From positions 12,377-76,376 of the forward strand of contig CAYQYU010000003.1 of NCBI GenBank assembly GCA_964421955.1: a stretch of DNA of 64,000 bases, written 5' to 3'. A program made the position numbers and the translations under genes. The notes beneath the pieces are model-generated. The model was not told the origin of the DNA. It saw only the letters and a program-made list of their open reading frames with translations, and searched no databases. Shown here one piece after another: positions 1 to 64,000 of this stretch; positions within the stretch are counted from its first letter, which is position 1; each line of letters opens with the position of its first letter. Source of the stretch: an uncultured archaeon. Its GTDB lineage: Archaea; Nanohalarchaeota; Nanosalinia; Nanosalinales; Nanosalinaceae.

Positions 1-37
1 TCATAGCAATGGAAACTCTACTGGAGGACGACGAATT

Positions 38-574
38 ATGACTGAGATATACGGCGTAACCGGTATGCCTCTATCAGGTAAAACCACCGTAGCAGAGAAG
101 ATGGAGGACCTGGGATTCACTGTCCTCGACATGGGAGACGTCGTGAGGATCGAGATGGAGAAAAGAGGGATTCCAGCCGGAAACGAGGGCAATTTTGTGA
201 ACATGATGAGAGACGAGCACGGCATGGACGCGATCGCACAGCTCTCCACGCCGTATCTAGAGGAGATCATAGACGAGAAAGAAAAGATCGTTATAACCGG
301 GATGAGGAGCTGGGACGAGAAACAGAAGTTTGAAGATGAGACAGGGGAGGAAATAGAAGTTATCGCGGTCTGGAGCTCCAAGGAGACCAGGAAAGAAAGA
401 CGTAAAGAAAGGCAGAGAGAGGAGGACGTCAAGGGACAGGACTTCCGAGAGCGGGATCTCCGGGAGATAGAAAACGGTGTCGCGAAGCTGCTCGCACTGT
501 CTGACCACATGATTGAAAACGATGGCGTATCCATCGAGGAACTACGGCAAGAGGTGGAAGAAGTTGTGGGGTAA
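38..574 (+). CDS. P-loop nucleotide kinase, dephospho-CoA kinase-like (UPF0200/COG0237)
   Basis: N-terminal GVTGMPLSGKTT Walker A; MGDVVR and RDLRE motifs typical of the archaeal family. Confidence 0.8.
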   Translation: MTEIYGVTGMPLSGKTTVAEKMEDLGFTVLDMGDVVRIEMEKRGIPAGNEGNFVNMMRDEHGMDAIAQLSTPYLEEIIDEKEKIVITGMRSWDEKQKFEDETGEEIEVIAVWSSKETRKERRKERQREEDVKGQDFRERDLREIENGVAKLLALSDHMIENDGVSIEELRQEVEEVVG

Positions 575-866
575 TAGATTCCGCGGTTACACCTTCGAGA
601 ACCCTGAAGCCGTTATAGAGGAACTACCCTACCAGACGGTCGAGAACGGTTCCCTGGATTTCGGGGTCAGGACGGGCAAAAACGGCCAGGAACTCTGGAA
701 CAAGATATACTCGGTGCTTGAAGAACGGCTGAACCTGGAACTAACCCCTTCCCCGAGAAACGCGGACTTGGTATATGATAAAGATGCAGAGGAAATTTAT
801 GCCCTGACACCGGATGCTATCGACGATCTCGAGGATATGGAATACACTGAGAAAGAGTTTATCTAG
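564..866 (+). CDS. Hypothetical acidic protein (start uncertain; TTG at 564 after GAGGTGG)
   Basis: Acidic ORF filling the gap between the kinase and gatE; no recognised motif. Confidence 0.55.
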   Translation: MWGNRFRGYTFENPEAVIEELPYQTVENGSLDFGVRTGKNGQELWNKIYSVLEERLNLELTPSPRNADLVYDKDAEEIYALTPDAIDDLEDMEYTEKEFI

Positions 867-879
867 AGGATCTACGACG

Positions 880-2736
880 ATGGAATACGAAGAACTCGGC
901 TTCAAGTGTGGTATAGAAATCCACCAGCAGCTCGCAACTGATGAAAAACTCTTCTGTAGCTGCCCTGTAGAAATGGAAGACGAAGTGCCCGATGCAAAAG
1001 TTGAGCGTTACCTGAAGGCGGTCGCCGGCGAGACCGGGGAGAAGGATCTTGCCGCCCGTATCGAGGACGTGAAATCCCGGAAGTTCGTCTACAATTATTA
1101 CAACAGGAACAACTGCCTGGTAGAACTCGACGAGGAGCCGCCGCACCCTCTTAACCCAGAGGCACTGAACACCGCATTAACGTTCGCAAGGATAGTTGAC
1201 GCAGACATACCAGACGAGATACAGGTGATGAGGAAACTCGTGGTCGATGGCTCCAACACCTCGGGTTTCCAGCGTACTGCGATGATCGGGCTCAACGGAG
1301 AAATCGAGACGGAGACCGGTGAGGTAGAGATAGAGGACATAGAGCTGGAAGAAGAATCCGCCGGCATACATGCACGGGAAAAAGATCAGGCGATCTACGA
1401 TCTCAACCGGCTAGGAATCCCTCTCGTGGAGGTCGGAACCGATGCATCGATAAAGAACCCGGAGCACGCCAAAGAAGTCGCGACCGAGATAGGGATGCTT
1501 TTACGGTCGACAAATAAGGCAAGAAGAGGTCTCGGAACCATAAGACAGGACGTCAACGTCTCCATAGCAGAAGGCTCGCGCGTCGAAATCAAGGGCTTCC
1601 AGGACGTCGAGAATATCGACAGATTGATCGAACTTGAGGTCGAGAGGCAGAAGAATCTTGTTGACCTCGGGGAGGAACTGGGCGACACGGATGTCGAGAC
1701 CAGTGAGGTTACCGGCATCTTTGAAGGCTCGGAAAACGATATTATCTCGACCGTTCTTGAGAACAATGGTGCGGTCTACGCCGTGAAACTGCCCGGGCTC
1801 GCTGGACGGATGAAGGAGAACATATCGGGCGACAGATATCTCGCACTTGAACTTGTCGACTACGCCAAGAGCCGCGGACTGAAGGGAATGATCCACACTG
1901 ACGAGGAAATAGAGAACTACGGGCTAGTGGACGAGTTTGAAGAACTGGGAGAAGATATGGTAAGGGAAGATGAAGACGTGCTCGCGATACTCGCAGGACC
2001 CCAGGAACAGGCCCAGGAAGCCGCGGAGGCTGTAAAGCAGCGGGCCGAGATGATCTACCTGGGCGAGGTACCTGAGGAGACCCGGAACGCGGAGCAGGAC
2101 TTCACAACCTCCTACTCCCGGCCGCTACCCGGTGCAGCAAGAATGTACCCCGAGACGGATATTCCCCCGATCACTGTTAGCAAGGAAGATATTGAGGAAA
2201 TCGATGAGAATCTTCCCGAGACCCTGGAGGAGCGAAGGGAAAAGTACGCCGACGAAATCGGAGATGAACTCGCGTCACAGATAGTTTCGAGCCCTCTACT
2301 GACGCTTTTCGAGGATTTCAAAGATCACGTGGAGCCAAGGCTTGCCGCGAACATATTCACCAACATATACGCAGGCCTGGAAGCAGAAAATGTCCCCGTG
2401 GAGAACCTGGAGAGGCCGCACTTTGAAGCCCTGTTTAGCTCGCTAGAGTCAGGCGATGCGGAGAAAGGAGATGTTGAAAAACTGCTCGAGTCGCTCGCCG
2501 AACGCAGCAAAGAGGATTCTGAAGAAGTTGTTGAGGATGTTCTCGCTGGGAAATCCTCGGAGGAAGAGATCAGGGAAGCAGTAAAGGAAGTACTGGAAGA
2601 AAAGTCAGAGATGGTTGAGGAACAGGGAATGCACGCCCAGGGCGCGTTGATGGGTGTGGTGATGCAGCACGTCGAGGCATCGGGCGACACAGTTTCCCGG
2701 ATTCTGCGAGATGAACTGGAGAACAGGCTAGGATAA
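880..2736 (+). CDS. gatE: Glu-tRNA(Gln) amidotransferase subunit E
   Basis: YEELGFKCGIEIHQQL, DGSNTSGFQRT, RRGLGTIRQDVNVSI, RPLPGAARMYPETD; start moved to ATG 880. Confidence 0.97.
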   Translation: MEYEELGFKCGIEIHQQLATDEKLFCSCPVEMEDEVPDAKVERYLKAVAGETGEKDLAARIEDVKSRKFVYNYYNRNNCLVELDEEPPHPLNPEALNTALTFARIVDADIPDEIQVMRKLVVDGSNTSGFQRTAMIGLNGEIETETGEVEIEDIELEEESAGIHAREKDQAIYDLNRLGIPLVEVGTDASIKNPEHAKEVATEIGMLLRSTNKARRGLGTIRQDVNVSIAEGSRVEIKGFQDVENIDRLIELEVERQKNLVDLGEELGDTDVETSEVTGIFEGSENDIISTVLENNGAVYAVKLPGLAGRMKENISGDRYLALELVDYAKSRGLKGMIHTDEEIENYGLVDEFEELGEDMVREDEDVLAILAGPQEQAQEAAEAVKQRAEMIYLGEVPEETRNAEQDFTTSYSRPLPGAARMYPETDIPPITVSKEDIEEIDENLPETLEERREKYADEIGDELASQIVSSPLLTLFEDFKDHVEPRLAANIFTNIYAGLEAENVPVENLERPHFEALFSSLESGDAEKGDVEKLLESLAERSKEDSEEVVEDVLAGKSSEEEIREAVKEVLEEKSEMVEEQGMHAQGALMGVVMQHVEASGDTVSRILRDELENRLG

Positions 2737-2763
2737 TAACTTTTTCTGGATGAAAGTTCGAGC

Positions 2764-3081
2764 ATGACACTAGGTGGACCTACTTACAGATCATTCGAAG
2801 AGATTTACAGAACCATTGAGGAGATAGGTAGTGGAGACGTTGAAACAGTGGGCCACCGCGTAGACGGGGCAGAGTTAATAGAAGAACCCGAAAAAGCAAA
2901 CGCAAGCGAGTATAAATGGATTAGAATGGAAACCGAACTGACGAGAGTCGAGTACTGGCCCGAATATGAGAAAATTCATGTAAATTACAGGGATGACGTA
3001 GGTTACAGAGCCGAGAACGAGAGCTCAGACCCCGCATCCGAAACTTTCAAGCACCTCATACCATCCAGAATATTCGACTGA
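2764..3081 (+). CDS. Hypothetical protein
   Basis: 105-aa acidic ORF, lower GC, no recognised motif. Confidence 0.6.
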   Translation: MTLGGPTYRSFEEIYRTIEEIGSGDVETVGHRVDGAELIEEPEKANASEYKWIRMETELTRVEYWPEYEKIHVNYRDDVGYRAENESSDPASETFKHLIPSRIFD

Positions 3082-3114
3082 AGGCGTAACAACTCTTTTT
3101 GTAACCGCATCGAT

Positions 3115-3131
3115 TGGTTTTTATAATTTAA
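3115..3131 (+). promoter_or_regulatory. Putative TATA box upstream of thermosome
   Basis: TTTTTATAATTTAA about 40-50 nt before the ATG; SD GAGGTGA at 3155-3161. Confidence 0.55.
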
Positions 3132-3168
3132 CTTCGATTCTTTCGGTGTTTCTAGAGGTGAACAAAAC

Positions 3169-4842
3169 ATGGCAGGACTAGGAGGACAACCTGTATTCAT
3201 AATGTCGGAAGACGCTACACGGCAAACCGGTGAAGACGCTCAGGAGAATAATATCGCTGCCTGTAAAACGGTCGCGAAGGCGGTAAGGACCACGCTCGGT
3301 CCCAAAGGTATGGACAAGATGATGGTTGACTCTGTCGGCGACATAGTCGTAACAAACGACGGGGTCACGATTCTCGAGGAAATGGATCTTGAACATCCAG
3401 CGGCCAAGATGATGGTCGAAGTCGCACAGACCCAGGAAGAGGAGGTCGGCGACGGAACCACGACCGCAGTAGTGCTCGCGGGAGAACTTCTGAAGCAGGC
3501 GGAGAACCTGCTCGACCAGGAGATCCACCCTACAATAATTACACAGGGCTTCAGAATGGCGCGACAGAGATCGACTGAAGTTCTTGAAGACATTGCGGAA
3601 GAAGTAGAGCTTGACGATGAAGATACGCTGGAAAAGGTGGCGATGACGGCGATGACCGGAAAAAGCGCGGAGGCAGCCCGCGATTACCTGGCCGAAATCG
3701 CGGTTGACGCGGTAACTGCAGTCGCAGAAAAGGGAGACTCGGGACTTGTCATCAACCGCGACATGATCAAGGTCGAGAAGAACCAGGGCGGTTCAGCAGA
3801 AGAAACCGAGCTCGTACAGGGCGTAATCCTAGACAAGGAAAAAGTACATAGCGGGATGCCCGACAAGATAGAAGACGCGAAGGTCGCAGTCATCAGTTCG
3901 CCGATCGAGGTGAAGGAGACAGAGACTGATGCTGAAATAAACATAAGCGACCCCGCACAGATGAAGAATTTCGTCGAGCAGGAGGAAGCCCAGCTCAAGG
4001 AGATGGTCGAGGCCATCAACGACGCGGGCGCTAACGTGGTCTTCTGCCAGAAAGGCATCGACGATATTGCACAGCACTACCTCGCCAAGAAGGGAATCTT
4101 CGCCGTGAGAAGAGTCTCTTCCAGCGACGTCGAGAAGCTGGCGAAGGCAACAGGAGCCTCGATCGTGACCTCGGTCGACGACATAGAGGCCAGCGATCTC
4201 GGAGAAGCAGGAACAGTCGGGCAGAAGAGAGTCGGTGGAAATGCGATGACCTTTGTCCAGGACTGTCCCGAGGCGAAGTCCGTCTCGATACTTATCAGAG
4301 GCGGAACCGAACACGTGGTGGACGAGATCGAGCGTGCTATGGAAGACGCTCTTGGAAGCGTTGCAAGCGCTCTCAAAAACGGTCGCATCGTCGGAGGTGG
4401 TGGCGCGACGGAAGTCGAGCTCGCCCGCGAACTCCGGGATCACGCGGACTCTGTCGGTGGAAGAGAACAGCTCGCGATAAATGCTTTTGCGGACGCTCTC
4501 GAGGTCCTTCCAAGAACGCTTGCGGAGAACGCCGGCTTCGATCCGATAGACACGCTGGTCGAACTGAGGAACAAACACGAGTCCGGCGCGAAATGGGCCG
4601 GAATCGACGTAACCTCTGGCAAGTCAGAGGCGCTGTTCGAGAAAGGTGTCGTAGAGCCGAAGCAGACCAAGACCCAGGCCGTCCAGTCCGCGAGCGAGGC
4701 CGCGGAAATGATCCTCCGGATCGACGACGTGATAAGCGCGTCAGGAATGGGTGGAGGAGACGACGCAGGAGGCGGACCTCCCGCGGGCGGAATGCCTGGT
4801 GGAGGAGGCATGCCCGGCGGTATGCCAGGCGGGATGATGTAA
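3169..4842 (+). CDS. ths: Thermosome (group II chaperonin) subunit
   Basis: [33 protein letters not shown]-rich C-terminal tail. Confidence 0.98.
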
Positions 4843-4849
4843 ACGCCTG

Positions 4850-4960
4850 CTGAACACAGGAACTCTAAGTTCCTGTTCGAGCAGACATCAGAGAGGAAGT
4901 CTGCGGCGCGCGTCAAGCCGTTCATGGAACGGCTTTCAACATTTCTACCTTTTTCTATTT
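4850..4960 (+). terminator. Three-hairpin cluster plus T-tract after thermosome
   Basis: ACAGGAACT/AGTTCCTGT, GCAGAC/GTCTGC, AAGCCGTTC/GAACGGCTT, then CTTTTTCTATTT. Confidence 0.55.
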
Positions 4961-5001
4961 CTTAGACAGTTCCAAAAGAGTTCGGCTCTAACACACTTTG
5001 T

Positions 5002-5325
5002 ATGGCTAATGATATCTCAAGCCTTTGGGAACTCTTTCACGATAGAATGTGGCTCATAATTATCTCTTCTTTTTGGTCAGGTTACTCCACCCTTTTCGTT
5101 TTAAGAAACGACTTCCTAACTAGCGAATTAGGATATATAGACAAGATATCGGTTAGTATAGGCCCCGGACTAATTATCACCTTAATGACTTTCGCCGGAA
5201 TTATGTTCCTACAGAAAGTCTGGTCTGGAGAACTCAACAAAGACAGAGCAGCAGAAAAAACATTCGAAATAATCGTGAGCTACGGCTCCGTCATTATTAC
5301 CTTCAAGCTACTTGGAGTTCTCTAA
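5002..5325 (+). CDS. Small membrane protein (about 3 TM), AT-rich
   Basis: Hydrophobic segments; composition differs from neighbours. Confidence 0.6.
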   Translation: MANDISSLWELFHDRMWLIIISSFWSGYSTLFVLRNDFLTSELGYIDKISVSIGPGLIITLMTFAGIMFLQKVWSGELNKDRAAEKTFEIIVSYGSVIITFKLLGVL

Positions 5326-5447
5326 TAAAAAGCCGGCTGGAGCCTTTTGGCGGAACGCCGAGCCTGATGATCGAACTTTCAGAAGTTCGAACCACTCCTT
5401 ATAAATACCGGGATTGGGAATTTCTTGGTGTATACGAGGTATATGCT

Positions 5448-6128
5448 ATGGCTGACGATGAAGTGGATCTAGGCGACGAAACAGACGATTACGAGGTTGT
5501 CCCTATCGGGCCTATTCGAAGGCTGGAAAAGAGAATGGATAATATCGAGACAAAGGCCACGAACAGCGGCACCGATCACGAGGTAATCAGGGACGTTATC
5601 GACATCATGAAGTCGAACCAGAAGATTGTCAACGATATGACCGAGTCGACCCACGAGCTCAAGAACGAGGTCGAGGACCTTACATACAAGATGGACGAGG
5701 TCGTCGACAACATGAACGAGTTCATGGATCTGCTGAAGGAAGCATCAGAGATGGATATGGAGGGAGAGATGGTCGGTGATATCCAGTCCCGTGTCGCGAA
5801 CGCGATCGGCGACAGAATGGACGAGGTCGTCAAGGATCTGCAGGAATCAAACCAGCAGGTCGTGGACTCGCTGGAAGGCATAAACGAGAGTATCAGGCGT
5901 TCATACGCGGCACAGCAGAACCAGAGCCGCAGATCCGGAGGTCAGGGAGGAAGTAGGAACTCCGGGAGAGGGATGACCGACAGATCCCGCCAGTCCGGAC
6001 AGGAATCTCAGGGCCGTTCCCGGCAGCAAGGACAGGAACAGCAACAGGCACAGCAGGGAGGAGGTAGTGACGAGAGGATGAGAAAACTCCGGAAACGGTT
6101 TAATAACGAAACAAATGAAGAGTCGTGA
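5448..6128 (+). CDS. Coiled-coil protein with Q/G/S/R low-complexity tail, first gene of the pilus locus
   Basis: Heptad-rich acidic helix; start ATG 5448 after GAGGT; stop overlaps the pilin GTG. Confidence 0.75.
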   Translation: MADDEVDLGDETDDYEVVPIGPIRRLEKRMDNIETKATNSGTDHEVIRDVIDIMKSNQKIVNDMTESTHELKNEVEDLTYKMDEVVDNMNEFMDLLKEASEMDMEGEMVGDIQSRVANAIGDRMDEVVKDLQESNQQVVDSLEGINESIRRSYAAQQNQSRRSGGQGGSRNSGRGMTDRSRQSGQESQGRSRQQGQEQQQAQQGGGSDERMRKLRKRFNNETNEES

Positions 6129-6655
6129 TCCAGCCCAATATTTCTAGAAAAGGGATTACTCCCGTAGTTGCAACTGTACTGCTTATCACTATCAGCGTTG
6201 CAGCCACTGCTTCTGCCTACACATTCATAACCAAGACACAGAAACAGGTCGGGGAATCATTCGAGCAGGACCTTAACCAGGAAGAGAGAAGGATGCAGTC
6301 GGATATCAATATCGAGTATGCTTACAACAGTACAGGAAGATTCGTGTTCATGAACGTAAGGAATACCGGTTCTGTAACGCTTCCCGTGAACAAGAGCGGA
6401 AGAAAGTATCTCACCCTTTACGCGGATGGTAGACCTGTAAGTTCCAGCGCCGGCGACAACGGCCAGGGATGGAAATACGCGGACCCCTCGCATGACATCT
6501 CAAATGAAGATCATCTCGATCCTGAAGAACTTCTCACCATCAATACAACCGTTAGATTCCCCTCATCCGGCAACAGCAAATCATTCAAACTTGTAGGCTC
6601 TTACGACACCTCAGACTCCCACGTTTGCTATAACTCGGGAACAGCGTCTTGCTAA
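6125..6655 (+). CDS. Archaeal type IV pilin/archaellin-like protein
   Basis: Class III signal RKG/ITPVVATVLLI; VRNTGS motif; C-terminal Cys pair. Confidence 0.9.
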   Translation: MIQPNISRKGITPVVATVLLITISVAATASAYTFITKTQKQVGESFEQDLNQEERRMQSDINIEYAYNSTGRFVFMNVRNTGSVTLPVNKSGRKYLTLYADGRPVSSSAGDNGQGWKYADPSHDISNEDHLDPEELLTINTTVRFPSSGNSKSFKLVGSYDTSDSHVCYNSGTASC

Positions 6656-6707
6656 GTTAAGTTATTTAAGTAAGGTGAAGAAAAACAACTCCAGAGGATT
6701 GGAATAC

Positions 6708-7235
6708 ATGAGAAAAGGTATCACACCTGTGATAGCAATTGTCCTGCTACTACTGATCACAGTAGGAGCTGTAGGAGTTGTCTGGACACAGTTCCAGAGC
6801 CTTACAGGCAACCCCGAGGATGATTTCAGTCAACAGCAACAGGTCAGGAACACTGAACTATCTTTTAGTTCAGTCTACAACAACGACACCTCGCAGACTG
6901 CTCCAGTAGGTGACTCGATCAACATCACGATCAGGAACACCGGTAGCGTGGCGATCAACGTAACCGAGGACCTGGAAATCTCGTTCGTTCCACAGGATTC
7001 GGACAGCGGACTGGCATTCAACGTCTATCCAGACACAGTTCAGGCCAGCTCAGACTGCTTCAACCCTCATGGCGGAGACGAGCAGATCGAGCCCAGTGAG
7101 TCCTACACCTGCAAGACAGGAATAGCATGGCCACAGCCTACCGAAAACGTAGGAATCGTTGTATCGATGCAGGGTGAAGATAAGTCTTGGTCCTACTCCT
7201 GTTCGCCTACGACCAGTAGCAGTGTAACCTGCTAA
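6708..7235 (+). CDS. Archaeal type IV pilin (probable major pilin)
   Basis: MRKG/ITPVIAIVLLLLITV; IRNTGS; own TTATTTAA box and SD upstream. Confidence 0.9.
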   Translation: MRKGITPVIAIVLLLLITVGAVGVVWTQFQSLTGNPEDDFSQQQQVRNTELSFSSVYNNDTSQTAPVGDSINITIRNTGSVAINVTEDLEISFVPQDSDSGLAFNVYPDTVQASSDCFNPHGGDEQIEPSESYTCKTGIAWPQPTENVGIVVSMQGEDKSWSYSCSPTTSSSVTC

Positions 7236-7292
7236 AACTTCCCACATTTCTTTCCACTTATTTTATATTCTACTAGATAGCTTTGTCTCTAT

Positions 7293-7940
7293 ATGGAAGG
7301 ACAGACGCAGGCACTCACAGCGGTCCTTATAACTTCAGTCACGGTGGGTGCGGTTGCGACTGCCTACATATGGGGAACACCGCTGCTTGAAAAGAGACAG
7401 AGCAAGGCAGAACTACAGCAAGTTGAGGATGATGTTCTTAATCTCAGGGAAGAGATAGCATCAGTCAGCAGGAGTGGACCCCAGTCAACATCCCAGGTGG
7501 ATCTAGAGGTACCCCGGGGAAGAGTAGAGGTTAATGGGCAGAACAACTACATTGAGGTACATACGCAGGCTCAGCGACCACCCTATCCCTCCGGGACATG
7601 GACACTTATCCAGGGTAAGAACCCCAGGAACCTTAGCATAGGCTCCGGAAGCTACGGCATAGAGGGAGAGGACCTTCCCGGCGTTGTCGCAGTCAGGGCC
7701 GCTTCAGGCTCAAGTTCCACAGTTGTCACGTACAGGATAGAATTCAGGAACCTCTACACCGATACCCCCACAGGAGCTGAACTCAGGAAAGTTAAGCTGA
7801 GGTCTGCAGGAAGACAGACTGCAACCGAGGAAGCCAACCTTCTCATATCAAACATGGGCACGGAAGAAGACAGTATACAGGTCGAAACAGGAGAGACACT
7901 TCCACGGACGAAAACGATCGTAGAGATAGATCTGCAGTGA
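7293..7940 (+). CDS. Minor pilin-like protein
   Basis: EG/Q class III-like signal followed by a hydrophobic helix. Confidence 0.75.
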   Translation: MEGQTQALTAVLITSVTVGAVATAYIWGTPLLEKRQSKAELQQVEDDVLNLREEIASVSRSGPQSTSQVDLEVPRGRVEVNGQNNYIEVHTQAQRPPYPSGTWTLIQGKNPRNLSIGSGSYGIEGEDLPGVVAVRAASGSSSTVVTYRIEFRNLYTDTPTGAELRKVKLRSAGRQTATEEANLLISNMGTEEDSIQVETGETLPRTKTIVEIDLQ

Positions 7941-7947
7941 TTCACAG

Positions 7948-8346
7948 ATGAAAGGTCAGTACCTGGCGGTCGAGAGCGTTATGACGTTTGGAATGGGCCT
8001 GGTAGTTGCAATAGGCACAATATCCGCTTTCTCAGGTTACAAGGGCGAGATGATGGAAACCGCCAGACAGCAGCAGGTAAACGCCATAGAGTCCGAGGTA
8101 TCAGCCGCTGTCCACGCACTTAGACCGGCGGAATCAGGCAACAAACAGGTCGATTTACCCGAAACCCTGGGTGGAAGCGACTACGAGATAGCGCTGAACG
8201 GGGGAGTAAAGATATTCGTGAACAACCAGGAATACTTTACAGAACTCTCTGATCTCGAATCCACCTACGACTTCCAGGGCTCAGCAAGCGGGGGATCAGT
8301 AAAAGTATACAAAAGGGGAAACCAATATACTTTAAGGGCAAACTAA
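7948..8346 (+). CDS. Minor pilin-like protein
   Basis: MKG/QYLAVE then a hydrophobic helix. Confidence 0.75.
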   Translation: MKGQYLAVESVMTFGMGLVVAIGTISAFSGYKGEMMETARQQQVNAIESEVSAAVHALRPAESGNKQVDLPETLGGSDYEIALNGGVKIFVNNQEYFTELSDLESTYDFQGSASGGSVKVYKRGNQYTLRAN

Positions 8347-10055
8347 TGAGTCTGAACTTCAACAACCTCATAGAAAACCTCAAGAAGGCGAAGCACCCGG
8401 AATGGTATGAAGAGGAAGAACAGGAAGAAGAGCACGACATGACAGGTGTCGAGCTGCCTGCACCGGGCAGTTTCAACCCGGAGATGGTCGAGGAAAGCGA
8501 AGAAGGAGAGAAACTTACCAATGTTGATGTGTCGTACCCTCTTGTCCCGAAAGATCCAGAACCCGGAGAAATAGTTTACGCATGGGGCCACATAACCTGG
8601 AGCGAGGAGAAGGGAGAGCTGATCTACAGGATAATTGAACCCGAGCTGACAGGAAACACACAGGAAATACTCGAAAAGATAAAGCAAATACTGGAGCGGA
8701 GTCTTGACATCCAGTTCAACGAGCTGGAGGCAGGAGAGGCCGACGAATACCTGTCAGAGAAAATCGACATGATCGTTGACAAGTACAACATCTCCCTCAG
8801 CGACCGCCAGAGAGAAATAATCCGTTACTACGCATACAGGGACTTCGCGGGACTCGGAAAGCTCCAGCCACTGATGAACGACAAGGAAGTCGAGGACATC
8901 TCCTGCGACGGCCTCGATATCCCTGTATACGCATACCACAGGAACCCCAAGTTCGGGTCTGTCAAGACAACCATTATGTGGGAAGACGAGGAAGAACTTG
9001 ACAGTTTCGTCATGAAGCTGGCGCAGCGCTGCGGCCGATCTATATCGGTTTCAAGCCCGCTGCTTGACGGTGCGTTGCCCGATGGATCACGTGTACAGGC
9101 AACGCTGGCGACAGATATCGCGAGAAAGGGGAGCAACTTCACTATCAGGCGTTTCACGGAAGATCCGCTGACTCCTATCCACATGATGGAGTTCGAGACG
9201 GAAAATGCCCAGATGCTCTCATACCTCTGGACTCTTGTCGAACACGGCAAATCAATACTTGTAGCAGGAACAACTGGTGCAGGAAAGACGTCGCAGCTGA
9301 ACGCGTTATCGCTTTTCATACGACCGGAAAAAAAGATCGTATCAATCGAGGACACGCCCGAGCTACGTTTACCTCACGACCACTGGGTGCCGGAAGTCGC
9401 GCGCTCGGGTTTCGGATCATCCGCGGAAGAAGGCGGGCAAGTATCCATGGACGATTTACTAAAAGAATCCCTGCGCCAGCGTCCGGAATACATTATTGTC
9501 GGTGAGGTCCGTGGTGAAGAGGCCTACATCCTGTTCCAGCAGATGGCAACGGGGCACACCGGCCTGTCAACGATCCACGCCGACTCGCTCGACATGCTTA
9601 TGGACCGGCTGACGACAAACCCTATCAATCTCTCTCCTGCGTTGATCGAGACTCTCGACGCAATAATGCTTATCGCAAGGATCAGGAGGAACGACAGCTA
9701 TATCAGACGTATAAAGGGTATTTACGAGATCGAGGGATATGACAAGAGAACCGGTATCGACGCGAACAAGGTCTTCGGCTGGGACCCTGAAACCGATGAA
9801 TACGTGGTCGAAAACAATTCCATGCTGCTCAAACAGATCGTCGACCAGACCGGCATGGATGAGGAAGAGATCCAGCGTGAACTGGTGAACAAACAGCACG
9901 TCCTGACCTGGATGGAGGAACAGCAGCACAAGCACTACCGGAAGGTCGGGGACATAATATCTCGATACTACTCTAACTCCGAGGCAGTCCTCGAAAAGGC
10001 AACCCGCCAGGTAAACTCTGATCAAGAACAAGTAGAGTTAGAGGAGAATGCTTGA
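8346..10055 (+). CDS. Type IV pilus assembly ATPase (PilB/FlaI/VirB11 family)
   Basis: GTTGAGKT, SIEDTPEL, LRQRPEYIIVGEVRG, TGH..STIHA. Confidence 0.95.
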   Translation: MSLNFNNLIENLKKAKHPEWYEEEEQEEEHDMTGVELPAPGSFNPEMVEESEEGEKLTNVDVSYPLVPKDPEPGEIVYAWGHITWSEEKGELIYRIIEPELTGNTQEILEKIKQILERSLDIQFNELEAGEADEYLSEKIDMIVDKYNISLSDRQREIIRYYAYRDFAGLGKLQPLMNDKEVEDISCDGLDIPVYAYHRNPKFGSVKTTIMWEDEEELDSFVMKLAQRCGRSISVSSPLLDGALPDGSRVQATLATDIARKGSNFTIRRFTEDPLTPIHMMEFETENAQMLSYLWTLVEHGKSILVAGTTGAGKTSQLNALSLFIRPEKKIVSIEDTPELRLPHDHWVPEVARSGFGSSAEEGGQVSMDDLLKESLRQRPEYIIVGEVRGEEAYILFQQMATGHTGLSTIHADSLDMLMDRLTTNPINLSPALIETLDAIMLIARIRRNDSYIRRIKGIYEIEGYDKRTGIDANKVFGWDPETDEYVVENNSMLLKQIVDQTGMDEEEIQRELVNKQHVLTWMEEQQHKHYRKVGDIISRYYSNSEAVLEKATRQVNSDQEQVELEENA

Positions 10056-10920
10056 GACCTATGCAGAGTTCTGCTACAACCAGATCGGAAACTACGTCCT
10101 CGACTATCTGGAGTATTTCGAGGATCTTAGACCACAGCTCTCAAAGGCAAACATAAACGTCTCGCTGCCAGAATACGTCGCCGCAATAGCCTTCTCATCA
10201 CTTGTAGCATCAGTATGCAGCGTTTTCGTGCTCAGCAGCATCTTCATGGCCAGCATGGGGATCTCGGGGTTCATATTCGGAATAACCGCCTCACTGATCG
10301 TGGGTGCAGCTACCATGCTGGGATTCTACCTCTATCCATCGATACTCATAAGGAACAGGGCCTCGAAGATCCGGGACTCCCTGCCTTTCGCGACGATGTA
10401 CATGTCAACCCTCGCGGGAACCGGGACCTCGATGCAGAAGATATTTGCAGTGCTGGCGGAGCAGGAAGAGTACGGTGAAGTCGCCCAGGAGGCCGAAAAG
10501 ATAAACAGGGACATAGAGACCTTCGGCATGGACATCAGCGAGGCCCTGAAAAACGCCGCTGACAGAACGCCGAGCAACGACTTCAAGGACCTTATGTGGG
10601 GAATGAACCATGTCATAACCTCCGGCGGATCACTGAGAGTCTTCCTCCAGGAAAGAGCACAGTCCCTGATGAACGAGTACCAGCGGCGCGTCGAAGAGTT
10701 TGCGAGCCAGCTCGGACTCCTGGTGGAAATGTACATTACAATTGTAATTGTCGGATCGATAATATTTACCTCGATGAGCGCCGTCATGAGCACTTTCACA
10801 TCGATGCCCAGCAACGTCATCGTCACTATCCAGATACTTACAATATTCATAGGCCTACCGCTTATATCCGGGATGTTCATAGTACTTGTCAAGGGCATGG
10901 CGCCAGGAGGAGTGAGGTGA
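10048..10920 (+). CDS. Type II/IV secretion F-family membrane platform protein (TadC-like)
   Basis: LPFATMYM..LAG, EYGEVAQE, DISEAL...A.RTPS. Confidence 0.9.
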   Translation: MLETYAEFCYNQIGNYVLDYLEYFEDLRPQLSKANINVSLPEYVAAIAFSSLVASVCSVFVLSSIFMASMGISGFIFGITASLIVGAATMLGFYLYPSILIRNRASKIRDSLPFATMYMSTLAGTGTSMQKIFAVLAEQEEYGEVAQEAEKINRDIETFGMDISEALKNAADRTPSNDFKDLMWGMNHVITSGGSLRVFLQERAQSLMNEYQRRVEEFASQLGLLVEMYITIVIVGSIIFTSMSAVMSTFTSMPSNVIVTIQILTIFIGLPLISGMFIVLVKGMAPGGVR

Positions 10921-10958
10921 TGTCTTATGGTAGGAGAAATCCATAGAGGTGATAACAG

Positions 10959-11984
10959 GTGCTAGAGTTCTTCAGGGAAGAAGAGTACCAGAAAGGATAC
11001 TCCCTTGAAGACAAGATTGTCTTCGGATCTATATTTGCAGGAGGACTACTGATAATCATAGGCATAATTATCTACAGCACAGTATCATCCCAGATGGGAA
11101 GCGCTCTGCTGCTTCTGGGACTTATCGGAGGCATCCTGCCCTACGGCATCATATCATTCCTGAAGAACCGGGCCATAAGACAGATGGAGGACCAGTTCCC
11201 TTCCTTCCTGAAAGATCTGGCCGAATCGAAGAGAGGAGGCATGACAATAATACAGGCCTTCGAATCCGCCAGGGAAACAGACTACGGCCGGCTGAACAGC
11301 GAGATAGAAAAGATACACAACGAACTCACCTGGGGTATACCATTTCCCGAAGTCATGCAGAGATTCTCCCACCGGGTAAGCGACTCCGCAGTGATCCAGG
11401 AATCCATGTCTATCCTCCTCCAGAGCTTCAAGAGCGGAGGAAACATCACGAAAACTATCGAGGCTATCGCCGAGGACGCAACCGATCTTAAGGAGACTAT
11501 CCAGAAGAAACAGTCAAAGATCAAACAGCAGGTCTTCATCATGTACGTCATCTACTTCCTGTTCATCGGAATCACAATCGGAATCTACGCAATGCTTGGG
11601 CAGCTCCTCGGCCTTGGAACCGCCGGAGAAGGAGCCCTCGGAGGCCTCGACTTCCTGGGCGAGGGCGGCGGAGGCTCCGTAAACTACTGTAGTGGAGAGA
11701 TAGCTGCCGCGGCACCGCTCTGCCAGACCGGGAGGCTCTTCGGCTTCGTACCAGGTAACGTGACCTCTTTCACGTCAGAGTACGCACTGAAATACAGCTA
11801 CGGGAACATGGCTTACTACAAATCGCTGCTTTTCGCGATGCTCATGGTCCAGGGTGCCGCAACAGGAGCCGTGGCAGGACAGATATCTGAGGGAAGCCCG
11901 AGCGCGGGCGTCAAACACGCCCTTATAATGCTTCCAGTGGCCTTCGTGGCATACATGTACGCAGTGGGACTGGCAGGTGTCTGA
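10959..11984 (+). CDS. Type II/IV secretion F-family membrane platform protein (TadB/C-like)
   Basis: FPSFLKDLAE..RGGM, DYGRLNSE, GAVAGQISEG...AGVKH. Confidence 0.9.
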   Translation: MLEFFREEEYQKGYSLEDKIVFGSIFAGGLLIIIGIIIYSTVSSQMGSALLLLGLIGGILPYGIISFLKNRAIRQMEDQFPSFLKDLAESKRGGMTIIQAFESARETDYGRLNSEIEKIHNELTWGIPFPEVMQRFSHRVSDSAVIQESMSILLQSFKSGGNITKTIEAIAEDATDLKETIQKKQSKIKQQVFIMYVIYFLFIGITIGIYAMLGQLLGLGTAGEGALGGLDFLGEGGGGSVNYCSGEIAAAAPLCQTGRLFGFVPGNVTSFTSEYALKYSYGNMAYYKSLLFAMLMVQGAATGAVAGQISEGSPSAGVKHALIMLPVAFVAYMYAVGLAGV

Positions 11985-11985
11985 C

Positions 11986-12036
11986 ATGTCGAAAACCGGA
12001 GATTTTCTTGTCCAGAACAGGGTTGTCCTCGAGTGA
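11986..12036 (+). repeat. Hairpin/mini-ORF connector element (decayed copy; MSKTGDFLVQNRVVLE)
   Basis: GAAAACC-GGA-GATTTTC; ORF starts 1 nt after the upstream stop and its TGA overlaps the GTG at 12033. Confidence 0.55.
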
Positions 12037-12884
12037 AGGGGCAGATAAACCTGGAGTTCCTGGCCGCTGCCCTGCTATACCTGGGAGCGCTCGGAACAAT
12101 AGTAGTTCTCAGTTCAGGCACAATACCTGAATTCACGGAAGACATGGAGAGAGCATCCCTGAACCTGGAGGCCCGGCAGATTTCAACCAAGATCCTGACA
12201 ACCTCCGGACACCACAGCTTTGGATCAGGGGGTCCTAACTGGCACAGTAACAATACCACCGTCGATAACATAGAGGCCTTCGGACTGGCATCCGACTATC
12301 TCCAGGTTGAGAGAGACAAGATATCCAGGATGAAAACCGCTAATCCAAGAAAGGGCTTCAACTACTTCAACTACACACAGTTCAAGAACGTTACCGGGGT
12401 CGACAACCAGTACCGCTTCAACTTCACCTGGATGCCGATAGTGGAGACACCGCGCTCATTCACCAGGGGCTCTGCACCCTTCGCGGCAAAAGACGGCAAA
12501 CCCAACATCACGGAACCCAGCACAGGGTACTACATAGCATCGGGTAACGACATCCACTACGGCTCCAGCACTCTAAACGGCCGGACATATAACTTTCTGG
12601 TCACCTCCCATGACGGAGTCTACAACACTACCTATGTATCCAATAACTGGGATTTCGGCGGATATCCTCCTCTCGGAATAGACGACAACATCAACCTCTA
12701 CGGCGAGGAATACAGGATAAGGAGCATCCAGAACCGGCCGGATGAGCCGGGGTCAATGCTTATACTGGGACAGCATCTCAAAACCTTTGGAGCGAGCGTT
12801 GACTCGGATTCTACCGTTACAAGCATGCAAAGATTTGCGCTGCTCGAGGGAGAACCACTGCGGGTGAGAGTTCTGGCATGGTAG
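12033..12884 (+). CDS. Pilin-like protein
   Basis: KG/QINLEFLAAALL class III signal; N-glycosylation sequons. Confidence 0.8.
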   Translation: MKGQINLEFLAAALLYLGALGTIVVLSSGTIPEFTEDMERASLNLEARQISTKILTTSGHHSFGSGGPNWHSNNTTVDNIEAFGLASDYLQVERDKISRMKTANPRKGFNYFNYTQFKNVTGVDNQYRFNFTWMPIVETPRSFTRGSAPFAAKDGKPNITEPSTGYYIASGNDIHYGSSTLNGRTYNFLVTSHDGVYNTTYVSNNWDFGGYPPLGIDDNINLYGEEYRIRSIQNRPDEPGSMLILGQHLKTFGASVDSDSTVTSMQRFALLEGEPLRVRVLAW

Positions 12885-14692
12885 ACACAGCTTTCTATAG
12901 AAAACTTTCCAGGCAGCTCATGCCCGGAGGCAAACACAAGGGCATAGGATACATGATAGAGGCCATAGTCGCCACCCTGACCATACTGATATTTGCGGTC
13001 GGGAGCGTGTCCTCTCCACCGGACCACGACTGGAACCAGTTCCAGAACCAGATAGAATCCCAGGATATATCCTACGTCCTCGAACAGTCAGGTCACATGA
13101 ACAACTTCCTCCAGAGGTCGGAGACAGGATCGATAAGGACCGCGGCAAACACGCTCTCCGGCAACATGGAGGTCTCGGGAACCGTCCAGAACCTCCCGAT
13201 AAGGAGATCGGTGATAGGCTTCCACACTCTCCAGAATGACATATACGGCTTCGACACGGTAGATGCTTCAGCAGCCCCGGACAACAGGTGCTACACCTCC
13301 AACGACCTCGAGGAAATAGTCGATAACTCCGAGGGAAACCTGAACGATATCAAGAGAACAGAGAACGAGAGGCACGGCGTCTACCTCTACTTTGCGGATA
13401 CCGACCCTAGAATATCCGCGGGCTACGACGGTGTCGAAAATTACGACTCTGTCTGGGTTGACAACGGAACCCGGTGCCAGTTCAGCGCTTCGGAGGGGCC
13501 TCACTACATCGATGACTTCTTCTTCTGGGGCAACACTTCAGACGCAGAGGCCGACGACCACTACGACTTCAAGAACATAAGCTATGACGGCAGCAGTTTT
13601 GTCGTCTACAACGCGACACAGGTCGTAAGGTTCAGAAACACCATGAGCCAGCCGCTCAACGGCATCAACACAGACACTCACTTCGACACCTTTAACTTCT
13701 CGATCAACGATCTCGACGTCTACCGGGTTCTCGTATTCCGGAGACAGCAGACTCTCAACACACTCGATACCAACCCGGAGAGAACCAGATTACTTGACTA
13801 TCTCAAGACCGGTTCCGCACTCTTCCTGATGGATATTGACCAGAGCGATATAACCAGCGGCTTCATGTCCGAAACAGGTATGGAATGGATCGATCTCGAC
13901 TGGGGAGCGCCGCCCTCAAGAGCCCGTTTCTCAAACACCAGGAACTCGGAAGACGTTGAGACATATTTCCTGGGACAGAACGGTAACGATAATGCAGTCT
14001 CGCTTGATCCTGGCGGAAATATCTCATCGAGCACAGGCGATACCAAGCTATCCGGCGAAAAACTCGCCTACGCCGGCACCGGCAGATACCAGACCAGCCA
14101 GTGGAACGCCACCAACATGTCAATGGATTCCACCGCGAGCCCTCTACCGGGATCACCGTCGCCAGCGGGCTGCTCCAACTACAAAGAAGGCACATTCTCC
14201 TTCCCTGCCGGCAACTACGATATTGTAGCGACCGAACTGGGCGAGACCAGCTGCAGCGATATATGGAGCCTGAGCATCGATCTCAACGGCAACGGCCAGA
14301 TCGAACAGCCCCGGGAGGGTCCGTACGTCAACGGCGAGCTTCTCGAAGTTGACGGCCGGAGCTACTCTGTCAGGATCTATCCCCTCACAACACCAGGATG
14401 TAGTGAAGGAGAGTGCGCAGAGTTCATAACTGCGGGAAGTGACAGGATCGAGATCGTCAACCACAGGACCAAGTTCGAGACCCAGGAGATCGAGAAATTC
14501 GCAAGGGCAGGTTACGAGCCAGTCTACAACACCGACGAGAGAAAACTTCTGGCCTCCGTGATATACTGGCTCGCGGGCGACGAGACAAACTTTGGACCGG
14601 AAGAGGCTTCGCCGACATCAACCTCTGTAGTCGGGGGTATAAAGAATACTATATACATGCCCTACAAAGTCAATTTGAGGTGGAAACAGTGA
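12878..14692 (+). CDS. Large pilin-like/adhesin protein
   Basis: KG/IGYMIEAIVATLTIL signal; D/N/T/S-rich extracellular body with Cys pairs. Confidence 0.75.
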   Translation: MVDTAFYRKLSRQLMPGGKHKGIGYMIEAIVATLTILIFAVGSVSSPPDHDWNQFQNQIESQDISYVLEQSGHMNNFLQRSETGSIRTAANTLSGNMEVSGTVQNLPIRRSVIGFHTLQNDIYGFDTVDASAAPDNRCYTSNDLEEIVDNSEGNLNDIKRTENERHGVYLYFADTDPRISAGYDGVENYDSVWVDNGTRCQFSASEGPHYIDDFFFWGNTSDAEADDHYDFKNISYDGSSFVVYNATQVVRFRNTMSQPLNGINTDTHFDTFNFSINDLDVYRVLVFRRQQTLNTLDTNPERTRLLDYLKTGSALFLMDIDQSDITSGFMSETGMEWIDLDWGAPPSRARFSNTRNSEDVETYFLGQNGNDNAVSLDPGGNISSSTGDTKLSGEKLAYAGTGRYQTSQWNATNMSMDSTASPLPGSPSPAGCSNYKEGTFSFPAGNYDIVATELGETSCSDIWSLSIDLNGNGQIEQPREGPYVNGELLEVDGRSYSVRIYPLTTPGCSEGECAEFITAGSDRIEIVNHRTKFETQEIEKFARAGYEPVYNTDERKLLASVIYWLAGDETNFGPEEASPTSTSVVGGIKNTIYMPYKVNLRWKQ

Positions 14693-15030
14693 AAACCTGG
14701 GGGGCTCCGCGGAAAGGACAGTTCCTGCTGATCTCCTCTATAGTCCTGGGACTGATGCTCATCACTGCCGCATCCACGATCTCCCAGACCAAGTCCCGGG
14801 AATACCGGCAAGAGCCTGACGAGTACAATGCCCACCTCATCAAACAGGAGGCGGAGAAAATCGACATGAGCAACAGCCACGAAAGGAAAGAGTTCGACAA
14901 GCTCACGGACATGGTAACCAATTACAGGTCAACCACCCGGTACTGGCGCACACAGAACTGCTTCAACATAACTCTGCAGAACCCGAGAACTCTTATGAGA
15001 CTACACGCCCCAGAGTCATTCTGCCCCTAG
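14689..15030 (+). CDS. Minor pilin-like protein
   Basis: RKG/QFLLISSIVLGL; GTG overlaps the upstream stop. Confidence 0.75.
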   Translation: MKTWGAPRKGQFLLISSIVLGLMLITAASTISQTKSREYRQEPDEYNAHLIKQEAEKIDMSNSHERKEFDKLTDMVTNYRSTTRYWRTQNCFNITLQNPRTLMRLHAPESFCP

Positions 15031-16214
15031 AAATCCCTGATGAACTCGACTTCATCCTCCGAAAGATCTAGCTGTTCTGCGAGATCGGGATTCTCTCCAA
15101 TCATTAAAGAGAGGAACGGAATCATCTGCTTGGAGTCCCTTTTCGAGGCGTGAAGCTTCTCTCCAACCTTTGCCGCGATCGAATCCATCCTGTTCCTCGC
15201 GGCACGGGAAGAACCCATCCGCCGGATTTTACCCGGGTACTGGTACTTTGTCCATCCCTCGTACTTCTCATCCTTTGAGAGCGAGACACCCACCGTCGTG
15301 AAAAGGTAGACATATTTCAGCAGCTTCCAGTTCTGTGTCACCCTGATACGGCCGTTGAAAACGTCTGCCCCTGAGATCCACCTGTACGCCTCCGCGACAT
15401 CTCCCGGCTTCTGGTACTCCCGGGGAATATTCTCCCGGACCCACTGCATGAAGGTGTCAGCGTCCTCGTCAAGGTTGTTGGTCGCCTGTCTTGCGGTTTC
15501 GGCACTTGAAGTCTTGAAGACGATCTTTAGCGCCTCAAAAACGTCCTGCTCCGAGTCCCTGTAACCCAGCGAATCAAGGTCTTCTGAAGTAAGTTTATCT
15601 CGCCCGAGCGCAACCGATTCAAGGTCGTTAACCGCGGATCTCATCTGGCCGCCTGCCTGTCTCGCGATTCTCTTCACCGCGTCCTCATGGTACTCTATAC
15701 CCTCGCTCTCCAGTATCTGCTTGAGATGAGCATTGATCGAGTTGGTGTGGACCGATCCAAGCTCGATAAGTTCGGACTTTTCCCTCAGGGTCCGGATCTT
15801 CGAATCATACGCGTCGTTCGCGGTCATGATTACTGGGAAGCGGGAGCCGTCAACGATCCGGTTAAGCTCCTGCGTACCTCCTCTATCACCGGAGGACATT
15901 CCATCGACCTCATCGATGAGAATTATTTTCTGGGAGCCGAAGAAAGATGCCTGGCGCGTCGCCTCCTTCAGATCCGACTTTAGTTTCTTCTTAGTGCGGA
16001 CGTCAGAGGCATTGGTCTCCACGAGCTCGTACCCGAGATCGTTCGCCAACGCCTCTACAAGAGAAGTCTTGCCAGTACCTGCCTGACCGTAGAGAAGTAT
16101 CGGTTTCGAGTCGTCGCCCCAGTTCTTTACAAGTTGCTTCAGTTTCTTCTTCTGCTTCGACGCGCCACGGTAATCATCGAGAGACTCCGGACGATACCTG
16201 TCAACCCACATCAT
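15027..16214 (-). CDS. rfcL: Replication factor C large subunit
   Basis: WVDRYRP, GQAGTGKT, ETNASD, LIDEVDG. Confidence 0.95.
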   Translation of the reverse strand: MMWVDRYRPESLDDYRGASKQKKKLKQLVKNWGDDSKPILLYGQAGTGKTSLVEALANDLGYELVETNASDVRTKKKLKSDLKEATRQASFFGSQKIILIDEVDGMSSGDRGGTQELNRIVDGSRFPVIMTANDAYDSKIRTLREKSELIELGSVHTNSINAHLKQILESEGIEYHEDAVKRIARQAGGQMRSAVNDLESVALGRDKLTSEDLDSLGYRDSEQDVFEALKIVFKTSSAETARQATNNLDEDADTFMQWVRENIPREYQKPGDVAEAYRWISGADVFNGRIRVTQNWKLLKYVYLFTTVGVSLSKDEKYEGWTKYQYPGKIRRMGSSRAARNRMDSIAAKVGEKLHASKRDSKQMIPFLSLMIGENPDLAEQLDLSEDEVEFIRDF

Positions 16215-17161
16215 TCTTCGTCCAGATCAGCTATCTTGGCGAGGAGTGCCTCGATCTGTATATCAGAGGTGCCTCCCTCGGCAATCCTGAACTCGAACTC
16301 CCCCAGGTTTTCAATTATCTCGAGCTTCCCATGCTCCGAAATGTCAAGGTCGAAAACCTCGCGGTGAATCGACCGGATAACGTCTTCACCGTCAAGACCG
16401 CGGTCAATCATTATCTCCGCAAGCTGGTCGCGGGAATCCATGAAGTCTCCCTCTAGCGCAAGCTCCAGAATTTCGTTGATCTCCTCGGGTCTAAGCGAGG
16501 CGGCGGCACCGTAAACGTCCTCCTCTCCAATCTTGTCGCGCTGGATCGCCGCGGTCTGTAGAATATTGGTTACGCGCCTGAGATCGCCCTCGGCGACACG
16601 CATAACCGCCTCAATTGCCTCCTCCGAGATCTTGAAGTCCTCTCCCTTCGCTACCCGGGTAATGTAAGTCTTCACGTCGTCCTCTTTGAGACGGTTAAAC
16701 CGGAAGACGGCGCAGCGGGACTGTATAGGATCAATTATCTTCGACGAATAGTTGCATGACAGGATAAAGCGGGTGTTACCCGAGAACTGCTCCATCGTCC
16801 TCCTCAATGCCTGCTGGGCGTCCGCGGTCAGGGCGTCGGCCTCGTCGAGAAAAATTATCTTGTAGTCGGCGTTGACAGATTTCGTCCTAGCGAAGTCCTT
16901 GATCTTCTCCCGTACAACATCGATACCTCTATCGTCGCTCGCATTAGTTTCCATAAAGTTCTGCTTCCATTCATCGCCGTAGAGGTCTTTTGCAAGCGCA
17001 ATCGCGCTTGTGGTTTTCCCCGTACCCGCGGGACCCGCAAACAGCAGGTGCGGGATCGAGTCCTCCTCGACGAACGCCTCAAGCCTTGAGACAATCTCCT
17101 CCTGGTTTACTATCTCGCCAAGGGTATCGGGCCGGTACTTTTCAGTCCACACGTCTATCAT
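16211..17161 (-). CDS. rfcS: Replication factor C small subunit
   Basis: WTEKYRP, GPAGTGKT, NASDDRG, LDEADALT..AQQALRRTME, QSRC. Confidence 0.97.
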   Translation of the reverse strand: MIDVWTEKYRPDTLGEIVNQEEIVSRLEAFVEEDSIPHLLFAGPAGTGKTTSAIALAKDLYGDEWKQNFMETNASDDRGIDVVREKIKDFARTKSVNADYKIIFLDEADALTADAQQALRRTMEQFSGNTRFILSCNYSSKIIDPIQSRCAVFRFNRLKEDDVKTYITRVAKGEDFKISEEAIEAVMRVAEGDLRRVTNILQTAAIQRDKIGEEDVYGAAASLRPEEINEILELALEGDFMDSRDQLAEIMIDRGLDGEDVIRSIHREVFDLDISEHGKLEIIENLGEFEFRIAEGGTSDIQIEALLAKIADLDEE

Positions 17162-17222
17162 GCTAACTCTAGTCTTGAAAGCGGAAATCAAGCTTTTATT
17201 CTTTCATCACCCCGGCCTTTTC

Positions 17223-17714
17223 ATGATAATCACGGTCACCGGCACCCCGGGAACAGGAAAAACATCAGTCGCCCAAGAACTCCCATACGATGTTATCGAC
17301 CTCACGGAGTTCGTGAAGCAGCGCTCGCTCGGCAGTGAAGGCAAAAACGAGTTCGAGGCCGAAATCCATAGAATGGTTGAAGAGCTTGAGAGAGAAGTTG
17401 ACATGGAAGAGGTCGTTATAGAGGGCCACCTCGCCCATCACTTTCCCGCGGACTACTGCATCGTTCTGAGATGCGAGCCCGAAGAGCTCAGGAAGAGATT
17501 GGGAGAGAGGGACTACAGCGAAGAAAAAATCGAGGAGAACGTCGAGGCGGAGGCGCTCGACGTTATTCTACAGGAGGCGGTCGGGAAACAGGAGAACATT
17601 ATCGAGATCGAAACCACTAACCGTAAACCGGAAGAGGTGGCGTCCGAAATCATCGACCGCTTAGAACATGGTGATACAGGTTATGGGAGCGTTGACTGGA
17701 GCGACTACTTCTAG
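17223..17714 (+). CDS. AK6/Fap7-type adenylate kinase
   Basis: ITVTGTPGTGKT, IEGHLAH, RDYSEEKIEENVEAE. Confidence 0.9.
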   Translation: MIITVTGTPGTGKTSVAQELPYDVIDLTEFVKQRSLGSEGKNEFEAEIHRMVEELEREVDMEEVVIEGHLAHHFPADYCIVLRCEPEELRKRLGERDYSEEKIEENVEAEALDVILQEAVGKQENIIEIETTNRKPEEVASEIIDRLEHGDTGYGSVDWSDYF

Positions 17715-18022
17715 GCGTTCTCTTCTATCCAGTCTTTCAATTCCTCTTTCTTCATGACTCCCGCGTTCCTTGCGACTTCATCTCCGCCGCGGACGATTAA
17801 AGTGGTCGGGAGCGCTCTGACACCCATCTGCTGACCGAGCTGCTGGTGTTCCTCCATGTCTACCTTTCCAAAATTGACGTCTTCGACTTCACCGGAGACC
17901 TCCTCAAAGATCGGGGAGAACTTCTTGCAGGGACCGCACCATTCGGCCCAGAAATCTATTACCCATGTATCCTCCGAGTTTTGAATCTCGTCCAGCTTGT
18001 CCTCATCAATCGCGGTTGGCAT
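17711..18022 (-). CDS. trxA: Thioredoxin
   Basis: DFWAEWCGPCK. Confidence 0.95.
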   Translation of the reverse strand: MPTAIDEDKLDEIQNSEDTWVIDFWAEWCGPCKKFSPIFEEVSGEVEDVNFGKVDMEEHQQLGQQMGVRALPTTLIVRGGDEVARNAGVMKKEELKDWIEENA

Positions 18023-18075
18023 ACCCGCAGTTTCTGAATGAAGACTTAAGTAGGAACTGGTAACCTGGCCGTAAT

Positions 18076-18900
18076 CTATCCCTCGTTCATGTAGACCGTC
18101 CTGATAGGGTACGGAATATCGATTCCCTCTTCATCGAAGCGGTCCTTGATCATCTGTGTGACCTCGCTCGACGCCTGGACGATGCCCGCACGTGAAGAGC
18201 TTGTCCAGCCTCTCAGCTTCAGGTTCACCGAGGAACCTCCCAGCTCGTCAACCAGGACCTGGGGCTCCGGCTCGTCCTCGACAGTCTCCGCTTCTTCAAG
18301 AACTTCGTGGGCAATATTCTTCGCCTGCTCTATATCATCTTCGTAGCTTAAGCCGACGATCACGTCGAAACGCCGGGCATCATAAGCAGTATAGTTTATC
18401 ACGATATTGTTGTAGAGTACCGAGTTCGGAACTATTACCTCCCTGCCGTCAAAGGTCTTTATCTTCGACGCCCGTAGCTGGATGTCCTTGAGCGTGCCCT
18501 CCTCTCCGTTCACCTCTATCTGGTCACCGATCTTGAAAGGCCGGTTGACCAGGATGAGTATGCCCGAGATAAAGTTGGCGATCATGTCCTTAAGCGCGAA
18601 CGAGATACCCAGGCCGATAAGACCTACTGCGGCACCGATCCCCGACAGCGGGACTCCAAATACTCCAAGTATTGCCACAAATGTTAGCGGAAAAATCGCG
18701 TAGGCCGTAACCTTTTTCGCAGAGGCCGCGGCGTGTTCATCTCCGCCGCGCCTCCTTACCGCTCTCTCGACCAGGATGTTTGAGAGCCTGTTGAGCCCCC
18801 ATCCCATCCCGGCGACAACCAGAGCCATCATGACAGTTCTCGAGGTAATGTTGTACGAGTTAAGAAATGCAACTGCCTCTGCGACAAGCTCCGGGGACAT
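18076..18900 (-). CDS. mscS: Small-conductance mechanosensitive channel
   Basis: GISFALKDMIANFISG, PFKIGDQI, VIVPNS, GIDIPYP. Confidence 0.93.
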   Translation of the reverse strand: MSPELVAEAVAFLNSYNITSRTVMMALVVAGMGWGLNRLSNILVERAVRRRGGDEHAAASAKKVTAYAIFPLTFVAILGVFGVPLSGIGAAVGLIGLGISFALKDMIANFISGILILVNRPFKIGDQIEVNGEEGTLKDIQLRASKIKTFDGREVIVPNSVLYNNIVINYTAYDARRFDVIVGLSYEDDIEQAKNIAHEVLEEAETVEDEPEPQVLVDELGGSSVNLKLRGWTSSSRAGIVQASSEVTQMIKDRFDEEGIDIPYPIRTVYMNEG

Positions 18901-18952
18901 ACTATGCTCAGGCTGTAGGAGCTACATAAATCTTTTCGACACGGTTGAAACC

Positions 18953-19885
18953 ATGTACTCCCGCTTTGAAGCCATAGAGAGTATCGGGGAAGAACTCGAA
19001 CAGCTCCAGAACTCGGCCGCCGCCGTCATAGGACTTGGAGCAACCGGTTCAGTTATAGCAGAGCACCTGGCGCGACATGGTGTCGACCTCGTAATCGTGG
19101 ACAGGGACTACCTTGAGGAAAAAGATATCTACACCTCGAACCTTTACAGCCGGGAACAGGCGGAAGAATCGGTTCCAAAGGCCGTGGCCGCTAGAGAAAA
19201 ACTCTCGGATTTTACCCGTACTGAGGCGTATGTCGAGCACCTTGACGGCAGCAACGTTGAGATGCTGGACGATGCGGACATAATTATGGACGGTACAGAC
19301 AATCTGGAGACACGGTTTCTCATCAGCGAGTACTCCAGGAAAAACAGGGTTCCCTGGGTCTACACCGCGGTGATAGCAGAACAGGGTTACTCCATGTTCT
19401 TCGACCAGGAATGCTTCAGCTGCGTTTTTGAAGAGGTGCCCGCGGGAGAACTCGATACCTGTGAGACCGCGGGAATAATGAGAGAGACCGCTGCGGTGGC
19501 TGCATCGAGAAGCACCTGGAAAGCGGTCAGGTACCTCGCAGGAAAAGAGGTGGAGAATAGATTCGAGATGTTTCCCGGCGGAAAACTCGATGTCGAGAGC
19601 CCGGGCTGCGAAGTCTGTGAGGACGGGAAGTTTGAACACCTTGAATCTTCCAGTACCGCAGTATCCTTATGCGGGGAGAACATGTACCAGCTCGAAACAG
19701 GTACTGACGAAGCAGCGCTTGAAAGGCTCCGGGAGATGGGAGAGGTTATTGCGGACAACGACTATCTTTTAAGGACGTTAATCAATGGAAGAGAGTTTGT
19801 GCTCTTCAACTCGGGCCGGGCAGTGGTCGAGGCCCGGGACAGTAACGAGGCTGAAGCCCGCTTATCCGAAGTGCTGGGCGGCTAG
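18953..19885 (+). CDS. ThiF/MoeB family adenylyltransferase (E1-like)
   Basis: VIGLGATGS, VDRD, DGTDNLETR, two CxxC, TCETAGI. Confidence 0.9.
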   Translation: MYSRFEAIESIGEELEQLQNSAAAVIGLGATGSVIAEHLARHGVDLVIVDRDYLEEKDIYTSNLYSREQAEESVPKAVAAREKLSDFTRTEAYVEHLDGSNVEMLDDADIIMDGTDNLETRFLISEYSRKNRVPWVYTAVIAEQGYSMFFDQECFSCVFEEVPAGELDTCETAGIMRETAAVAASRSTWKAVRYLAGKEVENRFEMFPGGKLDVESPGCEVCEDGKFEHLESSSTAVSLCGENMYQLETGTDEAALERLREMGEVIADNDYLLRTLINGREFVLFNSGRAVVEARDSNEAEARLSEVLGG

Positions 19886-19928
19886 ACGGCGGGATTTAAA
19901 TTCGCACCATACAAAGCTTCTACCGGGC

Positions 19929-20771
19929 ATGGACCTGGAAGTCGACTACATAGAGTACGTGATAGAATTCTCTCTAGCACTGCTGGCGGCATCTGCAACC
20001 TACTTTTTCGATCCGTACCGGCCGCTTAGCTACGGTGTACTCCTGCTCATACCGCTGCTCTTCGGGTACACAACCTACATCTCGAGAGAAGGGTTCTCCT
20101 ACTCGTCGCTCCTGGCGCTTATAGCACTGATGTTCGTGCCCCTGAACTATCTTGTCGCATCGATAGCAGTCTTCATCGCGGTCGGAAATATACTCATCTC
20201 GCTGTTCTCCGGCGGCCACAGGTTCAAGGAGTTCTACAGCTCCACGACGATCCCTCTGCTGATAACCGGCATAATTCTCGGCTCAGGGTTCTTCCTGCTC
20301 GCAACTACCAGTCCGGAGTTCGGCGACCAGTTGAGGGGCGCCACCGCCGATTTCATGGGCGAACAGGTGAGCACTGTAGTGAACGAGGCAGGGATGATAG
20401 AAGCACAGAAGGACGCACAGAAGGCAGTCATAGAGCAGACCAGTACAGCAACTGTTACCGCCACACAGGCCTACGTGATCGAAAACACGAGCCTCTCGAC
20501 CCAGGACAACCTCGAGGTCATAGACACCTTCGAATCCGCCAGGCAAGACATTCCCGAAAGGATCACTGGCAGGGCCGCGGAAAACATGGAGGGAACAAGT
20601 ATCGACCTGAAGGAGAGAGTCTCCGTGCTGCTCGACAACAACCTCAGGGGGAAAGTTCTTCTCGCGCTCATACCGCTGACCGCGCTCGGACTCTACAGCC
20701 TCCAGCCACTCGTCGGATTACTGACCGCGCTGTCTGCGCTGGCCTTCAGGAGCTACGGCGGCAAGGACTGA
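19929..20771 (+). CDS. Multi-pass membrane protein, unknown function
   Basis: Several TM segments around a helical soluble loop. Confidence 0.75.
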   Translation: MDLEVDYIEYVIEFSLALLAASATYFFDPYRPLSYGVLLLIPLLFGYTTYISREGFSYSSLLALIALMFVPLNYLVASIAVFIAVGNILISLFSGGHRFKEFYSSTTIPLLITGIILGSGFFLLATTSPEFGDQLRGATADFMGEQVSTVVNEAGMIEAQKDAQKAVIEQTSTATVTATQAYVIENTSLSTQDNLEVIDTFESARQDIPERITGRAAENMEGTSIDLKERVSVLLDNNLRGKVLLALIPLTALGLYSLQPLVGLLTALSALAFRSYGGKD

Positions 20772-20808
20772 ATCCACTCTATTAAAGATTCCCGCCACTT
20801 CTCAAACC

Positions 20809-23499
20809 ATGTCTGAAATAAAATTTGTAGAAGAGGAAACCGCTTCTGAAACGCTTCCAGACGGCTTTGAGCCGTATGTCAAGCAGTGGTTTAACTCGGA
20901 GTTTCCCTCTCTTTCGGAGCCTCAGAAGTACTCCTTCGACCTGATACACAACGACGAGAACTCGCTGATATGCGCCCCCACCGGTTCAGGGAAGACCCTG
21001 AGCGCATTCCTCTCAGGCCTTAATGAGCTGTTCTTGATGGGTGACAAGGGAGAGCTGGACGATGAGGTCTACGTCCTCTACATATCGCCTCTGAGAGCTC
21101 TTTCAAACGACATCGAGAGAAACCTGGAGGCTCCGCTCAACGGGATAAAGGAAGAGGCCGAAGAGATGGGCCGGGAAGTCCCAGAGGTCAGGTCCGCAGT
21201 CAGGACGGGCGACACATCTAGCAGCGACAGGTCAAAGATGCTGGAGAAGCCGCCACACATACTGATTACAACGCCCGAGTCGCTCGGCATAATTCTCGAC
21301 TCGCCGAAGTTCAAGGAGAAGCTGAAGAACCTGAAATATGTGATCGTCGACGAGATCCACTCGCTTTCGGAGAACAAGCGCGGCGTCCACCTCTCACTGT
21401 CACTGGAGCGACTCGAAGAAATGGCGAACACCACTCCAACAAGAATCGGGCTGTCCGCGACCCAGGCACCGATCGATGAAATCGCGCGATACCTCGTGGG
21501 CTACGATGCGGATGAGGAAATCGGTACCAAAGAGGCGCAGGACGGCGACGAGGTGAAGAGTGGAGAGAAACTTGGCCGGGAAGAATACCGGTCCCGGGGC
21601 TGCAACATTGTAGACGTAGCGGCTTCAAAAGAGATCGACCTTGAAACAGTCTCGCCAGTTAGAGATCTCATCCACACACCACCAGAAGAAGTGCGCGAGG
21701 CTATGTACGACAAGATCCACAACCTGGTGCAGGACCACGACTCGACCATAATATTCACGAATACACGATCCGCAACCGAGAGAGTGGTCAACAACCTGAA
21801 GGAACGATTCCCCGACAGCTACGGCGAAAACACAGGAGCCCACCACTCCTCGATGTCCCGCGACGAGCGCTTAAAGGTCGAGGAAAAGCTGAAGAAAGGC
21901 GAGATGAAAGTCGCCGTAACTTCCACGTCGCTCGAGCTGGGCGTGGATATTGGCTCGGTCGACTTAGTGCTCCAGCTCGGATCGCCGAAAGGCGTCGCGA
22001 GAGGAATCCAGCGTGTCGGGCGATCGGGCCACAGGATAGGAGAGATCGCGAAGGGAAAGATGATTGTAACTGACAGGGACGAGGCCATGGAGTGCTCGGT
22101 GCTGACAAAGTGCGCGAAGGAGGACGACCTGGACAGGATACAGATACCCACAAACTCGCTTGACGTCCTCGCACAGCATATAGTCGGGATGGCTTGTAAC
22201 CGCCGCTGGGATGTGGAGCACGCATTTAATGTCATAAGAAAGTCTTACAACTTTGTCGACCTTTCGAGGGAAGATTATGATAACGTCCTGAAATACCTCG
22301 GCGGCGAGTACGAGCTCGAAGATCAGAACGTCTACAGGAAGATCTGGATCGACCACGAGGACCAGCTGTTTGGAAGATCGGGAAAGATGACCCGGGTGAT
22401 CTACATGACCAACATCGGAACGATTCCTGATGAAACAGGCTATGACGTTCTTACCCGCGGCAACCAGAACTACGTCGGCTCCCTGGAGGAGGAGTTCCTC
22501 GACCGTCTGACGAAGGGAGACATATTCACGCTTGGAGGTAAAACCTACCAGTTTTCTTACGCGAAGGGAATGAAAGTTTACGTCGACCCCAAGCCCCAGA
22601 AACAGCCCACGGTTCCCTCATGGTACTCGGAACGCCTGCCCCTGAGCTATGACCTTGGTATCAGGATCGGGGAATTCCGGCGTGACGTGAAAAAGCAGAT
22701 TGAACTCGGCGCGCCAGATGAGGGAATTGTGGAATGGATAATGCACAACTACTACCTGGATGAAAATACCGCGAACTCGATCTACCAGTACGTGAAGGAG
22801 CAGCACGACTTTTTCGGGGAGGTTTCGACCCACGAGGAATTCACCGTGGAGCGCTACATTGACGAGGAGAATCGGCAGAACCTTATCTTCCAGACCATCT
22901 ACGGAAGAAGAACTCACGACGCGCTCGCCCGGATAATCGCCCATTTACTGCAGAAGAAGATCTCGAGCAACGTCGGCATGGTAATCGACGATAATGGATT
23001 CATACTCATAACGCCTCGACGCCCGGTCGATCTCGATGCACTCCTTGAAGACCTGACAGAGTGCGACCTCGAGGAAGAGCTGAAGGAGGCGGTGGCCAAG
23101 ACCGAACTGATGAAGCGCCGTTTCAGGCACGTCGCGGGCAGAAGTTTGATGGTGCTCAGAAATTACGCGGGCAATTCGAAAACGGTCGGGCAGCAGCAGA
23201 TGAAGTCTCACTTCCTGATCTCGGTGATAAGAAACCGGTACGGCGAGGACTTCCCGATGATCAAGGAGACCTACAGGGAAATAATGGAGGACGCGATGGA
23301 CATCAAACACGTGCGGGAAGTAGTGGAGAAAATCGAAAATGGCGAAATAAGTTACGGACAGAAAGACTCTCCTGGAGTTCCCTCCCCGTTTTCCCACAAC
23401 CTGCTGCTCCAGGGTTCGACGGATGTAGTCAAGATGGGTGACAAGAAGGAGCGATTGCAGAAGCTGCATAAACAGGTCATGGAGAAGATCGAAGGCTGA
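20809..23499 (+). CDS. lhr: Lhr-family ATP-dependent helicase
   Basis: APTGSGKT, VDEIH, GLSAT, HHSS, SLELGVDIG, QRVGRSGH, NIGTIP, PSPF. Confidence 0.95.
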   Translation: MSEIKFVEEETASETLPDGFEPYVKQWFNSEFPSLSEPQKYSFDLIHNDENSLICAPTGSGKTLSAFLSGLNELFLMGDKGELDDEVYVLYISPLRALSNDIERNLEAPLNGIKEEAEEMGREVPEVRSAVRTGDTSSSDRSKMLEKPPHILITTPESLGIILDSPKFKEKLKNLKYVIVDEIHSLSENKRGVHLSLSLERLEEMANTTPTRIGLSATQAPIDEIARYLVGYDADEEIGTKEAQDGDEVKSGEKLGREEYRSRGCNIVDVAASKEIDLETVSPVRDLIHTPPEEVREAMYDKIHNLVQDHDSTIIFTNTRSATERVVNNLKERFPDSYGENTGAHHSSMSRDERLKVEEKLKKGEMKVAVTSTSLELGVDIGSVDLVLQLGSPKGVARGIQRVGRSGHRIGEIAKGKMIVTDRDEAMECSVLTKCAKEDDLDRIQIPTNSLDVLAQHIVGMACNRRWDVEHAFNVIRKSYNFVDLSREDYDNVLKYLGGEYELEDQNVYRKIWIDHEDQLFGRSGKMTRVIYMTNIGTIPDETGYDVLTRGNQNYVGSLEEEFLDRLTKGDIFTLGGKTYQFSYAKGMKVYVDPKPQKQPTVPSWYSERLPLSYDLGIRIGEFRRDVKKQIELGAPDEGIVEWIMHNYYLDENTANSIYQYVKEQHDFFGEVSTHEEFTVERYIDEENRQNLIFQTIYGRRTHDALARIIAHLLQKKISSNVGMVIDDNGFILITPRRPVDLDALLEDLTECDLEEELKEAVAKTELMKRRFRHVAGRSLMVLRNYAGNSKTVGQQQMKSHFLISVIRNRYGEDFPMIKETYREIMEDAMDIKHVREVVEKIENGEISYGQKDSPGVPSPFSHNLLLQGSTDVVKMGDKKERLQKLHKQVMEKIEG

Positions 23500-23548
23500 G
23501 CTAAACCGTACTGGTCTATTAAAATTCACTGAGTAGAACAAAATATAC

Positions 23549-25246
23549 ATGGCGCTGCAGTCTATCCTATCCCAGTACTTCCTCAGCCCTCTCGGTCTGC
23601 TAGGGCTTCTCGGACTCATACCGCTGATAGCGTTCTACCTGATAAGACCCGAGCCCGAGGAGCGCGTGATGCCGTCGATGGCGTTCTTCATAGAGGACAA
23701 AAAGCGCGGGAAGATCGACCAGGCGCTGAACAGGATTTTGAGAAACCTGCTGCTTATAGTCCATATACTCACGATAATTGGGCTGGCGGCGGCGCTCGCT
23801 GACCTCTACATCCACGGCGAGGCAAGACCTGACCGGACCGTGATAGTTCTCGACCGGTCCGCGTCGATGCAAAACGACATGGGCGATGCGAAGAGCTTCA
23901 TCAGGTCGAACCTTGGAGAACACAACACCCTGATAGTCGCGGGAGAAGAGGTCGATGTCCCCCTGGAGAGAGCCTCGAAATCGAAAATCCGGCAGAGACT
24001 CAACTCCATCGAATCCCGGGATGTCGAGACCGACATCTCGGCAGCACTTGAAGTCGCGGCCGACTACCGCGGAACAGTAACTATAGCGAGCGACCTCGAC
24101 CAGACCGTTAGCGAGCGGCCTCCCGAAGAACTGGTGAAGAACCTCGAGACCGACCGCAGCGTGAACATAATGGACGCCGACAACTCGAACTCCTGGGGCA
24201 TAGTGGGTGTAAACGCGGGCCGGAAGAACAGCTCGGTCGACATCAAGAACTTCCTCGACCAGGAGAGAGAGATCACCGTAACCGTCAACGAAGATACCCG
24301 GCAGAGAACCGTTGCTGGAGGAGAGGTCGAGACAGTCGTGTTTTCATCTTCGCGGCTCAATCACGTAGAACTCGAGGATGACGAGGTAGCCGCGGACAAC
24401 TCGGCGTACATCAGTGTTCCGGGAGACGAGAACTACGATGTCCTCTCCATCTCCGACTCCAGAAACCCGTACTTCAAGAAGGCCATCGAACTCATAGAGT
24501 TCACGGATATCCAGACCGCCAGACCACCGATACAGAGACGGATCGATGCGGACATCTACGTTATAGGCGAAACATCGAGAATACTGGAGACCGAGGTAGA
24601 GAAGATCAAGAGAGATGTCGAACAGGGTGCGTCGCTCGTAGTATTTGCGCAGCCAGACATCCGTGAGAAGGGCCTTGACTTTTTGCCCTCGCTAGACGGC
24701 AGACAGAACGCCTCGGTCGAAATAGAGCGGCCGCGCAGGATAAACGTTGGAGGAACCGAAGTCTACGAACTTGAGAGCAACAGAGGAGAATCGCTTTCCG
24801 AGCCGGATAACGCTGTAAGAAAGCTTGAATACGGCGAGGGCGAAGTACTATTCTACAATATCAGGGACGAGGACTTCCACTTCGACTTCCTCTACCCGAT
24901 TTTCTGGAAGGAAACGTTTGCGGACATGGTCGGCCGGCCTTCCGTAAATGAGCTGAACATAAGAACCGGAGAACAGATCGAAGGAGACTGGGTGGAGACG
25001 CCTGAAGGAAACAGGATTCAGGGACCAGTAACCGCGACTAATGCTGGATTCTACAATACTTCAAAGGGAGTCTACGGTGTTACTCTCACGAGCGAGGATG
25101 AATCGGACGCCGAAACCCCGGAACTGGACCTGGGACAGGTAGATGAAGGCGGCTCGGATAAAAACCTTAAGCGGCTCGTCGTGGTGCTGCTGGCAGCCCT
25201 GGCTTTCCTGGAACTGGCTTACCTCAGATACACGGGTGACATATAG
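23549..25246 (+). CDS. BatA-domain/vWA membrane protein
   Basis: N-terminal double TM with PS motif, VLDRSASM MIDAS, C-terminal TM. Confidence 0.85.
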   Translation: MALQSILSQYFLSPLGLLGLLGLIPLIAFYLIRPEPEERVMPSMAFFIEDKKRGKIDQALNRILRNLLLIVHILTIIGLAAALADLYIHGEARPDRTVIVLDRSASMQNDMGDAKSFIRSNLGEHNTLIVAGEEVDVPLERASKSKIRQRLNSIESRDVETDISAALEVAADYRGTVTIASDLDQTVSERPPEELVKNLETDRSVNIMDADNSNSWGIVGVNAGRKNSSVDIKNFLDQEREITVTVNEDTRQRTVAGGEVETVVFSSSRLNHVELEDDEVAADNSAYISVPGDENYDVLSISDSRNPYFKKAIELIEFTDIQTARPPIQRRIDADIYVIGETSRILETEVEKIKRDVEQGASLVVFAQPDIREKGLDFLPSLDGRQNASVEIERPRRINVGGTEVYELESNRGESLSEPDNAVRKLEYGEGEVLFYNIRDEDFHFDFLYPIFWKETFADMVGRPSVNELNIRTGEQIEGDWVETPEGNRIQGPVTATNAGFYNTSKGVYGVTLTSEDESDAETPELDLGQVDEGGSDKNLKRLVVVLLAALAFLELAYLRYTGDI

Positions 25247-25259
25247 TGAGGTGCTCGAA

Positions 25260-27452
25260 ATGACCGCAGGATTTGAACAACCAAGTCTTCTCGGGCTGCT
25301 TGTGCTCGCGCTGCCGGGCCTCTACCTGGCCGTGAAGCACGAGGAGAAGTACCGGAAGCTCATCAGCCTGTCCCATTCCCTGCTCATAGCGCTCCTGGTT
25401 GTAGCGGCGGCATCACCATTCATCAGTGCAGAGGCATCCGTGATGGAACAGCCGGAAATCACGGTACTGAAGGACGAATCCTCTTCGGCAAAAATACTTG
25501 AAGACGCGGATCTGGAGCTCGAGGGCGTGAAAATCCGGGAGAAGATCATCGCCTCGGGCAATAACTCCGACCTCGAACACGGCATGCTGAGGAACCTCGA
25601 CCCGAACAGTGCCTACATAGCAGTCAGCGACTTCCAGTCAGACTCCAGCCTCAAAGAAGTCGCGGACAGGTTCCAGCGGCAGAACTCGACCCTGAGCGCG
25701 TTGAGAGTCGATACAGAGGACGAGGCGTCGGTTAAGATCGAGGGTCCCGGCGCAACTGTTCCCGGTGCGACAAACCAGTTCCGCGTGAGAGTTAGGTCAA
25801 CTTCCGAAATTCCCGTGCCTGAAGTAACTCTCGACGGCCAGGAAGTAGATCTAACCAGGACAGGGAACAGCACCTGGGAGTTCTCGAGGACGTTCTCCGA
25901 GAAGGGCGCGCACCGGGTGAAGGCCTCGATTGATGAAGACGACGAGTTCCGGCAGAACAACAACTATTATCACGTGGTCGAGGTCAACGAGAAACCGGAG
26001 ATACTTGTTCTAGGCGTGGAAGGCGGAATCGGAGACAGGCTAGAGGAGTTCTACGAGGTCGAGCACACGGATAGTTTGCCCGACGACCTCTCGCCCTACT
26101 ACACGATCATCATGAAGGAGGATCCAGCGGAGGAACCGGTCGAGTACATCTCCCGCGGAAACGGAGTGGTCTACACCGCGGATTACGAGAAAACGCTCGA
26201 CACCCTCCCGGTCAAGACCGTTCCAGAGGACGAACAGAACAAGGGCGCGAAGATACTGCTGGCGATCGATATTTCAGTCGGTACAGGCGAGGGAGGTGCC
26301 GCAAAAAGGATCAAACAAGTATCTTACAACCTAGTTGAAGATCTGCCCTTCAACAACCGCGTGGGAGCAGTGGCCTACAACCGCGAGGCATATATCATGG
26401 AGAAACCTGACTCACTGTCGAAGAATAGAAACAGGCTGAAGCAGAAGATAGCGAGGCTGGAGCCTGAAGGACCTTCGTTCCACAATAACGGGATCCTGGG
26501 AGCGAAAGAACTCCTGAACGGGACAGGCAACATAATACTTATCTCCGACGGAAAGATCGGAGGATTAGGACAGAACAGAGACGTAGATTCAAAGGCGAAA
26601 CAGGTCGCATCTGACCTGGACGTAAAACTGATAACTGTGGGCGTCGGCAAGGACAGAAACGAAGACTTCCTGAGAGATCTCGCAAGTAGAGGCAACGGCC
26701 GCTACCTCGACGCGGAGGACTCCTACCGCCTCCAGTTCGAGTTTGAGGCCGGAGGTGCGTCGGGCGAGACTGTTCCCCTTGTGATCGTGAACCCTGATCA
26801 TTTTATCACGGACGGGCTGGAGACATCGTCTTCCGCTACCCACTTTGACTCGGTCACGCCCCGGACCGGTGCAAAGCTGCTCGCGACTGGCACGAACGGC
26901 AAGCCGTTCCTGACGGCCTGGCGTTATGGTATAGGGCGGGTTGCGGCATTCTCTGGCGGCGACAGCGATCTTTCGCAGGTGTCCAGGACTGATCCGCTGC
27001 TGATAACAAGGGCGGTCTCCTGGTCCGTCGGCGATCCTAAGAGGAAGCAGGACCAGTGGACCCGGATAGAGAACTCCAGAAGACCGGAAGAGGTCGAGGC
27101 CCGGTCATCCGAGAAGCTGGACGGCTTCAAGAGGCAGAGTCAAGACCTCTACACCGCGACACTGGAGCCAGAATCACTTGGCTTCCACAGCGTTGCGGGC
27201 AGGCCGTACGGGTACAGTTACAATAAAGAGATCGAGGAGATAGGGTACAGCGACAGCATGCGTGATCTGGTTAGGGATACAGGAGGTGAGGTCTACAGCC
27301 CGGACGAAACAGACGAGATAGAGCAGGACCTGACACGTTTCAGCCAGAATCAGGTTGTCACGAAAAAACCTCTTTCAAACCATTTACTCGTGGTCGCGAT
27401 GGTACTTTTCCTTGGCGAGGTCGGCTACCGGAAGATGAATGGTAAAAAATGA
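25260..27452 (+). CDS. vWA-domain membrane protein with Ig-like and GATase-like regions
   Basis: DESSSA and AIDIS MIDAS-like motifs, LISDG, ITVGVG, YGIGRVAAF. Confidence 0.85.
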   Translation: MTAGFEQPSLLGLLVLALPGLYLAVKHEEKYRKLISLSHSLLIALLVVAAASPFISAEASVMEQPEITVLKDESSSAKILEDADLELEGVKIREKIIASGNNSDLEHGMLRNLDPNSAYIAVSDFQSDSSLKEVADRFQRQNSTLSALRVDTEDEASVKIEGPGATVPGATNQFRVRVRSTSEIPVPEVTLDGQEVDLTRTGNSTWEFSRTFSEKGAHRVKASIDEDDEFRQNNNYYHVVEVNEKPEILVLGVEGGIGDRLEEFYEVEHTDSLPDDLSPYYTIIMKEDPAEEPVEYISRGNGVVYTADYEKTLDTLPVKTVPEDEQNKGAKILLAIDISVGTGEGGAAKRIKQVSYNLVEDLPFNNRVGAVAYNREAYIMEKPDSLSKNRNRLKQKIARLEPEGPSFHNNGILGAKELLNGTGNIILISDGKIGGLGQNRDVDSKAKQVASDLDVKLITVGVGKDRNEDFLRDLASRGNGRYLDAEDSYRLQFEFEAGGASGETVPLVIVNPDHFITDGLETSSSATHFDSVTPRTGAKLLATGTNGKPFLTAWRYGIGRVAAFSGGDSDLSQVSRTDPLLITRAVSWSVGDPKRKQDQWTRIENSRRPEEVEARSSEKLDGFKRQSQDLYTATLEPESLGFHSVAGRPYGYSYNKEIEEIGYSDSMRDLVRDTGGEVYSPDETDEIEQDLTRFSQNQVVTKKPLSNHLLVVAMVLFLGEVGYRKMNGKK

Positions 27453-27484
27453 TGAGGACAATTACACCTAGAGGTCGATAAGAA

Positions 27485-27973
27485 ATGGAGACACCAATGT
27501 TGAAAAGAAGGCTGAACCCGTTCCTGCTCGCCTCGACAGTCCTTATACTTTCACTTCTAGCAGGACTATCGGTGCTCTACCAGGGCCAGCTTGACAACGT
27601 GGTATCCGACAGGCAGGAGCTGAAACAGGACCTCCAGGAGACTGAGAACCAGCTCTCCAGCGTCCAGTCCGAGAACGCCAACCTGACTTCAGAGCTCAGC
27701 AAGACCCAGAGCGATCTGGACCGGTATCTCCGGCTCTACAACTCGACAAAAGAGGAGCGGAACAGCCTCAGCAACGAGGTCAACAGCCTGGAGGGCGAGG
27801 TTGACAGCCTGGAATCCCAGTTGAACGACTTGGAACAGAATATTTCGAAGCTTAAATTTGATCTGACACGTCTGAACGACACTCTAGAACTCATATGCAC
27901 CGATGACGACAACAACATAACCGAAGGCGACGAATACTGTGAGGAACACGGTTACGAGTACGAGGGAGGGTAG
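27485..27973 (+). CDS. Membrane-anchored coiled-coil protein
   Basis: N-terminal TM, long heptad repeat, terminal Cys pair. Confidence 0.75.
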   Translation: METPMLKRRLNPFLLASTVLILSLLAGLSVLYQGQLDNVVSDRQELKQDLQETENQLSSVQSENANLTSELSKTQSDLDRYLRLYNSTKEERNSLSNEVNSLEGEVDSLESQLNDLEQNISKLKFDLTRLNDTLELICTDDDNNITEGDEYCEEHGYEYEGG

Positions 27974-27975
27974 AT

Positions 27976-28731
27976 ATGAGAGTTGAGAAGCTTCTGAAGA
28001 GGTTAAGGCGAGAGTTCATCAAGGTCAACATGATTCAGGCGATACTTGACTCCCTGCTGTTCTTTCTCTCCGCAAACCTAGTGCTGTTCCTTTTCAGTAT
28101 CTCGCTGACCGCGAGCTTCGAGAACATCGAGGTACTGGCCGCAATGACCGTTGTCTTCCTGATGGGCGACCTGGTCTACAGGACGAGGAAGTACCGGCTG
28201 GAGATATACGAGGAGAAAAACCCCGAGCTCGAAGAGATTCTGAGGACGGCGCGGGACAACCTCGACCGGCAGAACATCGTCTCCCAGGCACTTTTCGACG
28301 ACCTGCTTGACCGAGCACGGACTGTCACTTCGGAGAGCATCATACCTTCGAAACGGATCATCCAGAAAATACTTATGGTCGGGCTCCTGAGTTTCCTCAC
28401 CGTTTTCTCCGGTATAACAAGCTTCCAGCTGCAGGAGGACGGCGGCGAGATACTGCCTGAGGTTGACCGCATCCGGGAGCTTGTCCAGGGCAAGAAGGAC
28501 GATGGCTTCCAGCTCCACAACTCCAGCCAGATTTACGGCGATTCGGAAGATATCGATGCATCGGAGATGGACATCCAGTTCAACATAACAGGAGAAGGGG
28601 AAGCCGGTGAATCATCCGGACAGGAAACGCGGTCTATAGAAGAGCTCGCGCTCGATATCTCTTCAAGCACGATGGATGAGGACCTCGAGCTGGCGAAGGA
28701 GTACAGTATAGCTATCAAGGAGATAGGCTGA
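27976..28731 (+). CDS. Membrane protein associated with the MoxR/vWA cluster
   Basis: 3 TM, NPELEEILRTARD motif, acidic tail. Confidence 0.75.
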   Translation: MRVEKLLKRLRREFIKVNMIQAILDSLLFFLSANLVLFLFSISLTASFENIEVLAAMTVVFLMGDLVYRTRKYRLEIYEEKNPELEEILRTARDNLDRQNIVSQALFDDLLDRARTVTSESIIPSKRIIQKILMVGLLSFLTVFSGITSFQLQEDGGEILPEVDRIRELVQGKKDDGFQLHNSSQIYGDSEDIDASEMDIQFNITGEGEAGESSGQETRSIEELALDISSSTMDEDLELAKEYSIAIKEIG

Positions 28732-28779
28732 ATAATGAAAAAACAATTGTTAAAATAAGTCACTACAAAATAATCGTAT

Positions 28780-29745
28780 ATGAAGATAGAAGGAACCGAC
28801 GAGGCCGGAAAGTACGAGAAAGTGAATGAAAAGCTCAACAGCATAATGACCGAGGTACAGAAGGTAATAGTCGGTCAGGAAGACGTTCTCGAAAAACTGT
28901 TGATCGCGGTTCTATGTGACGGAAACGTCCTCGTCGAATCCTACCCCGGGCTTGGAAAGACCAAGATGATACGCACCCTTTCAGAGGTCATGGGGCTCGA
29001 GTTCTCACGGATACAGAACACGCCCGACCTGATGCCTTCAGACATTACCGGGACGCACATCATCGACGAGACCTCGGGCGACAAGGAGTTCGTCTTCCAG
29101 CGTGGACCAATCTTCGCTAACATGATACTGGCGGACGAGATTAATAGAGCGACGCCAAAGACCCAGGCCGCGCTGCTTGAGGCGATGCAGGAGAAGCAGG
29201 TCACCGCGGGCAACCAGTCTTACCAGCTCGACAAGCCGTTCTTCCTGATGGCAACCCAGAACCCGATCGACCAGGAAGGGACCTACCCGCTGCCCGAGGC
29301 GCAGAGCGACCGGTTCCTGATGAAGGTGAAGGTTGACTACCCGGGTGAAGACGAGGAGAACCAGATCGTCAACAGGTTCACCTCCGAACTTAATTATGCC
29401 CCGGATCTCGAAAACGTCCTCTCGAAGGGCTCGGTGATCAAGATACAGGAGTTCACGACGCAGGTGCCAATCGCCGACGACATCAGAGAGAAAGCTGTAA
29501 AGATGGTCAAGAGCACCAGGGAACACGAAGACCTGGACTATGGCGCGTCTCCACGCGCATCTCTCGGAATAGTCAGGGCGGCGAAGGCCCGGGCGCTGAT
29601 AGAGGGACGGAACCACGTTTCCGAGAAGGATATCGACGCGATGGCTGTACCTGTCATGCGGCACAGGATCGGACTCAACTTCCAGGCCGAGAAGAAGGGC
29701 AGGACTCCCGAGGACGTTATACAGGAGATAGTCGATGAATCATGA
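28780..29745 (+). CDS. moxR: MoxR-family AAA+ ATPase
   Basis: PGLGKT, TPDLMPSDITG, LADEINRA.PKTQAALLEAMQE, ATQNP...EGTYPLPEAQ.DRF. Confidence 0.95.
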   Translation: MKIEGTDEAGKYEKVNEKLNSIMTEVQKVIVGQEDVLEKLLIAVLCDGNVLVESYPGLGKTKMIRTLSEVMGLEFSRIQNTPDLMPSDITGTHIIDETSGDKEFVFQRGPIFANMILADEINRATPKTQAALLEAMQEKQVTAGNQSYQLDKPFFLMATQNPIDQEGTYPLPEAQSDRFLMKVKVDYPGEDEENQIVNRFTSELNYAPDLENVLSKGSVIKIQEFTTQVPIADDIREKAVKMVKSTREHEDLDYGASPRASLGIVRAAKARALIEGRNHVSEKDIDAMAVPVMRHRIGLNFQAEKKGRTPEDVIQEIVDES

Positions 29746-29760
29746 TAGGAGGCATTAAAA

Positions 29761-30621
29761 GTGGCAATAGAACTCGACTTTCTCGAAGAGCTTGACCGTT
29801 TCCAGCTCGCGTTAAAGAAGAACTCTAGAGAGCTGAGAGAGGGAGAGCAGCAGTCCGCAACTACCGGACAGGGCATGATATTCGAGGACCACAAGAAGTA
29901 CGTCCCCGGCGACGATATCCGGAAGATGGACTGGAACGTTTACGCCCGGACGGAGGAACTATTCATCAAGCGTTTCGAGGAGGAGAAGAGCATCACCGTC
30001 CACGTACTCGTTGACCGCTCCTCGTCGATGGATTACGGCAAGATCAACAAGTACGAGTTCGCGTCGAAGATCGGTCTGGCGATCGCCTACATGGTCTCAA
30101 ACACCAATGACCGGTTCCGCTTCTCCGTTTTTTCAGAGACTGTTACCGACATATCCTCTGGCAGGAGAAATGCGAACATGGCCGGGCTCGTCGACACCCT
30201 GAACGGGCTAAGAAAGACTCCGGAGTCGATGGTGGAACGCTGCCTGACAGAGTACGCGAGCAGGATCCAGAACAAGTCGATGGTCGTCGTGATCAGCGAC
30301 TTCCTGACGGATATCGAGGGTATAGAGGCCGGAGTCGAGCGGCTTAAAGGCACAGACACCGTGCTCGTCAACACTCTCGATGTGACAGAGCTTGATCCAG
30401 ACTTTGAAGGCGACGCGATCCTGAAAGATCCCGAGTCGGACTCAACCCTGAGAACCTATTTATCCCGGAGAACCAAGGAAGGCTACCAGGATCGGCTGGA
30501 AGAACACACGGACCGGATCGAGGAGATCGCAGAGAGAAACGGCGCGCGATACATAAAGCTCTCGACAGGAGACGACATCTTCGAGTCCTTTTTGAGCGTC
30601 TGGCGTCTCATGAACATGTAG
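29761..30621 (+). CDS. DUF58 (vWA-like) protein
   Basis: FEDHKKYVPGDDIRKMDWN, VDRSSSM, VISDF. Confidence 0.92.
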   Translation: MAIELDFLEELDRFQLALKKNSRELREGEQQSATTGQGMIFEDHKKYVPGDDIRKMDWNVYARTEELFIKRFEEEKSITVHVLVDRSSSMDYGKINKYEFASKIGLAIAYMVSNTNDRFRFSVFSETVTDISSGRRNANMAGLVDTLNGLRKTPESMVERCLTEYASRIQNKSMVVVISDFLTDIEGIEAGVERLKGTDTVLVNTLDVTELDPDFEGDAILKDPESDSTLRTYLSRRTKEGYQDRLEEHTDRIEEIAERNGARYIKLSTGDDIFESFLSVWRLMNM

Positions 30622-30657
30622 CTCTCTTACAAAAGATTTCATCATCAATTGTTCTGC

Positions 30658-31395
30658 ATGAAAATACTCGGCTTTGAAACCATAGACTCGCTGCCCGCGC
30701 TCTATCACCCTGGGATGGATATGATTGTGATCTCAGATCTGCATCTCGGGCTGGAGGGCTCGGTAACTTCAGAGGGAGGCTACATCCCGCAGTTCCAGCT
30801 TGAGGATCTGGTGGATGACCTGGAGTTCGCGAAAGAAGAGACTGGCGCATCAAGGATACTTGTCAACGGCGACCTGAAGCACGAGTTTTCAAGAACACGT
30901 TACAGTGAGCGTCAGGAGATAGAGGAGTTCATAGAGTTTCTCGATGCGATGTTCGACGAGGTTATCGTCATCCAGGGAAACCACGACACCTTTATCGAGA
31001 GTATAGTGGAAGATAACGGCGGAAAGTTCAGCAAACATTTTATTGAAGACGGCATCCTTTTCATCCACGGCCATAACAGACTCTCCGAGCTCGAGGCAGG
31101 CGACTACGAAACCCTGGTGATCGGCCACGAGCACCCGGCACTTGTACTCAAGGACGAGATCGGGGTGAAGGAGAAGGTCGACTGTTTCCTCTACGGCGAA
31201 ACCCGGAGTGGGAAAAATATCGTTGTTCTTCCCGCTTTCTCGAAAATCTCGGGAGGCTCAAAGGTCAACCAGGTGCCGCAGAACCAGCTGCTCTCGCCGA
31301 TTCTAAGGAACGAGGCGGATATCAGGGAGCTGAAGGCGGTCGCAGTTTCCAGGGAGGCCGGCATCTACAGCTTTCCAGAGATCGGTCTCATCTAG
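30658..31395 (+). CDS. Metallophosphoesterase (Lhr-associated MPE type)
   Basis: SDLHLG, NGDLKH, GNHD, HGH, GHEHP, LPAF. Confidence 0.9.
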   Translation: MKILGFETIDSLPALYHPGMDMIVISDLHLGLEGSVTSEGGYIPQFQLEDLVDDLEFAKEETGASRILVNGDLKHEFSRTRYSERQEIEEFIEFLDAMFDEVIVIQGNHDTFIESIVEDNGGKFSKHFIEDGILFIHGHNRLSELEAGDYETLVIGHEHPALVLKDEIGVKEKVDCFLYGETRSGKNIVVLPAFSKISGGSKVNQVPQNQLLSPILRNEADIRELKAVAVSREAGIYSFPEIGLI

Positions 31396-32573
31396 AGATA
31401 GTTTATCCAGCCGTAGACCGCGAGCACCAGGAGCATCCCTGCGATACCCGCGGCCGCGAGGAAGGAAGCGTTCAGGGACCAGATCGCGGCAACGGTACCT
31501 GCGATCACAGGTCCGAGGGTCTGGCCGGCGTGCTTGACGAACTCGAGGAATCCCGTGAGTTCTGACTCGATGTCTTCCGGCGCCGCCTCGTCGAACAGGG
31601 CGTGTAGAGGCGGCGACATGCCCGCGGAAAATAGCCGGGCGATGAAGAAAAGTATTCCTACCAGCGCTATGTCGGTGACGAAGTTCATCGATACAAGAAC
31701 CGGCGCCAGCAAGAGGGAAAGCAACGCTACGGTCTTGTGCTTTCCTATCCTGTCGGCGATATCGCCGAACACGAACTGGAAAGCCTTTGGGAGCGCGGCA
31801 GCACCGAATATGACCCCCATCATTGTGAAGTCAGCACCTATTTCGTTCAGGAGCAGGGGTATCGCGAGCCAGTAGAACGAGAAAATCACGGAGTAGAGGA
31901 AGATCAGGCTGAAAGGGAACCTCAGCTCCGACCAGTTATCCCGTAGATGCTCCCAGTCATCCACGTAGGTTCTACGGTGGAAGAGATCTTCGAGAGAATC
32001 CACGAAGCCGCGCCTGCCCTCAAGACCTATGTAGCTCAGGAACACCGTAACCGCGAGCGCGGAAGAGAATATCCAGAACCAGAAAGGCAGGTGCCAGCCG
32101 TAGGAGGCAATCATGTAACCACCGATTACCGGCCCCACTATTATCCCCAGGTTGGTGCCGAGCAGGAAGACAGAGACCGCCTCGGATTCAACGTCGCTAT
32201 CCGCACTTTTGAGAGATACGCTCCAGCCACCATTCCATATCAGGACCTTCGACAGACCCTCTGTGGCCTTGGCAGCCACTATCAGTACTGGCGTTGCGGC
32301 CAGGTACATGAATGCGGGAAGAGCGAATATCGCGAGCCCACTGAATATAACCGCCTTCTCGCCCGCGCGCTGGACAAGGTTGCCCGCGGGAATATCAAGT
32401 AAAACAGGTATGGCGGCGGGAAGCGACGTCACTACCCCGACCAGAAAGACAGAGGCGATGTGCTGTTCAATATAGATAGGTAGAAAGTTCCAGACCGTTG
32501 AGCGGCCAATCCATGCCAGGAAAAATACCAGTGACAGGTATTTCGATATCGCGGGTATCCTGTCGAGTTCCAC
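31392..32573 (-). CDS. MFS transporter
   Basis: About 12 TM, GDIADRIGK motif A. Confidence 0.9.
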   Translation of the reverse strand: MELDRIPAISKYLSLVFFLAWIGRSTVWNFLPIYIEQHIASVFLVGVVTSLPAAIPVLLDIPAGNLVQRAGEKAVIFSGLAIFALPAFMYLAATPVLIVAAKATEGLSKVLIWNGGWSVSLKSADSDVESEAVSVFLLGTNLGIIVGPVIGGYMIASYGWHLPFWFWIFSSALAVTVFLSYIGLEGRRGFVDSLEDLFHRRTYVDDWEHLRDNWSELRFPFSLIFLYSVIFSFYWLAIPLLLNEIGADFTMMGVIFGAAALPKAFQFVFGDIADRIGKHKTVALLSLLLAPVLVSMNFVTDIALVGILFFIARLFSAGMSPPLHALFDEAAPEDIESELTGFLEFVKHAGQTLGPVIAGTVAAIWSLNASFLAAAGIAGMLLVLAVYGWINYL

Positions 32574-32670
32574 CGAACTTCACAAATTTCGATCATATGT
32601 GCCGCGTTACGCCTGCGGCTCCAGCAACTTTCAGGTTTTCCTCCGTAGAATCCATGTACTTTTTCGGGGT

Positions 32671-32883
32671 TCAGTAGGTTATAAACTTCCCGCTGTCCTG
32701 GACTTCCTCAAGCTCTTTCTCCTTTTCTCGCTCCTTCTGCTTCTGTATAAACTCCTTCTTGGCCTCTTCCTTGAGCTTCTGGAAGCGCTCCTCTGCCTCA
32801 CTGTTCTCCGTGCCTGCCTGCTCCTTCTTCAGCTTCTCGTACCGGTCGCTTGAGGACTCGTTTTCAGGTTCAAGCTCTCTCAT
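32671..32883 (-). CDS. Small charged hypothetical protein
   Basis: E/K-rich 70-aa ORF overlapping the upstream ORF. Confidence 0.55.
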   Translation of the reverse strand: MRELEPENESSSDRYEKLKKEQAGTENSEAEERFQKLKEEAKKEFIQKQKEREKEKELEEVQDSGKFITY

Positions 32884-33097
32884 GTTTCTTCCCCACGAAA
32901 GGTAGGTACCTGGAGACAGTTATTAGTTTCCCTATCTTCTCCGAGGTGCGTTCTATCGATTCCGCAGATCTCTCCACGGACTGGACAAGTTTGTCCAGGT
33001 TTCTCAGGATCAGGACCAGGTATATCAGCAGTCCCAGAAAAAGCAGTTTGAGTATCACGTCAAGGACCTGGTTCAGTAACGTGAGAGTGATCACCAT
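32870..33097 (-). CDS. Small single-TM protein
   Basis: Hydrophobic N-terminus and short coiled coil. Confidence 0.6.
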   Translation of the reverse strand: MVITLTLLNQVLDVILKLLFLGLLIYLVLILRNLDKLVQSVERSAESIERTSEKIGKLITVSRYLPFVGKKHERA

Positions 33098-33183
33098 AAC
33101 CCTGTATAGACGGTCTCGAGTTTTATACCTGAGGGTCCGAGAAAGGCTTTTAAGCCTCTAAACCGAATTTTTCAAGTGATAAC

Positions 33184-33525
33184 ATGGTACAAGTTCCAGA
33201 AGACGTTGAAATTGCAGACCTTCCCTTCACCCATGCACGGATCAAAAGAATGGTTAGAGATGAGGCTTCAGAGGGCCAGTACGTCCGTTCAAATGTTTAC
33301 TACGGCCTGAACCTCTTGCTCGGCGAGATCGCGGAGGAAATCATCGACAGGATGATGGACACCGAAGCCGCGTACGTGGAAAAACACGACCTCGACAGGG
33401 CGGCGAGGAAGTACGAGAAGGTCGAGAACATCATCAAGGAGAAGGAACGTGTAGTAAGGAAGCTAGAGGCGCTGAGCGCGGACATCGAGAGACTTTCCCG
33501 AGAGGTAGAGCAGGCAGACCACTGA
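33184..33525 (+). CDS. Histone-fold protein with C-terminal coiled coil
   Basis: LPFTHARIKRMVR...YVEKHDLDRA parallels HMf LPIAPIGRIIK...TIKAEDIELA; heptad tail. Confidence 0.7.
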   Translation: MVQVPEDVEIADLPFTHARIKRMVRDEASEGQYVRSNVYYGLNLLLGEIAEEIIDRMMDTEAAYVEKHDLDRAARKYEKVENIIKEKERVVRKLEALSADIERLSREVEQADH

Positions 33526-33595
33526 CCTGTTCCCTCACCTGTATTCTTTCTTCTCCCCATCTACTTTTTGAAGCTTTATAACACCGCTATAATCT

Positions 33596-33937
33596 ATGAG
33601 ATTCGAGGCCGAGGTTATAGCCGAAGACTTGCTGCCCGCGGTCAGAAGCATTCTCGCATCAAGGCTCCACGACGACTACGGCTTCACGCAGGAGGAGATA
33701 GCGGCGAGGCTAGAAATTACACAGCCAGCGGTTTCACAGTACCTTGGACAGACCCGGGCAGATCAGGAAGTAATCGAGAAGCTGCAGGACGACCCGCAGG
33801 TCGATATTTTACTCGACGACATCACCTCGCTCGTGGCGAAGGATAAAGACTTCGCGAACGAGATCGGCCAGCTGATCGATACTGTTAGAGACAAGGGAAT
33901 CCTGAAGGAACGGTTTGAAGGCACGAGAAAGATCTAG
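33596..33937 (+). CDS. XRE-type HTH transcription regulator (COG2522-like)
   Basis: LLPAVRS, FTQEEIAARLEITQPAVSQYL. Confidence 0.88.
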   Translation: MRFEAEVIAEDLLPAVRSILASRLHDDYGFTQEEIAARLEITQPAVSQYLGQTRADQEVIEKLQDDPQVDILLDDITSLVAKDKDFANEIGQLIDTVRDKGILKERFEGTRKI

Positions 33938-35982
33938 TAATCCTTGAAGCCGTCCCACTCGAACTCTTCGGCCTCCTCTTCACCGGTCATTGTCCTGATC
34001 CTTGCCATAATATCGTCGAGGCCCCGGATATCTATGTCCGAGTCAAAGAACTTGTCGAGATCCAGATTGTAATCATCGCTCCAGTATAGGAAGCCACCGA
34101 CACCGCCAATTACAACCACGAACAGGCCGAAGCCTATCATCACCATTCTCCTGAGGTCTCGCCTGCTGTCGATCTTCTTTACATTTTCAAACGACTTCTC
34201 CGCGGCGCTGTAGTCCGCATCGATACCTTCAAGTGCTGAGGAAATCCTGTAGTATTCGCCGCTGTCACGCGCCTTCTGTGCATCTTCAACCTTCTGTTTA
34301 AAGCTTGAGAAGTTGGACTCAAAGCGCTGTTTAAGGTCGTCGCCCCAGCCATCCTTGTTGCTGGAAAAATCGCTCTGGAGCTTGCTAAGCTTCTCCTCGT
34401 ACGTGGAGAGGTTTGCCTCAAGCTCCTGCTGCTGGTCCTGGTTCGCCTCGACCACAAGCGGGAAGCTCTTGGAGATCTCCGGGTAGGAGAGTGATACGGT
34501 AACATCGTATTCTCCGAGGTCCCCGTCATCGGTCTCTACCCCGAATCCCAGGGTCAAAGTATCTCCCGGCTCCATGTCGCTGACCTTCGAGGAGTCAGAA
34601 ACAACTCCTTCCGCCGCGACGCTCAGGTTGGTCTCGTCGATGAAGATATCGCCGGTGTTCTCAAGTGTCACGTCAAAGCTCTCGGAGTCGCCCGCAGTGA
34701 CAGAAAGATTTGAGGGCGGCGCCAGGCTTATCTCGGGCGTCGCATCCGGATCATAGGTGAAATCTATCGTCTCTGGATCACTCCATCTACCCGCGTTGTC
34801 CTTTGCACGTATGTATATTGTCTGCTCGCCCTCATCAAGGCCAGAAACGCTGGCCGAGAATTCGCCCTCGCTGTCGCTAACGTTCACCGTGTTACCGTCT
34901 CCTTCGTCTACTGAGGATTCGTAGAAGTATTCCAGTTTATCAATACCTGAAACGTCGGTGGCGGTAAACTCTACGGGGAAGTCACTGTTTACAGTACTTC
35001 CTGGTATAGAAAGGTCGAAAAGGGATGGCGGGCTGCCGTCGAAGAAGTAGGTCTCAGTATCGCTTTCCTTGCAGTTGCCGGCCTGGTCACACATTTCAAC
35101 GTAAATATCGGTCTCTGTGTCCGAGTAGTCATCGCCGTCTACTTCACAGGTGAAAGTGGTGTCGCCGCTGACCGACTGCGTCTCAGAGTCAATCTCATCG
35201 TCATTCCCATCGTAACACGTAACAGTTATGTCCGAACCCTCGTCCTCCTCACTCAGCTCGACCTCGAAATCGTACTCGTCGTCCTCGTCAAGCAGGATGT
35301 ACTCCTCATCAGGAAGATCAGGTGAAGTGTCGCCGTCGTAAGAGGTGTCGACAGTGAAGTCCCAGGAACCTGTCTTCTTGTTCCCGGCCTTGTCAAATAT
35401 GCTGTAATCAACAGTATAGGTTTCATCGTTCAGGTCTTCAAGATCCAGGCTCTCGCCGACGGTCGAGTCCTCATTATCGTCTTCCGAATCCGTCACATTC
35501 AGGAAAGTGTAGTTGACCCCTGCGTCACCGTTATCAGAGGTGTCGACAGAAACCGTCGGATCGGTCTCTGAGGTGTACCCTGTAGGGGATTTGGAATCCA
35601 GCTGTGGCTTCTGGGTGTCGAAAACTACGTCGGTTATCTCAGCGCTTCCATCGGAGTTGTTGGCTTTAAAATCATAAGTACCGTCTCCCTTGCTGGTTGT
35701 CTCGTAGGTGTAGAAGTTGTTCGTACCCGAGGTTTCGTTGCTCAGGGAGGTGTAGTTCGATTCATCCGAGTTCTTTATCCAGAAATGAACGTATCCGGCG
35801 GTGCTCTCGGTCACGTTTAATGTAACGTCGTTGGTTCCGAATATCTGGCCATCGGAGCTCGGGTTGTTCCAGCTCGGCGAGGCCGCCGAAAACCCGGCTA
35901 CAAGGACTGCGGTTGTGGCCAGTAGAAGTACTTTAAAAACCGTGTTTCTTCTTTTCGAGAACACTGTGAAGCAATTCCTCAC
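33934..35982 (-). CDS. Secreted, membrane-anchored acidic surface glycoprotein (Ig-like repeats, CARDB-like domain, coiled coil, C-terminal TM)
   Basis: Signal peptide, repeated D(K/Q/N)AG(N/R) turns, LENTG, many NxS/T sequons. Confidence 0.8.
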   Translation of the reverse strand: MRNCFTVFSKRRNTVFKVLLLATTAVLVAGFSAASPSWNNPSSDGQIFGTNDVTLNVTESTAGYVHFWIKNSDESNYTSLSNETSGTNNFYTYETTSKGDGTYDFKANNSDGSAEITDVVFDTQKPQLDSKSPTGYTSETDPTVSVDTSDNGDAGVNYTFLNVTDSEDDNEDSTVGESLDLEDLNDETYTVDYSIFDKAGNKKTGSWDFTVDTSYDGDTSPDLPDEEYILLDEDDEYDFEVELSEEDEGSDITVTCYDGNDDEIDSETQSVSGDTTFTCEVDGDDYSDTETDIYVEMCDQAGNCKESDTETYFFDGSPPSLFDLSIPGSTVNSDFPVEFTATDVSGIDKLEYFYESSVDEGDGNTVNVSDSEGEFSASVSGLDEGEQTIYIRAKDNAGRWSDPETIDFTYDPDATPEISLAPPSNLSVTAGDSESFDVTLENTGDIFIDETNLSVAAEGVVSDSSKVSDMEPGDTLTLGFGVETDDGDLGEYDVTVSLSYPEISKSFPLVVEANQDQQQELEANLSTYEEKLSKLQSDFSSNKDGWGDDLKQRFESNFSSFKQKVEDAQKARDSGEYYRISSALEGIDADYSAAEKSFENVKKIDSRRDLRRMVMIGFGLFVVVIGGVGGFLYWSDDYNLDLDKFFDSDIDIRGLDDIMARIRTMTGEEEAEEFEWDGFKDY

Positions 35983-36019
35983 ATATGTTTAAGTAAATTT
36001 AACGGATGGTTGTGTTTCA

Positions 36020-36514
36020 ATGGATTCAAAAGAGTATTCAGGAGCTTCAGGCACGAGAGTTCTCGACGTGGGTGTCGGCGATTACCGGGTTGCGGACGAC
36101 GGTTACAGCGTTCTGGAGACGGGTGATGTTTTCACCTGTGTCGCGGTCGGGCTCTACGACAAGGCGACAGGTAGCCGGGGCCTGGTGCACGCAAGAACTC
36201 CTGGAGAGGACGTGGACGGTGTAAACAGGCTGCTTGGCGAGATGGCCGAGGAACTTCCTCCTGGAGAAAGCTGGCAGGCATATGTCGTGGGCGGGGGATA
36301 CGATCCGGACTGTCCGCGTCTGGGCATGAGCAACGGGAATAGCGCGAAGTCATGGCTGGAAGAGTTCGGCGTTGAAGACGTAGAACTTGAGACCGGTGGA
36401 GAGCTTAAACGCGACGTCCGGCTTCTACCGTCGGGAGAAGTCGAGATTGACGAGACAGGTATGTCCCAGTTTAACCGCAGAAACACTGGAAACGGAAGAA
36501 GGTCCCGTATCTAG
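36020..36514 (+). CDS. CheD-like glutamine deamidase
   Basis: VGVGDYRV, TCVAVGLYD, GLVH, VVGGG, ETGG...RDV. Confidence 0.7.
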   Translation: MDSKEYSGASGTRVLDVGVGDYRVADDGYSVLETGDVFTCVAVGLYDKATGSRGLVHARTPGEDVDGVNRLLGEMAEELPPGESWQAYVVGGGYDPDCPRLGMSNGNSAKSWLEEFGVEDVELETGGELKRDVRLLPSGEVEIDETGMSQFNRRNTGNGRRSRI

Positions 36515-36807
36515 TCATCTGCAGGTACGTATTCTGGCTCAACATCTGCAATCATTTCTTCCTCCCTGCTCCTTCTCTCTCTTTCTCTCGCGGCGTAGTA
36601 CCCGTCAAGCATCTTGAAAGGATCGAAGCCGCTGTCCTCTTCCAGTCTTTCCTCCAGTTCGGCCTTTGTGCTCGTTCTTGCCTTCGACTCGAGTATTCGG
36701 TGCACGGCGTATGCCGGAACAGTACTTACCACAGCTCCTGCCGTTGCGGCCAGGTATCCCGGGTTGTCGGCCAGTATCTGGCCGGTTCTGTAAACTATGT
36801 CTTCCAT
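36511..36807 (-). CDS. Hypothetical protein
   Basis: 98-aa ORF with SD GGAG; no recognised motif. Confidence 0.55.
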   Translation of the reverse strand: MEDIVYRTGQILADNPGYLAATAGAVVSTVPAYAVHRILESKARTSTKAELEERLEEDSGFDPFKMLDGYYAARERERRSREEEMIADVEPEYVPADD

Positions 36808-36849
36808 AGCAATCTCCCAATAGAGAAGAAATTTTTATTAGGTTACATT

Positions 36850-37509
36850 TTATTGCTTCTGGAAGAATTCGTCGAGCTGCTCCTTGTCATCGCTCGGCCC
36901 TATAATCACAAGCTGGTCTCCCTCGTCTATCCGTATGTTCAGGTCGCCAGTGAGAACCTTATCGGGCTGGATCACCGCGGCTATCTTGAAGTGGTCAGGG
37001 AAGCTCTTTTCTTCTTGGAGTTCGGTCACCGTAGAGCCTACAAGGCCGGATTCCTCCTTTATAGAGGCCTTCAGAACCTCGCGCTCGCTGGAAAGGTTGG
37101 CTAGCTTGACCAGATACGGGTGTTCAACCGTTGACAGGAACTCGCTTATCAGCAGGTCTGTGTGCCCTATGGTCTCCGCGCCTATAACCTCGAACGCGTC
37201 GTAGTACTCATCGTCCTCGACACGGGATACGACCTTTGGAACACCATACTTCTTCCCGAGAGAGCAGATAACCATGTTCTCGTTGTCGTCCTTCGAGGTC
37301 GAGATCAAGACGTCCGCCTCGGTGATGCCTGCATCCTCCAGCGCGGATAACGCGGTAGGTGAACGGTTGATGACCGTTGCGCCCGAGGATGAGTACAGCC
37401 GTTTGCACTTGTCCTCGTCATCATCGATGATCACAACGTCGTGACGGTCCTCAAGCTGTTCTACAAGTCTCCTCGACAGGGTGTTGATATCCGCTATTAC
37501 TACGTACAT
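36850..37509 (-). CDS. trkA: TrkA-family potassium uptake regulatory subunit
   Basis: RCK-N (LEDAGITEADVLI..DDNEN) and RCK-C; the GxGxxG motif is degenerate. Confidence 0.85.
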   Translation of the reverse strand: MYVVIADINTLSRRLVEQLEDRHDVVIIDDDEDKCKRLYSSSGATVINRSPTALSALEDAGITEADVLISTSKDDNENMVICSLGKKYGVPKVVSRVEDDEYYDAFEVIGAETIGHTDLLISEFLSTVEHPYLVKLANLSSEREVLKASIKEESGLVGSTVTELQEEKSFPDHFKIAAVIQPDKVLTGDLNIRIDEGDQLVIIGPSDDKEQLDEFFQKQ

Positions 37510-37510
37510 C

Positions 37511-38947
37511 CTAAGAAGAATCTTTGAACAGGTCGCTATTAAATATTGCCAGAACGGGCAGCATCTCCAGCCTTCCCGCCAGCATTCCGATAACCCACGC
37601 GACCTTTATCAGAGGCGAGATAGACACCATCTCCTCGCCCTGAATGTAGACAGGACCCATGTTGCCGATAGAGGAGACGCTCCCGGAGAGCGCGGCCATC
37701 ACATTCATGTCTGACAGCATCAGCGTCCAGAGGGTCAGGACAAAGGTGAAGGCGACCCAGGTGAAGAAAAGTACTGCGATTGTCTGGACAGTCGACCGCT
37801 CCAGTATCTCCCCATCGATTTTGACCTCGTTGATCGCGGTCTCCGGCAGAGAGTAAGCACGTATCCGGACTTTCAGAAGCTCTATAAGCGTCTTCAGTCG
37901 GAATATCTTGAGACCTCCTGACGTAGAACCCAGTGAACCCCCGACAAACATTATTCCTATGAATGCGGCCTGTAGCGCGACCGAGAGAGACATAAGCGAC
38001 ATGGTGGCGTAACCGGCCGAGGAGATTACCGCGGCAGACTGGAAGGTGGAGTCCACCAGAACGCTCTTCAAACTGTGACCGCTCATGAAAAGTTCTATCC
38101 CGGTCAGGATCGCCATCAGACCAAAGATCTGGGCATACATCTTGAACTCGGAGTTACCTATCAGCGAACTGACATCGGTCCGGAGAACACGGTAAAGCAG
38201 CACGAAGTTGACTCCTGCAAGAAACATGAAGAACGTCGTAGCAACCGTTATAGCGGTCGAATCAAAACCTCCTATGCTCGCAGCCATTGTCGAAAAACCT
38301 CCCGTCGATATCGCCGAAAAGGCGTGTAGTATTGCGTTGAAAGGAGTCATGCCCAGAGCCACATAGGTGCCAATTATTACCGCAGTCAGGAAGCCATAGA
38401 CCTTCCAGAGTGCGAAAATCGACTTTGTGAGCGACGGTCTTATCGACCCGGAATCCGTCTTGTGGGCTTCTGCCGAGAAAAGTCTTCTCGAGACGCCGCC
38501 GGATTCACGGATAACCGCGATAAAGAATGTCAGTATGCCAAGACCTCCTATCCACTGCATGAAGGACCGCCAGAAAAGCAGTGAGCGCGGGAGATTTTCG
38601 GGCGCCAGGAACATCGAGATACCGGTAGTGGTCAGGCCAGCGGCCGACTCGAAGATCGCGTCCACGAGAACCATCTCCGTGAGTAATGGTATCGAACCAA
38701 AGATCAAAGCCAGTATCCACCCGAGAACCGTCGCGAACATGGCCTCCTTGACCGTGGGAGATCCTTTATCAACACCCATCTTGATTGCGTGGCCAAGCAC
38801 AAGACAAGATATAGATGCCACTATGAACCCGGACATGTAGAATATCGACTCCCTGTAGTAGACTGCGACGAGCAGGGGTAGGGCGATGGTGAACGCGAAT
38901 ACCTGGAGGAAGCTGCCTACAAACCGGAGAATAACCGGGCTACGCAT
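37511..38947 (-). CDS. trkH: TrkH potassium uptake membrane protein
   Basis: FESAAGLTTTG, QWIGGLG, STGGFS, GSTSGGLK, GRLE; true start MRSP at 38947. Confidence 0.95.
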   Translation of the reverse strand: MRSPVILRFVGSFLQVFAFTIALPLLVAVYYRESIFYMSGFIVASISCLVLGHAIKMGVDKGSPTVKEAMFATVLGWILALIFGSIPLLTEMVLVDAIFESAAGLTTTGISMFLAPENLPRSLLFWRSFMQWIGGLGILTFFIAVIRESGGVSRRLFSAEAHKTDSGSIRPSLTKSIFALWKVYGFLTAVIIGTYVALGMTPFNAILHAFSAISTGGFSTMAASIGGFDSTAITVATTFFMFLAGVNFVLLYRVLRTDVSSLIGNSEFKMYAQIFGLMAILTGIELFMSGHSLKSVLVDSTFQSAAVISSAGYATMSLMSLSVALQAAFIGIMFVGGSLGSTSGGLKIFRLKTLIELLKVRIRAYSLPETAINEVKIDGEILERSTVQTIAVLFFTWVAFTFVLTLWTLMLSDMNVMAALSGSVSSIGNMGPVYIQGEEMVSISPLIKVAWVIGMLAGRLEMLPVLAIFNSDLFKDSS

Positions 38948-39043
38948 GTATTCGAAGTTCCGGCTGCGGGAATAAAAAGCTCTCCAATTAAAAAAGTTTC
39001 TCGCCAAGACTAGGATGCTCGGGCAACTGAGCGGTGATTCATA

Positions 39044-39418
39044 ATGCAAGTTACTATCGGAACACAGGATGGCGAAACCTTCCAGACAGAACTGGAAGAC
39101 TCTTCTCAACTCACAGGAAAGAAAATAGGGGAAACCTTTGACGGCGGAATCATAGGCCTCAGCGGATACGAGCTGGAGATTACCGGTGGCAGCGACAGGC
39201 AGGGATTTCCCATGAGGAAGAGTATAGAAGGTACTGCCCGGAGAAAAGTGCTGCTCGAGGAAGGCTCTGGCACCCGGGAAAAGGAGCAGGGAATGAGGCG
39301 CAGGAAATCCGTGCGCGGAAACACTGTTTCGGACGAGATACAGCAGCTCAACACCACTGTAGCGGAAAAAGGCAGCAAATCCGTGGAAGACCTTCTTGGT
39401 GAAGAAGAGGAAGAATAA
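39044..39418 (+). CDS. rps6e: 30S ribosomal protein S6e
   Basis: LEITGGSDRQGFPM, RRRKSVRGN. Confidence 0.96.
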   Translation: MQVTIGTQDGETFQTELEDSSQLTGKKIGETFDGGIIGLSGYELEITGGSDRQGFPMRKSIEGTARRKVLLEEGSGTREKEQGMRRRKSVRGNTVSDEIQQLNTTVAEKGSKSVEDLLGEEEEE

Positions 39419-39651
39419 TGCCGCATTCCCGCAGAAACAGCGGATCCAGCAGGAACTACTACGGAACGACCAGTATGAAATTCTACATGTGGGCAAAGAG
39501 ACAGTCGAGGAAAAAGGACAAGATAGTTGATCAGATAGGCCAGTGCTACGGAACCGCAAGTGACAGAGCCCATTCACTGGCGGGGGACATCGGCAGTAAA
39601 CTCGGGGACAAAACGGATATTGGGGAATTGCTCTCAGGGCAGGAAAAATAA
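39418..39651 (+). CDS. Small hypothetical protein coupled between rps6e and aIF2g
   Basis: TAATG overlap upstream; stop 1 nt before the aIF2g ATG. Confidence 0.55.
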   Translation: MPHSRRNSGSSRNYYGTTSMKFYMWAKRQSRKKDKIVDQIGQCYGTASDRAHSLAGDIGSKLGDKTDIGELLSGQEK

Positions 39652-39652
39652 G

Positions 39653-40840
39653 ATGACCGAAGGAATACCAGAGGCAAACATCGGGCTTGTAGGCCATGTC
39701 GACCACGGGAAGACCACGCTCACACAGGCACTTTCGGGTAAGTGGACTGACGAGCACTCGGAAGAGTTGAGAAAGGGGATCACGATAAGGATAGGATACG
39801 CCGATATAACATACTATGACGATGACGGGGACCTCAATGTTGATGGAGACGGCGACGAGGTTAGGACCGTCTCGCTTGTAGACGCACCGGGCCATGAGAC
39901 CCTGATGGCAAACGTCCTCTCGGGCGCGGCAATAATGGACGGCGCCATACTTTTGATCGCGGCGGACGAGGACTGTCCGCAACCCCAGACACGGGAACAC
40001 CTAGCTGCGCTGGACATCGCTGGCGTTGAAAATATTGTGATTGCCCAGAACAAGATTGACCTTGTCGACGAGGATCAGGTGCGTGAAAACCACGAGCAGA
40101 TACAGGAGTTTGTATCCGGAACAGTCGCGGAAGAAGCACCCGTAATACCGATATCTGCACAGCACGGCGTCAACATCGATGCACTGCTCGAAGCCGTAGA
40201 CGATGAAATACCCACGCCGGAGAGAGATTCTGAAGAGGAGCCAAGGATGCTTGTCGCCCGGTCATTCGACATCAACAAGCCCGGGACCTCCCCTGAAGAT
40301 ATCAGAGGCGGAGTAGTAGGGGGTAGCCTTATCCAGGGAGAGATAGAGGAAGGCGATGAAATCGAGCTCAGACCCGGTCCACGTATCGACAAGGAGTGGG
40401 AGCCTGTAGTCACGACAGTCGAGGGCATCATGCAGGGTTCAAAAGCCGCGGATAAAGGCACACCGGGAGGACTGCTTGCAATCGAAACCTCTCTGGATCC
40501 GTCTCTTGCAAAGTCGGACGGCCTCTCTGGCAACGTCCTCGGCAGGAAGGACGAACTTCCAGAGGTGACCCAGACAATAGAGATCGAGGTAGACCTCATG
40601 GACCGACTGGTCGGCGCGGAAGACGAACAGGAGATCGAGAACATAAAGGAAAACGAGGCCCTGATGCTAAATGTCGGGACCGGAAAGTCCGCAGGAATCG
40701 TCACACAGGCAGGGAAGAATGTCCGCCTGGACCTGAAAGTGCCAGTGTGTGCAGAAGAAGATGATCGAGTCGCAATATCGCGCCAGATAGGCTCTCGATG
40801 GCGTTTAATCGGTCATGGGAAGATAAGCTCGCTTGAATAA
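39653..40840 (+). CDS. eif2g: Translation initiation factor aIF2 gamma
   Basis: GHVDHGKT, GITIRIGYA, DAPGHE, QNKID, RWRLIG. Confidence 0.97.
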   Translation: MTEGIPEANIGLVGHVDHGKTTLTQALSGKWTDEHSEELRKGITIRIGYADITYYDDDGDLNVDGDGDEVRTVSLVDAPGHETLMANVLSGAAIMDGAILLIAADEDCPQPQTREHLAALDIAGVENIVIAQNKIDLVDEDQVRENHEQIQEFVSGTVAEEAPVIPISAQHGVNIDALLEAVDDEIPTPERDSEEEPRMLVARSFDINKPGTSPEDIRGGVVGGSLIQGEIEEGDEIELRPGPRIDKEWEPVVTTVEGIMQGSKAADKGTPGGLLAIETSLDPSLAKSDGLSGNVLGRKDELPEVTQTIEIEVDLMDRLVGAEDEQEIENIKENEALMLNVGTGKSAGIVTQAGKNVRLDLKVPVCAEEDDRVAISRQIGSRWRLIGHGKISSLE

Positions 40841-40908
40841 GCCCCCTCATTTTTAAAGCCGAGTACCGTGATTACAACTTACTGTAACACCATCCGGTGG
40901 ACCCTCAC

Positions 40909-42462
40909 ATGAGCTTCTTCAATCAACTCCTGACCCTTACCCAGGGCGGCGATGCCCTTGCAAGAGTCATACTTACACTCCTGATACTTCTATCAGGCCA
41001 CCTGGGTGTCAAACTGCTCGGGATTCTGGTAAGAAGGTTCTGGGTGGAGAAAGGGGACCTAAACAAGAAGCAGGTCGAGGAGCGGAACGATACTATACGA
41101 CACCTGGGCTACGTACTTGACGCGGTAGTAATCGTCGCGGCACTGCTCTACCTCAACACAAACCTTACTTCAGCGTTCTCCACAGGGCTCGCAGAGTTTG
41201 TGCCCGACATGCTTTCTGCGATCCTTATCGGTCTGCTTGGCTTCATAGTGGTCAACGTAACGATAAAGGTGGGTGCTGACTTCCTGAGAACCATCGGGAT
41301 CAGGAATTACTTCAGGGAGGTGGGTCTATCGGGGAGCGCTATCAACTTTGCATCCGTGCTTCTGAGAGGATTCCTGTACCTGCTAATCGCCCAGATCGCT
41401 CTCACCGAACTTGGGATAGGCGAGACATTCATCGACAAACTCGTGACTGCCTCTTCCTGGGCCGCGGCATTCCTTATAGCCGCTCTGCTGTTCTACGGCT
41501 TCAAGGATCTTTTCCAGAACTTCGCCGCAGGTATATACCTGAAGAACTCGCAGCAGGTGAGGCCCGGCGAACAGGTCAACCTTGAACAGGGAAAAGGCGA
41601 GATCCGTGAGGTATCACTTTTCTCGACGACTATAGATACTGAAACAGGCTATACTCTTCTCACTCCAAATGCGAGAGTTATGGACTCGGAGATAAAGTTC
41701 AAGAGGACCAAGAGCGATATTGACACTCTGGAGGACATAAAGAGCTACTTCGTCGCTCAGCACCCTTCCTACTGCGGGCCGGCCTCCATGGAAATGGCGC
41801 TCGAAATATTCGGATACAGGCACAGCCAGGAAGAGATAGGTGAAAAAGCAGAAACCACCGAGGAAGAAGGAACCGACCGTGACAAGCTGATGGAAGCAGT
41901 GGAAGAAATGACGGAGGAAGAGGTCAGCACCGCGTACGTGGAGTACGACAAGATCACTGATATAGCGGACGAGTTCAAGACCTGGTTCAACGACGGAGCA
42001 ATGATAGTTCCAAACTTCTACAAGCCAGAGCTCTTCCCAGACGCAACAACAGGACACTATGTACTGTCTGTGGGTGTCGAGGGGGACGAGATACTGGTCA
42101 TAGATCCCAGCGGCCACACCGGAAGCGGCGGAGTCTACTACGTCAACAAGGACAGGCTCTACGATGCGATGGCAGAGTTCGATCATTCACGCGGATACAT
42201 AATAGTCGCGCCGGAGGGAACTACGGCGCACTGGAGGATCAAGAACGACCTGATCTATAGCGACAGGACCTATTATGATGAGCTCTCGAAGACCCTGGAA
42301 GCACGGCTTAGAAAGATAATGAGACAGGGGGGACTCCTGAAAAATGCAATGCCTTCATCTATAAAAGACTACATGGAGGACTGGAGGACTGGAGAACGGG
42401 TTACCCGGCTCTGGAAGGCCACGGAGGGGAAAGATGAAACTTCTGAAGATAACAAGGAATGA
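40909..42462 (+). CDS. MscS-family channel fused to a C-terminal C39-like cysteine peptidase
   Basis: TMs plus FKDLFQNFAAG...GEIREVSLFST; then QHPSYCGPAS, GHYV, VIDP (Q-C-H-D). Confidence 0.85.
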   Translation: MSFFNQLLTLTQGGDALARVILTLLILLSGHLGVKLLGILVRRFWVEKGDLNKKQVEERNDTIRHLGYVLDAVVIVAALLYLNTNLTSAFSTGLAEFVPDMLSAILIGLLGFIVVNVTIKVGADFLRTIGIRNYFREVGLSGSAINFASVLLRGFLYLLIAQIALTELGIGETFIDKLVTASSWAAAFLIAALLFYGFKDLFQNFAAGIYLKNSQQVRPGEQVNLEQGKGEIREVSLFSTTIDTETGYTLLTPNARVMDSEIKFKRTKSDIDTLEDIKSYFVAQHPSYCGPASMEMALEIFGYRHSQEEIGEKAETTEEEGTDRDKLMEAVEEMTEEEVSTAYVEYDKITDIADEFKTWFNDGAMIVPNFYKPELFPDATTGHYVLSVGVEGDEILVIDPSGHTGSGGVYYVNKDRLYDAMAEFDHSRGYIIVAPEGTTAHWRIKNDLIYSDRTYYDELSKTLEARLRKIMRQGGLLKNAMPSSIKDYMEDWRTGERVTRLWKATEGKDETSEDNKE

Positions 42463-43243
42463 CTTTGAAGAGTTCGACCCACTGTTTGAAGAGGTCGAAA
42501 CGGTCAACGTTGAACAGGTCGCGCCGTCGGTCATAGACGGTGAGACAGATGTAAAGATCAATGGCGGCTCGATATCGGATTACGACGCAGTCTTCACGGA
42601 TATACCCCAGAAAAACGCCGTCTTCGGACGCGTCCTGCTCGAAATGATAGAGGAGGAGGGTATCCGCACCAACCATCCCTCGACCGCATTCTTCATCATG
42701 TCGAAGAAGAACTATTTGCACCATGTACTCCACCAGAAAGACATCGACGCTTCCGCAACAGTTGTGGTTGCATCGGATAAAGCCGGCCGGAACATCGAAG
42801 ACCATCTCGAGACGCCGCTGATCGCGAGAAAATTCGACCAGCTTGTGGAAGTTGAAAGCCGGCTGATCGAGGACGAGGACACAATAGAGGAATTTGTCGG
42901 CGGCACCGAGTATCCCGACGAGTTCATAGTGTTCCAGGAGCTCGAGGATGGCGACAAGTACAGGTGCCTCTACGCCGGAGGCGAAATCATATCCCTGATG
43001 GACAGCAGCGACAGCTGGCAGCTCCAGGATGAAAAACTGAAGTACTCGTCCCTTTCACAGGAGCAGAAAAAAACCGTGGAGAAAGCCGCAAAGAACATTG
43101 GAACACCCGTAGCCGAGGTAGTCCTGCGCGGCGGGAAAGTCTTCGACGTGAACCCTAACCCCGATCTGGGCCAGTACACTGAAGTATCCGGCAAAAACGC
43201 CTACGAGGCCGTTGCACAGGTCCTGAAAGGTGATATAGGTTGA
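42434..43243 (+). CDS. RimK-like ATP-grasp protein (degenerate)
   Basis: ATP-grasp layout, FQE, DVNPNP; lacks the Gly-rich loop. Confidence 0.75.
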   Translation: MKLLKITRNDFEEFDPLFEEVETVNVEQVAPSVIDGETDVKINGGSISDYDAVFTDIPQKNAVFGRVLLEMIEEEGIRTNHPSTAFFIMSKKNYLHHVLHQKDIDASATVVVASDKAGRNIEDHLETPLIARKFDQLVEVESRLIEDEDTIEEFVGGTEYPDEFIVFQELEDGDKYRCLYAGGEIISLMDSSDSWQLQDEKLKYSSLSQEQKKTVEKAAKNIGTPVAEVVLRGGKVFDVNPNPDLGQYTEVSGKNAYEAVAQVLKGDIG

Positions 43244-43296
43244 AGCTTTCCGCAGGAAAGACTTCTGGCAAAAATCAGCCGGAGGCGGATTTTTAA
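43240..43296 (+). repeat. Hairpin/mini-ORF connector element (TTG start; MKLSAGKTSGKNQPEADF)
   Basis: CTTTCC/GGAAAG hairpin, then AAAAATC..GGAGGC..GATTTTT; overlaps the stop and start of both flanking genes. Confidence 0.7.
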
Positions 43297-44183
43297 TGAA
43301 AATGGCGATAGTGTACGGCGACATATCGACCACCCACCAGCTCATAATTGAAAGAGCGGAAGAGATTTTCGAGTCCGTGCTCGCAGCACCTGTTGACGGC
43401 CTGAAGTTTGCACATATTGACGGCGAGAACAAGGTAATCTACAAGGATACCGATCTGACCGAGTTCGACGCGGTCTACATAAGGACCGGGGACAAGGACA
43501 AGCTGTTCTCCGAGCACCTTACAGAGGTCCTGAATGAAGCCGGGGCAGTCACGCAGGCGGAGAACGACACCTATGCTTACGAGTCCAACAAGTTCTACTC
43601 GATGAAGGTACTGGCGGAAAACGGGGTCAAGGTTCCCGACAGCGTCTACACTCTTTCTCCTGACGCGGCAGTTGAGGCCGCGGAAAAGCTCGGCTACCCG
43701 ATCATCATGAAAACTATCGGCGGGGGAGGCGGCCAGGGAGTAATGCGCGCGACCTCGGAAAACGAGCTGAAACCAGTTATGGATACCATGAAGGCCTTCG
43801 AACAGGACATCTGCCTCCAGGAGTACAAAGAGCACGACGGCACTGACAACCGCATAATAGTCATCGGCGATCAACTGGTCGGCTACCAGCGCTCCAGCGC
43901 AGGGGACGAATGGAGGTCAAACATATCAGGCGGCGGAGACAGGAGAAAGGCAGAGATTACGGAAGAGATCGAAGAGTCCGCAACAAGATCCGCGAAAGCA
44001 CTCGGATTCGATATCTGCGGCTGTGACATAATAGACATCGAGGACGGAGTTTACGTACTGGAGGTTAACGGAGCCTTCGGCCTTAACGAGGGAATAAATG
44101 ATGTAGTCGGCGAGGACATAATTCTGCGTGTCGTCGAGGGAATGCACGAACTGGCAATTCAGCACCAGGAAGAGAAAAAATGA
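43296..44183 (+). CDS. RimK/LysX-family alpha-L-glutamate ligase
   Basis: NKFYS, YPIIMK..GGGGQGV, LQEY, DNRIIV, WRSNISGGG, GCD, LEVN. Confidence 0.92.
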   Translation: MKMAIVYGDISTTHQLIIERAEEIFESVLAAPVDGLKFAHIDGENKVIYKDTDLTEFDAVYIRTGDKDKLFSEHLTEVLNEAGAVTQAENDTYAYESNKFYSMKVLAENGVKVPDSVYTLSPDAAVEAAEKLGYPIIMKTIGGGGGQGVMRATSENELKPVMDTMKAFEQDICLQEYKEHDGTDNRIIVIGDQLVGYQRSSAGDEWRSNISGGGDRRKAEITEEIEESATRSAKALGFDICGCDIIDIEDGVYVLEVNGAFGLNEGINDVVGEDIILRVVEGMHELAIQHQEEKK

Positions 44184-45232
44184 GAACCGGAGTCGAACTG
44201 GAGTACTGGGTTACAGACGGGAACGGAAAGCTACGCTCCGCCGAAAAGATCGCCTCGCGACTGGATTTCGCCGAAAGAGAATTTGTCGAACCGGTACTTG
44301 AAATAAAAACGGAGCCACGAGAAACAGTTTCTGGGTTGAGGAACGAGATCAAGAGGAAGCTCAAGAATGCCATAGAGGAGGCGGAAAGCCTCGATCTGAA
44401 CATTGTCGGTCTGGGGACACCACTTCACTCGGGAGAGATCAAAACAGATGAATCGGCGAGATCAAGACTACAGGAGAAAATTGTGGGTGAACGGCTCAAC
44501 TACGCCAAACACGTTGCGGGCACACACTTCCACTTTGAACAGACCGATCCCGTGAAACAGATCAATCTCCTGACCGCGCTCGACCCCTCGCTCTCGCTTG
44601 TCAGCTCCTCACCCTACTACCGGGGCAAGAGAGTGGCAGACAATGCGAGAAACCAGATATACCGCTACAGGTGCTACGAGAAACTCTCAAAACACGGCCA
44701 GCTCTGGAACTATACCTCGAGCAGGGAAGAATGGGAGAACCGTATCGAGACGAGATTCAACGAGTTCAAGGATTTTGCGCAGGAAAAAGGGATAGATGGA
44801 TCAAAGATAGAAGAGCACTTCCGCCCGGAGGACAGCATATGGATTCCCGTCAGGCTCAGGGAAAAGTTCGGAACAGTTGAATGGAGATCTCCTGATTCCG
44901 CTCTTCCCGGCCGGATAATCGAGTTGCTCGAAAAAATCAGGCATCTAGTTGAAAAAACTGGAGACAGCAGACTTGAGACAGGGAAACCCGGGATAGAACC
45001 GGGAAGAATAGTGGTGCCGGAGTTCACGGAACTTGACCGGCTCTCAAGAAACGCGATATATGATGGGCAGGAAAACGGTGAAGTCCGGAGATATCTCGAG
45101 GAACTAGGGTTTGAAAAACAGGATTCAGTCTCCAGGGAAATTGATGCCGGGGCCAGCATAGATCGTGAGACCGCTAAAAAAATAAGACTGAAATACAGCA
45201 AAAAGCTCAAGCAGGACGTCAAAAAGCTCTAG
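44180..45232 (+). CDS. Glutamate-cysteine ligase family 2 (GCS2) carboxylate-amine ligase
   Basis: TGVELEY, LEIKT, GTHFH, SSPYYRG, W.PVR...GTVEWR.PD. Confidence 0.88.
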   Translation: MRTGVELEYWVTDGNGKLRSAEKIASRLDFAEREFVEPVLEIKTEPRETVSGLRNEIKRKLKNAIEEAESLDLNIVGLGTPLHSGEIKTDESARSRLQEKIVGERLNYAKHVAGTHFHFEQTDPVKQINLLTALDPSLSLVSSSPYYRGKRVADNARNQIYRYRCYEKLSKHGQLWNYTSSREEWENRIETRFNEFKDFAQEKGIDGSKIEEHFRPEDSIWIPVRLREKFGTVEWRSPDSALPGRIIELLEKIRHLVEKTGDSRLETGKPGIEPGRIVVPEFTELDRLSRNAIYDGQENGEVRRYLEELGFEKQDSVSREIDAGASIDRETAKKIRLKYSKKLKQDVKKL

Positions 45233-45236
45233 AAAA

Positions 45237-45614
45237 ATGAAGAAGATAATCCTTGACACCAACTTCCTGGTGGCGCCCTTCCAGCTAAATCTCTCAGTTT
45301 TCGATGAACTCGAAAGACTCTACCCGCACGCGGAGACATACACCCTGGAAGACGTGATCCAGGAGGCGAAGAGCATAGAGTCCGGCAAGTACAAGGCTCT
45401 TGTCCACAAACTGGTTGAAACACAGGACATGGAGGTTCTCGAAACAGAAGGAAGCGGAAGCGTCGACGACCTGCTCGTCGATCTCGCGGACGAGTACGTG
45501 ATCGCCACCAACGACAGGGAGCTGAAGCAGAGGCTGCTCGAAAAAGATGCGGAAGTCGTGATTATCCGGAGCAAGAACCATCTCGAGGCGCTTAACCGGC
45601 AGGAACTTCGATAG
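45237..45614 (+). CDS. PIN-domain protein (Fcf1/Utp24-like)
   Basis: ILDTNFL, VDD, IATNDRELK; usual position before rpoE. Confidence 0.9.
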   Translation: MKKIILDTNFLVAPFQLNLSVFDELERLYPHAETYTLEDVIQEAKSIESGKYKALVHKLVETQDMEVLETEGSGSVDDLLVDLADEYVIATNDRELKQRLLEKDAEVVIIRSKNHLEALNRQELR

Positions 45615-45672
45615 GAAACACCATTTAAAACTTGCGTCGAATCTGCTTACTGTTCTGAGGTAAAAAGAATAT

Positions 45673-46233
45673 ATGTACAAGAGGCTTACAGTCCAGGACT
45701 CGGTAAGAGTACCGCCAGAGCACCTGGGAGATGACCTTGAGGAAAGCGTAAGAGCCGGACTTAGAGAAGAAGTTGAAGGAAGAATTCTATCGGAAGTAGG
45801 AGTCGTGATAGGAGTCGAAGATGTGAACTCTGTCGAGGGCGGAGATATCAGGCCTGAAGACGCAGGGGTCCACTACGAGGTCGAATACCAGGCCATCGTT
45901 TTCGAACCCGAACTGCACGAAGTGGTGCACGGCGAGGTGGTCGACATCACTGGCTTCGGCGCATTCGTTAGAATCGGGCCTTTCGACGGTCTATGCCACG
46001 TATCCCAGGTTATGGACGACTACGTCAACCACGACGAGGAAAACGACATGCTTGTATCTGACGAGAACGACTTCTCACTACAGGTCGGCGATGTACTGAC
46101 CGCAAGGATAATAGCAGTCTCGCTCGAGAACCAGGAGAGCAACAAGATCAACCTCACGATGAGACAGCCAGGTCTCGGAAAGGACGAATGGATCGAGGCG
46201 CACGAGGAAGAACAGGAAGAGGAGGAAGAGTAA
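45673..46233 (+). CDS. rpoE1: RNA polymerase subunit Rpo7 (E')
   Basis: VRVPP, FGAFVRIGPFDGLCHVSQ, TMRQPGLGK. Confidence 0.97.
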   Translation: MYKRLTVQDSVRVPPEHLGDDLEESVRAGLREEVEGRILSEVGVVIGVEDVNSVEGGDIRPEDAGVHYEVEYQAIVFEPELHEVVHGEVVDITGFGAFVRIGPFDGLCHVSQVMDDYVNHDEENDMLVSDENDFSLQVGDVLTARIIAVSLENQESNKINLTMRQPGLGKDEWIEAHEEEQEEEEE

Positions 46234-46319
46234 ATGAATTCTAAAACCCGAAATATAATGGACGCCGGAGCGCTAGCGTAGAGCGTTCCCGCGTGATCGA
46301 TACTTCGCGTGAAAGTTCG

Positions 46320-46508
46320 ATGGCAGAGCGAGCGTGCAGGAACTGTAACAGAATCGTGGAAGACTCGGATGAATGCCCGGTATGCAAGAACAACGACCTT
46401 TCTAACTCCTGGAGCGGACTAGTGGTCATCTACAATCCAGAAGACTCGGATATTGCAGAAAAACTTGGAATACAGACACCGGGTCGCTACGCGATCAGGG
46501 TCAAATAA
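46320..46508 (+). CDS. spt4: Transcription elongation factor Spt4 (RpoE'')
   Basis: ACRNC...CPVC, WSGLV, PGRYAIRV. Confidence 0.95.
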   Translation: MAERACRNCNRIVEDSDECPVCKNNDLSNSWSGLVVIYNPEDSDIAEKLGIQTPGRYAIRVK

Positions 46509-46538
46509 AAGTCTTGCCCGGAGTTGTAAAGAATACAA

Positions 46539-46997
46539 ATGGATGTCAAAATTAGCTCGGTAAAGGAAAACCCGCTGCTAGGAAGACGGGAGGTAGAGGC
46601 AAGTATCGACCACGAAGGAGAGAAAACTCCTAGCGAGGAAGATATTGTGTCAAGAATCGCGGCCGAGAACAATCTCGACGAAGAGAACATCCAGGTTGAC
46701 GGAATCTACACTGGCTTCGGCTCACAGCATTCCAGGGCGGTACTCAAAGTTTTCGAGGACTTTGAATACGACGAGGAGCTTGAAGAGGAAACGATCGAAG
46801 AGGAAGAGACTGGAAGCGGAAAAGCAACCTCAGGAGAATCAAGCGATATCGACTACGAAGAGATCGTTTCCAGCACTATTACCGATGCGAAGGACGCGCT
46901 CGGGGAACTCGATGATCCGGACTACGAGAAGGCGCTTGAAGCCGAGGAAGCAAACAAGGACAGAAAAACCTTCAAAGAATGGCTCGAAGCGCAATAA
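46539..46997 (+). CDS. rps24e: 30S ribosomal protein S24e with an extra C-terminal domain
   Basis: ENPLLGRRE, TPS, TGFG; acidic linker and extra helical domain. Confidence 0.92.
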   Translation: MDVKISSVKENPLLGRREVEASIDHEGEKTPSEEDIVSRIAAENNLDEENIQVDGIYTGFGSQHSRAVLKVFEDFEYDEELEEETIEEEETGSGKATSGESSDIDYEEIVSSTITDAKDALGELDDPDYEKALEAEEANKDRKTFKEWLEAQ

Positions 46998-47034
46998 AGG
47001 TTAAAAATTAGGAGAGACAGAGGTGAATTATTGA

Positions 47035-47235
47035 ATGGCGATTTTAAGGGCTGAAGAAATACGCGAAATGGATACAGGAGAGCTGAAGGAGAAACTCACC
47101 GATCTACAGAAGGAGCTTGTTGAAGAGCGGGGCCAGATCGAAGTTGGAGGCTTCGCGGACAATCCAGGACGAATTGGAGAGATGAAAAAAACTATAGCGA
47201 AGATAAAGACTGTTCTCAACGAACGTTCTGAATAA
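47035..47235 (+). CDS. rpl29: 50S ribosomal protein L29
   Basis: MAILRAEEIREM, NPGRIGEMKKTIAKIKT. Confidence 0.95.
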   Translation: MAILRAEEIREMDTGELKEKLTDLQKELVEERGQIEVGGFADNPGRIGEMKKTIAKIKTVLNERSE

Positions 47236-47291
47236 TGACTGAAATTCAAAGAATTTCTGGCTTGCAAAAGATCACCAGAGGTGATCTTTGA
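47235..47291 (+). repeat. Hairpin/mini-ORF connector element (MTEIQRISGLQKITRGDL)
   Basis: GAAATTC/GAATTTC and AAAGATCACC/GGTGATCTTT; TAATG at the start, TGA-ATG at the end. Confidence 0.75.
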
Positions 47292-47603
47292 ATGGCAGAT
47301 ACATGTCCCAAGTGCGGAATGCCCGAAGACCTTTGCGTCTGTGATTCTATAGCCAAGGGCGAGCAGAAGATCAGCGTCAAACTCGACACCAGGAGCTTCG
47401 GAAAGGAGATGACCGTTGTCGAAGGCCTTGACGACGGAGAGGTCGATCTCGAAGATTTAGCGTCCACGCTCAAGTCAAAACTTGCCTGTGGAGGCACCGC
47501 GAAGAACGGTCAGATCCAGCTACAGGGAGACCACACCCGGCGCATAACAGAGGTTCTCGTGGAAGAAGGCTTCGAGGAATCCCAGATCGAAGTCAACGCA
47601 TAG
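47292..47603 (+). CDS. Translation initiation factor aIF1 (SUI1/YciH)
   Basis: CPKCGMP..LCVC, LKSKLACGGT, LQGDH. Confidence 0.95.
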   Translation: MADTCPKCGMPEDLCVCDSIAKGEQKISVKLDTRSFGKEMTVVEGLDDGEVDLEDLASTLKSKLACGGTAKNGQIQLQGDHTRRITEVLVEEGFEESQIEVNA

Positions 47604-47643
47604 GCACCAAATAGAAAAGAATCAGACATCCAAAAGTTTTCTA

Positions 47644-48696
47644 ATGTCAGAAGATTTCATCCTGCCTCCAAAATTAGAGAAAGGAGACAAAATAGCAGTT
47701 ATTGGAACCTCAAGCGGAGTACAAGAGTTCCCGAAAGTTCTTGAGATAGGAGTGAAGAGACTGGAAAACCGCTTCGGACTAAATCCCGTTGTTTATGATA
47801 CAGCAAGGAAAAATACGGAGTATTTGAACAGTCACCCCGAGGAGAGAGCCGAAGAATTCATGCATGCCTTTGAAGACCCGGAAACAAAGGCAGTTATAGC
47901 CTTGACTGGAGGGGATGAACAGCTCAGAACACTGAAACACCTTGAGCCGGAAAGACTGAAGGATAATCCGACGAGGTTCTACGGCATCAGCGACAACACC
48001 AACATCCATATATACCTCTGGAGTCTCGGAATACAGAGCTTCTACGGCGGTCAAATACTTGACGATTTACTGGCTGAAGGAGAACTCGGAGAGTATAACT
48101 ACAAATATCTAGAGAAAGCCTTCTTTGAGGATAGTCTTGGAGAACTCAAGCCCTCTGAAAAGTTCACTGACGAATTCTTTGATCTGTTCCAAGAAGAAAT
48201 TGAGGATGACAGAAAACGTTTCGACTCCCCAAACTGGGAGTTCTGGAACTTCGATGAAGAGGTTGAAGGCAGAGTTTTCGGAGGATGCTTCGAGATAATT
48301 AACTGGCAGATGGTAGTTCAGAGATACTTACCTGAACCCAAAAAACTTGAAGACACAGTATTGGCGCTGGAAACTTCTGAGGAAGCGCCTTCAGGAACAG
48401 AGGTCAAGAGATGGCTCACATGTCTTGGAGAAAACGGGATTCTCGATAAATTCGCCGCAATAATTGTAGGAAGACCCCCGAGATCACCTCTTCACGGCGA
48501 TAATAGGGGTGAAGAGGAGAAAAGAGAGTATCACAGAAACCAGAAGAAGATTATCAAGCAAGAAGTCGAAAGATACTGCCCAGACACTCCTATAGTCTTC
48601 GACATGGATTTCGGCCATACACACCCTAAAATACCTCTAAAATCAGGGGGAAAAATCAGGATAGAGCCTGAAAACAGAGAGATAACCTCTCTCTGA
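47644..48696 (+). CDS. S66 peptidase (LD-carboxypeptidase/MccF family)
   Basis: PPKLEKGDKIA, GISDNT, LETSEE, DFGHT.P (S-E-H triad). Confidence 0.92.
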   Translation: MSEDFILPPKLEKGDKIAVIGTSSGVQEFPKVLEIGVKRLENRFGLNPVVYDTARKNTEYLNSHPEERAEEFMHAFEDPETKAVIALTGGDEQLRTLKHLEPERLKDNPTRFYGISDNTNIHIYLWSLGIQSFYGGQILDDLLAEGELGEYNYKYLEKAFFEDSLGELKPSEKFTDEFFDLFQEEIEDDRKRFDSPNWEFWNFDEEVEGRVFGGCFEIINWQMVVQRYLPEPKKLEDTVLALETSEEAPSGTEVKRWLTCLGENGILDKFAAIIVGRPPRSPLHGDNRGEEEKREYHRNQKKIIKQEVERYCPDTPIVFDMDFGHTHPKIPLKSGGKIRIEPENREITSL

Positions 48697-48719
48697 AAAC
48701 AAAAGTATGAAGAAACGTC

Positions 48720-49004
48720 ATGCCAATAACACCGGAAAACCTGCCGCGCCACGAACTCATCGGCCTTGAAGCAGAAGTCCTTGAGTCGACAGACGAGAAC
48801 CAGATCGGGATTTCCGGAGAGGTGCTAGACGAGACCCAGAATATGCTCCGGATCGAGGACAGGAAGGTTGAGAAGGAGAACTGTGTCTTCCGCTTCACGC
48901 TGCCCGATGGAGAAAAAGTAAAAATTGACGGCAAGCTGCTTGCGAAGCGGCCAGAGGATCGCGTCGGAATGAAATTGCCCGGCAAATGGGAGTACGTCGA
49001 CTGA
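48720..49004 (+). CDS. rnp1: RNase P protein subunit Rpp29
   Basis: HELIGL, GEVLDET.N, IDG..L..RPEDR. Confidence 0.93.
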   Translation: MPITPENLPRHELIGLEAEVLESTDENQIGISGEVLDETQNMLRIEDRKVEKENCVFRFTLPDGEKVKIDGKLLAKRPEDRVGMKLPGKWEYVD

Positions 49005-49072
49005 GTTTCAGTTTACTACAGGAAAACTGACAGCGATACACTTCCCTTTTAAAGGTTACCTTCACTTGTGAA

Positions 49073-49186
49073 GGATACGAGCCAACTCCGTCTGGAGTCG
49101 GATGATAACCCGATGCTCATTGTCTGAGTATCTGGTTTGACTACGATACTCTGGAGCGGCGCGTAACCTTGAAAACCTACGTGTCC
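49073..49186 (+). ncRNA. Candidate structured non-coding RNA
   Basis: TTTTAAA box about 20-26 nt upstream; terminal stem GGATACG/CGTGTCC; several internal hairpins; no ORF. Confidence 0.4.
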
Positions 49187-49252
49187 GTCTTTAGAGCTTA
49201 TCTGACCAACTGCAGGTGGTTTAAAAAGGTTGGTTTCGAGGATTGATTCACG

Positions 49253-49567
49253 ATGTCACTTGGACTCGATATTGAAACACCCGCAGAAGAATGCGAGGAC
49301 AAGAACTGTCCCTTCCACGGAAACGTCTCTGTGAGAGGCAGTTCTTTCACCGGAGAGGTAGAGTCCACGAAAATGGATAAATCCGCCACAGTCAGGTGGG
49401 AGTACTCGGAAAAGATTCCGAAGTACGAGAGATACGAGCGAAGGAACACCAAGATCTCTGTCCACGTACCTGGGTGTCTCGATGTTGAAGAGGGAGACTC
49501 TGTCCGGGTGGTCGAAACCCGTCCGATCTCGAAGACCAAAAGCGCAGTAATCGTGGAGGTTCAATAG
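49253..49567 (+). CDS. rps17: 30S ribosomal protein S17
   Basis: CEDKNCPFHG, KYERYE, ETRPISKTK. Confidence 0.96.
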   Translation: MSLGLDIETPAEECEDKNCPFHGNVSVRGSSFTGEVESTKMDKSATVRWEYSEKIPKYERYERRNTKISVHVPGCLDVEEGDSVRVVETRPISKTKSAVIVEVQ

Positions 49568-49569
49568 AT

Positions 49570-49968
49570 ATGAAACCCGTCGGCGCCAATATTACGCGAA
49601 CCCTGGACAAGGGCGCATCACTGACGTGTGCCGACAACTCAGGGGCAAAAAAGCTGGAGATCATCGGAGTCAAGGCAAGAAAAGGCCGCCGATCAAGAAG
49701 AGAATCCGCAGGAGTCGGCGATATAGTTACCGTCAAGATTCTGAAGGGAGACCAGGAAGTAAAGCACCAGGTCTTCGACGCAGTAATTGTGAGACAGACA
49801 AAAGAATACCAGCGACCCTCGGGAATGAGGATCGCCTTTGAAGACAACGCGGCAGTTCTAATTGAAGAGAACGGTCTTCCAAAGGGCTCTGTCACGAGAG
49901 GACCTATCGCAAAAGAAGTGGTTCAACGCTTCTCGCCAATTGGAAAGATCGCGTCGCAGGTAGTATGA
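49570..49968 (+). CDS. rpl14: 50S ribosomal protein L14
   Basis: CADNSGAK, FEDNAAV, GPIAKEV. Confidence 0.97.
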   Translation: MKPVGANITRTLDKGASLTCADNSGAKKLEIIGVKARKGRRSRRESAGVGDIVTVKILKGDQEVKHQVFDAVIVRQTKEYQRPSGMRIAFEDNAAVLIEENGLPKGSVTRGPIAKEVVQRFSPIGKIASQVV

Positions 49969-50693
49969 TTATGACACAGAAGACAGACAACTGGAGCAAG
50001 GAATGGAATTCGAGCACGAATCCATCGAAGCAGAGGAAATACAGAGAAAACGCTCCGCTTCACGTAAAAGATAAGCTTGTATCTGCGAACCTCGCCCCGG
50101 AACTCAGGGAAGAGCTCGGGACACGTTCAATTTCAATCAGGGCCGGCGACCGAGTAGAGGTTATGCGCGGCGATGAATCCGGCAGAGAAGGTATCGTCAG
50201 CAATATCGACCGGGAAAACGAGAGAGTGTACGTCAACGGTATCGAGGTCGAGAGAGTCGACGGAACCGAGATGGAGAAGGCTCTGAGGCCGTCAAACCTC
50301 CAGGTAACCGCACTGAATATTGAAGACAACAGGAGACTCGAGAAATACGATATTGAAGACGTCGAGGCGATCGGCGTTGAGGAAGAAGAGATGGAGGAGG
50401 CACTGGAAGAAGAGGAAGAAGGCGAAATGATGCAGCAGATGCAGCAGGGCGAGAGCTCTCTGGAAAAGGATGAAGAGGAGGAAGGAGAACTAGAGGCCGA
50501 AGAGGAAGAGACTGGAGAAGATACCGAAACATCTTCCGCGGACTACGAAGAAATCCTATCCGGGACCATCTCGGACGCAAAAGACGCACTTGAAGACCTG
50601 GAAAATCCGGACTGGGAAGCCGCACTAAAGGCCGAAGAATCCAACAAAAACCGCACAACATTCATCGACTGGCTCGAAAAAAGAGTTGAATAA
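49965..50693 (+). CDS. rpl24: 50S ribosomal protein L24 with an acidic linker and extra C-terminal domain
   Basis: PSKQRK..NAPLH, GDRVEVMRG, RPSNL. Confidence 0.94.
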   Translation: MIMTQKTDNWSKEWNSSTNPSKQRKYRENAPLHVKDKLVSANLAPELREELGTRSISIRAGDRVEVMRGDESGREGIVSNIDRENERVYVNGIEVERVDGTEMEKALRPSNLQVTALNIEDNRRLEKYDIEDVEAIGVEEEEMEEALEEEEEGEMMQQMQQGESSLEKDEEEEGELEAEEEETGEDTETSSADYEEILSGTISDAKDALEDLENPDWEAALKAEESNKNRTTFIDWLEKRVE

Positions 50694-50695
50694 TC

Positions 50696-51358
50696 ATGGC
50701 ATACAACAAGAGACTACCGGCACCGAAGCACTATCCGATCGAGAGGAAGAAGGGCAGCTACGTCTCAACAATTGAAGGATCCCGCAGCAGGGAGGATGCG
50801 ATCCCGGCAGTTCTTCTTCTGAGAGATGTGCTTGGATACGCGGAAAGCGACTCCGAGGCGAAAGAAATAGTTCAGAACAGAGATCTTCTCCGGAACGGAG
50901 AAGAGGTAAGAGATGTTAGACAGGGAATCGGCGTTCTTGACGTGGTGGAGATTCCGAAGGCCGAGGAGGCCTACCGGGTTCTGAGATCCGGGAGAAAGCT
51001 GAAGTTCGTGCCTGTAACCGACGCGGAAAAGATCGTCGCGAAGATCACGGGCAAGCGGTCGGAAGGCGATGAGCACGTTTACAGCCTCCATAACGGCGAG
51101 AACTACCGTACAGATGAAGACTACGGTACAGGAAATACGCTGGTGTTCAACTCCTCGGTGAAGGAAATTGAACTTGAGGAGGGCGCCGAAGTAATCGTAA
51201 TCGAAGGACGGCACGCCGGGGAGATAGCGGAGCTCAAGCAGGTAAACGACCGGGGATTGAATGCGGACACCGGCCTCGTGGAATCAGAGAGCGAGTTCGA
51301 GACCCGACTCGAAAACCTTGTAGCAGTAGAAAACATCGAACTGGGTGAAACCCAATAA
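50696..51358 (+). CDS. rps4e: 30S ribosomal protein S4e
   Basis: KRLPAP, LLLRDVLGYA, GRHAG. Confidence 0.94.
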   Translation: MAYNKRLPAPKHYPIERKKGSYVSTIEGSRSREDAIPAVLLLRDVLGYAESDSEAKEIVQNRDLLRNGEEVRDVRQGIGVLDVVEIPKAEEAYRVLRSGRKLKFVPVTDAEKIVAKITGKRSEGDEHVYSLHNGENYRTDEDYGTGNTLVFNSSVKEIELEEGAEVIVIEGRHAGEIAELKQVNDRGLNADTGLVESESEFETRLENLVAVENIELGETQ

Positions 51359-51876
51359 TGGCAGCAGAACAGGAAATGAAACAGATCCAGATATCGAAAG
51401 TAGTGGTCAATATTGGCGCAGGACAGGTCGGAGACGACGTTGAGAAAGCAGTTGACCTGCTCGAGAAGTTGACTGGAAGAGAAGCGGTGAGAACGGAGTC
51501 TGGTGAGAACTCGAAGACTTTCGGCCTAAGATCAGGATTGAATATTGGCGCAAAGGTAACTCTGAGAGGAGAAGAGGCCCGCGAGTTCCTGGAGAAAGTT
51601 CTACCCGCCGCAGATAATGAAATAGGCGAGAACGCTTTCGACGGCAACGGAAACTTTTCGTTCGGGATAGACGAGTACATCGACGTTCCGGGAGTCGACT
51701 ACGATTCAGATATCGGCATGCGCGGATTCGAGGTCGCAGTCTCGCTGGAACGTCCCGGCTACCGCGTCAAAAAACGGGACCACAAGCCATCTGAAATCGG
51801 CAAAGAACACATAGTGTCAGATGAGGAAGCCCGAGAGTTTGTAGAAGAGGAGCTAGGAGCAGAGGTGGCCGGATAG
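51358..51876 (+). CDS. rpl5: 50S ribosomal protein L5
   Basis: KVVVNIGAG, GAKVTLRG, FDGNGNFSFGI. Confidence 0.97.
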   Translation: MAAEQEMKQIQISKVVVNIGAGQVGDDVEKAVDLLEKLTGREAVRTESGENSKTFGLRSGLNIGAKVTLRGEEAREFLEKVLPAADNEIGENAFDGNGNFSFGIDEYIDVPGVDYDSDIGMRGFEVAVSLERPGYRVKKRDHKPSEIGKEHIVSDEEAREFVEEELGAEVAG

Positions 51877-52101
51877 ATGGGATACGAAGAGATACTCGAC
51901 CAGATCAGACACAAGGAAGGCGACAGGAAAGCCTTCGAGAAACACAATACTCCAAAGGAGAGAGACTACGGAAAATCCAAGAAAGAATGCCGGCGCTGCG
52001 GCAGAACCGGGAGAGGCGTTATCTCGAAGTACGGCCTCAACTACTGCCGACAGTGCTTCAGGGAAGTCGCGGAAGAACTCGGCTTCGAACAGCTCAAGTA
52101 G
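51877..52101 (+). CDS. rps14: 30S ribosomal protein S14 (Zn type)
   Basis: CRRCG...[13 protein letters not shown]. Confidence 0.95.
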
Positions 52102-52109
52102 GTGATAGA

Positions 52110-52169
52110 ATGAGCAAAAATCAAAGATTTTCAGCACTCGCAGAAAACACAGGAGGTGTTTTCGAGTAA
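52110..52169 (+). repeat. Hairpin/mini-ORF connector element (MSKNQRFSALAENTGGVFE)
   Basis: AAAATC/GATTTT and GAAAACAC-AGGAG-GTGTTTTC; own SD AGGTGA; TAATG overlap with rps8. Confidence 0.8.
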
Positions 52170-52558
52170 TGCAGCATGATACATTAAGCGATGCACTATC
52201 CTCGATTAACAATGCCGCTCGCACAGGAAACCAGTACGCAATGATCTCGCCGACAAGCAACCTGATCAAGAACGTGCTGAGGAAACTCCAGGAGCAGGAC
52301 TACATAGGGGTCTTCGAGCTGATCGAGGACGGGAAAGGAGGACAGTTCCGCGTTGAGGTGCAGCCGGAGATCAACGAGTGCAAGCCCGTGAAGCCCAACT
52401 TCTACGTCGGCAACGACGAGTACACGAAGTGGGCAAAGAGATACCTGCCCGCGAGAAACTTTGGAAAACTCATAGTGACAACTCCGGAAGGAGTCATGAC
52501 ACACGAAGAAGCCCGCGAAAGGGGAGTTGGAGGACAGCTCCTTGGCTACGTCTACTAG
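52169..52558 (+). CDS. rps8: 30S ribosomal protein S8
   Basis: DTLSDALSSI, YLPARNFG, GVMTHEEA, GGQLLGYVY. Confidence 0.97.
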   Translation: MQHDTLSDALSSINNAARTGNQYAMISPTSNLIKNVLRKLQEQDYIGVFELIEDGKGGQFRVEVQPEINECKPVKPNFYVGNDEYTKWAKRYLPARNFGKLIVTTPEGVMTHEEARERGVGGQLLGYVY

Positions 52559-52566
52559 GTGATACA

Positions 52567-52629
52567 ATGAGCGAAAATCAAAATCAGAGATTTTCTGGTC
52601 ACGCAAAAACTCACGGAGGTGAGTTTTGA
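52567..52629 (+). repeat. Hairpin/mini-ORF connector element (MSENQNQRFSGHAKTHGGEF)
   Basis: AAAATC/GATTTT and AAAACTCAC-GGAG-GTGAGTTTT; stop abuts the rpl6 GTG. Confidence 0.8.
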
Positions 52630-53169
52630 GTGGATATCAAAACCGAGCTACCAGAAGATGTCGAAGCGGAATACGAGGACGGCGTTCTCAGGGTCGAGAA
52701 CAGCAGCCAGGAAGTGGAGAAACGGCTGGAGCACGCACAGATCCATGTCGAGGTCAGTAGCGGCGAAGTCGTTTTCTCGACCGGGAGCACGAAGAAGAAC
52801 ATCCAGAGCATAGTGAACACTTTCCGGAAACACCTAGAAAACATGCTGAAAGGTCTAGAAAGCGACCACGTTTACAGGATGAAAGGCGTGTACGCACACT
52901 TCCCGATGACAATCAAGCAGGAGGGAGACGAAATCCACCTCGAAAATTTCATGGGCGAACGAGCCGACCGGGTAATAGAAGTCATGGAAGGCGTTGACGT
53001 ATCGATCAACGGCGAAGATCTCGAGTTGAGAGGCCCGGACAAGGAGAAAGTCGCGCAGACCGCCGCAAGGATTGAGCAGGCGTGCAGGAAAGGAAACCGC
53101 GACCCAAGGACATTCCAGGACGGAGTATACATAACAGAGGTCGAAGAAGGAGGTGCCGCAAGTGAGTAA
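52630..53169 (+). CDS. rpl6: 50S ribosomal protein L6
   Basis: [23 protein letters not shown]. Confidence 0.96.
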
Positions 53170-53503
53170 GAAGAATGTCAAAAGAGAAGACAGCCACAAA
53201 AAGAAGTCGTTCCCGGAATCATGGAGAAGACCAAGAGGCACCCACTCAAGGATAAGGCTTGAGAAGAAAGGCGCGCCCGCGAAACCTAAAGCGGGTTACA
53301 GGACTCAAAAAGATGTTAGAGGAAAGCATCCCTCCGGATACGACGAAGTACTGGTCCACAACACAGACGATCTTGAAGAAATCGATCCAGAGACGGAAGC
53401 GGCGAGAATTGCCGGAAAAGTAGGCGCAAGAAAGCGCGAAATCATAGTTGAAAAAGCTGAAGAACTGGACCTCAAGGTACTGAACCCTGGTGATGAACAG
53501 TGA
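53162..53503 (+). CDS. rpl32e: 50S ribosomal protein L32e
   Basis: SWRRPRG.HS, RGKHPSG, VLNP. Confidence 0.95.
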
Positions 53504-53553
53504 ATGCTGAAAGCTTTCACTTCGCAGAAGATCAAGAGGTGATCTTCGAGTGA
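53500..53553 (+). repeat. Hairpin/mini-ORF connector element (GTG start; [17 protein letters not shown])
   Basis: TGAAAGCTTTCA palindrome and GAAGATCA-AGAGG-TGATCTTC; GTGA overlaps at both ends. Confidence 0.75.
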
Positions 53554-53996
53554 GTGACGTAAAAAGCCAGAGAAGAATGGCTGCGGAAATAATGGATGTT
53601 GGCCAGAACCGGGTATGGATCGACCCCGACCAGATCGACCGTGTCGAAGAGGCGATCACACGGCAGGATATAAGGAACCTCATCGAGGGTGGCGCGATCC
53701 AGAAAAAGGACGAAAAAGGTACTTCCAGAGGTCGGGCAAGAGAAAATAGGAGACAGAAATCGAGAGGTCGGAGAAAGGGACAGGGCTCGAGAAAGGGAAA
53801 GAAGACCGCAAGAAAGAGTGGGAAAAAAGAATGGATGGAAAAAATCCGTGCGATCAGGGCCCGATTAAAGGAAATGAAGGAAGAAGATGAAATCACGAAC
53901 AAAGAATACCGGAAACTGTATGACATGGCGAAGGGCGGGTTCTTCAGGGACACAAAACACCTTGAAAACCACGTAGAAGAGAAAATGGAGGCTTAA
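53550..53996 (+). CDS. rpl19e: 50S ribosomal protein L19e
   Basis: QRRMAA, RVWIDP, GSRKGKK.AR, AKGG.F. Confidence 0.96.
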   Translation: MSDVKSQRRMAAEIMDVGQNRVWIDPDQIDRVEEAITRQDIRNLIEGGAIQKKDEKGTSRGRARENRRQKSRGRRKGQGSRKGKKTARKSGKKEWMEKIRAIRARLKEMKEEDEITNKEYRKLYDMAKGGFFRDTKHLENHVEEKMEA

Positions 53997-54005
53997 AATA
54001 ATATT

Positions 54006-54512
54006 ATGGCAGACTCATCAAACTACCAGGTGCCGTTCCGCAGGAGACAGGAACAGAAGACCGACTACGACCAGAGACTGGAACTTCTCAAATCTGGAAG
54101 TCCAAGAGTAGTCGTGAGACTCTCGAACAACCATACCCGAGTACAGATTTCGGAGTACGAACGAGAGGGCGACCAGAACACGGCGCAGACCATCTCGAAG
54201 GAACTGAAGGAATACGGATGGGACGAGCACACTGGCAACCTTCCCGCCGCATACCTGACAGGATTCCTGGCAGGAATGAAGGCGGACGTTGACGAGGCAG
54301 TTCTCGACGTGGGCCTCAGAAGCGTGAAGAAGGGTGGCAGGTTGTTCGCGGCGATACAGGGCCTGAGAGATGCAGAAGTTCACGTTCCCGCGGGAGAAGA
54401 AATGATCCCTGGGGAAGGAAGACTGAGAGGCGAGCATATCGAAGAAATGCACGGAAACGATATTACAGACACTTTCGAAAAAGTCAAGGAAAACATAGAA
54501 GGTGATTACTGA
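54006..54512 (+). CDS. rpl18: 50S ribosomal protein L18
   Basis: FRRR.E.KTDY..RL, NLPAAYLTG. Confidence 0.96.
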   Translation: MADSSNYQVPFRRRQEQKTDYDQRLELLKSGSPRVVVRLSNNHTRVQISEYEREGDQNTAQTISKELKEYGWDEHTGNLPAAYLTGFLAGMKADVDEAVLDVGLRSVKKGGRLFAAIQGLRDAEVHVPAGEEMIPGEGRLRGEHIEEMHGNDITDTFEKVKENIEGDY

Positions 54513-55183
54513 TGGCAGAACAGCAGGAAGAGGAAGAAGTCTGGGTGCCTAAGACAGAGCTCGGTAAGAGCGTTGCCAACGGAGAAGTAACCGATATTAG
54601 AGAGGCGCTCCACTCAGGAGAGAAGATAATGGAGCCGGAGATAGTTGACCACCTAGTCGACCTCAACGAGGAGGTAATCCTGATCGGCGGAACCCCCGGA
54701 AAGGGAGGCGGCAAGCGCCGCACAGTTTCTAAGAGAACTGTAAGAATGCACAAATCCGGCGGCCGGTACAAGACCAACTCCATGGTCGTGCTCGGCGACA
54801 GGAACGGAGTTGTGGGCATAGGGCAGGGAGAGGCAAACGACACCCGTGCCGCAATTGAAGATGCCGCCAGAAGCGCAAAGCTCAACCTTATCGAGGTCAG
54901 GAAAGGCTGCGGATCATGGGAGTGCGCCTGCGGAACCGACCACACGGTGCCTTTCGAGGTTGAAGGAAAGTCCGGCAGTGTAACAGTGGTTCTGAAACCT
55001 GCACCAAAAGGAATCGGGCTTGCGGCGAGCGATGACATGACCAAGCTGCTCGAACTCGCAGGATATGAAGATGTCTGGGTGGAGTCACGCGGACAGACGA
55101 GAACCCGGGAAAACCTGATCAAGGCTGCATTCAAGGCCCTTGAGAAAATCAACGAGATGAAGCACACGGAGGCCGACCACTGA
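54512..55183 (+). CDS. rps5: 30S ribosomal protein S5
   Basis: WVPKTELG, GCGSWEC, PAPKGIGL. Confidence 0.97.
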   Translation: MAEQQEEEEVWVPKTELGKSVANGEVTDIREALHSGEKIMEPEIVDHLVDLNEEVILIGGTPGKGGGKRRTVSKRTVRMHKSGGRYKTNSMVVLGDRNGVVGIGQGEANDTRAAIEDAARSAKLNLIEVRKGCGSWECACGTDHTVPFEVEGKSGSVTVVLKPAPKGIGLAASDDMTKLLELAGYEDVWVESRGQTRTRENLIKAAFKALEKINEMKHTEADH

Positions 55184-55287
55184 TGACTAAGATGAAACTC
55201 CAGAAGAGTTTCTCACAGAAGATTCCACAGAATCTTCGAATCATAGATCTCCTGGATAACCAGAAACTCGAAGGTGAGTTTCGGTGA
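55183..55287 (+). repeat. Three-hairpin mini-ORF connector element (34 codons)
   Basis: GAAACTC/GAGTTTC twice and GAAGATTC/GAATCTTC; TGATG and GTGA overlaps. Confidence 0.75.
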
Positions 55288-55631
55288 TAGCAGCTGTAAG
55301 AGTAAGAGGCAACGTCGACGCACGGGAAAAGGTGTCCCGGACGCTGAACGATCTAAAGCTCAGGAAGAAGAACCAGTGTGTCGTCTTTGAAGAAAACAAG
55401 TCTGTAGAAGGAATGATGAAGCTTGCAAAAGACTACATCGCGTACGGCGAAATAGATGATGATACTGTAGAAAAGCTGGAAGAACGCTCGGGAACAAGTA
55501 TTGAATCCGGCAGCACCGTGAAACTTTCGCCCCCGACAGGCGGATTTAAAGATACAAAGGGAAACGTCGGCCAGGGCGGAAGCCTGGGCAAACGCAGCGA
55601 CATGGACGAACTCATCAACAAAATGGTGTGA
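55284..55631 (+). CDS. rpl30: 50S ribosomal protein L30
   Basis: AAVRVRG, LSPPTGG, LINKM. Confidence 0.94.
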   Translation: MIAAVRVRGNVDAREKVSRTLNDLKLRKKNQCVVFEENKSVEGMMKLAKDYIAYGEIDDDTVEKLEERSGTSIESGSTVKLSPPTGGFKDTKGNVGQGGSLGKRSDMDELINKMV

Positions 55632-55637
55632 TAGAGA

Positions 55638-56066
55638 ATGACGAAAAGAAGGAAGAAGAAAAAGAAGTCTGGCTCGCACGGTTACGGGAGCAGCAAGAAG
55701 AACCGTGGAGCGGGAAATAGAGGCGGCCGCGGAAAGGCGGGCCAGGGAAAGAAGGGCCAGCAGAAGAAGATGACAGAAGAAGGCACCCACAAGCTGGGAG
55801 AGAAAGGATTTAATTCGAGAGCTCCCGGGCAGAACGGTATCAATCTGAGAGATATTGACCAGAGGATCGAAGAGTTTGTCGAAGATGGGGTCGCGGAAGA
55901 GGAAGGCTCCGGATACGTTTTCTACGCCTCAGAAGCAGGTTACGATAAGATCCTCGGCACAGGAAATCTGACACGAGAGATAGAAATTCACGCGGAAAGT
56001 TTCTCATCGACAGCGGAAGAAAAGATTGAAGAAGCCGAGGGAGAAGCAGTAAAAACAGAGGAATAA
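55638..56066 (+). CDS. rpl15: 50S ribosomal protein L15
   Basis: HGYG...RGAGNRGGRG.AG, KILGTG. Confidence 0.95.
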   Translation: MTKRRKKKKKSGSHGYGSSKKNRGAGNRGGRGKAGQGKKGQQKKMTEEGTHKLGEKGFNSRAPGQNGINLRDIDQRIEEFVEDGVAEEEGSGYVFYASEAGYDKILGTGNLTREIEIHAESFSSTAEEKIEEAEGEAVKTEE

Positions 56067-56069
56067 GAA

Positions 56070-57461
56070 ATGTCCTGGATTGTAAAGGCCGCAAGCTTTC
56101 TCCCAAGTGTAGAGGAACCGGAGAAAGAACAGTCTCTGAAAAAGATGCTTATTTGGACGGGCATAGCACTTCTACTCTACTTCACACTTGGAGAGATCAA
56201 CATTTACGGCGCTCACGCCGCATCGGTCGAGCAGGCTTTACAGCAGCTTGAAACATTCCAGACCCTGCTGGGAGCGCAGATCGGATCTGTAATTACACTC
56301 GGTATCGGACCCATCGTCACCGCATCAATTGTGCTCCAGATGATGGTGGGTTCTGAACTACTGCCCTGGGATACGAATACAGAGGACGGGCGCCACAAGT
56401 TCCAGAGCGCCCAGAAACTCCTGGCCTACGGACTCGCCGCGGTACAGGCACTTGGATACGTGGTATCTGGTACATTCGGAAACGTGGGAGGAGACCCCGC
56501 TCTCATACTACTGCTGACGAGCCAGATCGCCGTCGGTGGATGGATAATTATACTTCTGGACGACCTCGTGCAGAAATGGGGATTCGGATCAGGAGTCGGC
56601 CTATTCATTGCCGCGGGGGTTTCAAAGGCAATCTACATTGCCGCTATATCACCGCTCACCTCGACAGGAAGTCTCTACTGGCAGGTCAATGGAAACCCCG
56701 TCGGAGCGCTATTCCAGTTTGTCAACACCCTGCAGTTCACATCCCTGATACCAATATTATCGACCGTGATCGTCTTCGGCGTGGTAGTATACCTCCAGTC
56801 GATGCGGGTTGAGATACCGCTGACCTTCGGAAACGTCAGGGGCTTCGGGCAGAAATGGCCTCTGAAGTTCCTCTACACCAGTGTTATGCCTGTCATCCTG
56901 ATCGCCGCACTCGTCGCCAACATACAGATTGTTGGAACCGCACTGACAGGGCAGAACGGCTGTTCCCTTATCGGATGCTTCTCGAACGGCCAGCCCTCCT
57001 CGGGACTTGTACTCTGGCTGAACGCACCGACCCAGGTGGTTACCAACATAATAAGCTCCGGCCTCACCGCGGTAACGATTATGGACTTCTTCCACATGTT
57101 CTTCTACCTGTCAGTCTATACCCTGGGAGGGATAGTTTTCTCCATATTCTGGATGAAAACATCCGGGCAGGACTCGGCCGCGGTCGCGGAACAGATCTCA
57201 CAGACTGGTATGAAAGTTCCCGGATTCAGGAAGGATACAAGAGTTATCAAGAAAGTCCTGGACCGCTACATTCCTGGCCTCGCAGTACTATCCGGCTTCT
57301 TCGTCGGGTTACTTGCGGCGCTTGCAAACATGACCCGGGCGGCAGGAGGAGGAACAGGGATTCTACTGACGGTCATGATCCTGTACCGGCTCTACGAGCA
57401 GCTGGCGCAGAAACACATGGAGGAGCTCCATCCTGCGATGAAGGACTTCTTCCAGGGCTGA
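56070..57461 (+). CDS. secY: Preprotein translocase SecY
   Basis: LGIGPIVTASIVLQ, KWGFGSG..LFI, PGFR, GTGILL.V. Confidence 0.97.
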   Translation: MSWIVKAASFLPSVEEPEKEQSLKKMLIWTGIALLLYFTLGEINIYGAHAASVEQALQQLETFQTLLGAQIGSVITLGIGPIVTASIVLQMMVGSELLPWDTNTEDGRHKFQSAQKLLAYGLAAVQALGYVVSGTFGNVGGDPALILLLTSQIAVGGWIIILLDDLVQKWGFGSGVGLFIAAGVSKAIYIAAISPLTSTGSLYWQVNGNPVGALFQFVNTLQFTSLIPILSTVIVFGVVVYLQSMRVEIPLTFGNVRGFGQKWPLKFLYTSVMPVILIAALVANIQIVGTALTGQNGCSLIGCFSNGQPSSGLVLWLNAPTQVVTNIISSGLTAVTIMDFFHMFFYLSVYTLGGIVFSIFWMKTSGQDSAAVAEQISQTGMKVPGFRKDTRVIKKVLDRYIPGLAVLSGFFVGLLAALANMTRAAGGGTGILLTVMILYRLYEQLAQKHMEELHPAMKDFFQG

Positions 57462-57462
57462 C

Positions 57463-58455
57463 TTACTCCAGACTTTCTATCAAGGATTCGGCCCTCTCCC
57501 TGTATAGTTCCGCTGGCTTATCCCAGCTCTCCCTGTAGAAATTCATGTCCCAGACCAGAGGGAACAGAAGATAGAGCTGCCTTCTCTGCTCCCAACCCTC
57601 CTCCAGCTCTCCAGTCCTGCGGTAACCGCTATAGAGACTTTTACGGTAATATTTCCAGAGACTCTTATCCCGGAACTGGGTAAGCAGCATCCGTCCCTCA
57701 ACTACCGCGAGATCGAACTCGTTGTGGCCAGAGGCGCACCACTCCCAGTCAAGAATTGCCGAAAGGTTTCCGTCCTTAATCAGGATATTCTTCGCGTCCA
57801 GTTCCCGGTGAAGAAGAACATAATCATCAACGTTTCCGATAAGATCGAGATTTTTCTCAACCGCTGAAAGAATCCTGTTCTCCATGTCCTTGAAAGGATC
57901 TGAAATACCCGGCGTCCATTCCTTCATAATACCGAGAAAGAAGCTTTCCCAAGAATCCCGGGAGTCAACATCCAGAACACTCCCAGAAATTTTCAGGGGG
58001 CCTGTACACCCAAATCCTATGTCTCTATGATAGACTGCCATGTTACGGCCTATCTGCCTCATGATGTTCTTCTTCGACTCCCTAGAAAGCTTCGTAAAAT
58101 AATATCCAGCTGCATTTCCATCTGGACATTTCCCCGTCATCTTCTCCATGAAATGGTATATTAACGTCTCATCGGCCTCCAGCCTCCCTCCGGAAACTGG
58201 TTCTGGGGCAGGAATTTCTGACTCCGTATCAAGCATATCAAGAACCAGAGGTTCTGTCTCAAAGCTTTCCCGCCATCTCTCCTCAAGTTCTCCAAGACCA
58301 AAAATCTTCATTACGTATTCATGGCCTCCATCAAGTTGTACGAGGACTGTATCATGGGCGTGACCTCCTGAAAGCTCCGAAAAATCTACGACATCTCTTC
58401 CGGAAAAAGCATCCTCTACCGCTAGCCTAACTTTCTCGGACAAATTCATGTTCAC
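57463..58455 (-). CDS. Aminoglycoside phosphotransferase (APH)-like kinase
   Basis: LSGG, YVMK, MEKMTG, LLHRELDAKNIL, ILDWE. Confidence 0.8.
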   Translation of the reverse strand: MNMNLSEKVRLAVEDAFSGRDVVDFSELSGGHAHDTVLVQLDGGHEYVMKIFGLGELEERWRESFETEPLVLDMLDTESEIPAPEPVSGGRLEADETLIYHFMEKMTGKCPDGNAAGYYFTKLSRESKKNIMRQIGRNMAVYHRDIGFGCTGPLKISGSVLDVDSRDSWESFFLGIMKEWTPGISDPFKDMENRILSAVEKNLDLIGNVDDYVLLHRELDAKNILIKDGNLSAILDWEWCASGHNEFDLAVVEGRMLLTQFRDKSLWKYYRKSLYSGYRRTGELEEGWEQRRQLYLLFPLVWDMNFYRESWDKPAELYRERAESLIESLE

Positions 58456-58533
58456 AACTTATCCAGAGCTGTTAATAAGCAAAATCCGATCAACCACATT
58501 TCCTTTAAAAGGATTCCTCTGGAGAAAATTATT

Positions 58534-59274
58534 ATGGTAGCTGGGATAGAGCCACTGCTGACAGCGATGTACAGCTTCTACAATACACTTTTCCAGCCTT
58601 TACTCGCTATAGGGCCTTACGCATCACTCGGGTTCTTCTCCGCGGTACTTGCAGGGCTTTTCTCGGTCATTTACTGGTATTTACTTGATATAGAGCGGGC
58701 AGACGAGATCAAGGAAAAGTTGAGCGATCGACAGGAGAAGATGAAGGAGGCCCGCAGCAATGGTAAAAGCGACAAGGCGTCTGAGCATATGCAGAAGACG
58801 ATGGAGCTCAACCAGCGCCTGATGAAGCTGAACATCAAGCCTATGATCGCAACGATGGTCTTCGTGGCACTTATATTCCCGTGGCTCGGCACAACTTTCT
58901 CGCCCGCGGTCGAACTCACAGAGACCTCAGAGAACACTTTCCAGGGCAACCTGAGCTACGCTGGACAGACAGTTCCGCTGTCTGTGGACAACTCGACCCA
59001 GCCCGCGACGGTAAGCGTGAATGGAGAAGATTCCCATGAAGGAGACACTTTAAACGCTCTAGGAATTGAGTGGGAGATAAAGCGGTTTGGGCAGAAAAAA
59101 GGCGGATTTCTCTCTTCGGGCGGCGATGGGGCTATTCTCAAGCTCAGCGCCAAGTTCGTCGATTTGCCTTTCTCGATACCTCTTGCAGGAAGCGCGCTCA
59201 ACTGGCTTGGCTTCTACATAATTATCGCGATGCCGTTGACCTACCTGTTCCGGAAGATACTGGGTGTCGCATAA
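58534..59274 (+). CDS. DUF106/EMC3/TMCO1 (Oxa1 superfamily) membrane insertase
   Basis: TM-coiled coil-KPM-TM layout, W..FY near the C-terminus; usual position after secY. Confidence 0.88.
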   Translation: MVAGIEPLLTAMYSFYNTLFQPLLAIGPYASLGFFSAVLAGLFSVIYWYLLDIERADEIKEKLSDRQEKMKEARSNGKSDKASEHMQKTMELNQRLMKLNIKPMIATMVFVALIFPWLGTTFSPAVELTETSENTFQGNLSYAGQTVPLSVDNSTQPATVSVNGEDSHEGDTLNALGIEWEIKRFGQKKGGFLSSGGDGAILKLSAKFVDLPFSIPLAGSALNWLGFYIIIAMPLTYLFRKILGVA

Positions 59275-59307
59275 ACCCTCTTGAAGCTTCGTGCCGAACC
59301 CGGGAAC

Positions 59308-60261
59308 ATGCAGTGGTACACGATTGAAGAGTCCGAAGCCTCTGGGGAGTACGGTACAAGACCCGAGAACCGTTCTGTCGAGGAGCTGCTGGAGCAGGGA
59401 ATCTTCATCGTCGACAAACCCTTTGGCCCAACCAGCAACCAGGTGTCTGGATGGATTAAGGAGGAGCTAGGGCTCAGAAAGACAGGCCATTTTGGCACGC
59501 TGGACCCAAACGCCACGGGAGTCCTACCAATCGGTATCAATAAAGGCACAAGGATCCAGGAAGCGCTTTCAGAGGCCAGGAAAGAGTACGTCTTTGAGGC
59601 CAAGCTTGAAGATGAACGGAAGGAGCGGGAAGTGCGTGAGAAACTGCAGGAGTTCCAGGGTATCAACAGCCAGGTTCCTCCGGAGAAAAGTGCTGTCAAG
59701 AGAGAAGAGAGGGAACGAGAGGTCTACGAGATAGAACTGCTCGAAGTCTCGGGAAAGAAAATTCTAGGTCGCGTAAAATGCGAGTCAGGATTCTATGTCC
59801 GCGTCCTCGTGGAGCAGCTCGGCGACCGGCTTGAGACAGAAGCAGAGATGTCGGAGCTACGTAGAACCATGCAGGGCGACATTACAGAAAGTGGGACCTC
59901 GACACTCCAGGATATCGTCGACGCGTACCACTTCTACAGGGAGAGTGGAGAAGAAGACGGGATCAGGAAAGTGCTGATGCCTATCGAACATGCGGTCTCA
60001 CACCTGTCGAAAATTGTGATAAAGGATTCCGCGGTTAACGCGGTCGCAAACGGCTCAAATCTCGGAGTTTCAGGCATATCAAAGCTGCAGGACTTCGAAG
60101 AGGAGGATCGAGTCGCGATAATGACGCTCAAGGGCGAGCTTGTGGCACTTGCAAGGTCCGAGATGAGTTCCGAGGAAATCTACGATGGAGAAGGTACCGC
60201 GGCCGATCTGGAATCAGTTCATATGGATCCCGAAAAATACCCGAAAAGATGGAAGCAATAA
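59308..60261 (+). CDS. cbf5: RNA-guided pseudouridine synthase Cbf5
   Basis: DKPFGPTS, GH.GTLDP.ATG, PP..SAVKR, ELRR, PUA domain, YPKRW. Confidence 0.95.
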   Translation: MQWYTIEESEASGEYGTRPENRSVEELLEQGIFIVDKPFGPTSNQVSGWIKEELGLRKTGHFGTLDPNATGVLPIGINKGTRIQEALSEARKEYVFEAKLEDERKEREVREKLQEFQGINSQVPPEKSAVKREEREREVYEIELLEVSGKKILGRVKCESGFYVRVLVEQLGDRLETEAEMSELRRTMQGDITESGTSTLQDIVDAYHFYRESGEEDGIRKVLMPIEHAVSHLSKIVIKDSAVNAVANGSNLGVSGISKLQDFEEEDRVAIMTLKGELVALARSEMSSEEIYDGEGTAADLESVHMDPEKYPKRWKQ

Positions 60262-60287
60262 TGAGTATTGGGGTCGAAACATAAATC

Positions 60288-60791
60288 ATGAAGCTTATCT
60301 TGCCTAACGAAAACCCGGACCTTGACGGTGTGGCCTCGGCATATGCTTATTCGGAATTTCTCAAAAAGAAAGATGAACGAGCAGTGGGAGCAGTATTCGG
60401 AAGTATAGACGAGAAGACAGAAGAATTGCTCGAAGAGCTCGATGAAGACATCTCTGATGCGTCCTACTATATCTACTCTGCGAGCGAGATCATTCTCGTG
60501 AGCGCCAGCAGCTCGGAAAATATGGCGAGACGCATAGATCTCGAAAAAGTAACCGAGGTCATCGACCATGAGCAGCTACGCACAGACGACTTTCCCAACG
60601 CGGATCTGGATATAGAGGAAGATGTAGGAACTGCCGCAGCAATCATAGCCCAGAAGTTCCGGGACGATGAGATTGAGATAAGCCCAGAATCGGCCGCTTT
60701 GCTCCATGCAGCCATAGAGTCCGCGACAGAAGATGTCGAGATAACCGAGAAAGATCAGGAAATCGCGGAGTGGCTGGAAGAACAGGGATAG
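60288..60791 (+). CDS. Truncated, degenerate DHH (PpaC N-domain-like) protein
   Basis: NPDLDGVASAYAY, VIDHE, VGTAAAI; no DHHA2 domain. Confidence 0.7.
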   Translation: MKLILPNENPDLDGVASAYAYSEFLKKKDERAVGAVFGSIDEKTEELLEELDEDISDASYYIYSASEIILVSASSSENMARRIDLEKVTEVIDHEQLRTDDFPNADLDIEEDVGTAAAIIAQKFRDDEIEISPESAALLHAAIESATEDVEITEKDQEIAEWLEEQG

Positions 60792-60868
60792 ATCTCAAAC
60801 ACTTCTACAGCCGCACTACGGGAACAGCTTATAAGACTCTTAGCAAAGATTTTCTGCATAAACACAGT

Positions 60869-61027
60869 GCCGGGGTGACAGAGTCTGGCCGAATGTGCCA
60901 GCCTGGAAAACACCTCTTACCCTCCTTCAGCAGGCTTAGAGGTTCAAGAAGCGAACAGATGTGAGCTTCGTACCAGTCAGCTGGTGGCCCATACCGGGCC
61001 TCCTGGGTTCAAATCCCAGCCCCGGCG
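60869..61027 (+). tRNA. tRNA-Ser(GGA) with a 70-nt intron at 37/38 (60909-60978)
   Basis: GCCGGGG/CCCCGGC acceptor stem, CCAGC/GCTGG anticodon stem, long variable arm, TTCAAAT loop, CTGG/CCAG BHB helix. Confidence 0.92.
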
Positions 61028-61045
61028 CTTTCAGCTCCTCTTCGG

Positions 61046-61176
61046 GATTTGAACTGGTTCAAATCGACGAAAATCGAAGATTTTTCTGGAGGTACAGAAA
61101 CTGCTTTCACAGTTTCGAACCCGACCCCGGCGAACTTTACTAAAGTTCGAGCAAATAGACGGTTGCACCGCAACCG
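61046..61176. repeat. Cluster of five short palindromic hairpins after tRNA-Ser
   Basis: GATTTGAAC/GTTCAAATC, GAAAATC/GATTTTTC, GAAACTG/CAGTTTC, CGAACTTTA/TAAAGTTCG, CGGTTGC/GCAACCG. Confidence 0.7.
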
Positions 61177-61250
61177 ACTGCAACTACCGGCGAAGTTCCT
61201 ACTGGCAAACTTTCCTGAATAATTTTTAACACGTCTCTCCAAGTCTCCTT

Positions 61251-61664
61251 ATGGCGACTGCCCGAGAGCTTATGGATGAGCCTGATTTCATCGATGCGGA
61301 TGCTCCCGTGGAAGAAGTGAAGAAGGAGTTTGAAGGCACCGAAGACACGCTCATAGTGAAGAAAGATGGTAAATTCGCCGGGGAAATCCACGAGAATTCG
61401 CTTCTAAAGCTTCTTATACCGGAGAACCGGCTGGATGAGGAGCGCGTGATCGGCATCCTTGGCCTGTCGTTTGACAGCAGCTATGTTGCAGAGACAGCGG
61501 AAGACCTGATGAATCGGCATGAAATGACAGTTGATCCTGATGAGGAAACAGACGAGATTGCATTCATAATGGACCGGGAAAACGTCAGGGCAATCCCTGT
61601 CGAAGAAAACGGTGAAATAATAGGTGTTATCCACGAGAACCGGTTAATGGAGGAGATAGAGTAG
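61251..61664 (+). CDS. CBS-domain pair protein
   Basis: ARELM...TAEDLM, IPVEENGEIIGVI. Confidence 0.9.
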   Translation: MATARELMDEPDFIDADAPVEEVKKEFEGTEDTLIVKKDGKFAGEIHENSLLKLLIPENRLDEERVIGILGLSFDSSYVAETAEDLMNRHEMTVDPDEETDEIAFIMDRENVRAIPVEENGEIIGVIHENRLMEEIE

Positions 61665-61667
61665 GAT

Positions 61668-62834
61668 ATGGCAGGTATAAGTGCTTCTCTCCTTCTTGAC
61701 CTCGGACTTCTCCTTATGGCTTCCTTTCTTGTCGGGGAGCTTTTTGAAAGACTCGGGCTGGAGTCGATAATCGGGTACATAGTAACCGGTCTCTTGCTGG
61801 GTCCTTCGGTTCTCAACCTGGTACAGCCCGAGACAGTTGTAGGTTTCGGCACGATAGGAGCCACTCTGATACTTTTCCAGGCTGGTCTGCGCGAGGAGAA
61901 TGTGGTGGAAATCTTCCGGCACGAGGAGGGACTTGATCTGGGTCTGGGAGTACTCGTAGGTTCATTCATCTTTATCCTCGCCGCTCTCTTCTTCTTTGGA
62001 GATCGCTTCCTCCCGTACGCAGGTATCCGGGAGTTCGTCTTCATCGCCCTGGCATACGCGGTAGTCGATATTGGAGTCCCCTCAAAGGTGATGTTGAACC
62101 GGGGCATGCTGGAGGAGGAGGTGGGTACATACACCATCAAGTCCTCGGTAATCAACGTTACCGCGGGCCTCGGAGTGCTTACCGTACTCGTACTGATGAC
62201 CTCGACAACTGTCCAGAGTCTCGCGGTGAAAATAGGCGGTATAGCAGGATTCACACTGCTATTCTTCCTGCTCCACGAGTTCGTCCATAAACTGGATAAC
62301 TACGTTATACTGTTTGAAGAGGTAGAGTCCGAGTTCGCCATCACGATCGCCATGCTCCTGTTCCTGGCGTACGCCACAGAGATCATAGGTCTCTCCAGCG
62401 TCCTCGGTGCATTTTTCGCCGGAGTCATAATATCAAGATCCGCCTTCTCCGACTCAAGAGCCTTCCAGGAAAAGATAATGGCAATTGGCGAAGGGTTCTT
62501 CATACCAATTTTCTTCGCCTGGTTCGGCCTCGGACTCCAGATTTTCGGTCCAACCGGCATGCTTGCGAACATAGAGGCCGCCACATTCCTATTCCTGCTT
62601 TCAACGGTCTCAAAGTTCGGAATCGGCTACGTCATCTCAAGGTCCCACGGCTTCAATCCCTCAACTGTTGCATCATCCCTTCTGAGCCTTGACATCGAGA
62701 CCCTGGTCATCCTGCTGATCGGTATTGACCTGGGAATACTCACGGAAGAAATACTCCAGATATTCGCTCCCTCCGTTCTATTCACCACGACCACGATAGT
62801 GGTGCTATATGCTCTGATAGACCGGATGAGATGA
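61668..62834 (+). CDS. Cation:proton antiporter (CPA2 family)
   Basis: IIGYIVTGLLLGP, GLSSVLGAFFAG, FFIPIFF..FG. Confidence 0.92.
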   Translation: MAGISASLLLDLGLLLMASFLVGELFERLGLESIIGYIVTGLLLGPSVLNLVQPETVVGFGTIGATLILFQAGLREENVVEIFRHEEGLDLGLGVLVGSFIFILAALFFFGDRFLPYAGIREFVFIALAYAVVDIGVPSKVMLNRGMLEEEVGTYTIKSSVINVTAGLGVLTVLVLMTSTTVQSLAVKIGGIAGFTLLFFLLHEFVHKLDNYVILFEEVESEFAITIAMLLFLAYATEIIGLSSVLGAFFAGVIISRSAFSDSRAFQEKIMAIGEGFFIPIFFAWFGLGLQIFGPTGMLANIEAATFLFLLSTVSKFGIGYVISRSHGFNPSTVASSLLSLDIETLVILLIGIDLGILTEEILQIFAPSVLFTTTTIVVLYALIDRMR

Positions 62835-62971
62835 TGTACTAAAAAGCTTTCTTCCCCAGCACTATTCCAGAGAACAGATAAGCCCCCTGGGGGTACAGCC
62901 ATCTCAGAAATGAGAAGGCTTACCAGAAAATCCTGTGACAGGATTTTCAAGATACCCGCAGGGATACAAAG

Positions 62972-63106
62972 AGCCCCCTGGGGTAGAGGTCAATCCTACC
63001 AGCTTCTGGACACCGGCTTCCGCAAGGATGTCGGTTCGAGAAGTGAGCTAATACGAACTTCGACGGGAAATGGCTGGTGACACAGGTTCGAATCCTGTGG
63101 GGGCTA
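62972..63106 (+). tRNA. tRNA-Gln(CTG) with a 62-nt intron at 37/38 (63010-63071)
   Basis: AGCCCCC/GGGGGCT with A1-U72, CCAGC/GCTGG, GGTTCGAATCC, TTCT/GGAA BHB helix. Confidence 0.93.
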
Positions 63107-63184
63107 TGCACGTGTCGTGCTGGCTGAGTGTTCAGTAGATTTTCACAATATTGATAAAACTTCGGGTTGCTTAGTTAGAATACC

Positions 63185-63379
63185 ATGAAATGCCAGGTAT
63201 GCGGCAGGACCGAGGAAGAACTTGAGGAAGAGTTCGGTATAGAGTCGCCTATATCGGAGCGCCAGGGAATCGACAAATGTGAGAAGTGTCACCGTGAATA
63301 CCAGAGAGAAACCAGCGGTGAAAAGACTGACCAGGAAGAAATGGAGTCGAAGAACTGGAAAGACGCTATTACGGCCTGA
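63185..63379 (+). CDS. Small zinc-finger protein
   Basis: CQVCG ... CEKC. Confidence 0.7.
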   Translation: MKCQVCGRTEEELEEEFGIESPISERQGIDKCEKCHREYQRETSGEKTDQEEMESKNWKDAITA

Positions 63380-63412
63380 ATAATTTATCCCCAAAGTTCT
63401 AATCGAGGACAT

Positions 63413-63814
63413 ATGCCCACGATAGCTGCGAATCTCGTGACCAGGAATGGAACTATCCTTATGCTCTACCGTTCTGACAAGAACTACTGGGAACTACCTG
63501 CCGGAAAAATCGAGAAGGGAGAGAACGCCAGGGAAGCGGCAAAGAGAGAGGCCAGGGAGGAAATAGGTGTAGAAGTCAAGATCATAGAAGAATGGCAACC
63601 TTTCCAGATAAGCTTTGATCACGAAGGACGAAATTTTTCCACTAGAGGATTTATGTCAGAGATCGCTGAAGGCAAACCCGAAATACAGGAGAAGCAGTTC
63701 TCAAAACTGGACTGGTTCGGAACCTCTGAAATCGAAGAACTCGATCTCGCACCCAATCTTGAGATGATTGAAGAAGAGCTGAAACAACTCCTGAAACAAG
63801 AAACGGTTTCTTAA
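63413..63814 (+). CDS. NUDIX hydrolase
   Basis: PAGKIEKGENAREAAKREAREEIG Nudix box. Confidence 0.93.
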   Translation: MPTIAANLVTRNGTILMLYRSDKNYWELPAGKIEKGENAREAAKREAREEIGVEVKIIEEWQPFQISFDHEGRNFSTRGFMSEIAEGKPEIQEKQFSKLDWFGTSEIEELDLAPNLEMIEEELKQLLKQETVS

Positions 63815-63857
63815 GCTTTCAGAAGATTAAACTCGTTAGACACAGGAGGAAACAGAA

Positions 63858-63999
63858 AGCCCCCTGGTCTAGTGGTCAATGATAGCGGCCTTTGGAACCT
63901 CACGTTCTCGAATTTTTGGTGAGAGAACAGGGACCGAGAAGAGCTCCGCTCTTCGATCGAAGATAGCCGCTGACCGAGGTTCGAATCCTCGGGGGGCTA
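63858..63999 (+). tRNA. tRNA-Gln(TTG) with a 69-nt intron at 37/38 (63896-63964)
   Basis: AGCCCCC/GGGGGCT, GCGGC/GCCGC, GGTTCGAATCC, CTTT/GAAG BHB helix. Confidence 0.93.
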
Positions 64000-64000
64000 A

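Follow-up and report, generated by a model that had tools for sequence, protein, structure and literature searches.

The gene block examined here raises the question of what a channel bearing a protease-like domain does beside a predicted pair of glutamate-adding enzymes, an arrangement hitherto undescribed and found here in salt-loving nano-archaea. Such a module may connect peptide chemistry with osmotic control. The window (the whole stretch of DNA analysed, 64,000 nucleotides) carries the block as four genes, g1 to g4, all on the + strand between the genes for aIF2-gamma and a PIN protein. The ORF spacing and the box listed first below confirm the original prediction of four tightly coupled genes with an upstream box.

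40851..40858, + strand: TATA-like box TTTTAAAG upstream of g1, also seen in orthologous loci
40909..42462, + strand: g1, fusion of an MscS-type channel core with a papain-like domain (517 aa when started at the ATG, 40909)
42434..43243, + strand: g2, catalytically degenerate RimK paralogue (hhalign, motif loss), a pseudo-ligase and predicted adaptor
43296..44183, + strand: g3, intact RimK-family ATP-grasp ligase (TIGR00768, invariant catalytic residues)
44180..45232, + strand: g4, GCS2-family carboxylate-amine ligase, accessory gene of a variable slot (Pfam, synteny)

Layout and conservation of the gene block

Genes g1 and g2 overlap by 29 nt, g2 and g3 are separated by 52 nt, g3 and g4 overlap by 4 nt, and the PIN gene begins 4 nt past g4. 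The length of 517 aa for g1 equals that of the stored protein P0001; an alternative GTG start at 40897, from which the catalytic residues of g1 are numbered below, gives an ORF of 521 aa (40897-42462). Domain searches identified the flanking genes as aIF2-gamma, PIN_9 and Rpo7/RpoE'. The gene for S6e lies two genes upstream, translation genes surround the block, and no break in GC content was seen at its borders. Five copies of TTTTAAAG occur in the window (1.2 expected), and a TATA-like box precedes g1 by no more than 100 nt in 49 of 53 orthologous loci.

The g1 fusion is present in 64 of the 70 genomes of the phylum (37-66% identity), which excludes an assembly artefact. The order g1-g2-g3 is syntenic in 59 of 60 fetched loci, all of them from a single phylum in which gene order is generally conserved; in the one exception the locus runs into a contig end. 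Five of six divergent loci outside the aIF2-gamma/PIN context (L137, L138, L140-142) preserve the order as well, the exception being L127, where g1 has no adjoining g2 and g3 and a g3 relative lies elsewhere in the genome. Regarding the six genomes without the g1 fusion, five also have no g3 anywhere, whereas the sixth carries both g2 and g3, on a contig without detected g1. In three of the five, the distance from aIF2-gamma to rpoE' is only 0.5-1.5 kb; these are therefore empty sites, as expected from the predicted insertion between aIF2-gamma and PIN. The linkage foreseen for all four genes holds for g1, g2 and g3 but not for the full set, as only 12 of 60 loci have GCS2 beside the trio and only 24 of the 70 genomes have it at all. 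The conserved unit is the trio g1-g2-g3, not the quartet.

The shared phylum and its stable gene order would be compatible with chance neighbours, g1 being an ordinary osmotic safety valve and g2 to g4 unrelated metabolic ligases. This is extremely improbable, however, given that the trio moves as a unit into other genomic contexts, was lost as a unit in three families, includes overlapping genes (g1 and g2) and yields a complex prediction that passes its controls (see below). A functional link between g1, g2 and g3 is supported.

Channel core and papain-like domain of g1

40954..41547, + strand: membrane region, residues 20-217, five long helices, the last being MscS TM3a/TM3b
41548..41706, + strand: MscS beta-domain (PF00924, MS_channel_2nd, E 6.5e-9, residues 204-266)
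41725..42222, + strand: papain-like (C39 / phytochelatin-synthase / Pei-like) domain with Q288, C293, H387 and D403
42223..42390, + strand: family-specific C-terminal extension containing the invariant helix LSKTLExRLRKI, the predicted g2/g3 docking site
42391..42459, + strand: acidic, disordered tail (pLDDT <50 from residue 501)

In the full-length AF2 model the helices span residues 20-50, 57-86, 88-133, 146-172 and 176-217, and g1 matched MscS/YnaI chains with E 2e-5 (phmmer). Pfam matches and the located residues agree with the predicted union of an MscS region and a papain-like domain, the motifs QHPSYCGPAS, GHYV and IDP supplying Q288, C293, H387 and D403. The papain-like nature of the C-terminal domain was likewise borne out: the best Foldseek matches were Nostoc Alr0975 acyl-enzyme structures (E 1e-7, ~200 columns, 20% identity), and VIA-align Z scores were 17.3 for PeiR, 14.8 for NsPCS and 14.7 for the ComA C39 domain, a range (Z 14.5-17.3) within which C39, phytochelatin-synthase and Pei-type enzymes are not separable by fold search. 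The structural matches cover model residues 8-173. Among the PDB matches the C-terminal extension has no structural counterpart, and no solved chain spans both halves of g1. The extension includes the invariant residues W446, R447, K465, E468 and R476, and its helix is the best-conserved part of g1. The acidic tail just past this helix is poorly conserved and missing in some lineages, as judged from orthologue tails. The Cys/His pair has been lost in 28 of 57 orthologues (via only 2-3 events), so peptidase activity cannot be a core function shared by all g1 proteins; g1 itself stays conserved despite this loss.

The domain also matched Peptidase_C39_2 (E 1.2e-8) and Peptidase_C39 (E 1.2e-5), with Z scores of 14-14.7 for the ComA and PCAT1 peptidase domains. 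These matches would suit leader-peptide maturation, in which a C39-like domain would cut a double-glycine leader and the MscS pore, rather than an ABC transporter, would export the peptide. This part of the original prediction is unsupported, as no precursor gene fits the tight gene spacing. With the domain C-terminal to a channel rather than N-terminal to an ABC exporter, the protein conserved where its catalytic residues are lost, and ATP-grasp ligases rather than peptide precursors as conserved partners, such export is very improbable.

The ligase pair, its predicted complex with g1 and the variable slot

Motif status agrees with the predicted pairing of a degenerate ATP-grasp (g2) with an intact RimK-like ligase (g3). 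Only weak RimK-family matches were returned for g2 in domain searches; hhalign related it to the g3 family with a probability of 99.7% over 270 columns, i.e., full-length homology. As the Gly-rich loop, the R-S-N motif and one Mg-binding Asp are absent, g2 is a full-length RimK paralogue without catalytic motifs. Regarding g3, the Pfam match to RimK (E 1.4e-34) exceeds that to glutathione synthetase (E 3e-13), and the TIGR00768 score of 151 bits lies above the cut-off of 143, a family-level model being the only one reached within the RimK family. The best solved relative in profile searches was RimK (E. coli 5zct/4iwx, E 7e-43; also RimK structure 7qyr, E 9e-41), and the catalytic residues K139, Gly-rich loop, D184, R186, R207-N209, D244, E256 and N258 are kept and invariant. 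Accordingly, g3 is an intact RimK-family ATP-grasp ligase. The RimK-family enzymes MptN, CofF and LysX ligate substrates other than peptide tails.

With the C-terminal part of g1 as partner of g2 and g3, the predicted complex scored 0.84 (best of three controls 0.00). This score is the model's own confidence; among solved complexes 58 of 80 reach its mark, and among mismatched pairs 2 of 110. The custom alignments and three chains used here differ from the calibration of the tool. The runs share at least 91% of contacts, with a partner pLDDT of at least 78. The predicted g1 interface is the invariant helix (residues 464-480), lying between g2 and g3, and contains no residue of the g1 tail. Its conservation is 0.74 versus 0.64 for random residue sets (4% of which reach 0.74), whereas the predicted interface residues of g2 (0.59 vs 0.54) and g3 (0.61 vs 0.67) are not above average conservation.

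The best explanation, which has about an even chance of being correct, is a cycle of glutamyl ligase and peptidase tethered to the membrane by an MscS scaffold. Domain identities, the state of the catalytic residues, synteny, joint presence and loss of the genes, and the complex prediction are computed, whereas we infer the product, its cleavage, conduction through the channel and an osmotic role. The trio would form one machine, in which the MscS-type channel, presumably a heptamer, would hold the papain-like domain and the conserved C-terminal helix on the cytoplasmic side, and the helix would dock a heterodimer of g2, the inactive adaptor, and g3, the active ligase. g3 would build alpha-glutamyl chains, either free oligo-/poly-glutamate or a glutamyl tail, and the papain-like domain would trim them back; where that domain is dead, neighbouring MATCAP-like or AstE-like metallopeptidases would do so instead. 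g4, the slot gene in this window, may add a further amide bond. With the cycle tethered to an MscS core, the glutamate/polyglutamate pool may be coupled to membrane tension or solute release.

The finding that g1 cleavage is not universal, the isolated g1 of L127, the family-level assignment of g3 within a family that also has other substrates, the unremarkable conservation of the g2 and g3 interface residues and a fold search that leaves the enzyme type of the papain-like domain unseparated count against this explanation. In favour of g1 as the peptidase, no RimB-type retropepsin (PF05618) was found in G000 by a search with a positive control. The original proposal that a tension-gated channel handles a glutamyl peptide, polymer or tag is still the best frame, with chemistry and osmotic role conjectural, and the earlier interpretation as a whole is partly supported.

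The slot after g3 varies, holding other ATP-grasp ligases, MATCAP/DUF1704-like and AstE-like metallopeptidases, a DUF1611-like protein or GCS2; that it is filled only by amide-bond ligases and peptidases of related chemistry also favours the best explanation. In relatives, TTL/YheCD-like ATP-grasps were counted in 25 loci (TTL Pfam match, E 3e-6), MATCAP/DUF1704-like genes in 15 (7z5g, E 7e-7; HExxH in 15 of 15 members) and AstE/AspA-like genes in 10 (E 2e-22); none of the three types occurs in this window.

Since these slot enzymes come from superfamilies that edit tubulin tails, and the known substrate of RimK is reported to be a protein C-terminus (PMC11957051), g3 and the TTL/YheCD-like ligases might instead add glutamate or other residues to an acidic C-terminus, with the papain-like domain and the MATCAP-like and AstE-like peptidases taking them off, a regulation like that by RimK/RimB on bS6 or by tubulin tyrosination/glutamylation. 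Possible targets would be the channel's own disordered tail, placed directly after the docking helix but weakly conserved and outside the modelled interface, or a neighbour such as ribosomal protein S6e, whose sequence closes with EE in 31 of 51 loci, the E-runs varying in length. The setting amid translation genes fits such a code; however, acidic tails are common in the proteome (21 of 42 loci have an RpoE' with a terminal EE), and the S6e-aIF2-gamma adjacency extends to distant relatives of the order and probably reflects an ancestral arrangement. Tail editing is thus rather unlikely.

For g4, the GCS2 match has E 6.7e-11. Relatives in Halobacteria (35-43% identity) are labelled glutamate-cysteine ligase by their sources, but g4 and these relatives (about 33-52 bits) stay below every GshA equivalog cut-off (395-409). 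GCS2 occupies the slot only with an intact g1 triad (13 of 13 cases), an association of only 2-3 independent events, and many intact-triad lineages have no GCS2. These data bear on a thiol-peptide pathway for metal/redox defence or export, in which g4 would make gamma-glutamylcysteine, reported as the thiol of haloarchaea (PMC7278568), g3 would extend it, and a phytochelatin-synthase-like domain of g1 would transpeptidate or hydrolyse it at the channel. The Alr0975 matches top Foldseek and the Pfam phytochelatin synthase model (PF05023) aligned over 177 of 210 positions (E 1.4e-4), but its 21.6 bits fall below the cut-off of 24.9, VIA-align puts PeiR above NsPCS and ties the latter with C39 domains, and g3 is nearer RimK than glutathione synthetase. 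Together with the scarcity of GCS2, this leaves the pathway improbable.

Comparison with known systems

In common with the MscS family (E. coli MscS, YnaI, minimal T. cruzi MscS), g1 conserves TM3a/TM3b and the beta-domain, which is cytoplasmic in solved MscS; its five helices before that domain match the number in YnaI. The vestibule alpha-beta domain and C-terminal barrel are replaced in g1 by the papain-like domain and docking helix. C39 domains of the bacteriocin ABC exporters ComA and PCAT1 share the papain-like fold, the Gln/Cys/His/Asp order and attachment to a membrane transport protein, but they stand N-terminal to the transporter; here the domain follows the channel and is catalytically dead in half of the orthologues, with ligases as partners and no gene for a double-glycine precursor. 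Phytochelatin synthase Alr0975, the best Foldseek match with a Pfam alignment over most of the model, acts on gamma-glutamyl peptides and therefore fits the ligase neighbours of g1; it is, however, soluble and unfused, and g1 scores under the Pfam cut-off, with VIA-align Z tied among NsPCS, C39 and Pei enzymes. Tubulin tail enzymes (TTL/TTLL ligases, MATCAP, M14-type carboxypeptidases) may be compared at superfamily level only, the same superfamilies adjoining the trio in relatives; we know of no tubulin-like substrate for the slot enzymes.

The closest analogues of the tethered glutamyl cycle would be RimK-RimB and Pseudomonas RloABC. RimK-RimB (bS6 glutamylation in E. coli and Pseudomonas, poly-alpha-glutamate synthesis) likewise has a RimK-family ATP-grasp ligase with a peptidase encoded alongside, but the peptidase here is papain-like, not a retropepsin, and fused to a membrane channel, and the ligase is paired with an inactive paralogue. 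Note that eS6 and bS6 are not homologues. RimB is reported to bind and regulate RimK (PMC11957051), and g1, bearing the peptidase domain, is predicted to bind the ligase pair. No sequence relationship is detectable between RloABC and the g1 system, and a PF14402 search of G000 gave no match, nor did its control. According to the preprint (bioRxiv 2025, PMC11957051), P. aeruginosa RloABC consists of a RimK-like ATP-grasp, a peptidase that cleaves polyglutamate and a 7TM protein whose papain-fold domain is an inactive transglutaminase, and its components are needed for hypo-osmotic tolerance. The membrane part here is instead an MscS core, with the papain domain after the MscS beta-domain and the triad intact in this window. 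As far as that source describes RloABC, both systems combine a cytoplasmic RimK-like ATP-grasp with a polyglutamate peptidase (its activity here being predicted) and a membrane protein bearing a papain-fold domain, and RloABC is tied to hypo-osmotic stress as the g1 system is built on the classical hypo-osmotic channel fold.

Gene order and distribution of the conserved unit

The genome that carries the window (0.92 Mb in 27 contigs, 98.8% complete), whose proteins are labelled as Nanohaloarchaea in public sources, contains a block of four genes, here g1 to g4, between the genes for aIF2-gamma and a PIN_9 protein. Residues of g1 are numbered from its GTG start.

Genes of the block and its two neighbours (window coordinates)
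39560-40840, aIF2-gamma, upstream neighbour of g1
40897/40909-42462, + strand, g1, fusion of an MscS core and a papain-like domain, 521 / 517 aa
42434-43243, + strand, g2, degenerate RimK paralogue, 269 aa
43296-44183, + strand, g3, intact RimK-family ATP-grasp ligase, 295 aa
44180-45232, + strand, g4, GCS2-family ligase, 350 aa
45237-45614, PIN_9 gene, downstream neighbour of g4

PIN_9 is followed by RpoE', Spt4, S24e, L29 and SUI1, and S6e lies upstream of the block. Overlaps join g1 to g2 (29 nt) and g3 to g4 (4 nt), and the GC content is uniform across the block borders. The box TTTTAAAG (40851-40858) precedes g1, and since a TATA-like box stands ahead of g1 in 49 of 53 orthologous loci, the block has a conserved promoter-like element of its own. 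A scan for sigma-70 promoters and terminators gave nothing beyond chance level. A stem-loop followed by a T-run (43262-43295, + strand) lies in the 52 nt that separate g2 from g3. Such sites are not above chance in number; this one could modulate the expression ratio of g1-g2 to g3-g4.

A minus-strand ORF of 829 aa (37511-40000) is apparently an over-extended frame. Its N-terminal part runs across S6e and aIF2-gamma, which lie on the opposite strand, and the C-terminal two thirds look, by eye, like the membrane subunit of a Trk-type K+ transporter. The C-terminus of S6e (39044-39418, + strand) reads LLGEEEEE, a glutamate-rich end that recalls the RimK substrate bS6. S6e ends in EE in 31 of 51 orthologous loci (L022-L080), with a variable length of the E-run; RpoE' does so in 21 of 42 loci, and acidic tails are frequent in this proteome. 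An S66 LD-carboxypeptidase/MccF-like peptidase is encoded 2.4 kb 3' of g4, beyond PIN-rpoE'-Spt4-S24e-L29-SUI1 (47644-48696, + strand; PF02016 E 5e-27, PF17676 E 7e-20). This kind of archaeon is not known to have murein, and the peptidase could likewise target glutamyl or aspartyl amides.

The fusion was found in 64 of the 70 genomes of the phylum set. Sixty loci were fetched and the proteins of the window mapped onto each: g2 and g3 follow g1 in 59, the remaining locus ending inside g1, and aIF2-gamma stands ahead of g1 in 55, the other five being truncated at contig ends. Just 12 of the 60 have GCS2. The conserved unit is the trio g1-g2-g3; of the four-gene operon originally described, the first three genes hold together in synteny, and GCS2 does not belong to the constant set. 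The trio is kept in other genomic contexts in divergent lineages (L137, L138, L140-142; L106, L112, L114); at one of these loci the trio is preceded by GCS2 and an M29 peptidase and followed by a third RimK paralogue. At locus L127 g1 stands by itself, and a g3 relative is encoded at another place in that genome.

A scan with the C-terminal domain of g1 over one genome per species (185,579 species) returned 66 loci; hypersaline nano-archaeal lineages account for all of them, and a few are evidently mislabelled. Among 1.84 billion representative proteins 58 matches at E <= 1e-10 were obtained, nearly all about 500 aa long with the match at 255-500, and so the same fusion; lower-scoring matches were free-standing C39 peptidases of 150-200 aa. 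A few short representatives of the domain (232-282 aa) may be fragments or split forms.

Of the six fusion-less genomes, five have no g3 anywhere, and in the sixth, g2 and g3 lie on a contig where g1 was not detected. Empty sites were located in three genomes from three different families.

Empty sites, with g1-g3 absent between aIF2-gamma and rpoE' (distance between the two genes in brackets)
G054:C24:1036-3306 (0.5 kb)
G001:C13:5691-8303 (0.9 kb)
G006:C4:2277-5535 (1.5 kb)

This short spacing indicates that the trio is missing as a block, and g3 was not found anywhere in these three genomes. The sites bear out the original view that the block interrupts a contiguous aIF2-gamma-PIN-rpoE' cluster. 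Because G054 shares its genus with two trio-bearing genomes, the trio seems to have been lost there recently; the aIF2-gamma match of G054 has one in-frame TGA.

The MscS core and the papain-like domain of g1

g1 has the hallmark of the MscS family, a TM3 pore helix followed by the beta-domain. The beta-domain model PF00924 scored 36.2 bits (cut-off 20.2; E 6.5e-9), residues 106-270 align to MscS and YnaI chains (phmmer, E 2e-5), Foldseek gave a match to 4hwa at E 1e-7, and the TM3b motif KDLFQNxAAGIYL is near-invariant. Five long helices precede the beta-domain in the full-length AF2 model (pLDDT 80.5). The MscS alpha-beta domain and C-terminal barrel, which form the vestibule, are absent from g1, and a papain-like domain and a helical extension follow residue 270. 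The whole model matches MscS structures and Nostoc phytochelatin synthase as separate parts, and no solved chain with both halves was found in a structure search with it. A second MscS-type paralogue, of the ordinary type, lies at about 18400-18636 on the minus strand of the window (G000:C3:30776-31012 in genome coordinates) in a 281-aa frame with 25% identity to g1 across the beta-domain region; the genome thus has a plain channel as well.

The C-terminal half was matched by PF13529 (Peptidase C39_2; 36.1 bits, cut-off 24, E 1.2e-8) and PF03412 (Peptidase C39; 25.5 bits, cut-off 22, E 1.2e-5), with Q288, C293, H387 and D403 in the papain-like Gln/Cys/His/Asp order. Modelled alone (pLDDT 79.8, pTM 0.79), it is clearly predicted to adopt a papain-like fold. 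Structural matches are confined to model residues 8-173; at residues 443-498 the g1 family has a helical extension of its own, and disorder covers residues 501-521. A profile search of the PDB with the domain gave chance-level matches only (E at least 0.66).

Two rival explanations concern this domain. Leader-peptide export, ranked third of the rivals, draws on the C39 matches; within this operon the spacing leaves no room for a precursor ORF encoding a double-glycine leader peptide. The domain is C-terminal to an MscS core, unlike the C39 domain of bacteriocin-processing peptidases, which is N-terminal on an ABC exporter. A gamma-glutamylcysteine or phytochelatin-like pathway, ranked second, has in its favour a Foldseek search with the C-terminal model in which Alr0975, the Nostoc phytochelatin synthase, ranked first (E 1e-7). 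PF05023 (phytochelatin synthase) reached 21.6 bits, below its cut-off of 24.9, with most of the model covered, and the VIA-align Z values (PeiR 17.3, 22oc 15.3, Alr0975 14.8, ComA 3k8u 14.7) are too close for a substrate class to be assigned.

Ligases, predicted complex and variable slot

TIGR00768 (RimK family) recognized g3 at 151.1 bits (cut-off 143.4), and the g3 profile matches RimK structures at E 7e-43. Residues K139, G143-G148, D184, R186, R207-N209, D244, E256 and N258 are invariant among 37 sequences. Scores fall below the cut-offs of all characterised equivalogs, namely RimK PRK10446 (110.6 vs 331 bits), MptN (119.4 vs 350), LysX (116.8 vs 275.6) and CofF (80.1 vs 300). A full-length homologue of g3 (hhalign 99.7% over 270 columns), g2 scored 24.2 bits with TIGR00768 (cut-off 143.4); its Gly-rich loop, R-S-N motif and equivalent of D244, one Mg-binding Asp, are replaced, and this loss of catalytic motifs marks g2 as a pseudo-ligase.

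Pfam GCS2 matched g4 at 42.5 bits (cut-off 21). The protein is far under the GshA equivalog cut-offs (NF010045, 33.1 vs 395; NF010043, 31.5 vs 409 bits), as are its haloarchaeal relatives on NF010043 (28-52 bits), scores that do not favour the gamma-glutamylcysteine pathway. A phmmer search of the PDB with g4 gave no match. The closest outside relatives are haloarchaeal proteins with 35-43% identity, found across Halobacteria and in some cases on plasmids (L147, L148); on two haloarchaeal plasmids no ATP-grasp/ligase or papain neighbours were found beside them. Halobacteria are the host clade of nanohaloarchaeal symbionts, and the distribution of g4 may stem from a transfer of genes between the two partners.

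A three-chain prediction of g2, g3 and g1 residues 270-521, based on the analysts' own alignments, scored 0.84 (three runs: 0.84, 0.87 and 0.79), at least 91% of contacts being common to the runs and the partner pLDDT at least 78. Controls, in one of which g3 was replaced, gave 0.00 as the best of three; in calibration of the tool, 58 of 80 solved complexes attained its mark, against 2 of 110 mismatched pairs. The predicted contacts of g1 (441, 446, 462, 464-470, 472-473, 476-477 and 480) lie in a groove between g2 (76, 82-85, 88, 98, 102, 220-224) and g3 (89-91, 108-109, 231, 234-235, 237). Invariant positions of g1 occur in TM3b, the beta-domain and above all the extension (W446, R447, K465, E468, R476, P486, W496). 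Conservation at the g1 interface is 0.74 vs 0.64 for random sets, 4% of which reach 0.74; no such excess over random sets was seen at the interfaces of g2 and g3. The prediction, whose score is the confidence of the model, supports binding of the g2/g3 pair by the g1 extension.

Between g3 and PIN lies a slot of 1-4 kb whose content varies. The slot enzymes all form or break amide bonds on acidic substrates.

Gene content of the slot between g3 and PIN
YheCD/TTL-type extra ATP-grasp ligases: 25 loci, 34 copies
P-loop protein of about 340 aa (cluster 2): 16 loci
MATCAP/DUF1704-like proteins: 15 loci, all with HExxH
GCS2: 12 loci
AstE/AspA-like deacylases: 10 loci
Additional RimK paralogues: 5 loci

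The MATCAP/DUF1704-like profile matched MATCAP 7z5g at E 7e-7 and TIGR02421 down to E 4e-29; such slots were recorded at L026, L032, L045-L050, L056-L062, L071, L072, L075 and L077. A search of the window genome with PF08014 (MATCAP) gave no match, and the controls were equally without match. The pairing of MATCAP/DUF1704-like proteins with TTL/YheCD-like ligases is that of the enzyme superfamilies of tubulin tyrosination and detyrosination, here in archaea; it speaks for a protein-tail code, the rival explanation ranked first. The cluster-2 protein has the Walker A motif RMDAGKTT, weak Pfam matches to MobB only and, as a lead only from one Atlas look-up, likeness to DUF1611. It is found only beside intact-triad g1, at L037-L044, L052, L055, L060 and L063-L068 (opposite strand after g3) and also at L106, L107, L112 and L114; a search of the window genome with one query did not find it.

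The Cys/His/Asp triad is complete in 29 of 57 g1 sequences, Cys or His is replaced in 28, and Asp is kept in 56, which shows that g1 is retained without its nucleophile. Triad-less loci contain 15 of 15 MATCAP-like genes, and intact-triad loci 13 of 13 GCS2 and 14 of 14 cluster-2 (DUF1611-like) genes. Two changes of the triad label suffice on a 49-row tree of the g1 membrane part, g2 and g3; the association of triad loss with slot content thus amounts to two or three events, not statistics, and is suggestive only.

Interpretation and related systems

The evidence best supports an MscS-type scaffold tethering a RimK/pseudo-RimK pair next to a papain-like domain; for the product, cleavage reaction, conduction and osmotic role of the trio, what follows is what we infer. 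Nanohaloarchaeota have genomes of about 1 Mb, almost without biosynthesis. That nearly all of them keep the trio, and keep it in one position among translation genes, implies that its function is central to living at saturating salt or on a host.

RimK synthesizes poly-alpha-glutamate and glutamylates bS6, the tails being trimmed by RimB, which binds RimK (PMC11957051). A search of the window genome for a RimB-type retropepsin (PF05618) gave no match, with controls matched in H. volcanii and M. acetivorans, which makes the papain-like domain the natural candidate for a trimming partner; it would act in that role on the products of the RimK-type ligase. A wider scheme, which we regard as rather improbable, would have an MscS-like heptamer dock up to seven RimK/pseudo-RimK pairs beside seven papain-type hydrolases, with tension setting the balance between polyglutamate synthesis and cutting. 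The polyglutamate would be a free polyanion buffering K+ and glutamate, or the channel's own tails, and the slot would recruit TTL-like ligases and MATCAP-like and M14-like carboxypeptidases, as a prokaryotic counterpart of the tubulin code at a channel.

If the predicted complex is true, it would be the first MscS-type channel found scaffolding enzymes and would tie RimK-type polyglutamate chemistry to osmotic control in a concrete and testable way, a link that the Pseudomonas Rlo work indicates genetically without being able to explain it. Ready-made natural controls exist in the lineages whose papain domain is dead and where metallopeptidases replace it.

No description of the MscS-papain fusion or the trio was found in the literature searched; supplementary tables of halophile-genome papers could list the family. 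The nearest published analogue is RloABC of P. aeruginosa, a system without a known substrate that the cells need under hypo-osmotic stress (PMC11957051). It consists of a 7TM protein bearing a papain-fold domain, a RimK-like ATP-grasp and a peptidase that cleaves polyglutamate. RloABC and RimK-RimB have a retropepsin-like PF05618 partner, whereas the window genome has no PF05618 match; PF14402 gave no match there, nor in the control genomes. The construction of the archaeal trio on the classical hypo-osmotic channel fold is a striking convergence with RloABC, not functional evidence. The trio would be of a known kind, that of ATP-grasp amidoligase/peptidase modules with a membrane partner; new would be the MscS-papain fusion, the predicted docking helix and the pseudo-ligase adaptor, a new case of a pseudoenzyme as docking subunit.

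Follow-up and report, generated by a model that had tools for sequence, protein, structure and literature searches.

A dispersed double-hairpin element at start codons in nanohaloarchaeal genomes and its coupling geometry with downstream genes

Several neighboring genes in the stretch of DNA analyzed here (64,000 nucleotides of a 0.92-Mb nanohaloarchaeal genome, G000; hereafter the window) are joined by short sequences with two hairpins and an open frame (mini-ORF) that runs up to the next start codon. What these sequences are, and how the genes behind them are still translated, is the question considered here.

Structure and distribution of the element

The seven stretches named in a preliminary description of the window were all present as written (57, 57, 60, 63, 54, 105 and 51 nt for the copies at 43240, 47235, 52110, 52567, 53500, 55183 and 11986, respectively), and Pfam was used to name the flanking genes of all of them (Table 1). 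Six had been called clear copies; five of these matched, strongly or clearly, a covariance model (R1) built from 12 copies, whereas that at 43240 did not match, although it has two hairpins and the TTC-TGG-CA signature. The seventh, 11986, was rightly regarded as decayed, with a weak match and folding no better than in its shuffles. The other six were more stable than shuffled sequences (z -1.8 to -4.0).

Table 1. Copies of the element and related hairpin units in the window
Position	Strand	Feature	Context	Evidence	Mini-ORF and other details
11981..12038	+	Decayed copy	T2SSF-like gene>unknown ORF	R1 E 0.013; z +1.1; Pfam	16-codon bridging frame retained; hairpin 2 gone
43240..43296	+	Divergent two-hairpin copy	Unknown ORF>RimK-like gene	No R1 match at E<=1	18-codon bridging frame, TTG start; TAA overlaps next ATG
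47231..47297	+	Two-hairpin element	L29>SUI1	R1 E 4.8e-14; Pfam flanks	18 codons; ATG overlaps L29 stop (TAATG); TGA abuts SUI1 ATG; 9-nt SD match in hairpin 2 loop and 3' arm
52106..52171	+	Element	S14>S8	R1 E 5.9e-14	19 codons; start 8 nt past S14 stop, downstream of old SD; stop overlaps S8 start (TAATG)
52569..52635	+	Element	S8>L6	R1 E 1.3e-13	20 codons; TGA abuts L6 GTG start; hairpin 1 loop of 9 nt
53492..53555	+	Element	L32e>L19e	R1 E 4.8e-13	17 codons; GTG overlaps L32e stop; TGA overlaps L19e GTG; SD read in other frame
55183..55289	+	Expanded element	S5>L30	R1 E 0.026 for 3' part 55227-55289	34 codons; TGA overlaps L30 GTG; three perfect hairpins and a fourth small stem in fold
61059..61124	+	Non-coding two-hairpin copy	Beside tRNA-Ser(GGA)	R1 E 0.006	No SD, no mini-ORF
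63938..63954	+	Single hairpin unit of the element's type	In tRNA-Gln(TTG) intron		Intron 69-72 nt

Each unit is a hairpin with GAAR at the beginning of its stem and YTTC at the end. Single units were seen, but the element usually consists of two inverted units in the form hairpin 1-TGG-short spacer-GCA-hairpin 2-GA, so that hairpin 1, bordered by TC...TGG, corresponds to hairpin 2, bordered by CA...GA, in reverse orientation. The compensatory stem changes noticed earlier were borne out in 12 aligned sequences, in which 93.3% of cells were paired and 12 of the 15 pairs showed changes on both sides; none of 500 shuffles reached these values, and slid alignment controls gave only one to three such pairs. 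In 81 distinct copies from relatives, whose alignment was fitted to R1, 96.4% of cells were paired and 14 of 15 pairs had changed on both sides (shuffles, 0/500). The covariation was strong in both stems.

A search of G000 with R1 gave 40 matches at E<=1, and the family comprises about 20-30 copies in this genome; the 25 best of 36 checked hits were all intergenic. Across the phylum, R1 matches were found in 46 of 70 genomes (E<=1e-4), with copy numbers that differed within genera (for example, 0, 1, 3, 3 and 8) and ranged from 0 to 25 across genomes of one family. The scan thus extends the family genome-wide and phylum-wide beyond the copies first noticed. Some members are non-coding, with neither a Shine-Dalgarno (SD) sequence nor a mini-ORF. 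The view that the element had not been described before held for Rfam and the searched literature: no Rfam 15 family matched it above the gathering threshold, the sole match in the window being a tRNA (63858-63999).

Hairpin units of the same type also occur inside long tRNA introns. A perfect hairpin of this type was present in 9 of the 31 introns found by ARAGORN in G000, the introns of this genome are often 60-72 nt long and hence near the element in size, the genome has an EndA gene, and one copy in a relative lies in a tRNA D-loop region. All four observations would fit an RNA-processing element, whose transcript would be cut at or within it by the tRNA splicing endonuclease or another RNase and whose mini-ORF would be irrelevant. 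However, a relaxed scan for the bulge-helix-bulge (BHB) motif, which recovered only 19 of the 31 tRNA introns, bracketed 32 of 50 mRNA copies at no constant position; the reverse strand gave 29 of 50, and shuffling the flanks gave 14-29 of 50. A spliced sequence would, moreover, need neither an SD nor sense orientation nor contact between mini-ORF stop and next start, yet all three are kept. It is therefore very unlikely that processing explains the junction copies.

Filled and empty sites at orthologous junctions

Comparison of orthologous junctions revealed a patchy occupancy. Both S14-S8 and S8-L6 were empty in 28 of 28 relatives, S14-S8 being filled in one further named MAG locus (L124), and among 17 relatives from the same family L32e-L19e was filled in 2 and empty in the other 15. 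Relatives bear elements at other junctions, such as L5-S14, L6-L32e and S4e-L5. Three filled/empty pairs come from a single genus (S15 leader, S2 leader and L4>L23), one or two genomes being filled at each site and the other or others empty. Without the element the sequence is SD-spacer-ATG-codon 2; with it, an identical SD-spacer-ATG is followed by the element with a new terminal ATG and then by codon 2. These pairs place the insertion point exactly at the old start codon, which is now the start of the mini-ORF. Thus, the earlier suggestion of insertion at start codons was supported by sites that keep both the old SD and the old ATG in place.

The short end repeats that had been taken as a further mark of insertion fared differently, as they were not longer than in mismatched control pairs. 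Among 98 copies, no target duplication of fixed length was found: flank repeats were mostly 5-7 nt, equal to the mismatched-pair null, apart from four longer repeats of 9, 10, 11 and 22 nt (by eye, the longest extends to about 27 nt). Duplication at the insertion sites amounts to the 3-nt start codon at most. Near-identical copies were not found either, within-genome identity having a median of 0.51 and a maximum of 0.82, equal to that between genomes, which gives no support for current mobility. The transposase profiles searched in G000 (98.8% complete) were PF01797, PF07282 and PF01385. Y1 transposase (PF01797) had no match there, its control being positive in 6 of 14 known genomes; TnpB was not matched, PF07282 and PF01385 both being absent.

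Mini-ORFs and stop-start contact at gene junctions

Copies at gene junctions have an open frame of 16-24 codons, once 34. Of 59 junction copies, 47 have a mini-ORF whose stop touches the downstream start (19 ATGA, 18 TAATG and 10 TGA-ATG), whereas deletion of 1 or 2 nt in mid-element left such contact in only 3 of 94 controls; a binomial test of the contact against 0.355 gave p 5e-12. Of the 47 stop-touching copies, 45 have an SD match of at least 5 nt ahead of the downstream start, and 33 have one ahead of the mini-ORF start. The SD lies within hairpin 2 in 55 of 59 junction copies, compared with 18 of 36 other copies. Bridging mini-ORFs occurred in 15 of 20 hairpin-bearing co-directional spacers but in only 22 of 341 others (25-140 nt; Fisher p 8e-13) and in 13.5% of shuffled spacers, in agreement with the open, coupled frames of the preliminary description. 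It should be noted that the openness itself is for the most part intrinsic to the element, which has few stops in any frame; in 83 of 94 shifted reads, no stop occurred until the last 10 nt ahead of the next start. The informative feature is thus the position of the stop and not the open frame. By automatic call, 7 of the 59 junction copies had no bridging frame, several of them bridging in other scans; we attribute most of the seven to mis-set starts.

It had also been proposed that the peptide is not what is conserved, and this agrees with our results: the SD is not always read in the same frame (two are in use), and relatives read hairpin 1 in each of its three frames. Some peptides are alike, as would be expected if the mini-ORFs encoded functional micro-proteins, but this likeness arises since many copies share one hairpin 1 frame, and conservation lies in nucleotide pairing rather than in the peptide. 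The probability that these are micro-protein genes is therefore negligible.

The element could alternatively act in DNA, its palindromes binding a dimeric DNA-binding protein or serving as weak bidirectional terminators with no role in RNA or translation. As DNA, the unit is indeed an almost perfect palindrome, its stem base (GAAR/YTTC) is conserved and each arm has a short T run. On the other hand, copies between co-directional genes are in sense orientation in 19 of 20 cases, and the remaining one is matched by R1 on both strands, as a symmetrical site would be. An SD is a specific feature of junction copies, contact between stop and start is frame-dependent, and the middles of the stems vary freely while remaining paired; this last behavior is more in keeping with a folded single strand than with a sequence-specific duplex site. 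A purely DNA-level function thus appears highly improbable.

A closer relation to translation would be expected if junction copies were kept by the host because hairpin 2 hides the SD, so that only ribosomes arriving from upstream translate the gene of the downstream subunit; obligatory 1:1 coupling, or mRNA stabilization, would then result in operons for ribosomal proteins and other complexes. The joined genes are often subunits of one complex (TopoVI B>A, A-ATPase C>F, E1 alpha>beta and many ribosomal protein pairs). In hairpin 2, part of the SD is base-paired to the 5' arm, and the 34 nt preceding the start have a median predicted MFE of -8.9 kcal/mol. The S5-L30 copy of a relative (G016, locus L104) has 2 hairpins and 18 codons and differs from that in G000 by 48 nt, the frame having survived this expansion. 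Furthermore, two orthologous copies at L4>L23 in congeneric genomes, with flanks 84% identical, differ on both arms of hairpin 2, which suggests a host-level constraint on the hairpin that a purely selfish reading would not predict. However, most relatives manage without the element at the same junctions, including all 28 at S14-S8 and S8-L6; copy number varies from none to 25 within a single family; non-coding copies without an SD exist; and some copies are decaying (11986, and an SD mismatch in one orthologous copy). Such a host-adaptive device, which is compatible with the explanation that we favor below, seems rather unlikely.

Proposed origin and comparison with known systems

The preliminary description had left the choice between a coupling device and a selfish palindrome inserting at start codons. 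The empty sites and the geometry of stop-start contact support a combination of both. From the family, structure, insertion sites and coupling geometry established above, we consider it probable that the element is a dispersed, insertion-derived double-hairpin repeat (REPIN/MITE-like) that persists as a translationally coupled mini-cistron, that is, as a natural bicistronic design. The element lands at a start codon, where the old SD and old start codon remain and now open a frame of 16-24 codons across both hairpins. It supplies the real gene with a new start codon and with a new SD, which occupies the loop of hairpin 2 and its 3' arm, the mini-ORF stop touching the new start (ATGA, TAATG or TGA-ATG). 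A ribosome that arrives from the preceding gene, or that binds at the old SD or at the 5' end of a leaderless transcript, would translate the mini-ORF, melt hairpin 2, stop on the next start codon and re-initiate there, so that downstream expression and coupling would outlast an insertion of 50-100 nt. Copies placed where nothing would be translated (tRNA introns and the flanks of tRNA or rRNA genes) have neither SD nor mini-ORF. From sequence we infer both the translation of the mini-ORF and the barring of free ribosome loading by hairpin 2, and we also infer the route by which the element would spread. According to PMC6728339, overlapping gene pairs are strictly coupled in Haloferax volcanii, as were 13 of 14 pairs over H. 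volcanii and E. coli.

Several known systems share part of this design. REP/REPIN sequences (PMC3116915, PMC3733652) are likewise made of short palindromic hairpins, many of them in inverted doublets around a short spacer; they are non-coding, persist vertically and are scattered through intergenic DNA, often within operons. The present element differs in that it has no RAYT/Y1 transposase match (PF01797, G000), is flanked by CA/GA or TC/TGG instead of the 5' tetranucleotide tag GTAG or CGTC named in PMC3733652, has tens of copies and not hundreds, is archaeal, and lies exactly at start codons, in sense orientation and, in principle, translatable with its own SD. MITEs, including Rickettsia palindromic elements (RPEs), are also small non-autonomous palindromic insertions that survive in a gene-dense genome by leaving reading frames open; RPEs are located within ORFs, where they extend the host protein by a conserved peptide (PMC10969869). 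Our element lies instead between ORFs (the 25 best of 36 G000 hits), would form a separate cistron and uses all three frames; unlike MITEs, it shows no general target duplication, and no parent IS was found with the three profiles searched.

With respect to translation, the synthetic bicistronic design (BCD; 10.1101/2023.02.09.527918) has a short leader cistron that holds the SD of the target gene and whose stop overlaps the target start, so that the helicase activity of the ribosome opens local structure. The element has this type of geometry in its sequence, that is, a short ORF with the downstream SD (45/47) and a stop on the start (47/59). Whereas BCDs are engineered single parts, it forms a family that is natural, repeated and derived from insertions, and its SD hairpin is built in. 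Some mobile inserts are neutralized at translation. Among them, mitochondrial 'byps' and double-hairpin elements are small hairpin insertions that are retained in mRNA and with which the ribosome copes. The T4 gene 60 bypass element (10.1101/2022.08.31.505936) is also a small hairpin insertion that stays in the mRNA and is handled by the ribosome. These inserts are hopped over inside coding sequence, whereas our element would be translated through at cistron boundaries. Termination-reinitiation pairs share ATGA/TGATG overlaps and an SD inside the upstream frame (PMC6728339, PMC12548453); both cistrons of such pairs are ordinary genes, whereas the element interposes a filler of 16-24 codons, which would give two successive hand-overs. 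Finally, archaeal tRNA introns (PMC4090602, 10.64898/2026.10.13.758758) are BHB-bounded and removed, whereas the mRNA copies keep their translation signals and, in the relaxed scan that recovered 19 of 31 tRNA introns, gave no consistent BHB bracket; the introns of G000 share the hairpin type and are often 60-72 nt long with two hairpins.

A wider reading, which we put forward tentatively as a possibility, is that this is a new archaeal mobile element that targets start codons with a portable module for ribosome hand-over, and that may also be a vehicle for the gain or enlargement of tRNA introns in nanohaloarchaea. If so, the module would consist of a start codon, a stop-free double hairpin, an SD and a new start codon, and the element could colonize ribosomal protein operons and leaderless genes without cost. 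Since the hairpin unit is shared with unusually long tRNA introns, the family, or whatever makes it, may carry intron gain or enlargement, which would bear on how archaeal tRNA introns arrive.

Structure and distribution of the repeat family

The genome to which the window belongs (G000; 0.92 Mb in 27 contigs, 98.8% complete, the window being C3:12377-76376) carries an approximately 60-nt double-hairpin repeat at start codons, and the seven stretches listed in the preliminary description were found exactly as written there. The nearest named relatives of this genome are records of Candidatus Nanohaloarchaea and Nanohalobium, which agrees with the nanohaloarchaeal placement in the preliminary description. 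Their flanking genes were identified by Pfam at the implied places (L29, SUI1, S14, S8, L6, L32e, L19e, S5 and L30), several of them in the archaeal spc ribosomal-protein operon. Fold energy of the claimed hairpins was better than that of shuffled sequences in six of the seven stretches, the exception being the one already called decayed. The stretch at 43240 had the same build as the family but no match at E<=1 to R1, a covariance model made from 12 copies of the element. The absence of a described archaeal counterpart was borne out by both Rfam, which reported only tRNA at the gathering threshold and otherwise one chance-level match (E 0.12), and the literature searched on nanohaloarchaea, in which no description of such elements was found. 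Box C/D or H/ACA RNA, suggested by the ATGA/TGA ends, was rejected, the motifs being unsuitable and Rfam giving no match. In a separate observation, L24 and a 152-aa ORF in the window both have long acidic C-terminal tails, which end similarly.

A profile from four copies revealed additional copies on other contigs of G000. The usual order is hairpin 1, TGG, a short spacer, GCA, hairpin 2, GA and the next start codon, and both stems begin with GAAR and end with YTTC, with free variation between. Hairpin 1 and its flanks equal hairpin 2 and its flanks in reverse orientation; the element thus consists of one unit present twice, as an inverted doublet, and this unit is also found singly. Perfect hairpins of this unit type numbered 138 in the genome, 83 of them intergenic and 2 at gene edges according to gene calls that cover 91% of the genome, and were 4-7 times rarer after block shuffling.

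The compensatory stem changes noted earlier were confirmed by covariation. In the alignment of 12 copies (8 from G000 and 4 from relatives), 12 of 15 pairs were altered on both sides and 93.3% of cells were paired, figures that are favoured because the structure was derived from the same sequences; none of 500 shuffles matched this, and slid controls gave 1-3 two-sided pairs. Among 81 distinct copies in relatives' loci, aligned by fitting to R1, 96.4% of cells were paired and 14 of 15 pairs had changed on both sides.

R1 had 40 matches in G000 (E<=1) and matched 23 of 31 related genomes (E<=0.1). At E<=1e-4 with stricter filters, 46 of the 70 genomes of the phylum had matches: 38/49 in the same family (leaving out G000) and 2/10, 5/8, 0/1 and 0/1 in other families. 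Copy number varied inside genera (for example, 0, 1, 3, 3, 8 and 15, 10, 25, 2). Copies also occurred in a locus of a Candidatus Nanohalobium MAG. Beyond the phylum, the only two loci scanned, each of 6 kb, had no match, and we thus make no claim of restriction to the phylum.

Positions of the stretches and features discussed (window coordinates unless a contig of G000 is named)
Feature	Position	Remark
First-noted stretches (starts)	43240, 47235, 52110, 52567, 53500, 55183	
First-noted stretch (start)	11986	called decayed
spc operon	49.2-57.4 kb	
L24	49965-50693	acidic tail
152-aa ORF	46539-46997	acidic tail
Element beside parvulin-like gene	C15:19287-19407	
Long-intron tRNA genes	60869-61028, 62972-63106, 63858-63999	ARAGORN
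Second recurrent hairpin	C19:10818, C20:4897, C6:61845, C15:11854, C1:102342, C17:2198, C2:63	near tRNA genes
tRNA-Lys(CTT) gene, hairpin unit and second 3' half	C1:103517-103832	

Filled and empty sites

Orthologous gene junctions and leaders with the element (filled) and without it (empty) were compared. At S14-S8 and S8-L6, spacers measured -4 to 23 nt in all 28 relatives with the locus and 67 and 71 nt in G000; at L32e-L19e, 15 of 17 same-family relatives were empty and 2 filled. Conversely, L5-S14, L6-L32e and S4e-L5 contained elements in relatives and none in G000. In addition, one named MAG locus (L124) has the S14-S8 copy. Of RNA runs, none was listed as containing the stretch. In the contigs assembled from four DNA runs, the S14-S8 site occurred only in the form of a relative, in which 52099 is joined to 52169 with 8 other letters, and no presence/absence of the element within the same strain was revealed. 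G016, with 85% identity in S8 the closest relative by this measure, shared with G000 only one of the five spc sites compared, of which four are filled in G000 and one is filled in G016. At this shared site, S5-L30, the G016 copy comprises two hairpins and a frame of 18 codons and the G000 copy three perfect hairpins and 34 codons, a difference of 48 nt that keeps the frame. In other families of the order, L32e-L19e contains an extra ORF of ~55 aa with two Cys pairs (loci L017, L018, L020, L021 and L023-L029); no such ORF was seen in the family to which the window belongs.

The claim of insertion at start codons was upheld by three clean filled/empty pairs within one genus (G005, G048 and G049), namely the S15 leader, the S2 leader and L4>L23 (Pfam). 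The empty form runs from an SD or leader through ATG to codon 2; the filled form has the identical leader and ATG, followed by ~55-58 nt ending in a new start and then codon 2. The element was therefore inserted at the start codon, and the ancestral start became that of the mini-ORF, the short frame running through both hairpins. Empty forms of the S2 leader have a TATA-like box ~25 nt ahead of the ATG, and we read their mRNA as probably leaderless. A fourth, more complex site is the proteasome alpha leader (congeneric loci L083, L146 and L147), where one genome is filled, one has an unrelated 21-nt leader and one has a short leader. The short form resembles the two SD regions of the element fused together, a scar that excision by recombination between them may have left.

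The best-supported reading is a palindromic repeat that derives from insertion and whose landing sites are start codons. Searches of G000 for transposase partners (PF01797, PF07282 and PF01385) had no match, that is, neither a Y1 transposase nor TnpB was found. The short end repeats previously taken as a sign of insertion did not hold up: flank repeats equalled the null and no general target duplication was found, with the exceptions of three repeats of 9-11 nt and one perfect duplication. The latter is on contig C15, where the final nine codons of a parvulin-like gene, together with their stop, form a perfect direct repeat around an element (22 nt within the scan window, ~27 nt by eye). The 5' arm of the element's hairpin 1 is inside the repeat, which makes the 3' arm an inverted duplicate of native sequence. 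Such copying of hairpin 1 from the local flank was true of two copies whose flank repeats are long (G000 C15:19358 and locus L109); at L32e-L19e the same origin proved wrong, since a second copy in that genome has the same hairpin. A repetition of the gene's opening codons in the mini-ORF was also considered and dropped, the signal being weak (mean 6-nt identity 2.21 vs 1.95; 77 of 2000 permutations). Copy comparison revealed no recent bursts, likeness within genomes being no higher than between genomes, and some non-orthologous copies from different genera were 80-84% identical. In the orthologous L4>L23 copies, hairpin 2 differs on both arms and the flanks are 84% identical, which gives a hint that the hairpin is under selection where it stands.

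Placement and proposed translation across gene junctions

After removal of four reverse-strand duplicates, 36 of the 40 R1 matches in G000 were used for analysis of placement. The best 25 were all intergenic; among the 11 weakest, 5 were inside genes. At co-directional junctions, 19 of 20 copies were in sense orientation and the remaining one matched both strands. These junctions join ribosomal proteins or subunits of one complex (Pfam: L18e>L13, TopoVI B>A, A-ATPase C>F, L37ae>RpoP, LSm>L37e, S28e>L24e, L1>L10, E1 alpha>beta, S13>S4 and others).

Open frames were more frequent than in shuffled spacers. Among co-directional spacers of 25-140 nt in G000, a frame bridging the upstream stop and the downstream start was present in 15 of 20 hairpin-bearing spacers, vs 13.5% in shuffles of the same spacers and 22 of 341 other spacers, several of which are imperfect copies (Fisher p 8e-13). 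We then surveyed 95 distinct R1 hits (76 from relatives, 19 from G000), 59 of which lay between two long frames at the chosen thresholds. In 47 of these 59, the mini-ORF stop overlapped or abutted the next start, as had been described (19 ATGA/GTGA, 18 TAATG and 10 TGA-ATG); the expected fraction was 0.355 (p 5e-12, which is too strong because related copies are not independent). Five others stopped within 10 nt of the start and seven had no bridging frame in the automatic call, most of them probably owing to a mis-chosen start, since several were bridged in other analyses. The mini-ORFs were 16-24 codons long (median 18), apart from the expanded S5-L30 copy of G000 (34).

When 1 or 2 nt were deleted mid-element, stop-start contact was observed in only 3 of 94 shifted frames, and 83 of 94 had no stop more than 10 nt ahead of the next start. 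Thus, the open frame follows to a large extent from the sequence itself, and the position of the in-frame stop is the feature kept. Hairpin 1 was read in all three frames; the peptide is therefore not conserved, as originally stated. SD matches of at least 5 nt preceded the downstream start in 45 of 47 copies and the mini-ORF start in 33 of 47. The SD was in hairpin 2 in 55 of 59 junction copies and 18 of 36 copies outside junctions, the latter including several 5'-leader copies with a mini-ORF and seven within 250 nt of a tRNA gene.

Termination-reinitiation at overlapping gene pairs has been demonstrated experimentally in a haloarchaeon (PMC6728339). In the account proposed here, ribosomes would enter at the old start, pass through the stop-free double hairpin with the SD in hairpin 2 and be handed on where the stop lies on the new start, and the repeat may persist because these features jointly pass ribosomes. 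That junction copies are host-adaptive, useful as obligatory couplers rather than merely tolerated, seems to us unlikely. The closest known systems to such a start-codon insertion are REPINs, the Rickettsia palindromic elements that lie in frame, and the engineered bicistronic design. Apart from the inverted-doublet palindromes typical of REPINs, the family lacked the defining features tested of the first two; it has the sequence-level features of the third.

Hairpins at tRNA genes and significance

With introns required, ARAGORN called 31 tRNA genes in G000 with anticodon-loop introns of 42-138 nt, and 12 were called without introns, some calls overlapping or possibly being false. A perfect hairpin of the unit type was present in 9 of the 31 introns and imperfect ones in further introns. 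A recurrent build, in the examples read, runs from hairpin A through ACC-N-A and a GAAR...YTTC hairpin to GA and the splice helix (its 3' strand); hairpin A is conserved and the two-hairpin build is common to several introns. One tRNA-Ile intron had an antisense R1 match, and Rfam reported a tRNA in the window with a 72-nt insertion containing the hairpin unit. A BHB scan did not support the idea that the mRNA copies are spliced; it does not discriminate and is weak, because it recovered only 19 of the 31 tRNA introns. A second recurrent hairpin (TGAT-S-AAACTT, 4-nt loop, AAGTTT-S) occurs near several tRNA genes, mostly directly 5'. On contig C1, after a tRNA-Lys(CTT) gene, a hairpin unit precedes a second copy of the gene's 3' half, possibly a tRNA half of split or duplicated origin. 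The link between tRNA introns and the hairpin is a concrete lead on the origin of archaeal tRNA introns.

The family would be the first repeat family, in the literature searched, to survive at cistron boundaries as translated, coupled filler cistrons; if this is true, the engineered bicistronic design would have a natural counterpart in it. The ~60 natural variants of an SD-in-hairpin coupler are offered for tests of archaeal termination-reinitiation. For annotation, operon 'spacers' of 50-100 nt here should not be taken as plain non-coding DNA. Finally, the family would show how a 0.9-Mb genome that is 91% coding can tolerate tens of insertions, even within its spc ribosomal operon.

Follow-up and report, generated by a model that had tools for sequence, protein, structure and literature searches.

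Ribosomal proteins eS24 and uL24 of an uncultured nanohalarchaeon end in copies of a putative mobile domain carried by many unrelated proteins

The window, which is the whole stretch of 64,000 nucleotides from an uncultured archaeon (Nanohalarchaeota) that was analysed here, encodes the ribosomal proteins eS24 and uL24, and both continue beyond their ribosomal cores with a C-terminal tail (Table 1). The question arises whether the two tails are the same domain, as a first-pass annotation had claimed, and what such a domain may do on proteins of both subunits.

The tails of eS24 and uL24

eS24 was identified by the Pfam family Ribosomal_S24e (PF01282; residues 4-86, E 8.4e-18, 64.7 bits vs a cut-off of 24.5) and uL24 by Ribosomal_L26 (PF16906; residues 17-125, E 5.8e-20, 72 bits vs a cut-off of 28.8), KOW and TIGR01080 (residues 17-126, E 6.1e-32, 110.4 bits vs a cut-off of 47.65). 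The tails, from residue 101 onward in eS24 and residues 189-242 in uL24, lie outside these matches. When the two proteins were compared by BLASTP, the tails alone aligned, without gaps, with 32 of 52 residues identical (62%), 44 positives and an E-value of 1e-19 with compositional matrix adjustment. A Smith-Waterman alignment of the tails scored 171, whereas the uL24 tail, when shuffled 2000 times, gave a mean of 27.6 (sd 5.4) and at most 63; this corresponds to z = 26.7. Therefore, the similarity survives composition correction.

Table 1 Features of the eS24 and uL24 genes, in positions of the window
Feature	Position	Strand	Basis
eS24 gene (core, short linker, C-terminal module)	46539..46997	+	ORF, 152 aa plus stop
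eS24 linker, approximately residues 87-100	46797..46838	+	between Pfam core and module; boundaries approximate
eS24 module copy, residues 101-152	46839..46994 (about)	+	BLASTP vs uL24 tail; profile match
uL24 gene (core, acidic linker, C-terminal module)	49965..50693	+	ORF, 242 aa plus stop
uL24 acidic low-complexity linker, approximately residues 127-188	50343..50528	+	61 aa, 52% D/E, 2% K/R
uL24 module copy, residues 189-242	50529..50690	+	107.4 bits vs module profile; AlphaFold2 model

The tail ends are as quoted in the first-pass annotation, and its claim of homologous copies of one discrete helical module is borne out by the alignment and by the helical bundle predicted with AlphaFold2 (see below); loss of similarity on composition correction, which it had named as a ground for refutation, did not occur. 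Since eS24 and uL24 each contain about 30% D/E over the whole protein, a chance likeness between two acidic low-complexity tails had to be considered, but there is practically no room for it: it is refuted by the adjusted BLASTP, the shuffles and an exhaustive profile search that recovers hundreds of copies with conserved non-acidic positions, and the confidently predicted fold speaks against it as well. The description of the modules as tethered by linkers to proteins of both subunits stands; the start given for the feature, 46860, lies inside the eS24 module. The linkers had been called long and acidic, which is true for uL24 but not for eS24, where the stretch measured comprises about 13 residues with 31% D/E. 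On uL24, eL31 and uS3 the linkers consist of 49-62% D/E.

Sequence signature and predicted fold

In 38 aligned copies, one Glu and one Arg (Arg42) are invariant and Lys18 and Lys40 nearly so, while Thr, Pro-Asp and Thr serve as helix caps; the last helix and its preceding loop contain a conserved Lys-x-Arg-Lys/Thr-Thr stretch. The mean net charge of the module is -6.8 and that of its last 16 residues +1.5. Between lineages the surface charge ranges from about -16 to +12, with P0082 at +12 and acidic copies in Hadarchaeota. Such a swing is awkward for a conserved protein interface, unless a few invariant residues carry the interface.

AlphaFold2 modelled the uL24 module stretch with a pLDDT of 89.7 and a pTM of 0.70 and placed helices at residues 3-9, 14-23, 29-38 and 43-53; the module is confidently predicted to fold into a compact bundle in which three longer helices are joined by a short one. 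The same helices recur, with a pLDDT of 95-98, when a membrane protein that carries the module is modelled independently at full length.

Neither tail was matched by a family of Pfam-A (2025 copy) at E<=1, and the single row of NCBIfam 20.0 reaching the uL24 tail was NF033649 with 16.4 bits vs a cut-off of 110. Precomputed Pfam lists of 120 homologues contained host domains only, and a sequence profile search of the PDB gave a best E-value of 0.9. The predicted fold was also compared by Foldseek, a check proposed in the first-pass annotation, but no convincing structural match to the PDB was obtained (best E-values 3.9 with the module and 0.07 with the full-length membrane protein). Among 48,161 chains compared by VIA-align, the best Z was 5.4; nine chains reached Z>=5, all of them generic helical units, and none reached Z>=8. 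With the Foldseek E-value of 3.9 and VIA-align scores below 8, no known fold is assigned to the module, which may nevertheless have one. Full-text literature searches for nanohaloarchaeal ribosomal extensions, DPANN domain fusions and DUF8129 did not yield a description of it, nor did term look-ups in PMC7203096 and bioRxiv 10.1101/2025.02.15.638363. The tails are judged to be copies of a domain of about 50 residues that is mobile, cytoplasmic and unannotated.

In structure the module comes closest to HEAT/MA3-, TPR- and ANK-like units, among them 1ug3_B, the C-terminal region of eIF4GI (Z 5.2, rmsd 2.3 A, 54 residues), a score that ties with unrelated helical proteins and, being below 8, denotes a common helical arrangement according to the tool. 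The sequence similarity to PDCD4 MA3 is local (residues 9-33, 25 in all) and weak, with an E-value of about 1. HEAT/MA3-type domains are multi-repeat alpha-solenoids whereas the module is a stand-alone unit, and no family membership is implied. SAP, HeH and LEM-type domains are likewise small and helical and occur behind flexible linkers at the termini of diverse proteins, including the N-termini of membrane proteins. The module differs from the SAP/HeH/Rho_N/LEM type in that no Pfam family matches at E<=1, in its four modelled helices instead of helix-extended-helix and in its acidity; SAP/HeH-type chains are absent among the Foldseek and VIA-align matches listed, and a distant relation is possible. 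The nearest look-alike clusters found by a language model, with similarity scores of 0.79-0.76 (mark 0.9), have 12-13% of members carrying DUF8129 (PF26450). Haloarchaeal tailed-virus proteins in BFVD (HSTV-2 L7TK25, HFTV1 A0A410N6Y0 and a Siphoviridae protein) resemble the module with TM 0.63-0.76 and an rmsd of about 2 A, at 24-27% identity and Foldseek E-values of 0.7-1.3, which is below significance. The DUF8129 clusters and the viral look-alikes are uncharacterised, with no function attached.

Host proteins and phylogenetic spread

When the tail profile was run against the own proteome and relatives, as the first-pass annotation had suggested, the own genome yielded six copies with strong scores (95-107 bits) and another three with weak scores, and 40 of 41 relatives were positive. 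The eS24 module scored 99.4 bits against the profile of the six own-genome copies. C-terminal modules are present on eS24, uL24, uS3, eL31 and a winged-helix/coiled-coil protein in a pilus-like locus, an N-terminal one on a single-pass membrane protein. Within the phylum of the window, of which public relatives bear the name Nanohaloarchaea, 69 of 70 genomes have the module, and each of the five complete relatives has it on uS3, uL24, eS24 and the membrane protein. Named nanohaloarchaea recorded in co-culture are among the carriers of the fusions. In the single genome of the phylum that lacks a match (93% complete), the uS3 tail is rich in Lys and Glu and reaches no more than 6.5 bits with the module profile, a hint that this tail may be a diverged copy. 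Module identity was 56% between copies on the same host protein (62 pairs), 45% between copies in the same genome (80) and 44% in the background (419); from these comparisons, the fusions are judged to be old and conserved.

When 1.84 billion representatives were searched exhaustively, 319 matches were obtained at E<=1e-3, 123 of them at E<=1e-10. Among the 120 matches listed, 43 were uS3, 22 uL24, 20 eS24 and 12 eL31 (97 ribosomal). Outside the phylum, copies are sparse in Hadarchaeota and Altiarchaeales. The two Hadarchaeota genomes searched carry the module on eS24, a ParA-like protein and NuoC in one and on topoisomerase I, a MinD-like protein and NuoC in the other. In the one Altiarchaeales genome searched, all hosts found are soluble (eL32, A'' and a protein of 96 aa); a copy anchored in the membrane is therefore not a universal feature. 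The contig scan across genomes used one narrow peptide pattern and, therefore, its taxon list is a lower bound; the direct searches covered groups other than Halobacteria, and no claim on Halobacteria is made. Phage and plasmid collections gave no tblastn match to the uL24 tail at E<=0.01, the phages a single chance-level match (E 0.4) to P0051, and PHROGs weak matches only, to families of unknown function (best E 1.1e-4). The sequencing-run search returned four DNA entries from one study and no RNA entry.

Pfam-confirmed hosts are uL22, eL32, RNA_pol_Rpb1_5 (A''), KaiC, MoxR AAA_3, Gins51, OapC, Peptidase_S78, C2H2, ParA-like and MinD-like proteins, Complex1_30kDa (NuoC; twice), topoisomerase I, uL10 and a protein in which an N-terminal module is followed by a transmembrane helix and Thioredoxin_4/DSBA. 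Several further membrane proteins carry the module at their cytoplasmic ends. At least a dozen unrelated non-ribosomal hosts were counted, and the largest host class among the cluster representatives is the membrane protein (37/156). A module specific to the ribosome, which would be the stronger reading of the first-pass annotation, is not supported in view of the RNA polymerase, topoisomerase I, ATPase and membrane-protein hosts; these also make the suggested subunit or ribosome pairing unlikely as the basic function.

In 148 representatives the module is C-terminal in 80, N-terminal in 45 and internal in 12, while 11 have little beyond it; it is nearly always terminal, behind a low-complexity, usually acidic, disordered linker. 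Two or more copies occur in 17 of the 148. Tandem arrays comprise up to five copies, and one protein of 1381 aa has many basic repeats of the module. Tandem copies are found on coiled-coil or membrane-anchored scaffold-like proteins and single copies on presumed clients. The module faces the cytoplasm: one hydrophobic segment is present in 42 of 46 proteins with an N-terminal module, and a DsbA-like or FG-GAP ectodomain lies opposite the module with one transmembrane helix in between.

Ribosomal stalk proteins offer a close precedent for the architecture, since each ribosome displays several copies of the archaeal/eukaryotic uL10-P1 C-terminal peptide or the bacterial bL12 C-terminal domain, which fish for partners from an acidic, flexible hinge. 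Like these tails, the module is a terminal element on a flexible acidic tether from a ribosomal protein, and in one relative (G009) it stands at the very end of uL10, in place of the usual stalk-protein end. The stalk element, however, is a short, conserved hydrophobic peptide (in bacteria a different fold), is confined to stalk proteins and binds translational GTPases, whereas the module, a folded domain of about 50 aa, is found on many hosts outside the stalk and outside the ribosome. An identity with the stalk peptide was rejected on these grounds and because aP1 of the own genome keeps its ordinary C-terminal end. The own-genome uL10 ends in a plain acidic run, with neither stalk peptide nor module. 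Eukaryotic ubiquitin helps eS31 and eL40 as a fusion, and here, too, the same extra domain is fused to one small- and one large-subunit protein. Ubiquitin sits at the N-terminus, adopts a beta-grasp fold and is released by cleavage; the module is C-terminal on ribosomal proteins, all-helical, linker-tethered and present on many other hosts. Dockerin-cohesin, SAM, PB1 and death-fold domains are comparable by analogy only, as small modules spread over many hosts, with no relation in sequence or fold.

Possible functions of the module

Of the functions named in the first-pass annotation, docking of a factor and localisation are the most plausible class. We tentatively favour a promiscuous, tethered protein-protein docking domain on ribosomes, RNA polymerase, ATPases and membrane proteins, whose binding to protein, partner and effect on localisation we infer. 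The module would be a folded "sticker" and the linker a flexible "spacer". In the phylum it is fixed at the C-termini of eS24 and uS3 in the small and uL24 and eL31 in the large subunit, and a conserved membrane protein with a single pass has it N-terminally. Individual lineages have it, in addition, on other ribosomal proteins of the surface, on RNA polymerase, on ATPases and enzymes that handle DNA, on AAA+/KaiC-type ATPases and on further membrane proteins. Such a handle would bring a defined set of large machines to a common partner, either a hub protein that all of them share or further modules of the same kind, and copies at the cytoplasmic ends of membrane proteins could provide a membrane-proximal anchor for the set. 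A homodimer prediction with two copies scored 0.06 vs a mark of 0.42, run without controls, and speaks neither for nor against binding. Copies of the same genome are no more alike (45%) than copies of different genomes (44%), hence there is no genome-wide co-evolution signal. A highly specific self-interaction might leave such a signal, a point against the docking reading, as are the purely soluble hosts of the Altiarchaeales genome and the swing in surface charge. The DNA-acting hosts (A'', topoisomerase I, ParA, Gins51, OapC, zinc fingers, winged helix) fit nucleic-acid binding too.

It is quite unlikely that the module is instead an accessory nucleic-acid binder, whose last helix and preceding loop would make non-specific contacts with RNA or DNA; such contacts would strengthen binding by ribosomal proteins, RNA polymerase, topoisomerase, ParA, GINS and OapC and tie the nucleoid to membrane proteins. 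Most soluble hosts are indeed nucleic-acid-associated, the C-terminal stretch is positive despite an acidic module, the conserved Arg42, Lys18 and Lys40 are basic, the module turns strongly basic in non-halophile contexts, as in P0082, and the repeats of the 1381-aa protein are basic. However, the module is acidic on average, in Hadarchaeota as well, its acidic linkers hold it off the host and would repel nucleic acid, NuoC, MinD, MoxR, DsbA-type and FG-GAP membrane hosts have no obvious need for such an activity, and SAP, HeH, HhH and HTH are absent among the sequence and fold matches listed, with a distant relation possible. The acidic linkers, the net charge and the generic HEAT/TPR/ANK-like neighbours are more in keeping with a binding module on display than with a binder of nucleic acid. 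A solubility or assembly aid acting in cis, in which acidic linker and folded cap shield basic or aggregation-prone proteins until these enter their complexes and the tail might then be removed, is distinctly improbable. It would agree with hosts that are mostly subunits of large assemblies, the highly acidic linkers, the acidic, salt-adapted proteome of the lineage (D/E fractions) and the ubiquitin fusions mentioned above, but a specific fold with invariant polar residues, kept phylum-wide and beyond, is more than solubility requires; there are non-halophile versions with basic linkers, the module is N-terminal on membrane proteins and forms tandem arrays, and no cleavage motif was seen.

It is very unlikely that the module is a ribosome-specific device whose copies on small and large subunit contact one another or a factor of the ribosome and so pair subunits or ribosomes, for example in hibernation or polysome organisation, with all other copies secondary. 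The predominance of ribosomal proteins among the 120 matches listed, the four own-genome ribosomal hosts across both subunits and the replaced uL10 end would suit such a device; against it stand the membrane proteins as largest representative host class, the many unrelated non-ribosomal hosts and the two Hadarchaeota genomes, whose matches are mostly ParA-like/MinD-like, NuoC and topoisomerase I, with eS24 in one. A bolder version of the docking reading, in which a self- or mutually associating sticker networks ribosomes, RNA polymerase, replication/segregation proteins and AAA+/KaiC-type ATPases with membrane-anchored copies, is unlikely. If true, ribosomes with four handles each would sit in a membrane-tethered gene-expression "factory" or condensate-like mesh, and ultra-small symbiotic cells would have a prokaryotic sticker-and-spacer organising system built from one domain type.

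Ribosomal proteins are among the most conserved proteins, and one folded extra domain on four of them, on both subunits and phylum-wide, is unusual, the more so with RNA polymerase, topoisomerase, ParA/MinD, respiratory-complex and membrane proteins as additional hosts. The family deserves a domain definition even if its function is mundane, since the tails are otherwise misread as low-complexity extensions. The module is small, predicted to fold by itself, expressible and usable as bait. DPANN-type archaea have genomes of about 1 Mb and a cell biology that is little understood, and the module suggests that a layer of organisation or regulation in these cells has so far gone unrecognised.

Terminal modules of eS24, uL24 and further proteins of the genome

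Recognition of eS24 and uL24 by Pfam and NCBIfam was confined to their N-terminal cores, and the two proteins could be aligned with each other only over their last ~52 residues, of which 32 of 52 were identical and 44 of 52 similar, with no gaps. The first-pass annotation had described these tails as homologous, and this was upheld: the match remained significant with composition-based statistics (E 1e-19), and its score of 171 exceeded everything obtained from 2000 shuffles (mean 27.6, maximum 63; z = 26.7). The long acidic linkers described with the tails were found in uL24, where 61 aa with 52% D/E precede the module, but not in eS24, where the linker is short (~13 aa).

The genome comprises 922,649 bp in 27 contigs (98.8% complete), the window being part of contig C3. 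A profile of the tails, a kind of search that had been suggested in the annotation, revealed together with tblastn six strong copies of the module in this genome (95–107 bits), besides three weaker ones (12–28 bits), two of which are in a 619-aa protein and one in a 241-aa protein. uS3 is absent from the ribosomal protein cluster of the window and is located on contig C1, and hence the usual uL22-uS3-uL29 neighbourhood is split in the assembly. The cluster also contains a 350-aa ORF of non-ribosomal appearance (47644-48696) with small ORFs on either side (47292-47603 and 48720-49004).

Location of module-bearing genes and of the tail DNA shared by uL24 and uS3. Positions without a contig name are those of the window; G000 is the window's own genome and L numbers are loci examined.
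Feature	Location	Strand	Description
eS24	46539-46997	+	ORF; Pfam Ribosomal_S24e core at residues 4-86; strong copy
uL24	49965-50693	+	ORF; Ribosomal_L26/KOW/TIGR01080 core at residues 17-126; strong copy
uS3	contig C1		Pfam KH_2 and Ribosomal_S3_C; 128-aa linker (49% D/E) ahead of module
eL31	contig C11		Pfam L31e 24.9 bits, slightly below the 25-bit cut-off
299-aa protein			module C-terminal; weak winged-helix matches, long coiled-coil region
210-aa membrane protein			module N-terminal; strong copy
uL24/uS3 tail DNA pair	50469-50690 and G000:C1:130677-130898 (L002 about 5678-5899)		identical runs up to ~35 nt
Hadarchaeota hosts	L106:1135-1665; L108:1084-1680; L104:733-1671		
Hadarchaeota hosts	L103:1495-2370; L097:1501-2985	-	

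Several neighbourhoods were inspected by eye. The module-bearing coiled-coil protein has a prepilin-peptidase-like gene on one side and, on the other, a FlaI/PilB-like ATPase accompanied by two polytopic membrane proteins; locus L003 (G000:C1:16000-27000) appears type IV pilus- or archaellum-like over its positions 1771-9633, and also holds a pilin-like gene and a 571-aa coiled-coil protein. Window positions 6708-11981 may be another pilus-type locus, with a second set of pilin-like ORFs that start with hydrophobic, signal-like segments (6708-7232, 7293-7937 and 7948-8343), a 569-aa ORF and two membrane ORFs. The 619-aa protein with its two diverged modules stands after a MoxR-like ATPase and two more genes (L113, G000:C1:43000-52000, positions 791-5547). 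There are also MoxR (AAA_3) ATPases elsewhere with two modules at their own N-terminus (proteins P0100 and P0159-P0163), and the two observations together give a hint that the module is linked to MoxR systems.

Sequence signature and predicted fold

Among 38 diverse copies that were aligned, Glu36 and Arg42 (numbering of the uL24 tail) were invariant and Lys18 was found in 36. Thr13, Pro27-Asp28 and Thr44, which lie just ahead of helices, were strongly conserved, and hydrophobic positions were spaced with helical periodicity. AlphaFold2 predicted four helices from this alignment (residues 3-9, 14-23, 29-38 and 43-53; pLDDT 89.7, pTM 0.70). Independently, modelling the whole membrane protein from a different alignment of 33 sequences gave the same helices (pLDDT 95–98), with a transmembrane helix and then an alpha/beta ectodomain behind them.

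Sequence searches of Pfam, NCBIfam and the PDB gave no match over the module, and Foldseek found none in the PDB (best E 3.9). The best VIA-align score was Z 5.4, with rows consisting of single helical-repeat units (Ctf4, IFT, eIF4GI, PPR, ankyrin), an arrangement that the tool itself rates as common. The nearest predicted viral structures (TM 0.63–0.76, E about 1) belong to small, uncharacterised proteins from tailed viruses of Halorubrum and Haloferax, and the Atlas gave a weak pointer (0.79) to clusters labelled in part DUF8129. The viral look-alikes and DUF8129 are leads rather than assignments; some DUF of Pfam 38.1 may overlap the module.

Hosts, distribution and history

Of 41 relatives, 40 had a match to the module; across the phylum it was present, at E<=1e-5, in 69 of the 70 genomes, with 1–11 matches in each. 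Public contigs bearing it (61 loci from a single narrow search pattern) were titled Nanohaloarchaea, Nanohalobium, Nanoanaerosalina and Asbonarchaeaceae, plus a few Hadarchaeota and one Altiarchaeales MAG. When 1.84 billion cluster representatives were searched exhaustively with the profile, 319 proteins reached E<=1e-3 and 123 reached E<=1e-10, showing that the family is real but narrow. The sole genome of the phylum without a match is G028. Its uS3 keeps a long Lys/Glu-rich tail (L116, G028:C9, 1150-2076, - strand), the end of which scored only 6.5 bits against the module; it could be a copy that diverged in a branch of non-halophiles. The family may also extend well past these archaea in a basic, repeated form, as in P0083, an Ala/Pro-rich, basic protein of 1381 aa from a 314,944-bp contig, which has many tandem diverged modules (nine stretches scored) and no halophilic look.

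Hosts were named by Pfam (E<=1e-4) among the best 150 representatives. Ribosomal hosts were eS24 (12), eL31 (10), uL24 (3), uL22 (2), uS3 (1) and eL32 (1, with an N-terminal module); others were Rpb1 domain 5, i.e. RNA polymerase subunit A'', with two modules, a KaiC-type ATPase with five, a MoxR AAA_3 ATPase with two at the N-terminus, Gins51, OapC, a Caudovirus prohead protease, C2H2 fingers and FG-GAP. With the cores of the own genome as queries, the biggest single class was the membrane protein family (37 of 156, query included). In the 90%-identity collection, most of the 120 matches listed were ribosomal proteins, namely uS3 (43), uL24 (22), eS24 (20) and eL31 (12), and the matches included proteins of Candidatus Nanosalina sp. 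VS9-1 and Candidatus Nanohalovita haloferacivicina. Loci from other lineages added, confirmed by Pfam, a ParA-like and a MinD-like ATPase, two NuoC (Complex1_30kDa), topoisomerase I, more A'' subunits and a protein with an N-terminal module, a transmembrane segment and a DsbA/thioredoxin domain. In Hadarchaeota MAGs the module terminates NuoC-type subunits, MinD-like and ParA-like ATPases and topoisomerase I. Bacterial MinD has a membrane-targeting helix at its C-terminus, the position that the module holds in the Hadarchaeota MinD-like protein. The stalk protein uL10 (P0) is a Pfam-confirmed host in the relative G009, with the module at its end (L084:1498-2661:-). In the own genome the C-terminus of uL10 is simply an acidic run that lacks both the usual conserved stalk end and the module (L115, G000:C5:63470-64558); aP1 retains an ordinary hydrophobic stalk end (about C5:65380-65690).

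In 148 representatives the module was C-terminal in 80, N-terminal in 45, internal in 12 and approximately the whole fragment in 11; 17 had two or more copies. One hydrophobic segment was present in 42 of the 46 proteins with an N-terminal module and a length of at least 150 aa. On the other side of the membrane stands a DsbA-like domain, an ectodomain with a signal peptide or, behind a signal peptide, an FG-GAP propeller; from this topology the module is inferred to be cytoplasmic. Linkers were of low complexity; those from halophile contexts are acidic, and the examples from Altiarchaeales and G028 are rich in Lys and Glu.

All five complete relatives carry the module on uS3, uL24, eS24 and the membrane protein; eL31 was recognised in one of the five by the query used, and three small hosts were unclassified. 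Modules on the same host shared 56% identity, those within the same genome 45%, against a background of 44%. Because modules thus cluster by host and not by genome, the sequences argue for old fusions that were passed on vertically. The own genome forms an exception: its uL24 and uS3 tails share 83% of their residues and, across 222 nt that take in ~45 nt of linker, 84% of their DNA sequence, and the 54 codons compared include 36 identical ones, 9 with synonymous and 9 with non-synonymous differences. In the five complete relatives the protein identity of this pair was 41–58% in four and 67% in G016. Given the high identity, linker included, this looks like a fairly recent gene conversion between unlinked ribosomal protein genes.

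Proposed function of the module

A protein-protein docking handle fits the combined facts best and is the most likely role, since the module is a small, stable, independent fold at a chain end behind a disordered spacer on the cytoplasmic side, and occurs in single copy on many unrelated "client" machines and in several copies on coiled-coil, hexameric-ATPase or membrane-anchored proteins. Each ribosome would bear four handles. On the large subunit, both uL24 and eL31 are close to the tunnel exit; on the small subunit, uS3 is located where the mRNA enters and eS24 faces the solvent. That modules span both subunits, and in other lineages are also borne by uL22, eL32 and uL10, suggests that any terminus exposed to solvent suffices; the whole ribosomal particle, rather than a functional site, would be tagged. 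The partner may be either a hub protein or further modules of the same kind. Self- or mutual association is attractive given the multi-copy, scaffold-like hosts, but gains no support from the comparison within genomes, where modules did not co-vary (45% vs 44% background).

The main rival is non-specific nucleic-acid binding, to which the DNA/RNA bias among soluble hosts and the basic last helix point; however, the module is acidic overall, as are the spacers, and hosts such as NuoC, MoxR, MinD and DsbA-type proteins do not fit such a role. A cis-acting role in solubility or assembly and a role specific to the ribosome are considered less likely.

The module has parallels in known systems, the nearest functional one being the ribosomal stalk, whose conserved terminal element sits on an acidic hinge, the nearest genetic one the ubiquitin fusions to eS31 and eL40, and the nearest architectural one small promiscuous adaptor domains; none of the three is matched by the module in its defining features. 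Full-text searches on nanohaloarchaeal/DPANN ribosomal extensions, domain fusions and DUF8129 returned no description of it in the portions of the literature covered. In sum, we regard the module as a tethered accessory domain of ribosomal and other proteins, and what is striking about it is the breadth of its hosts and its fixation across the phylum (69/70 genomes).
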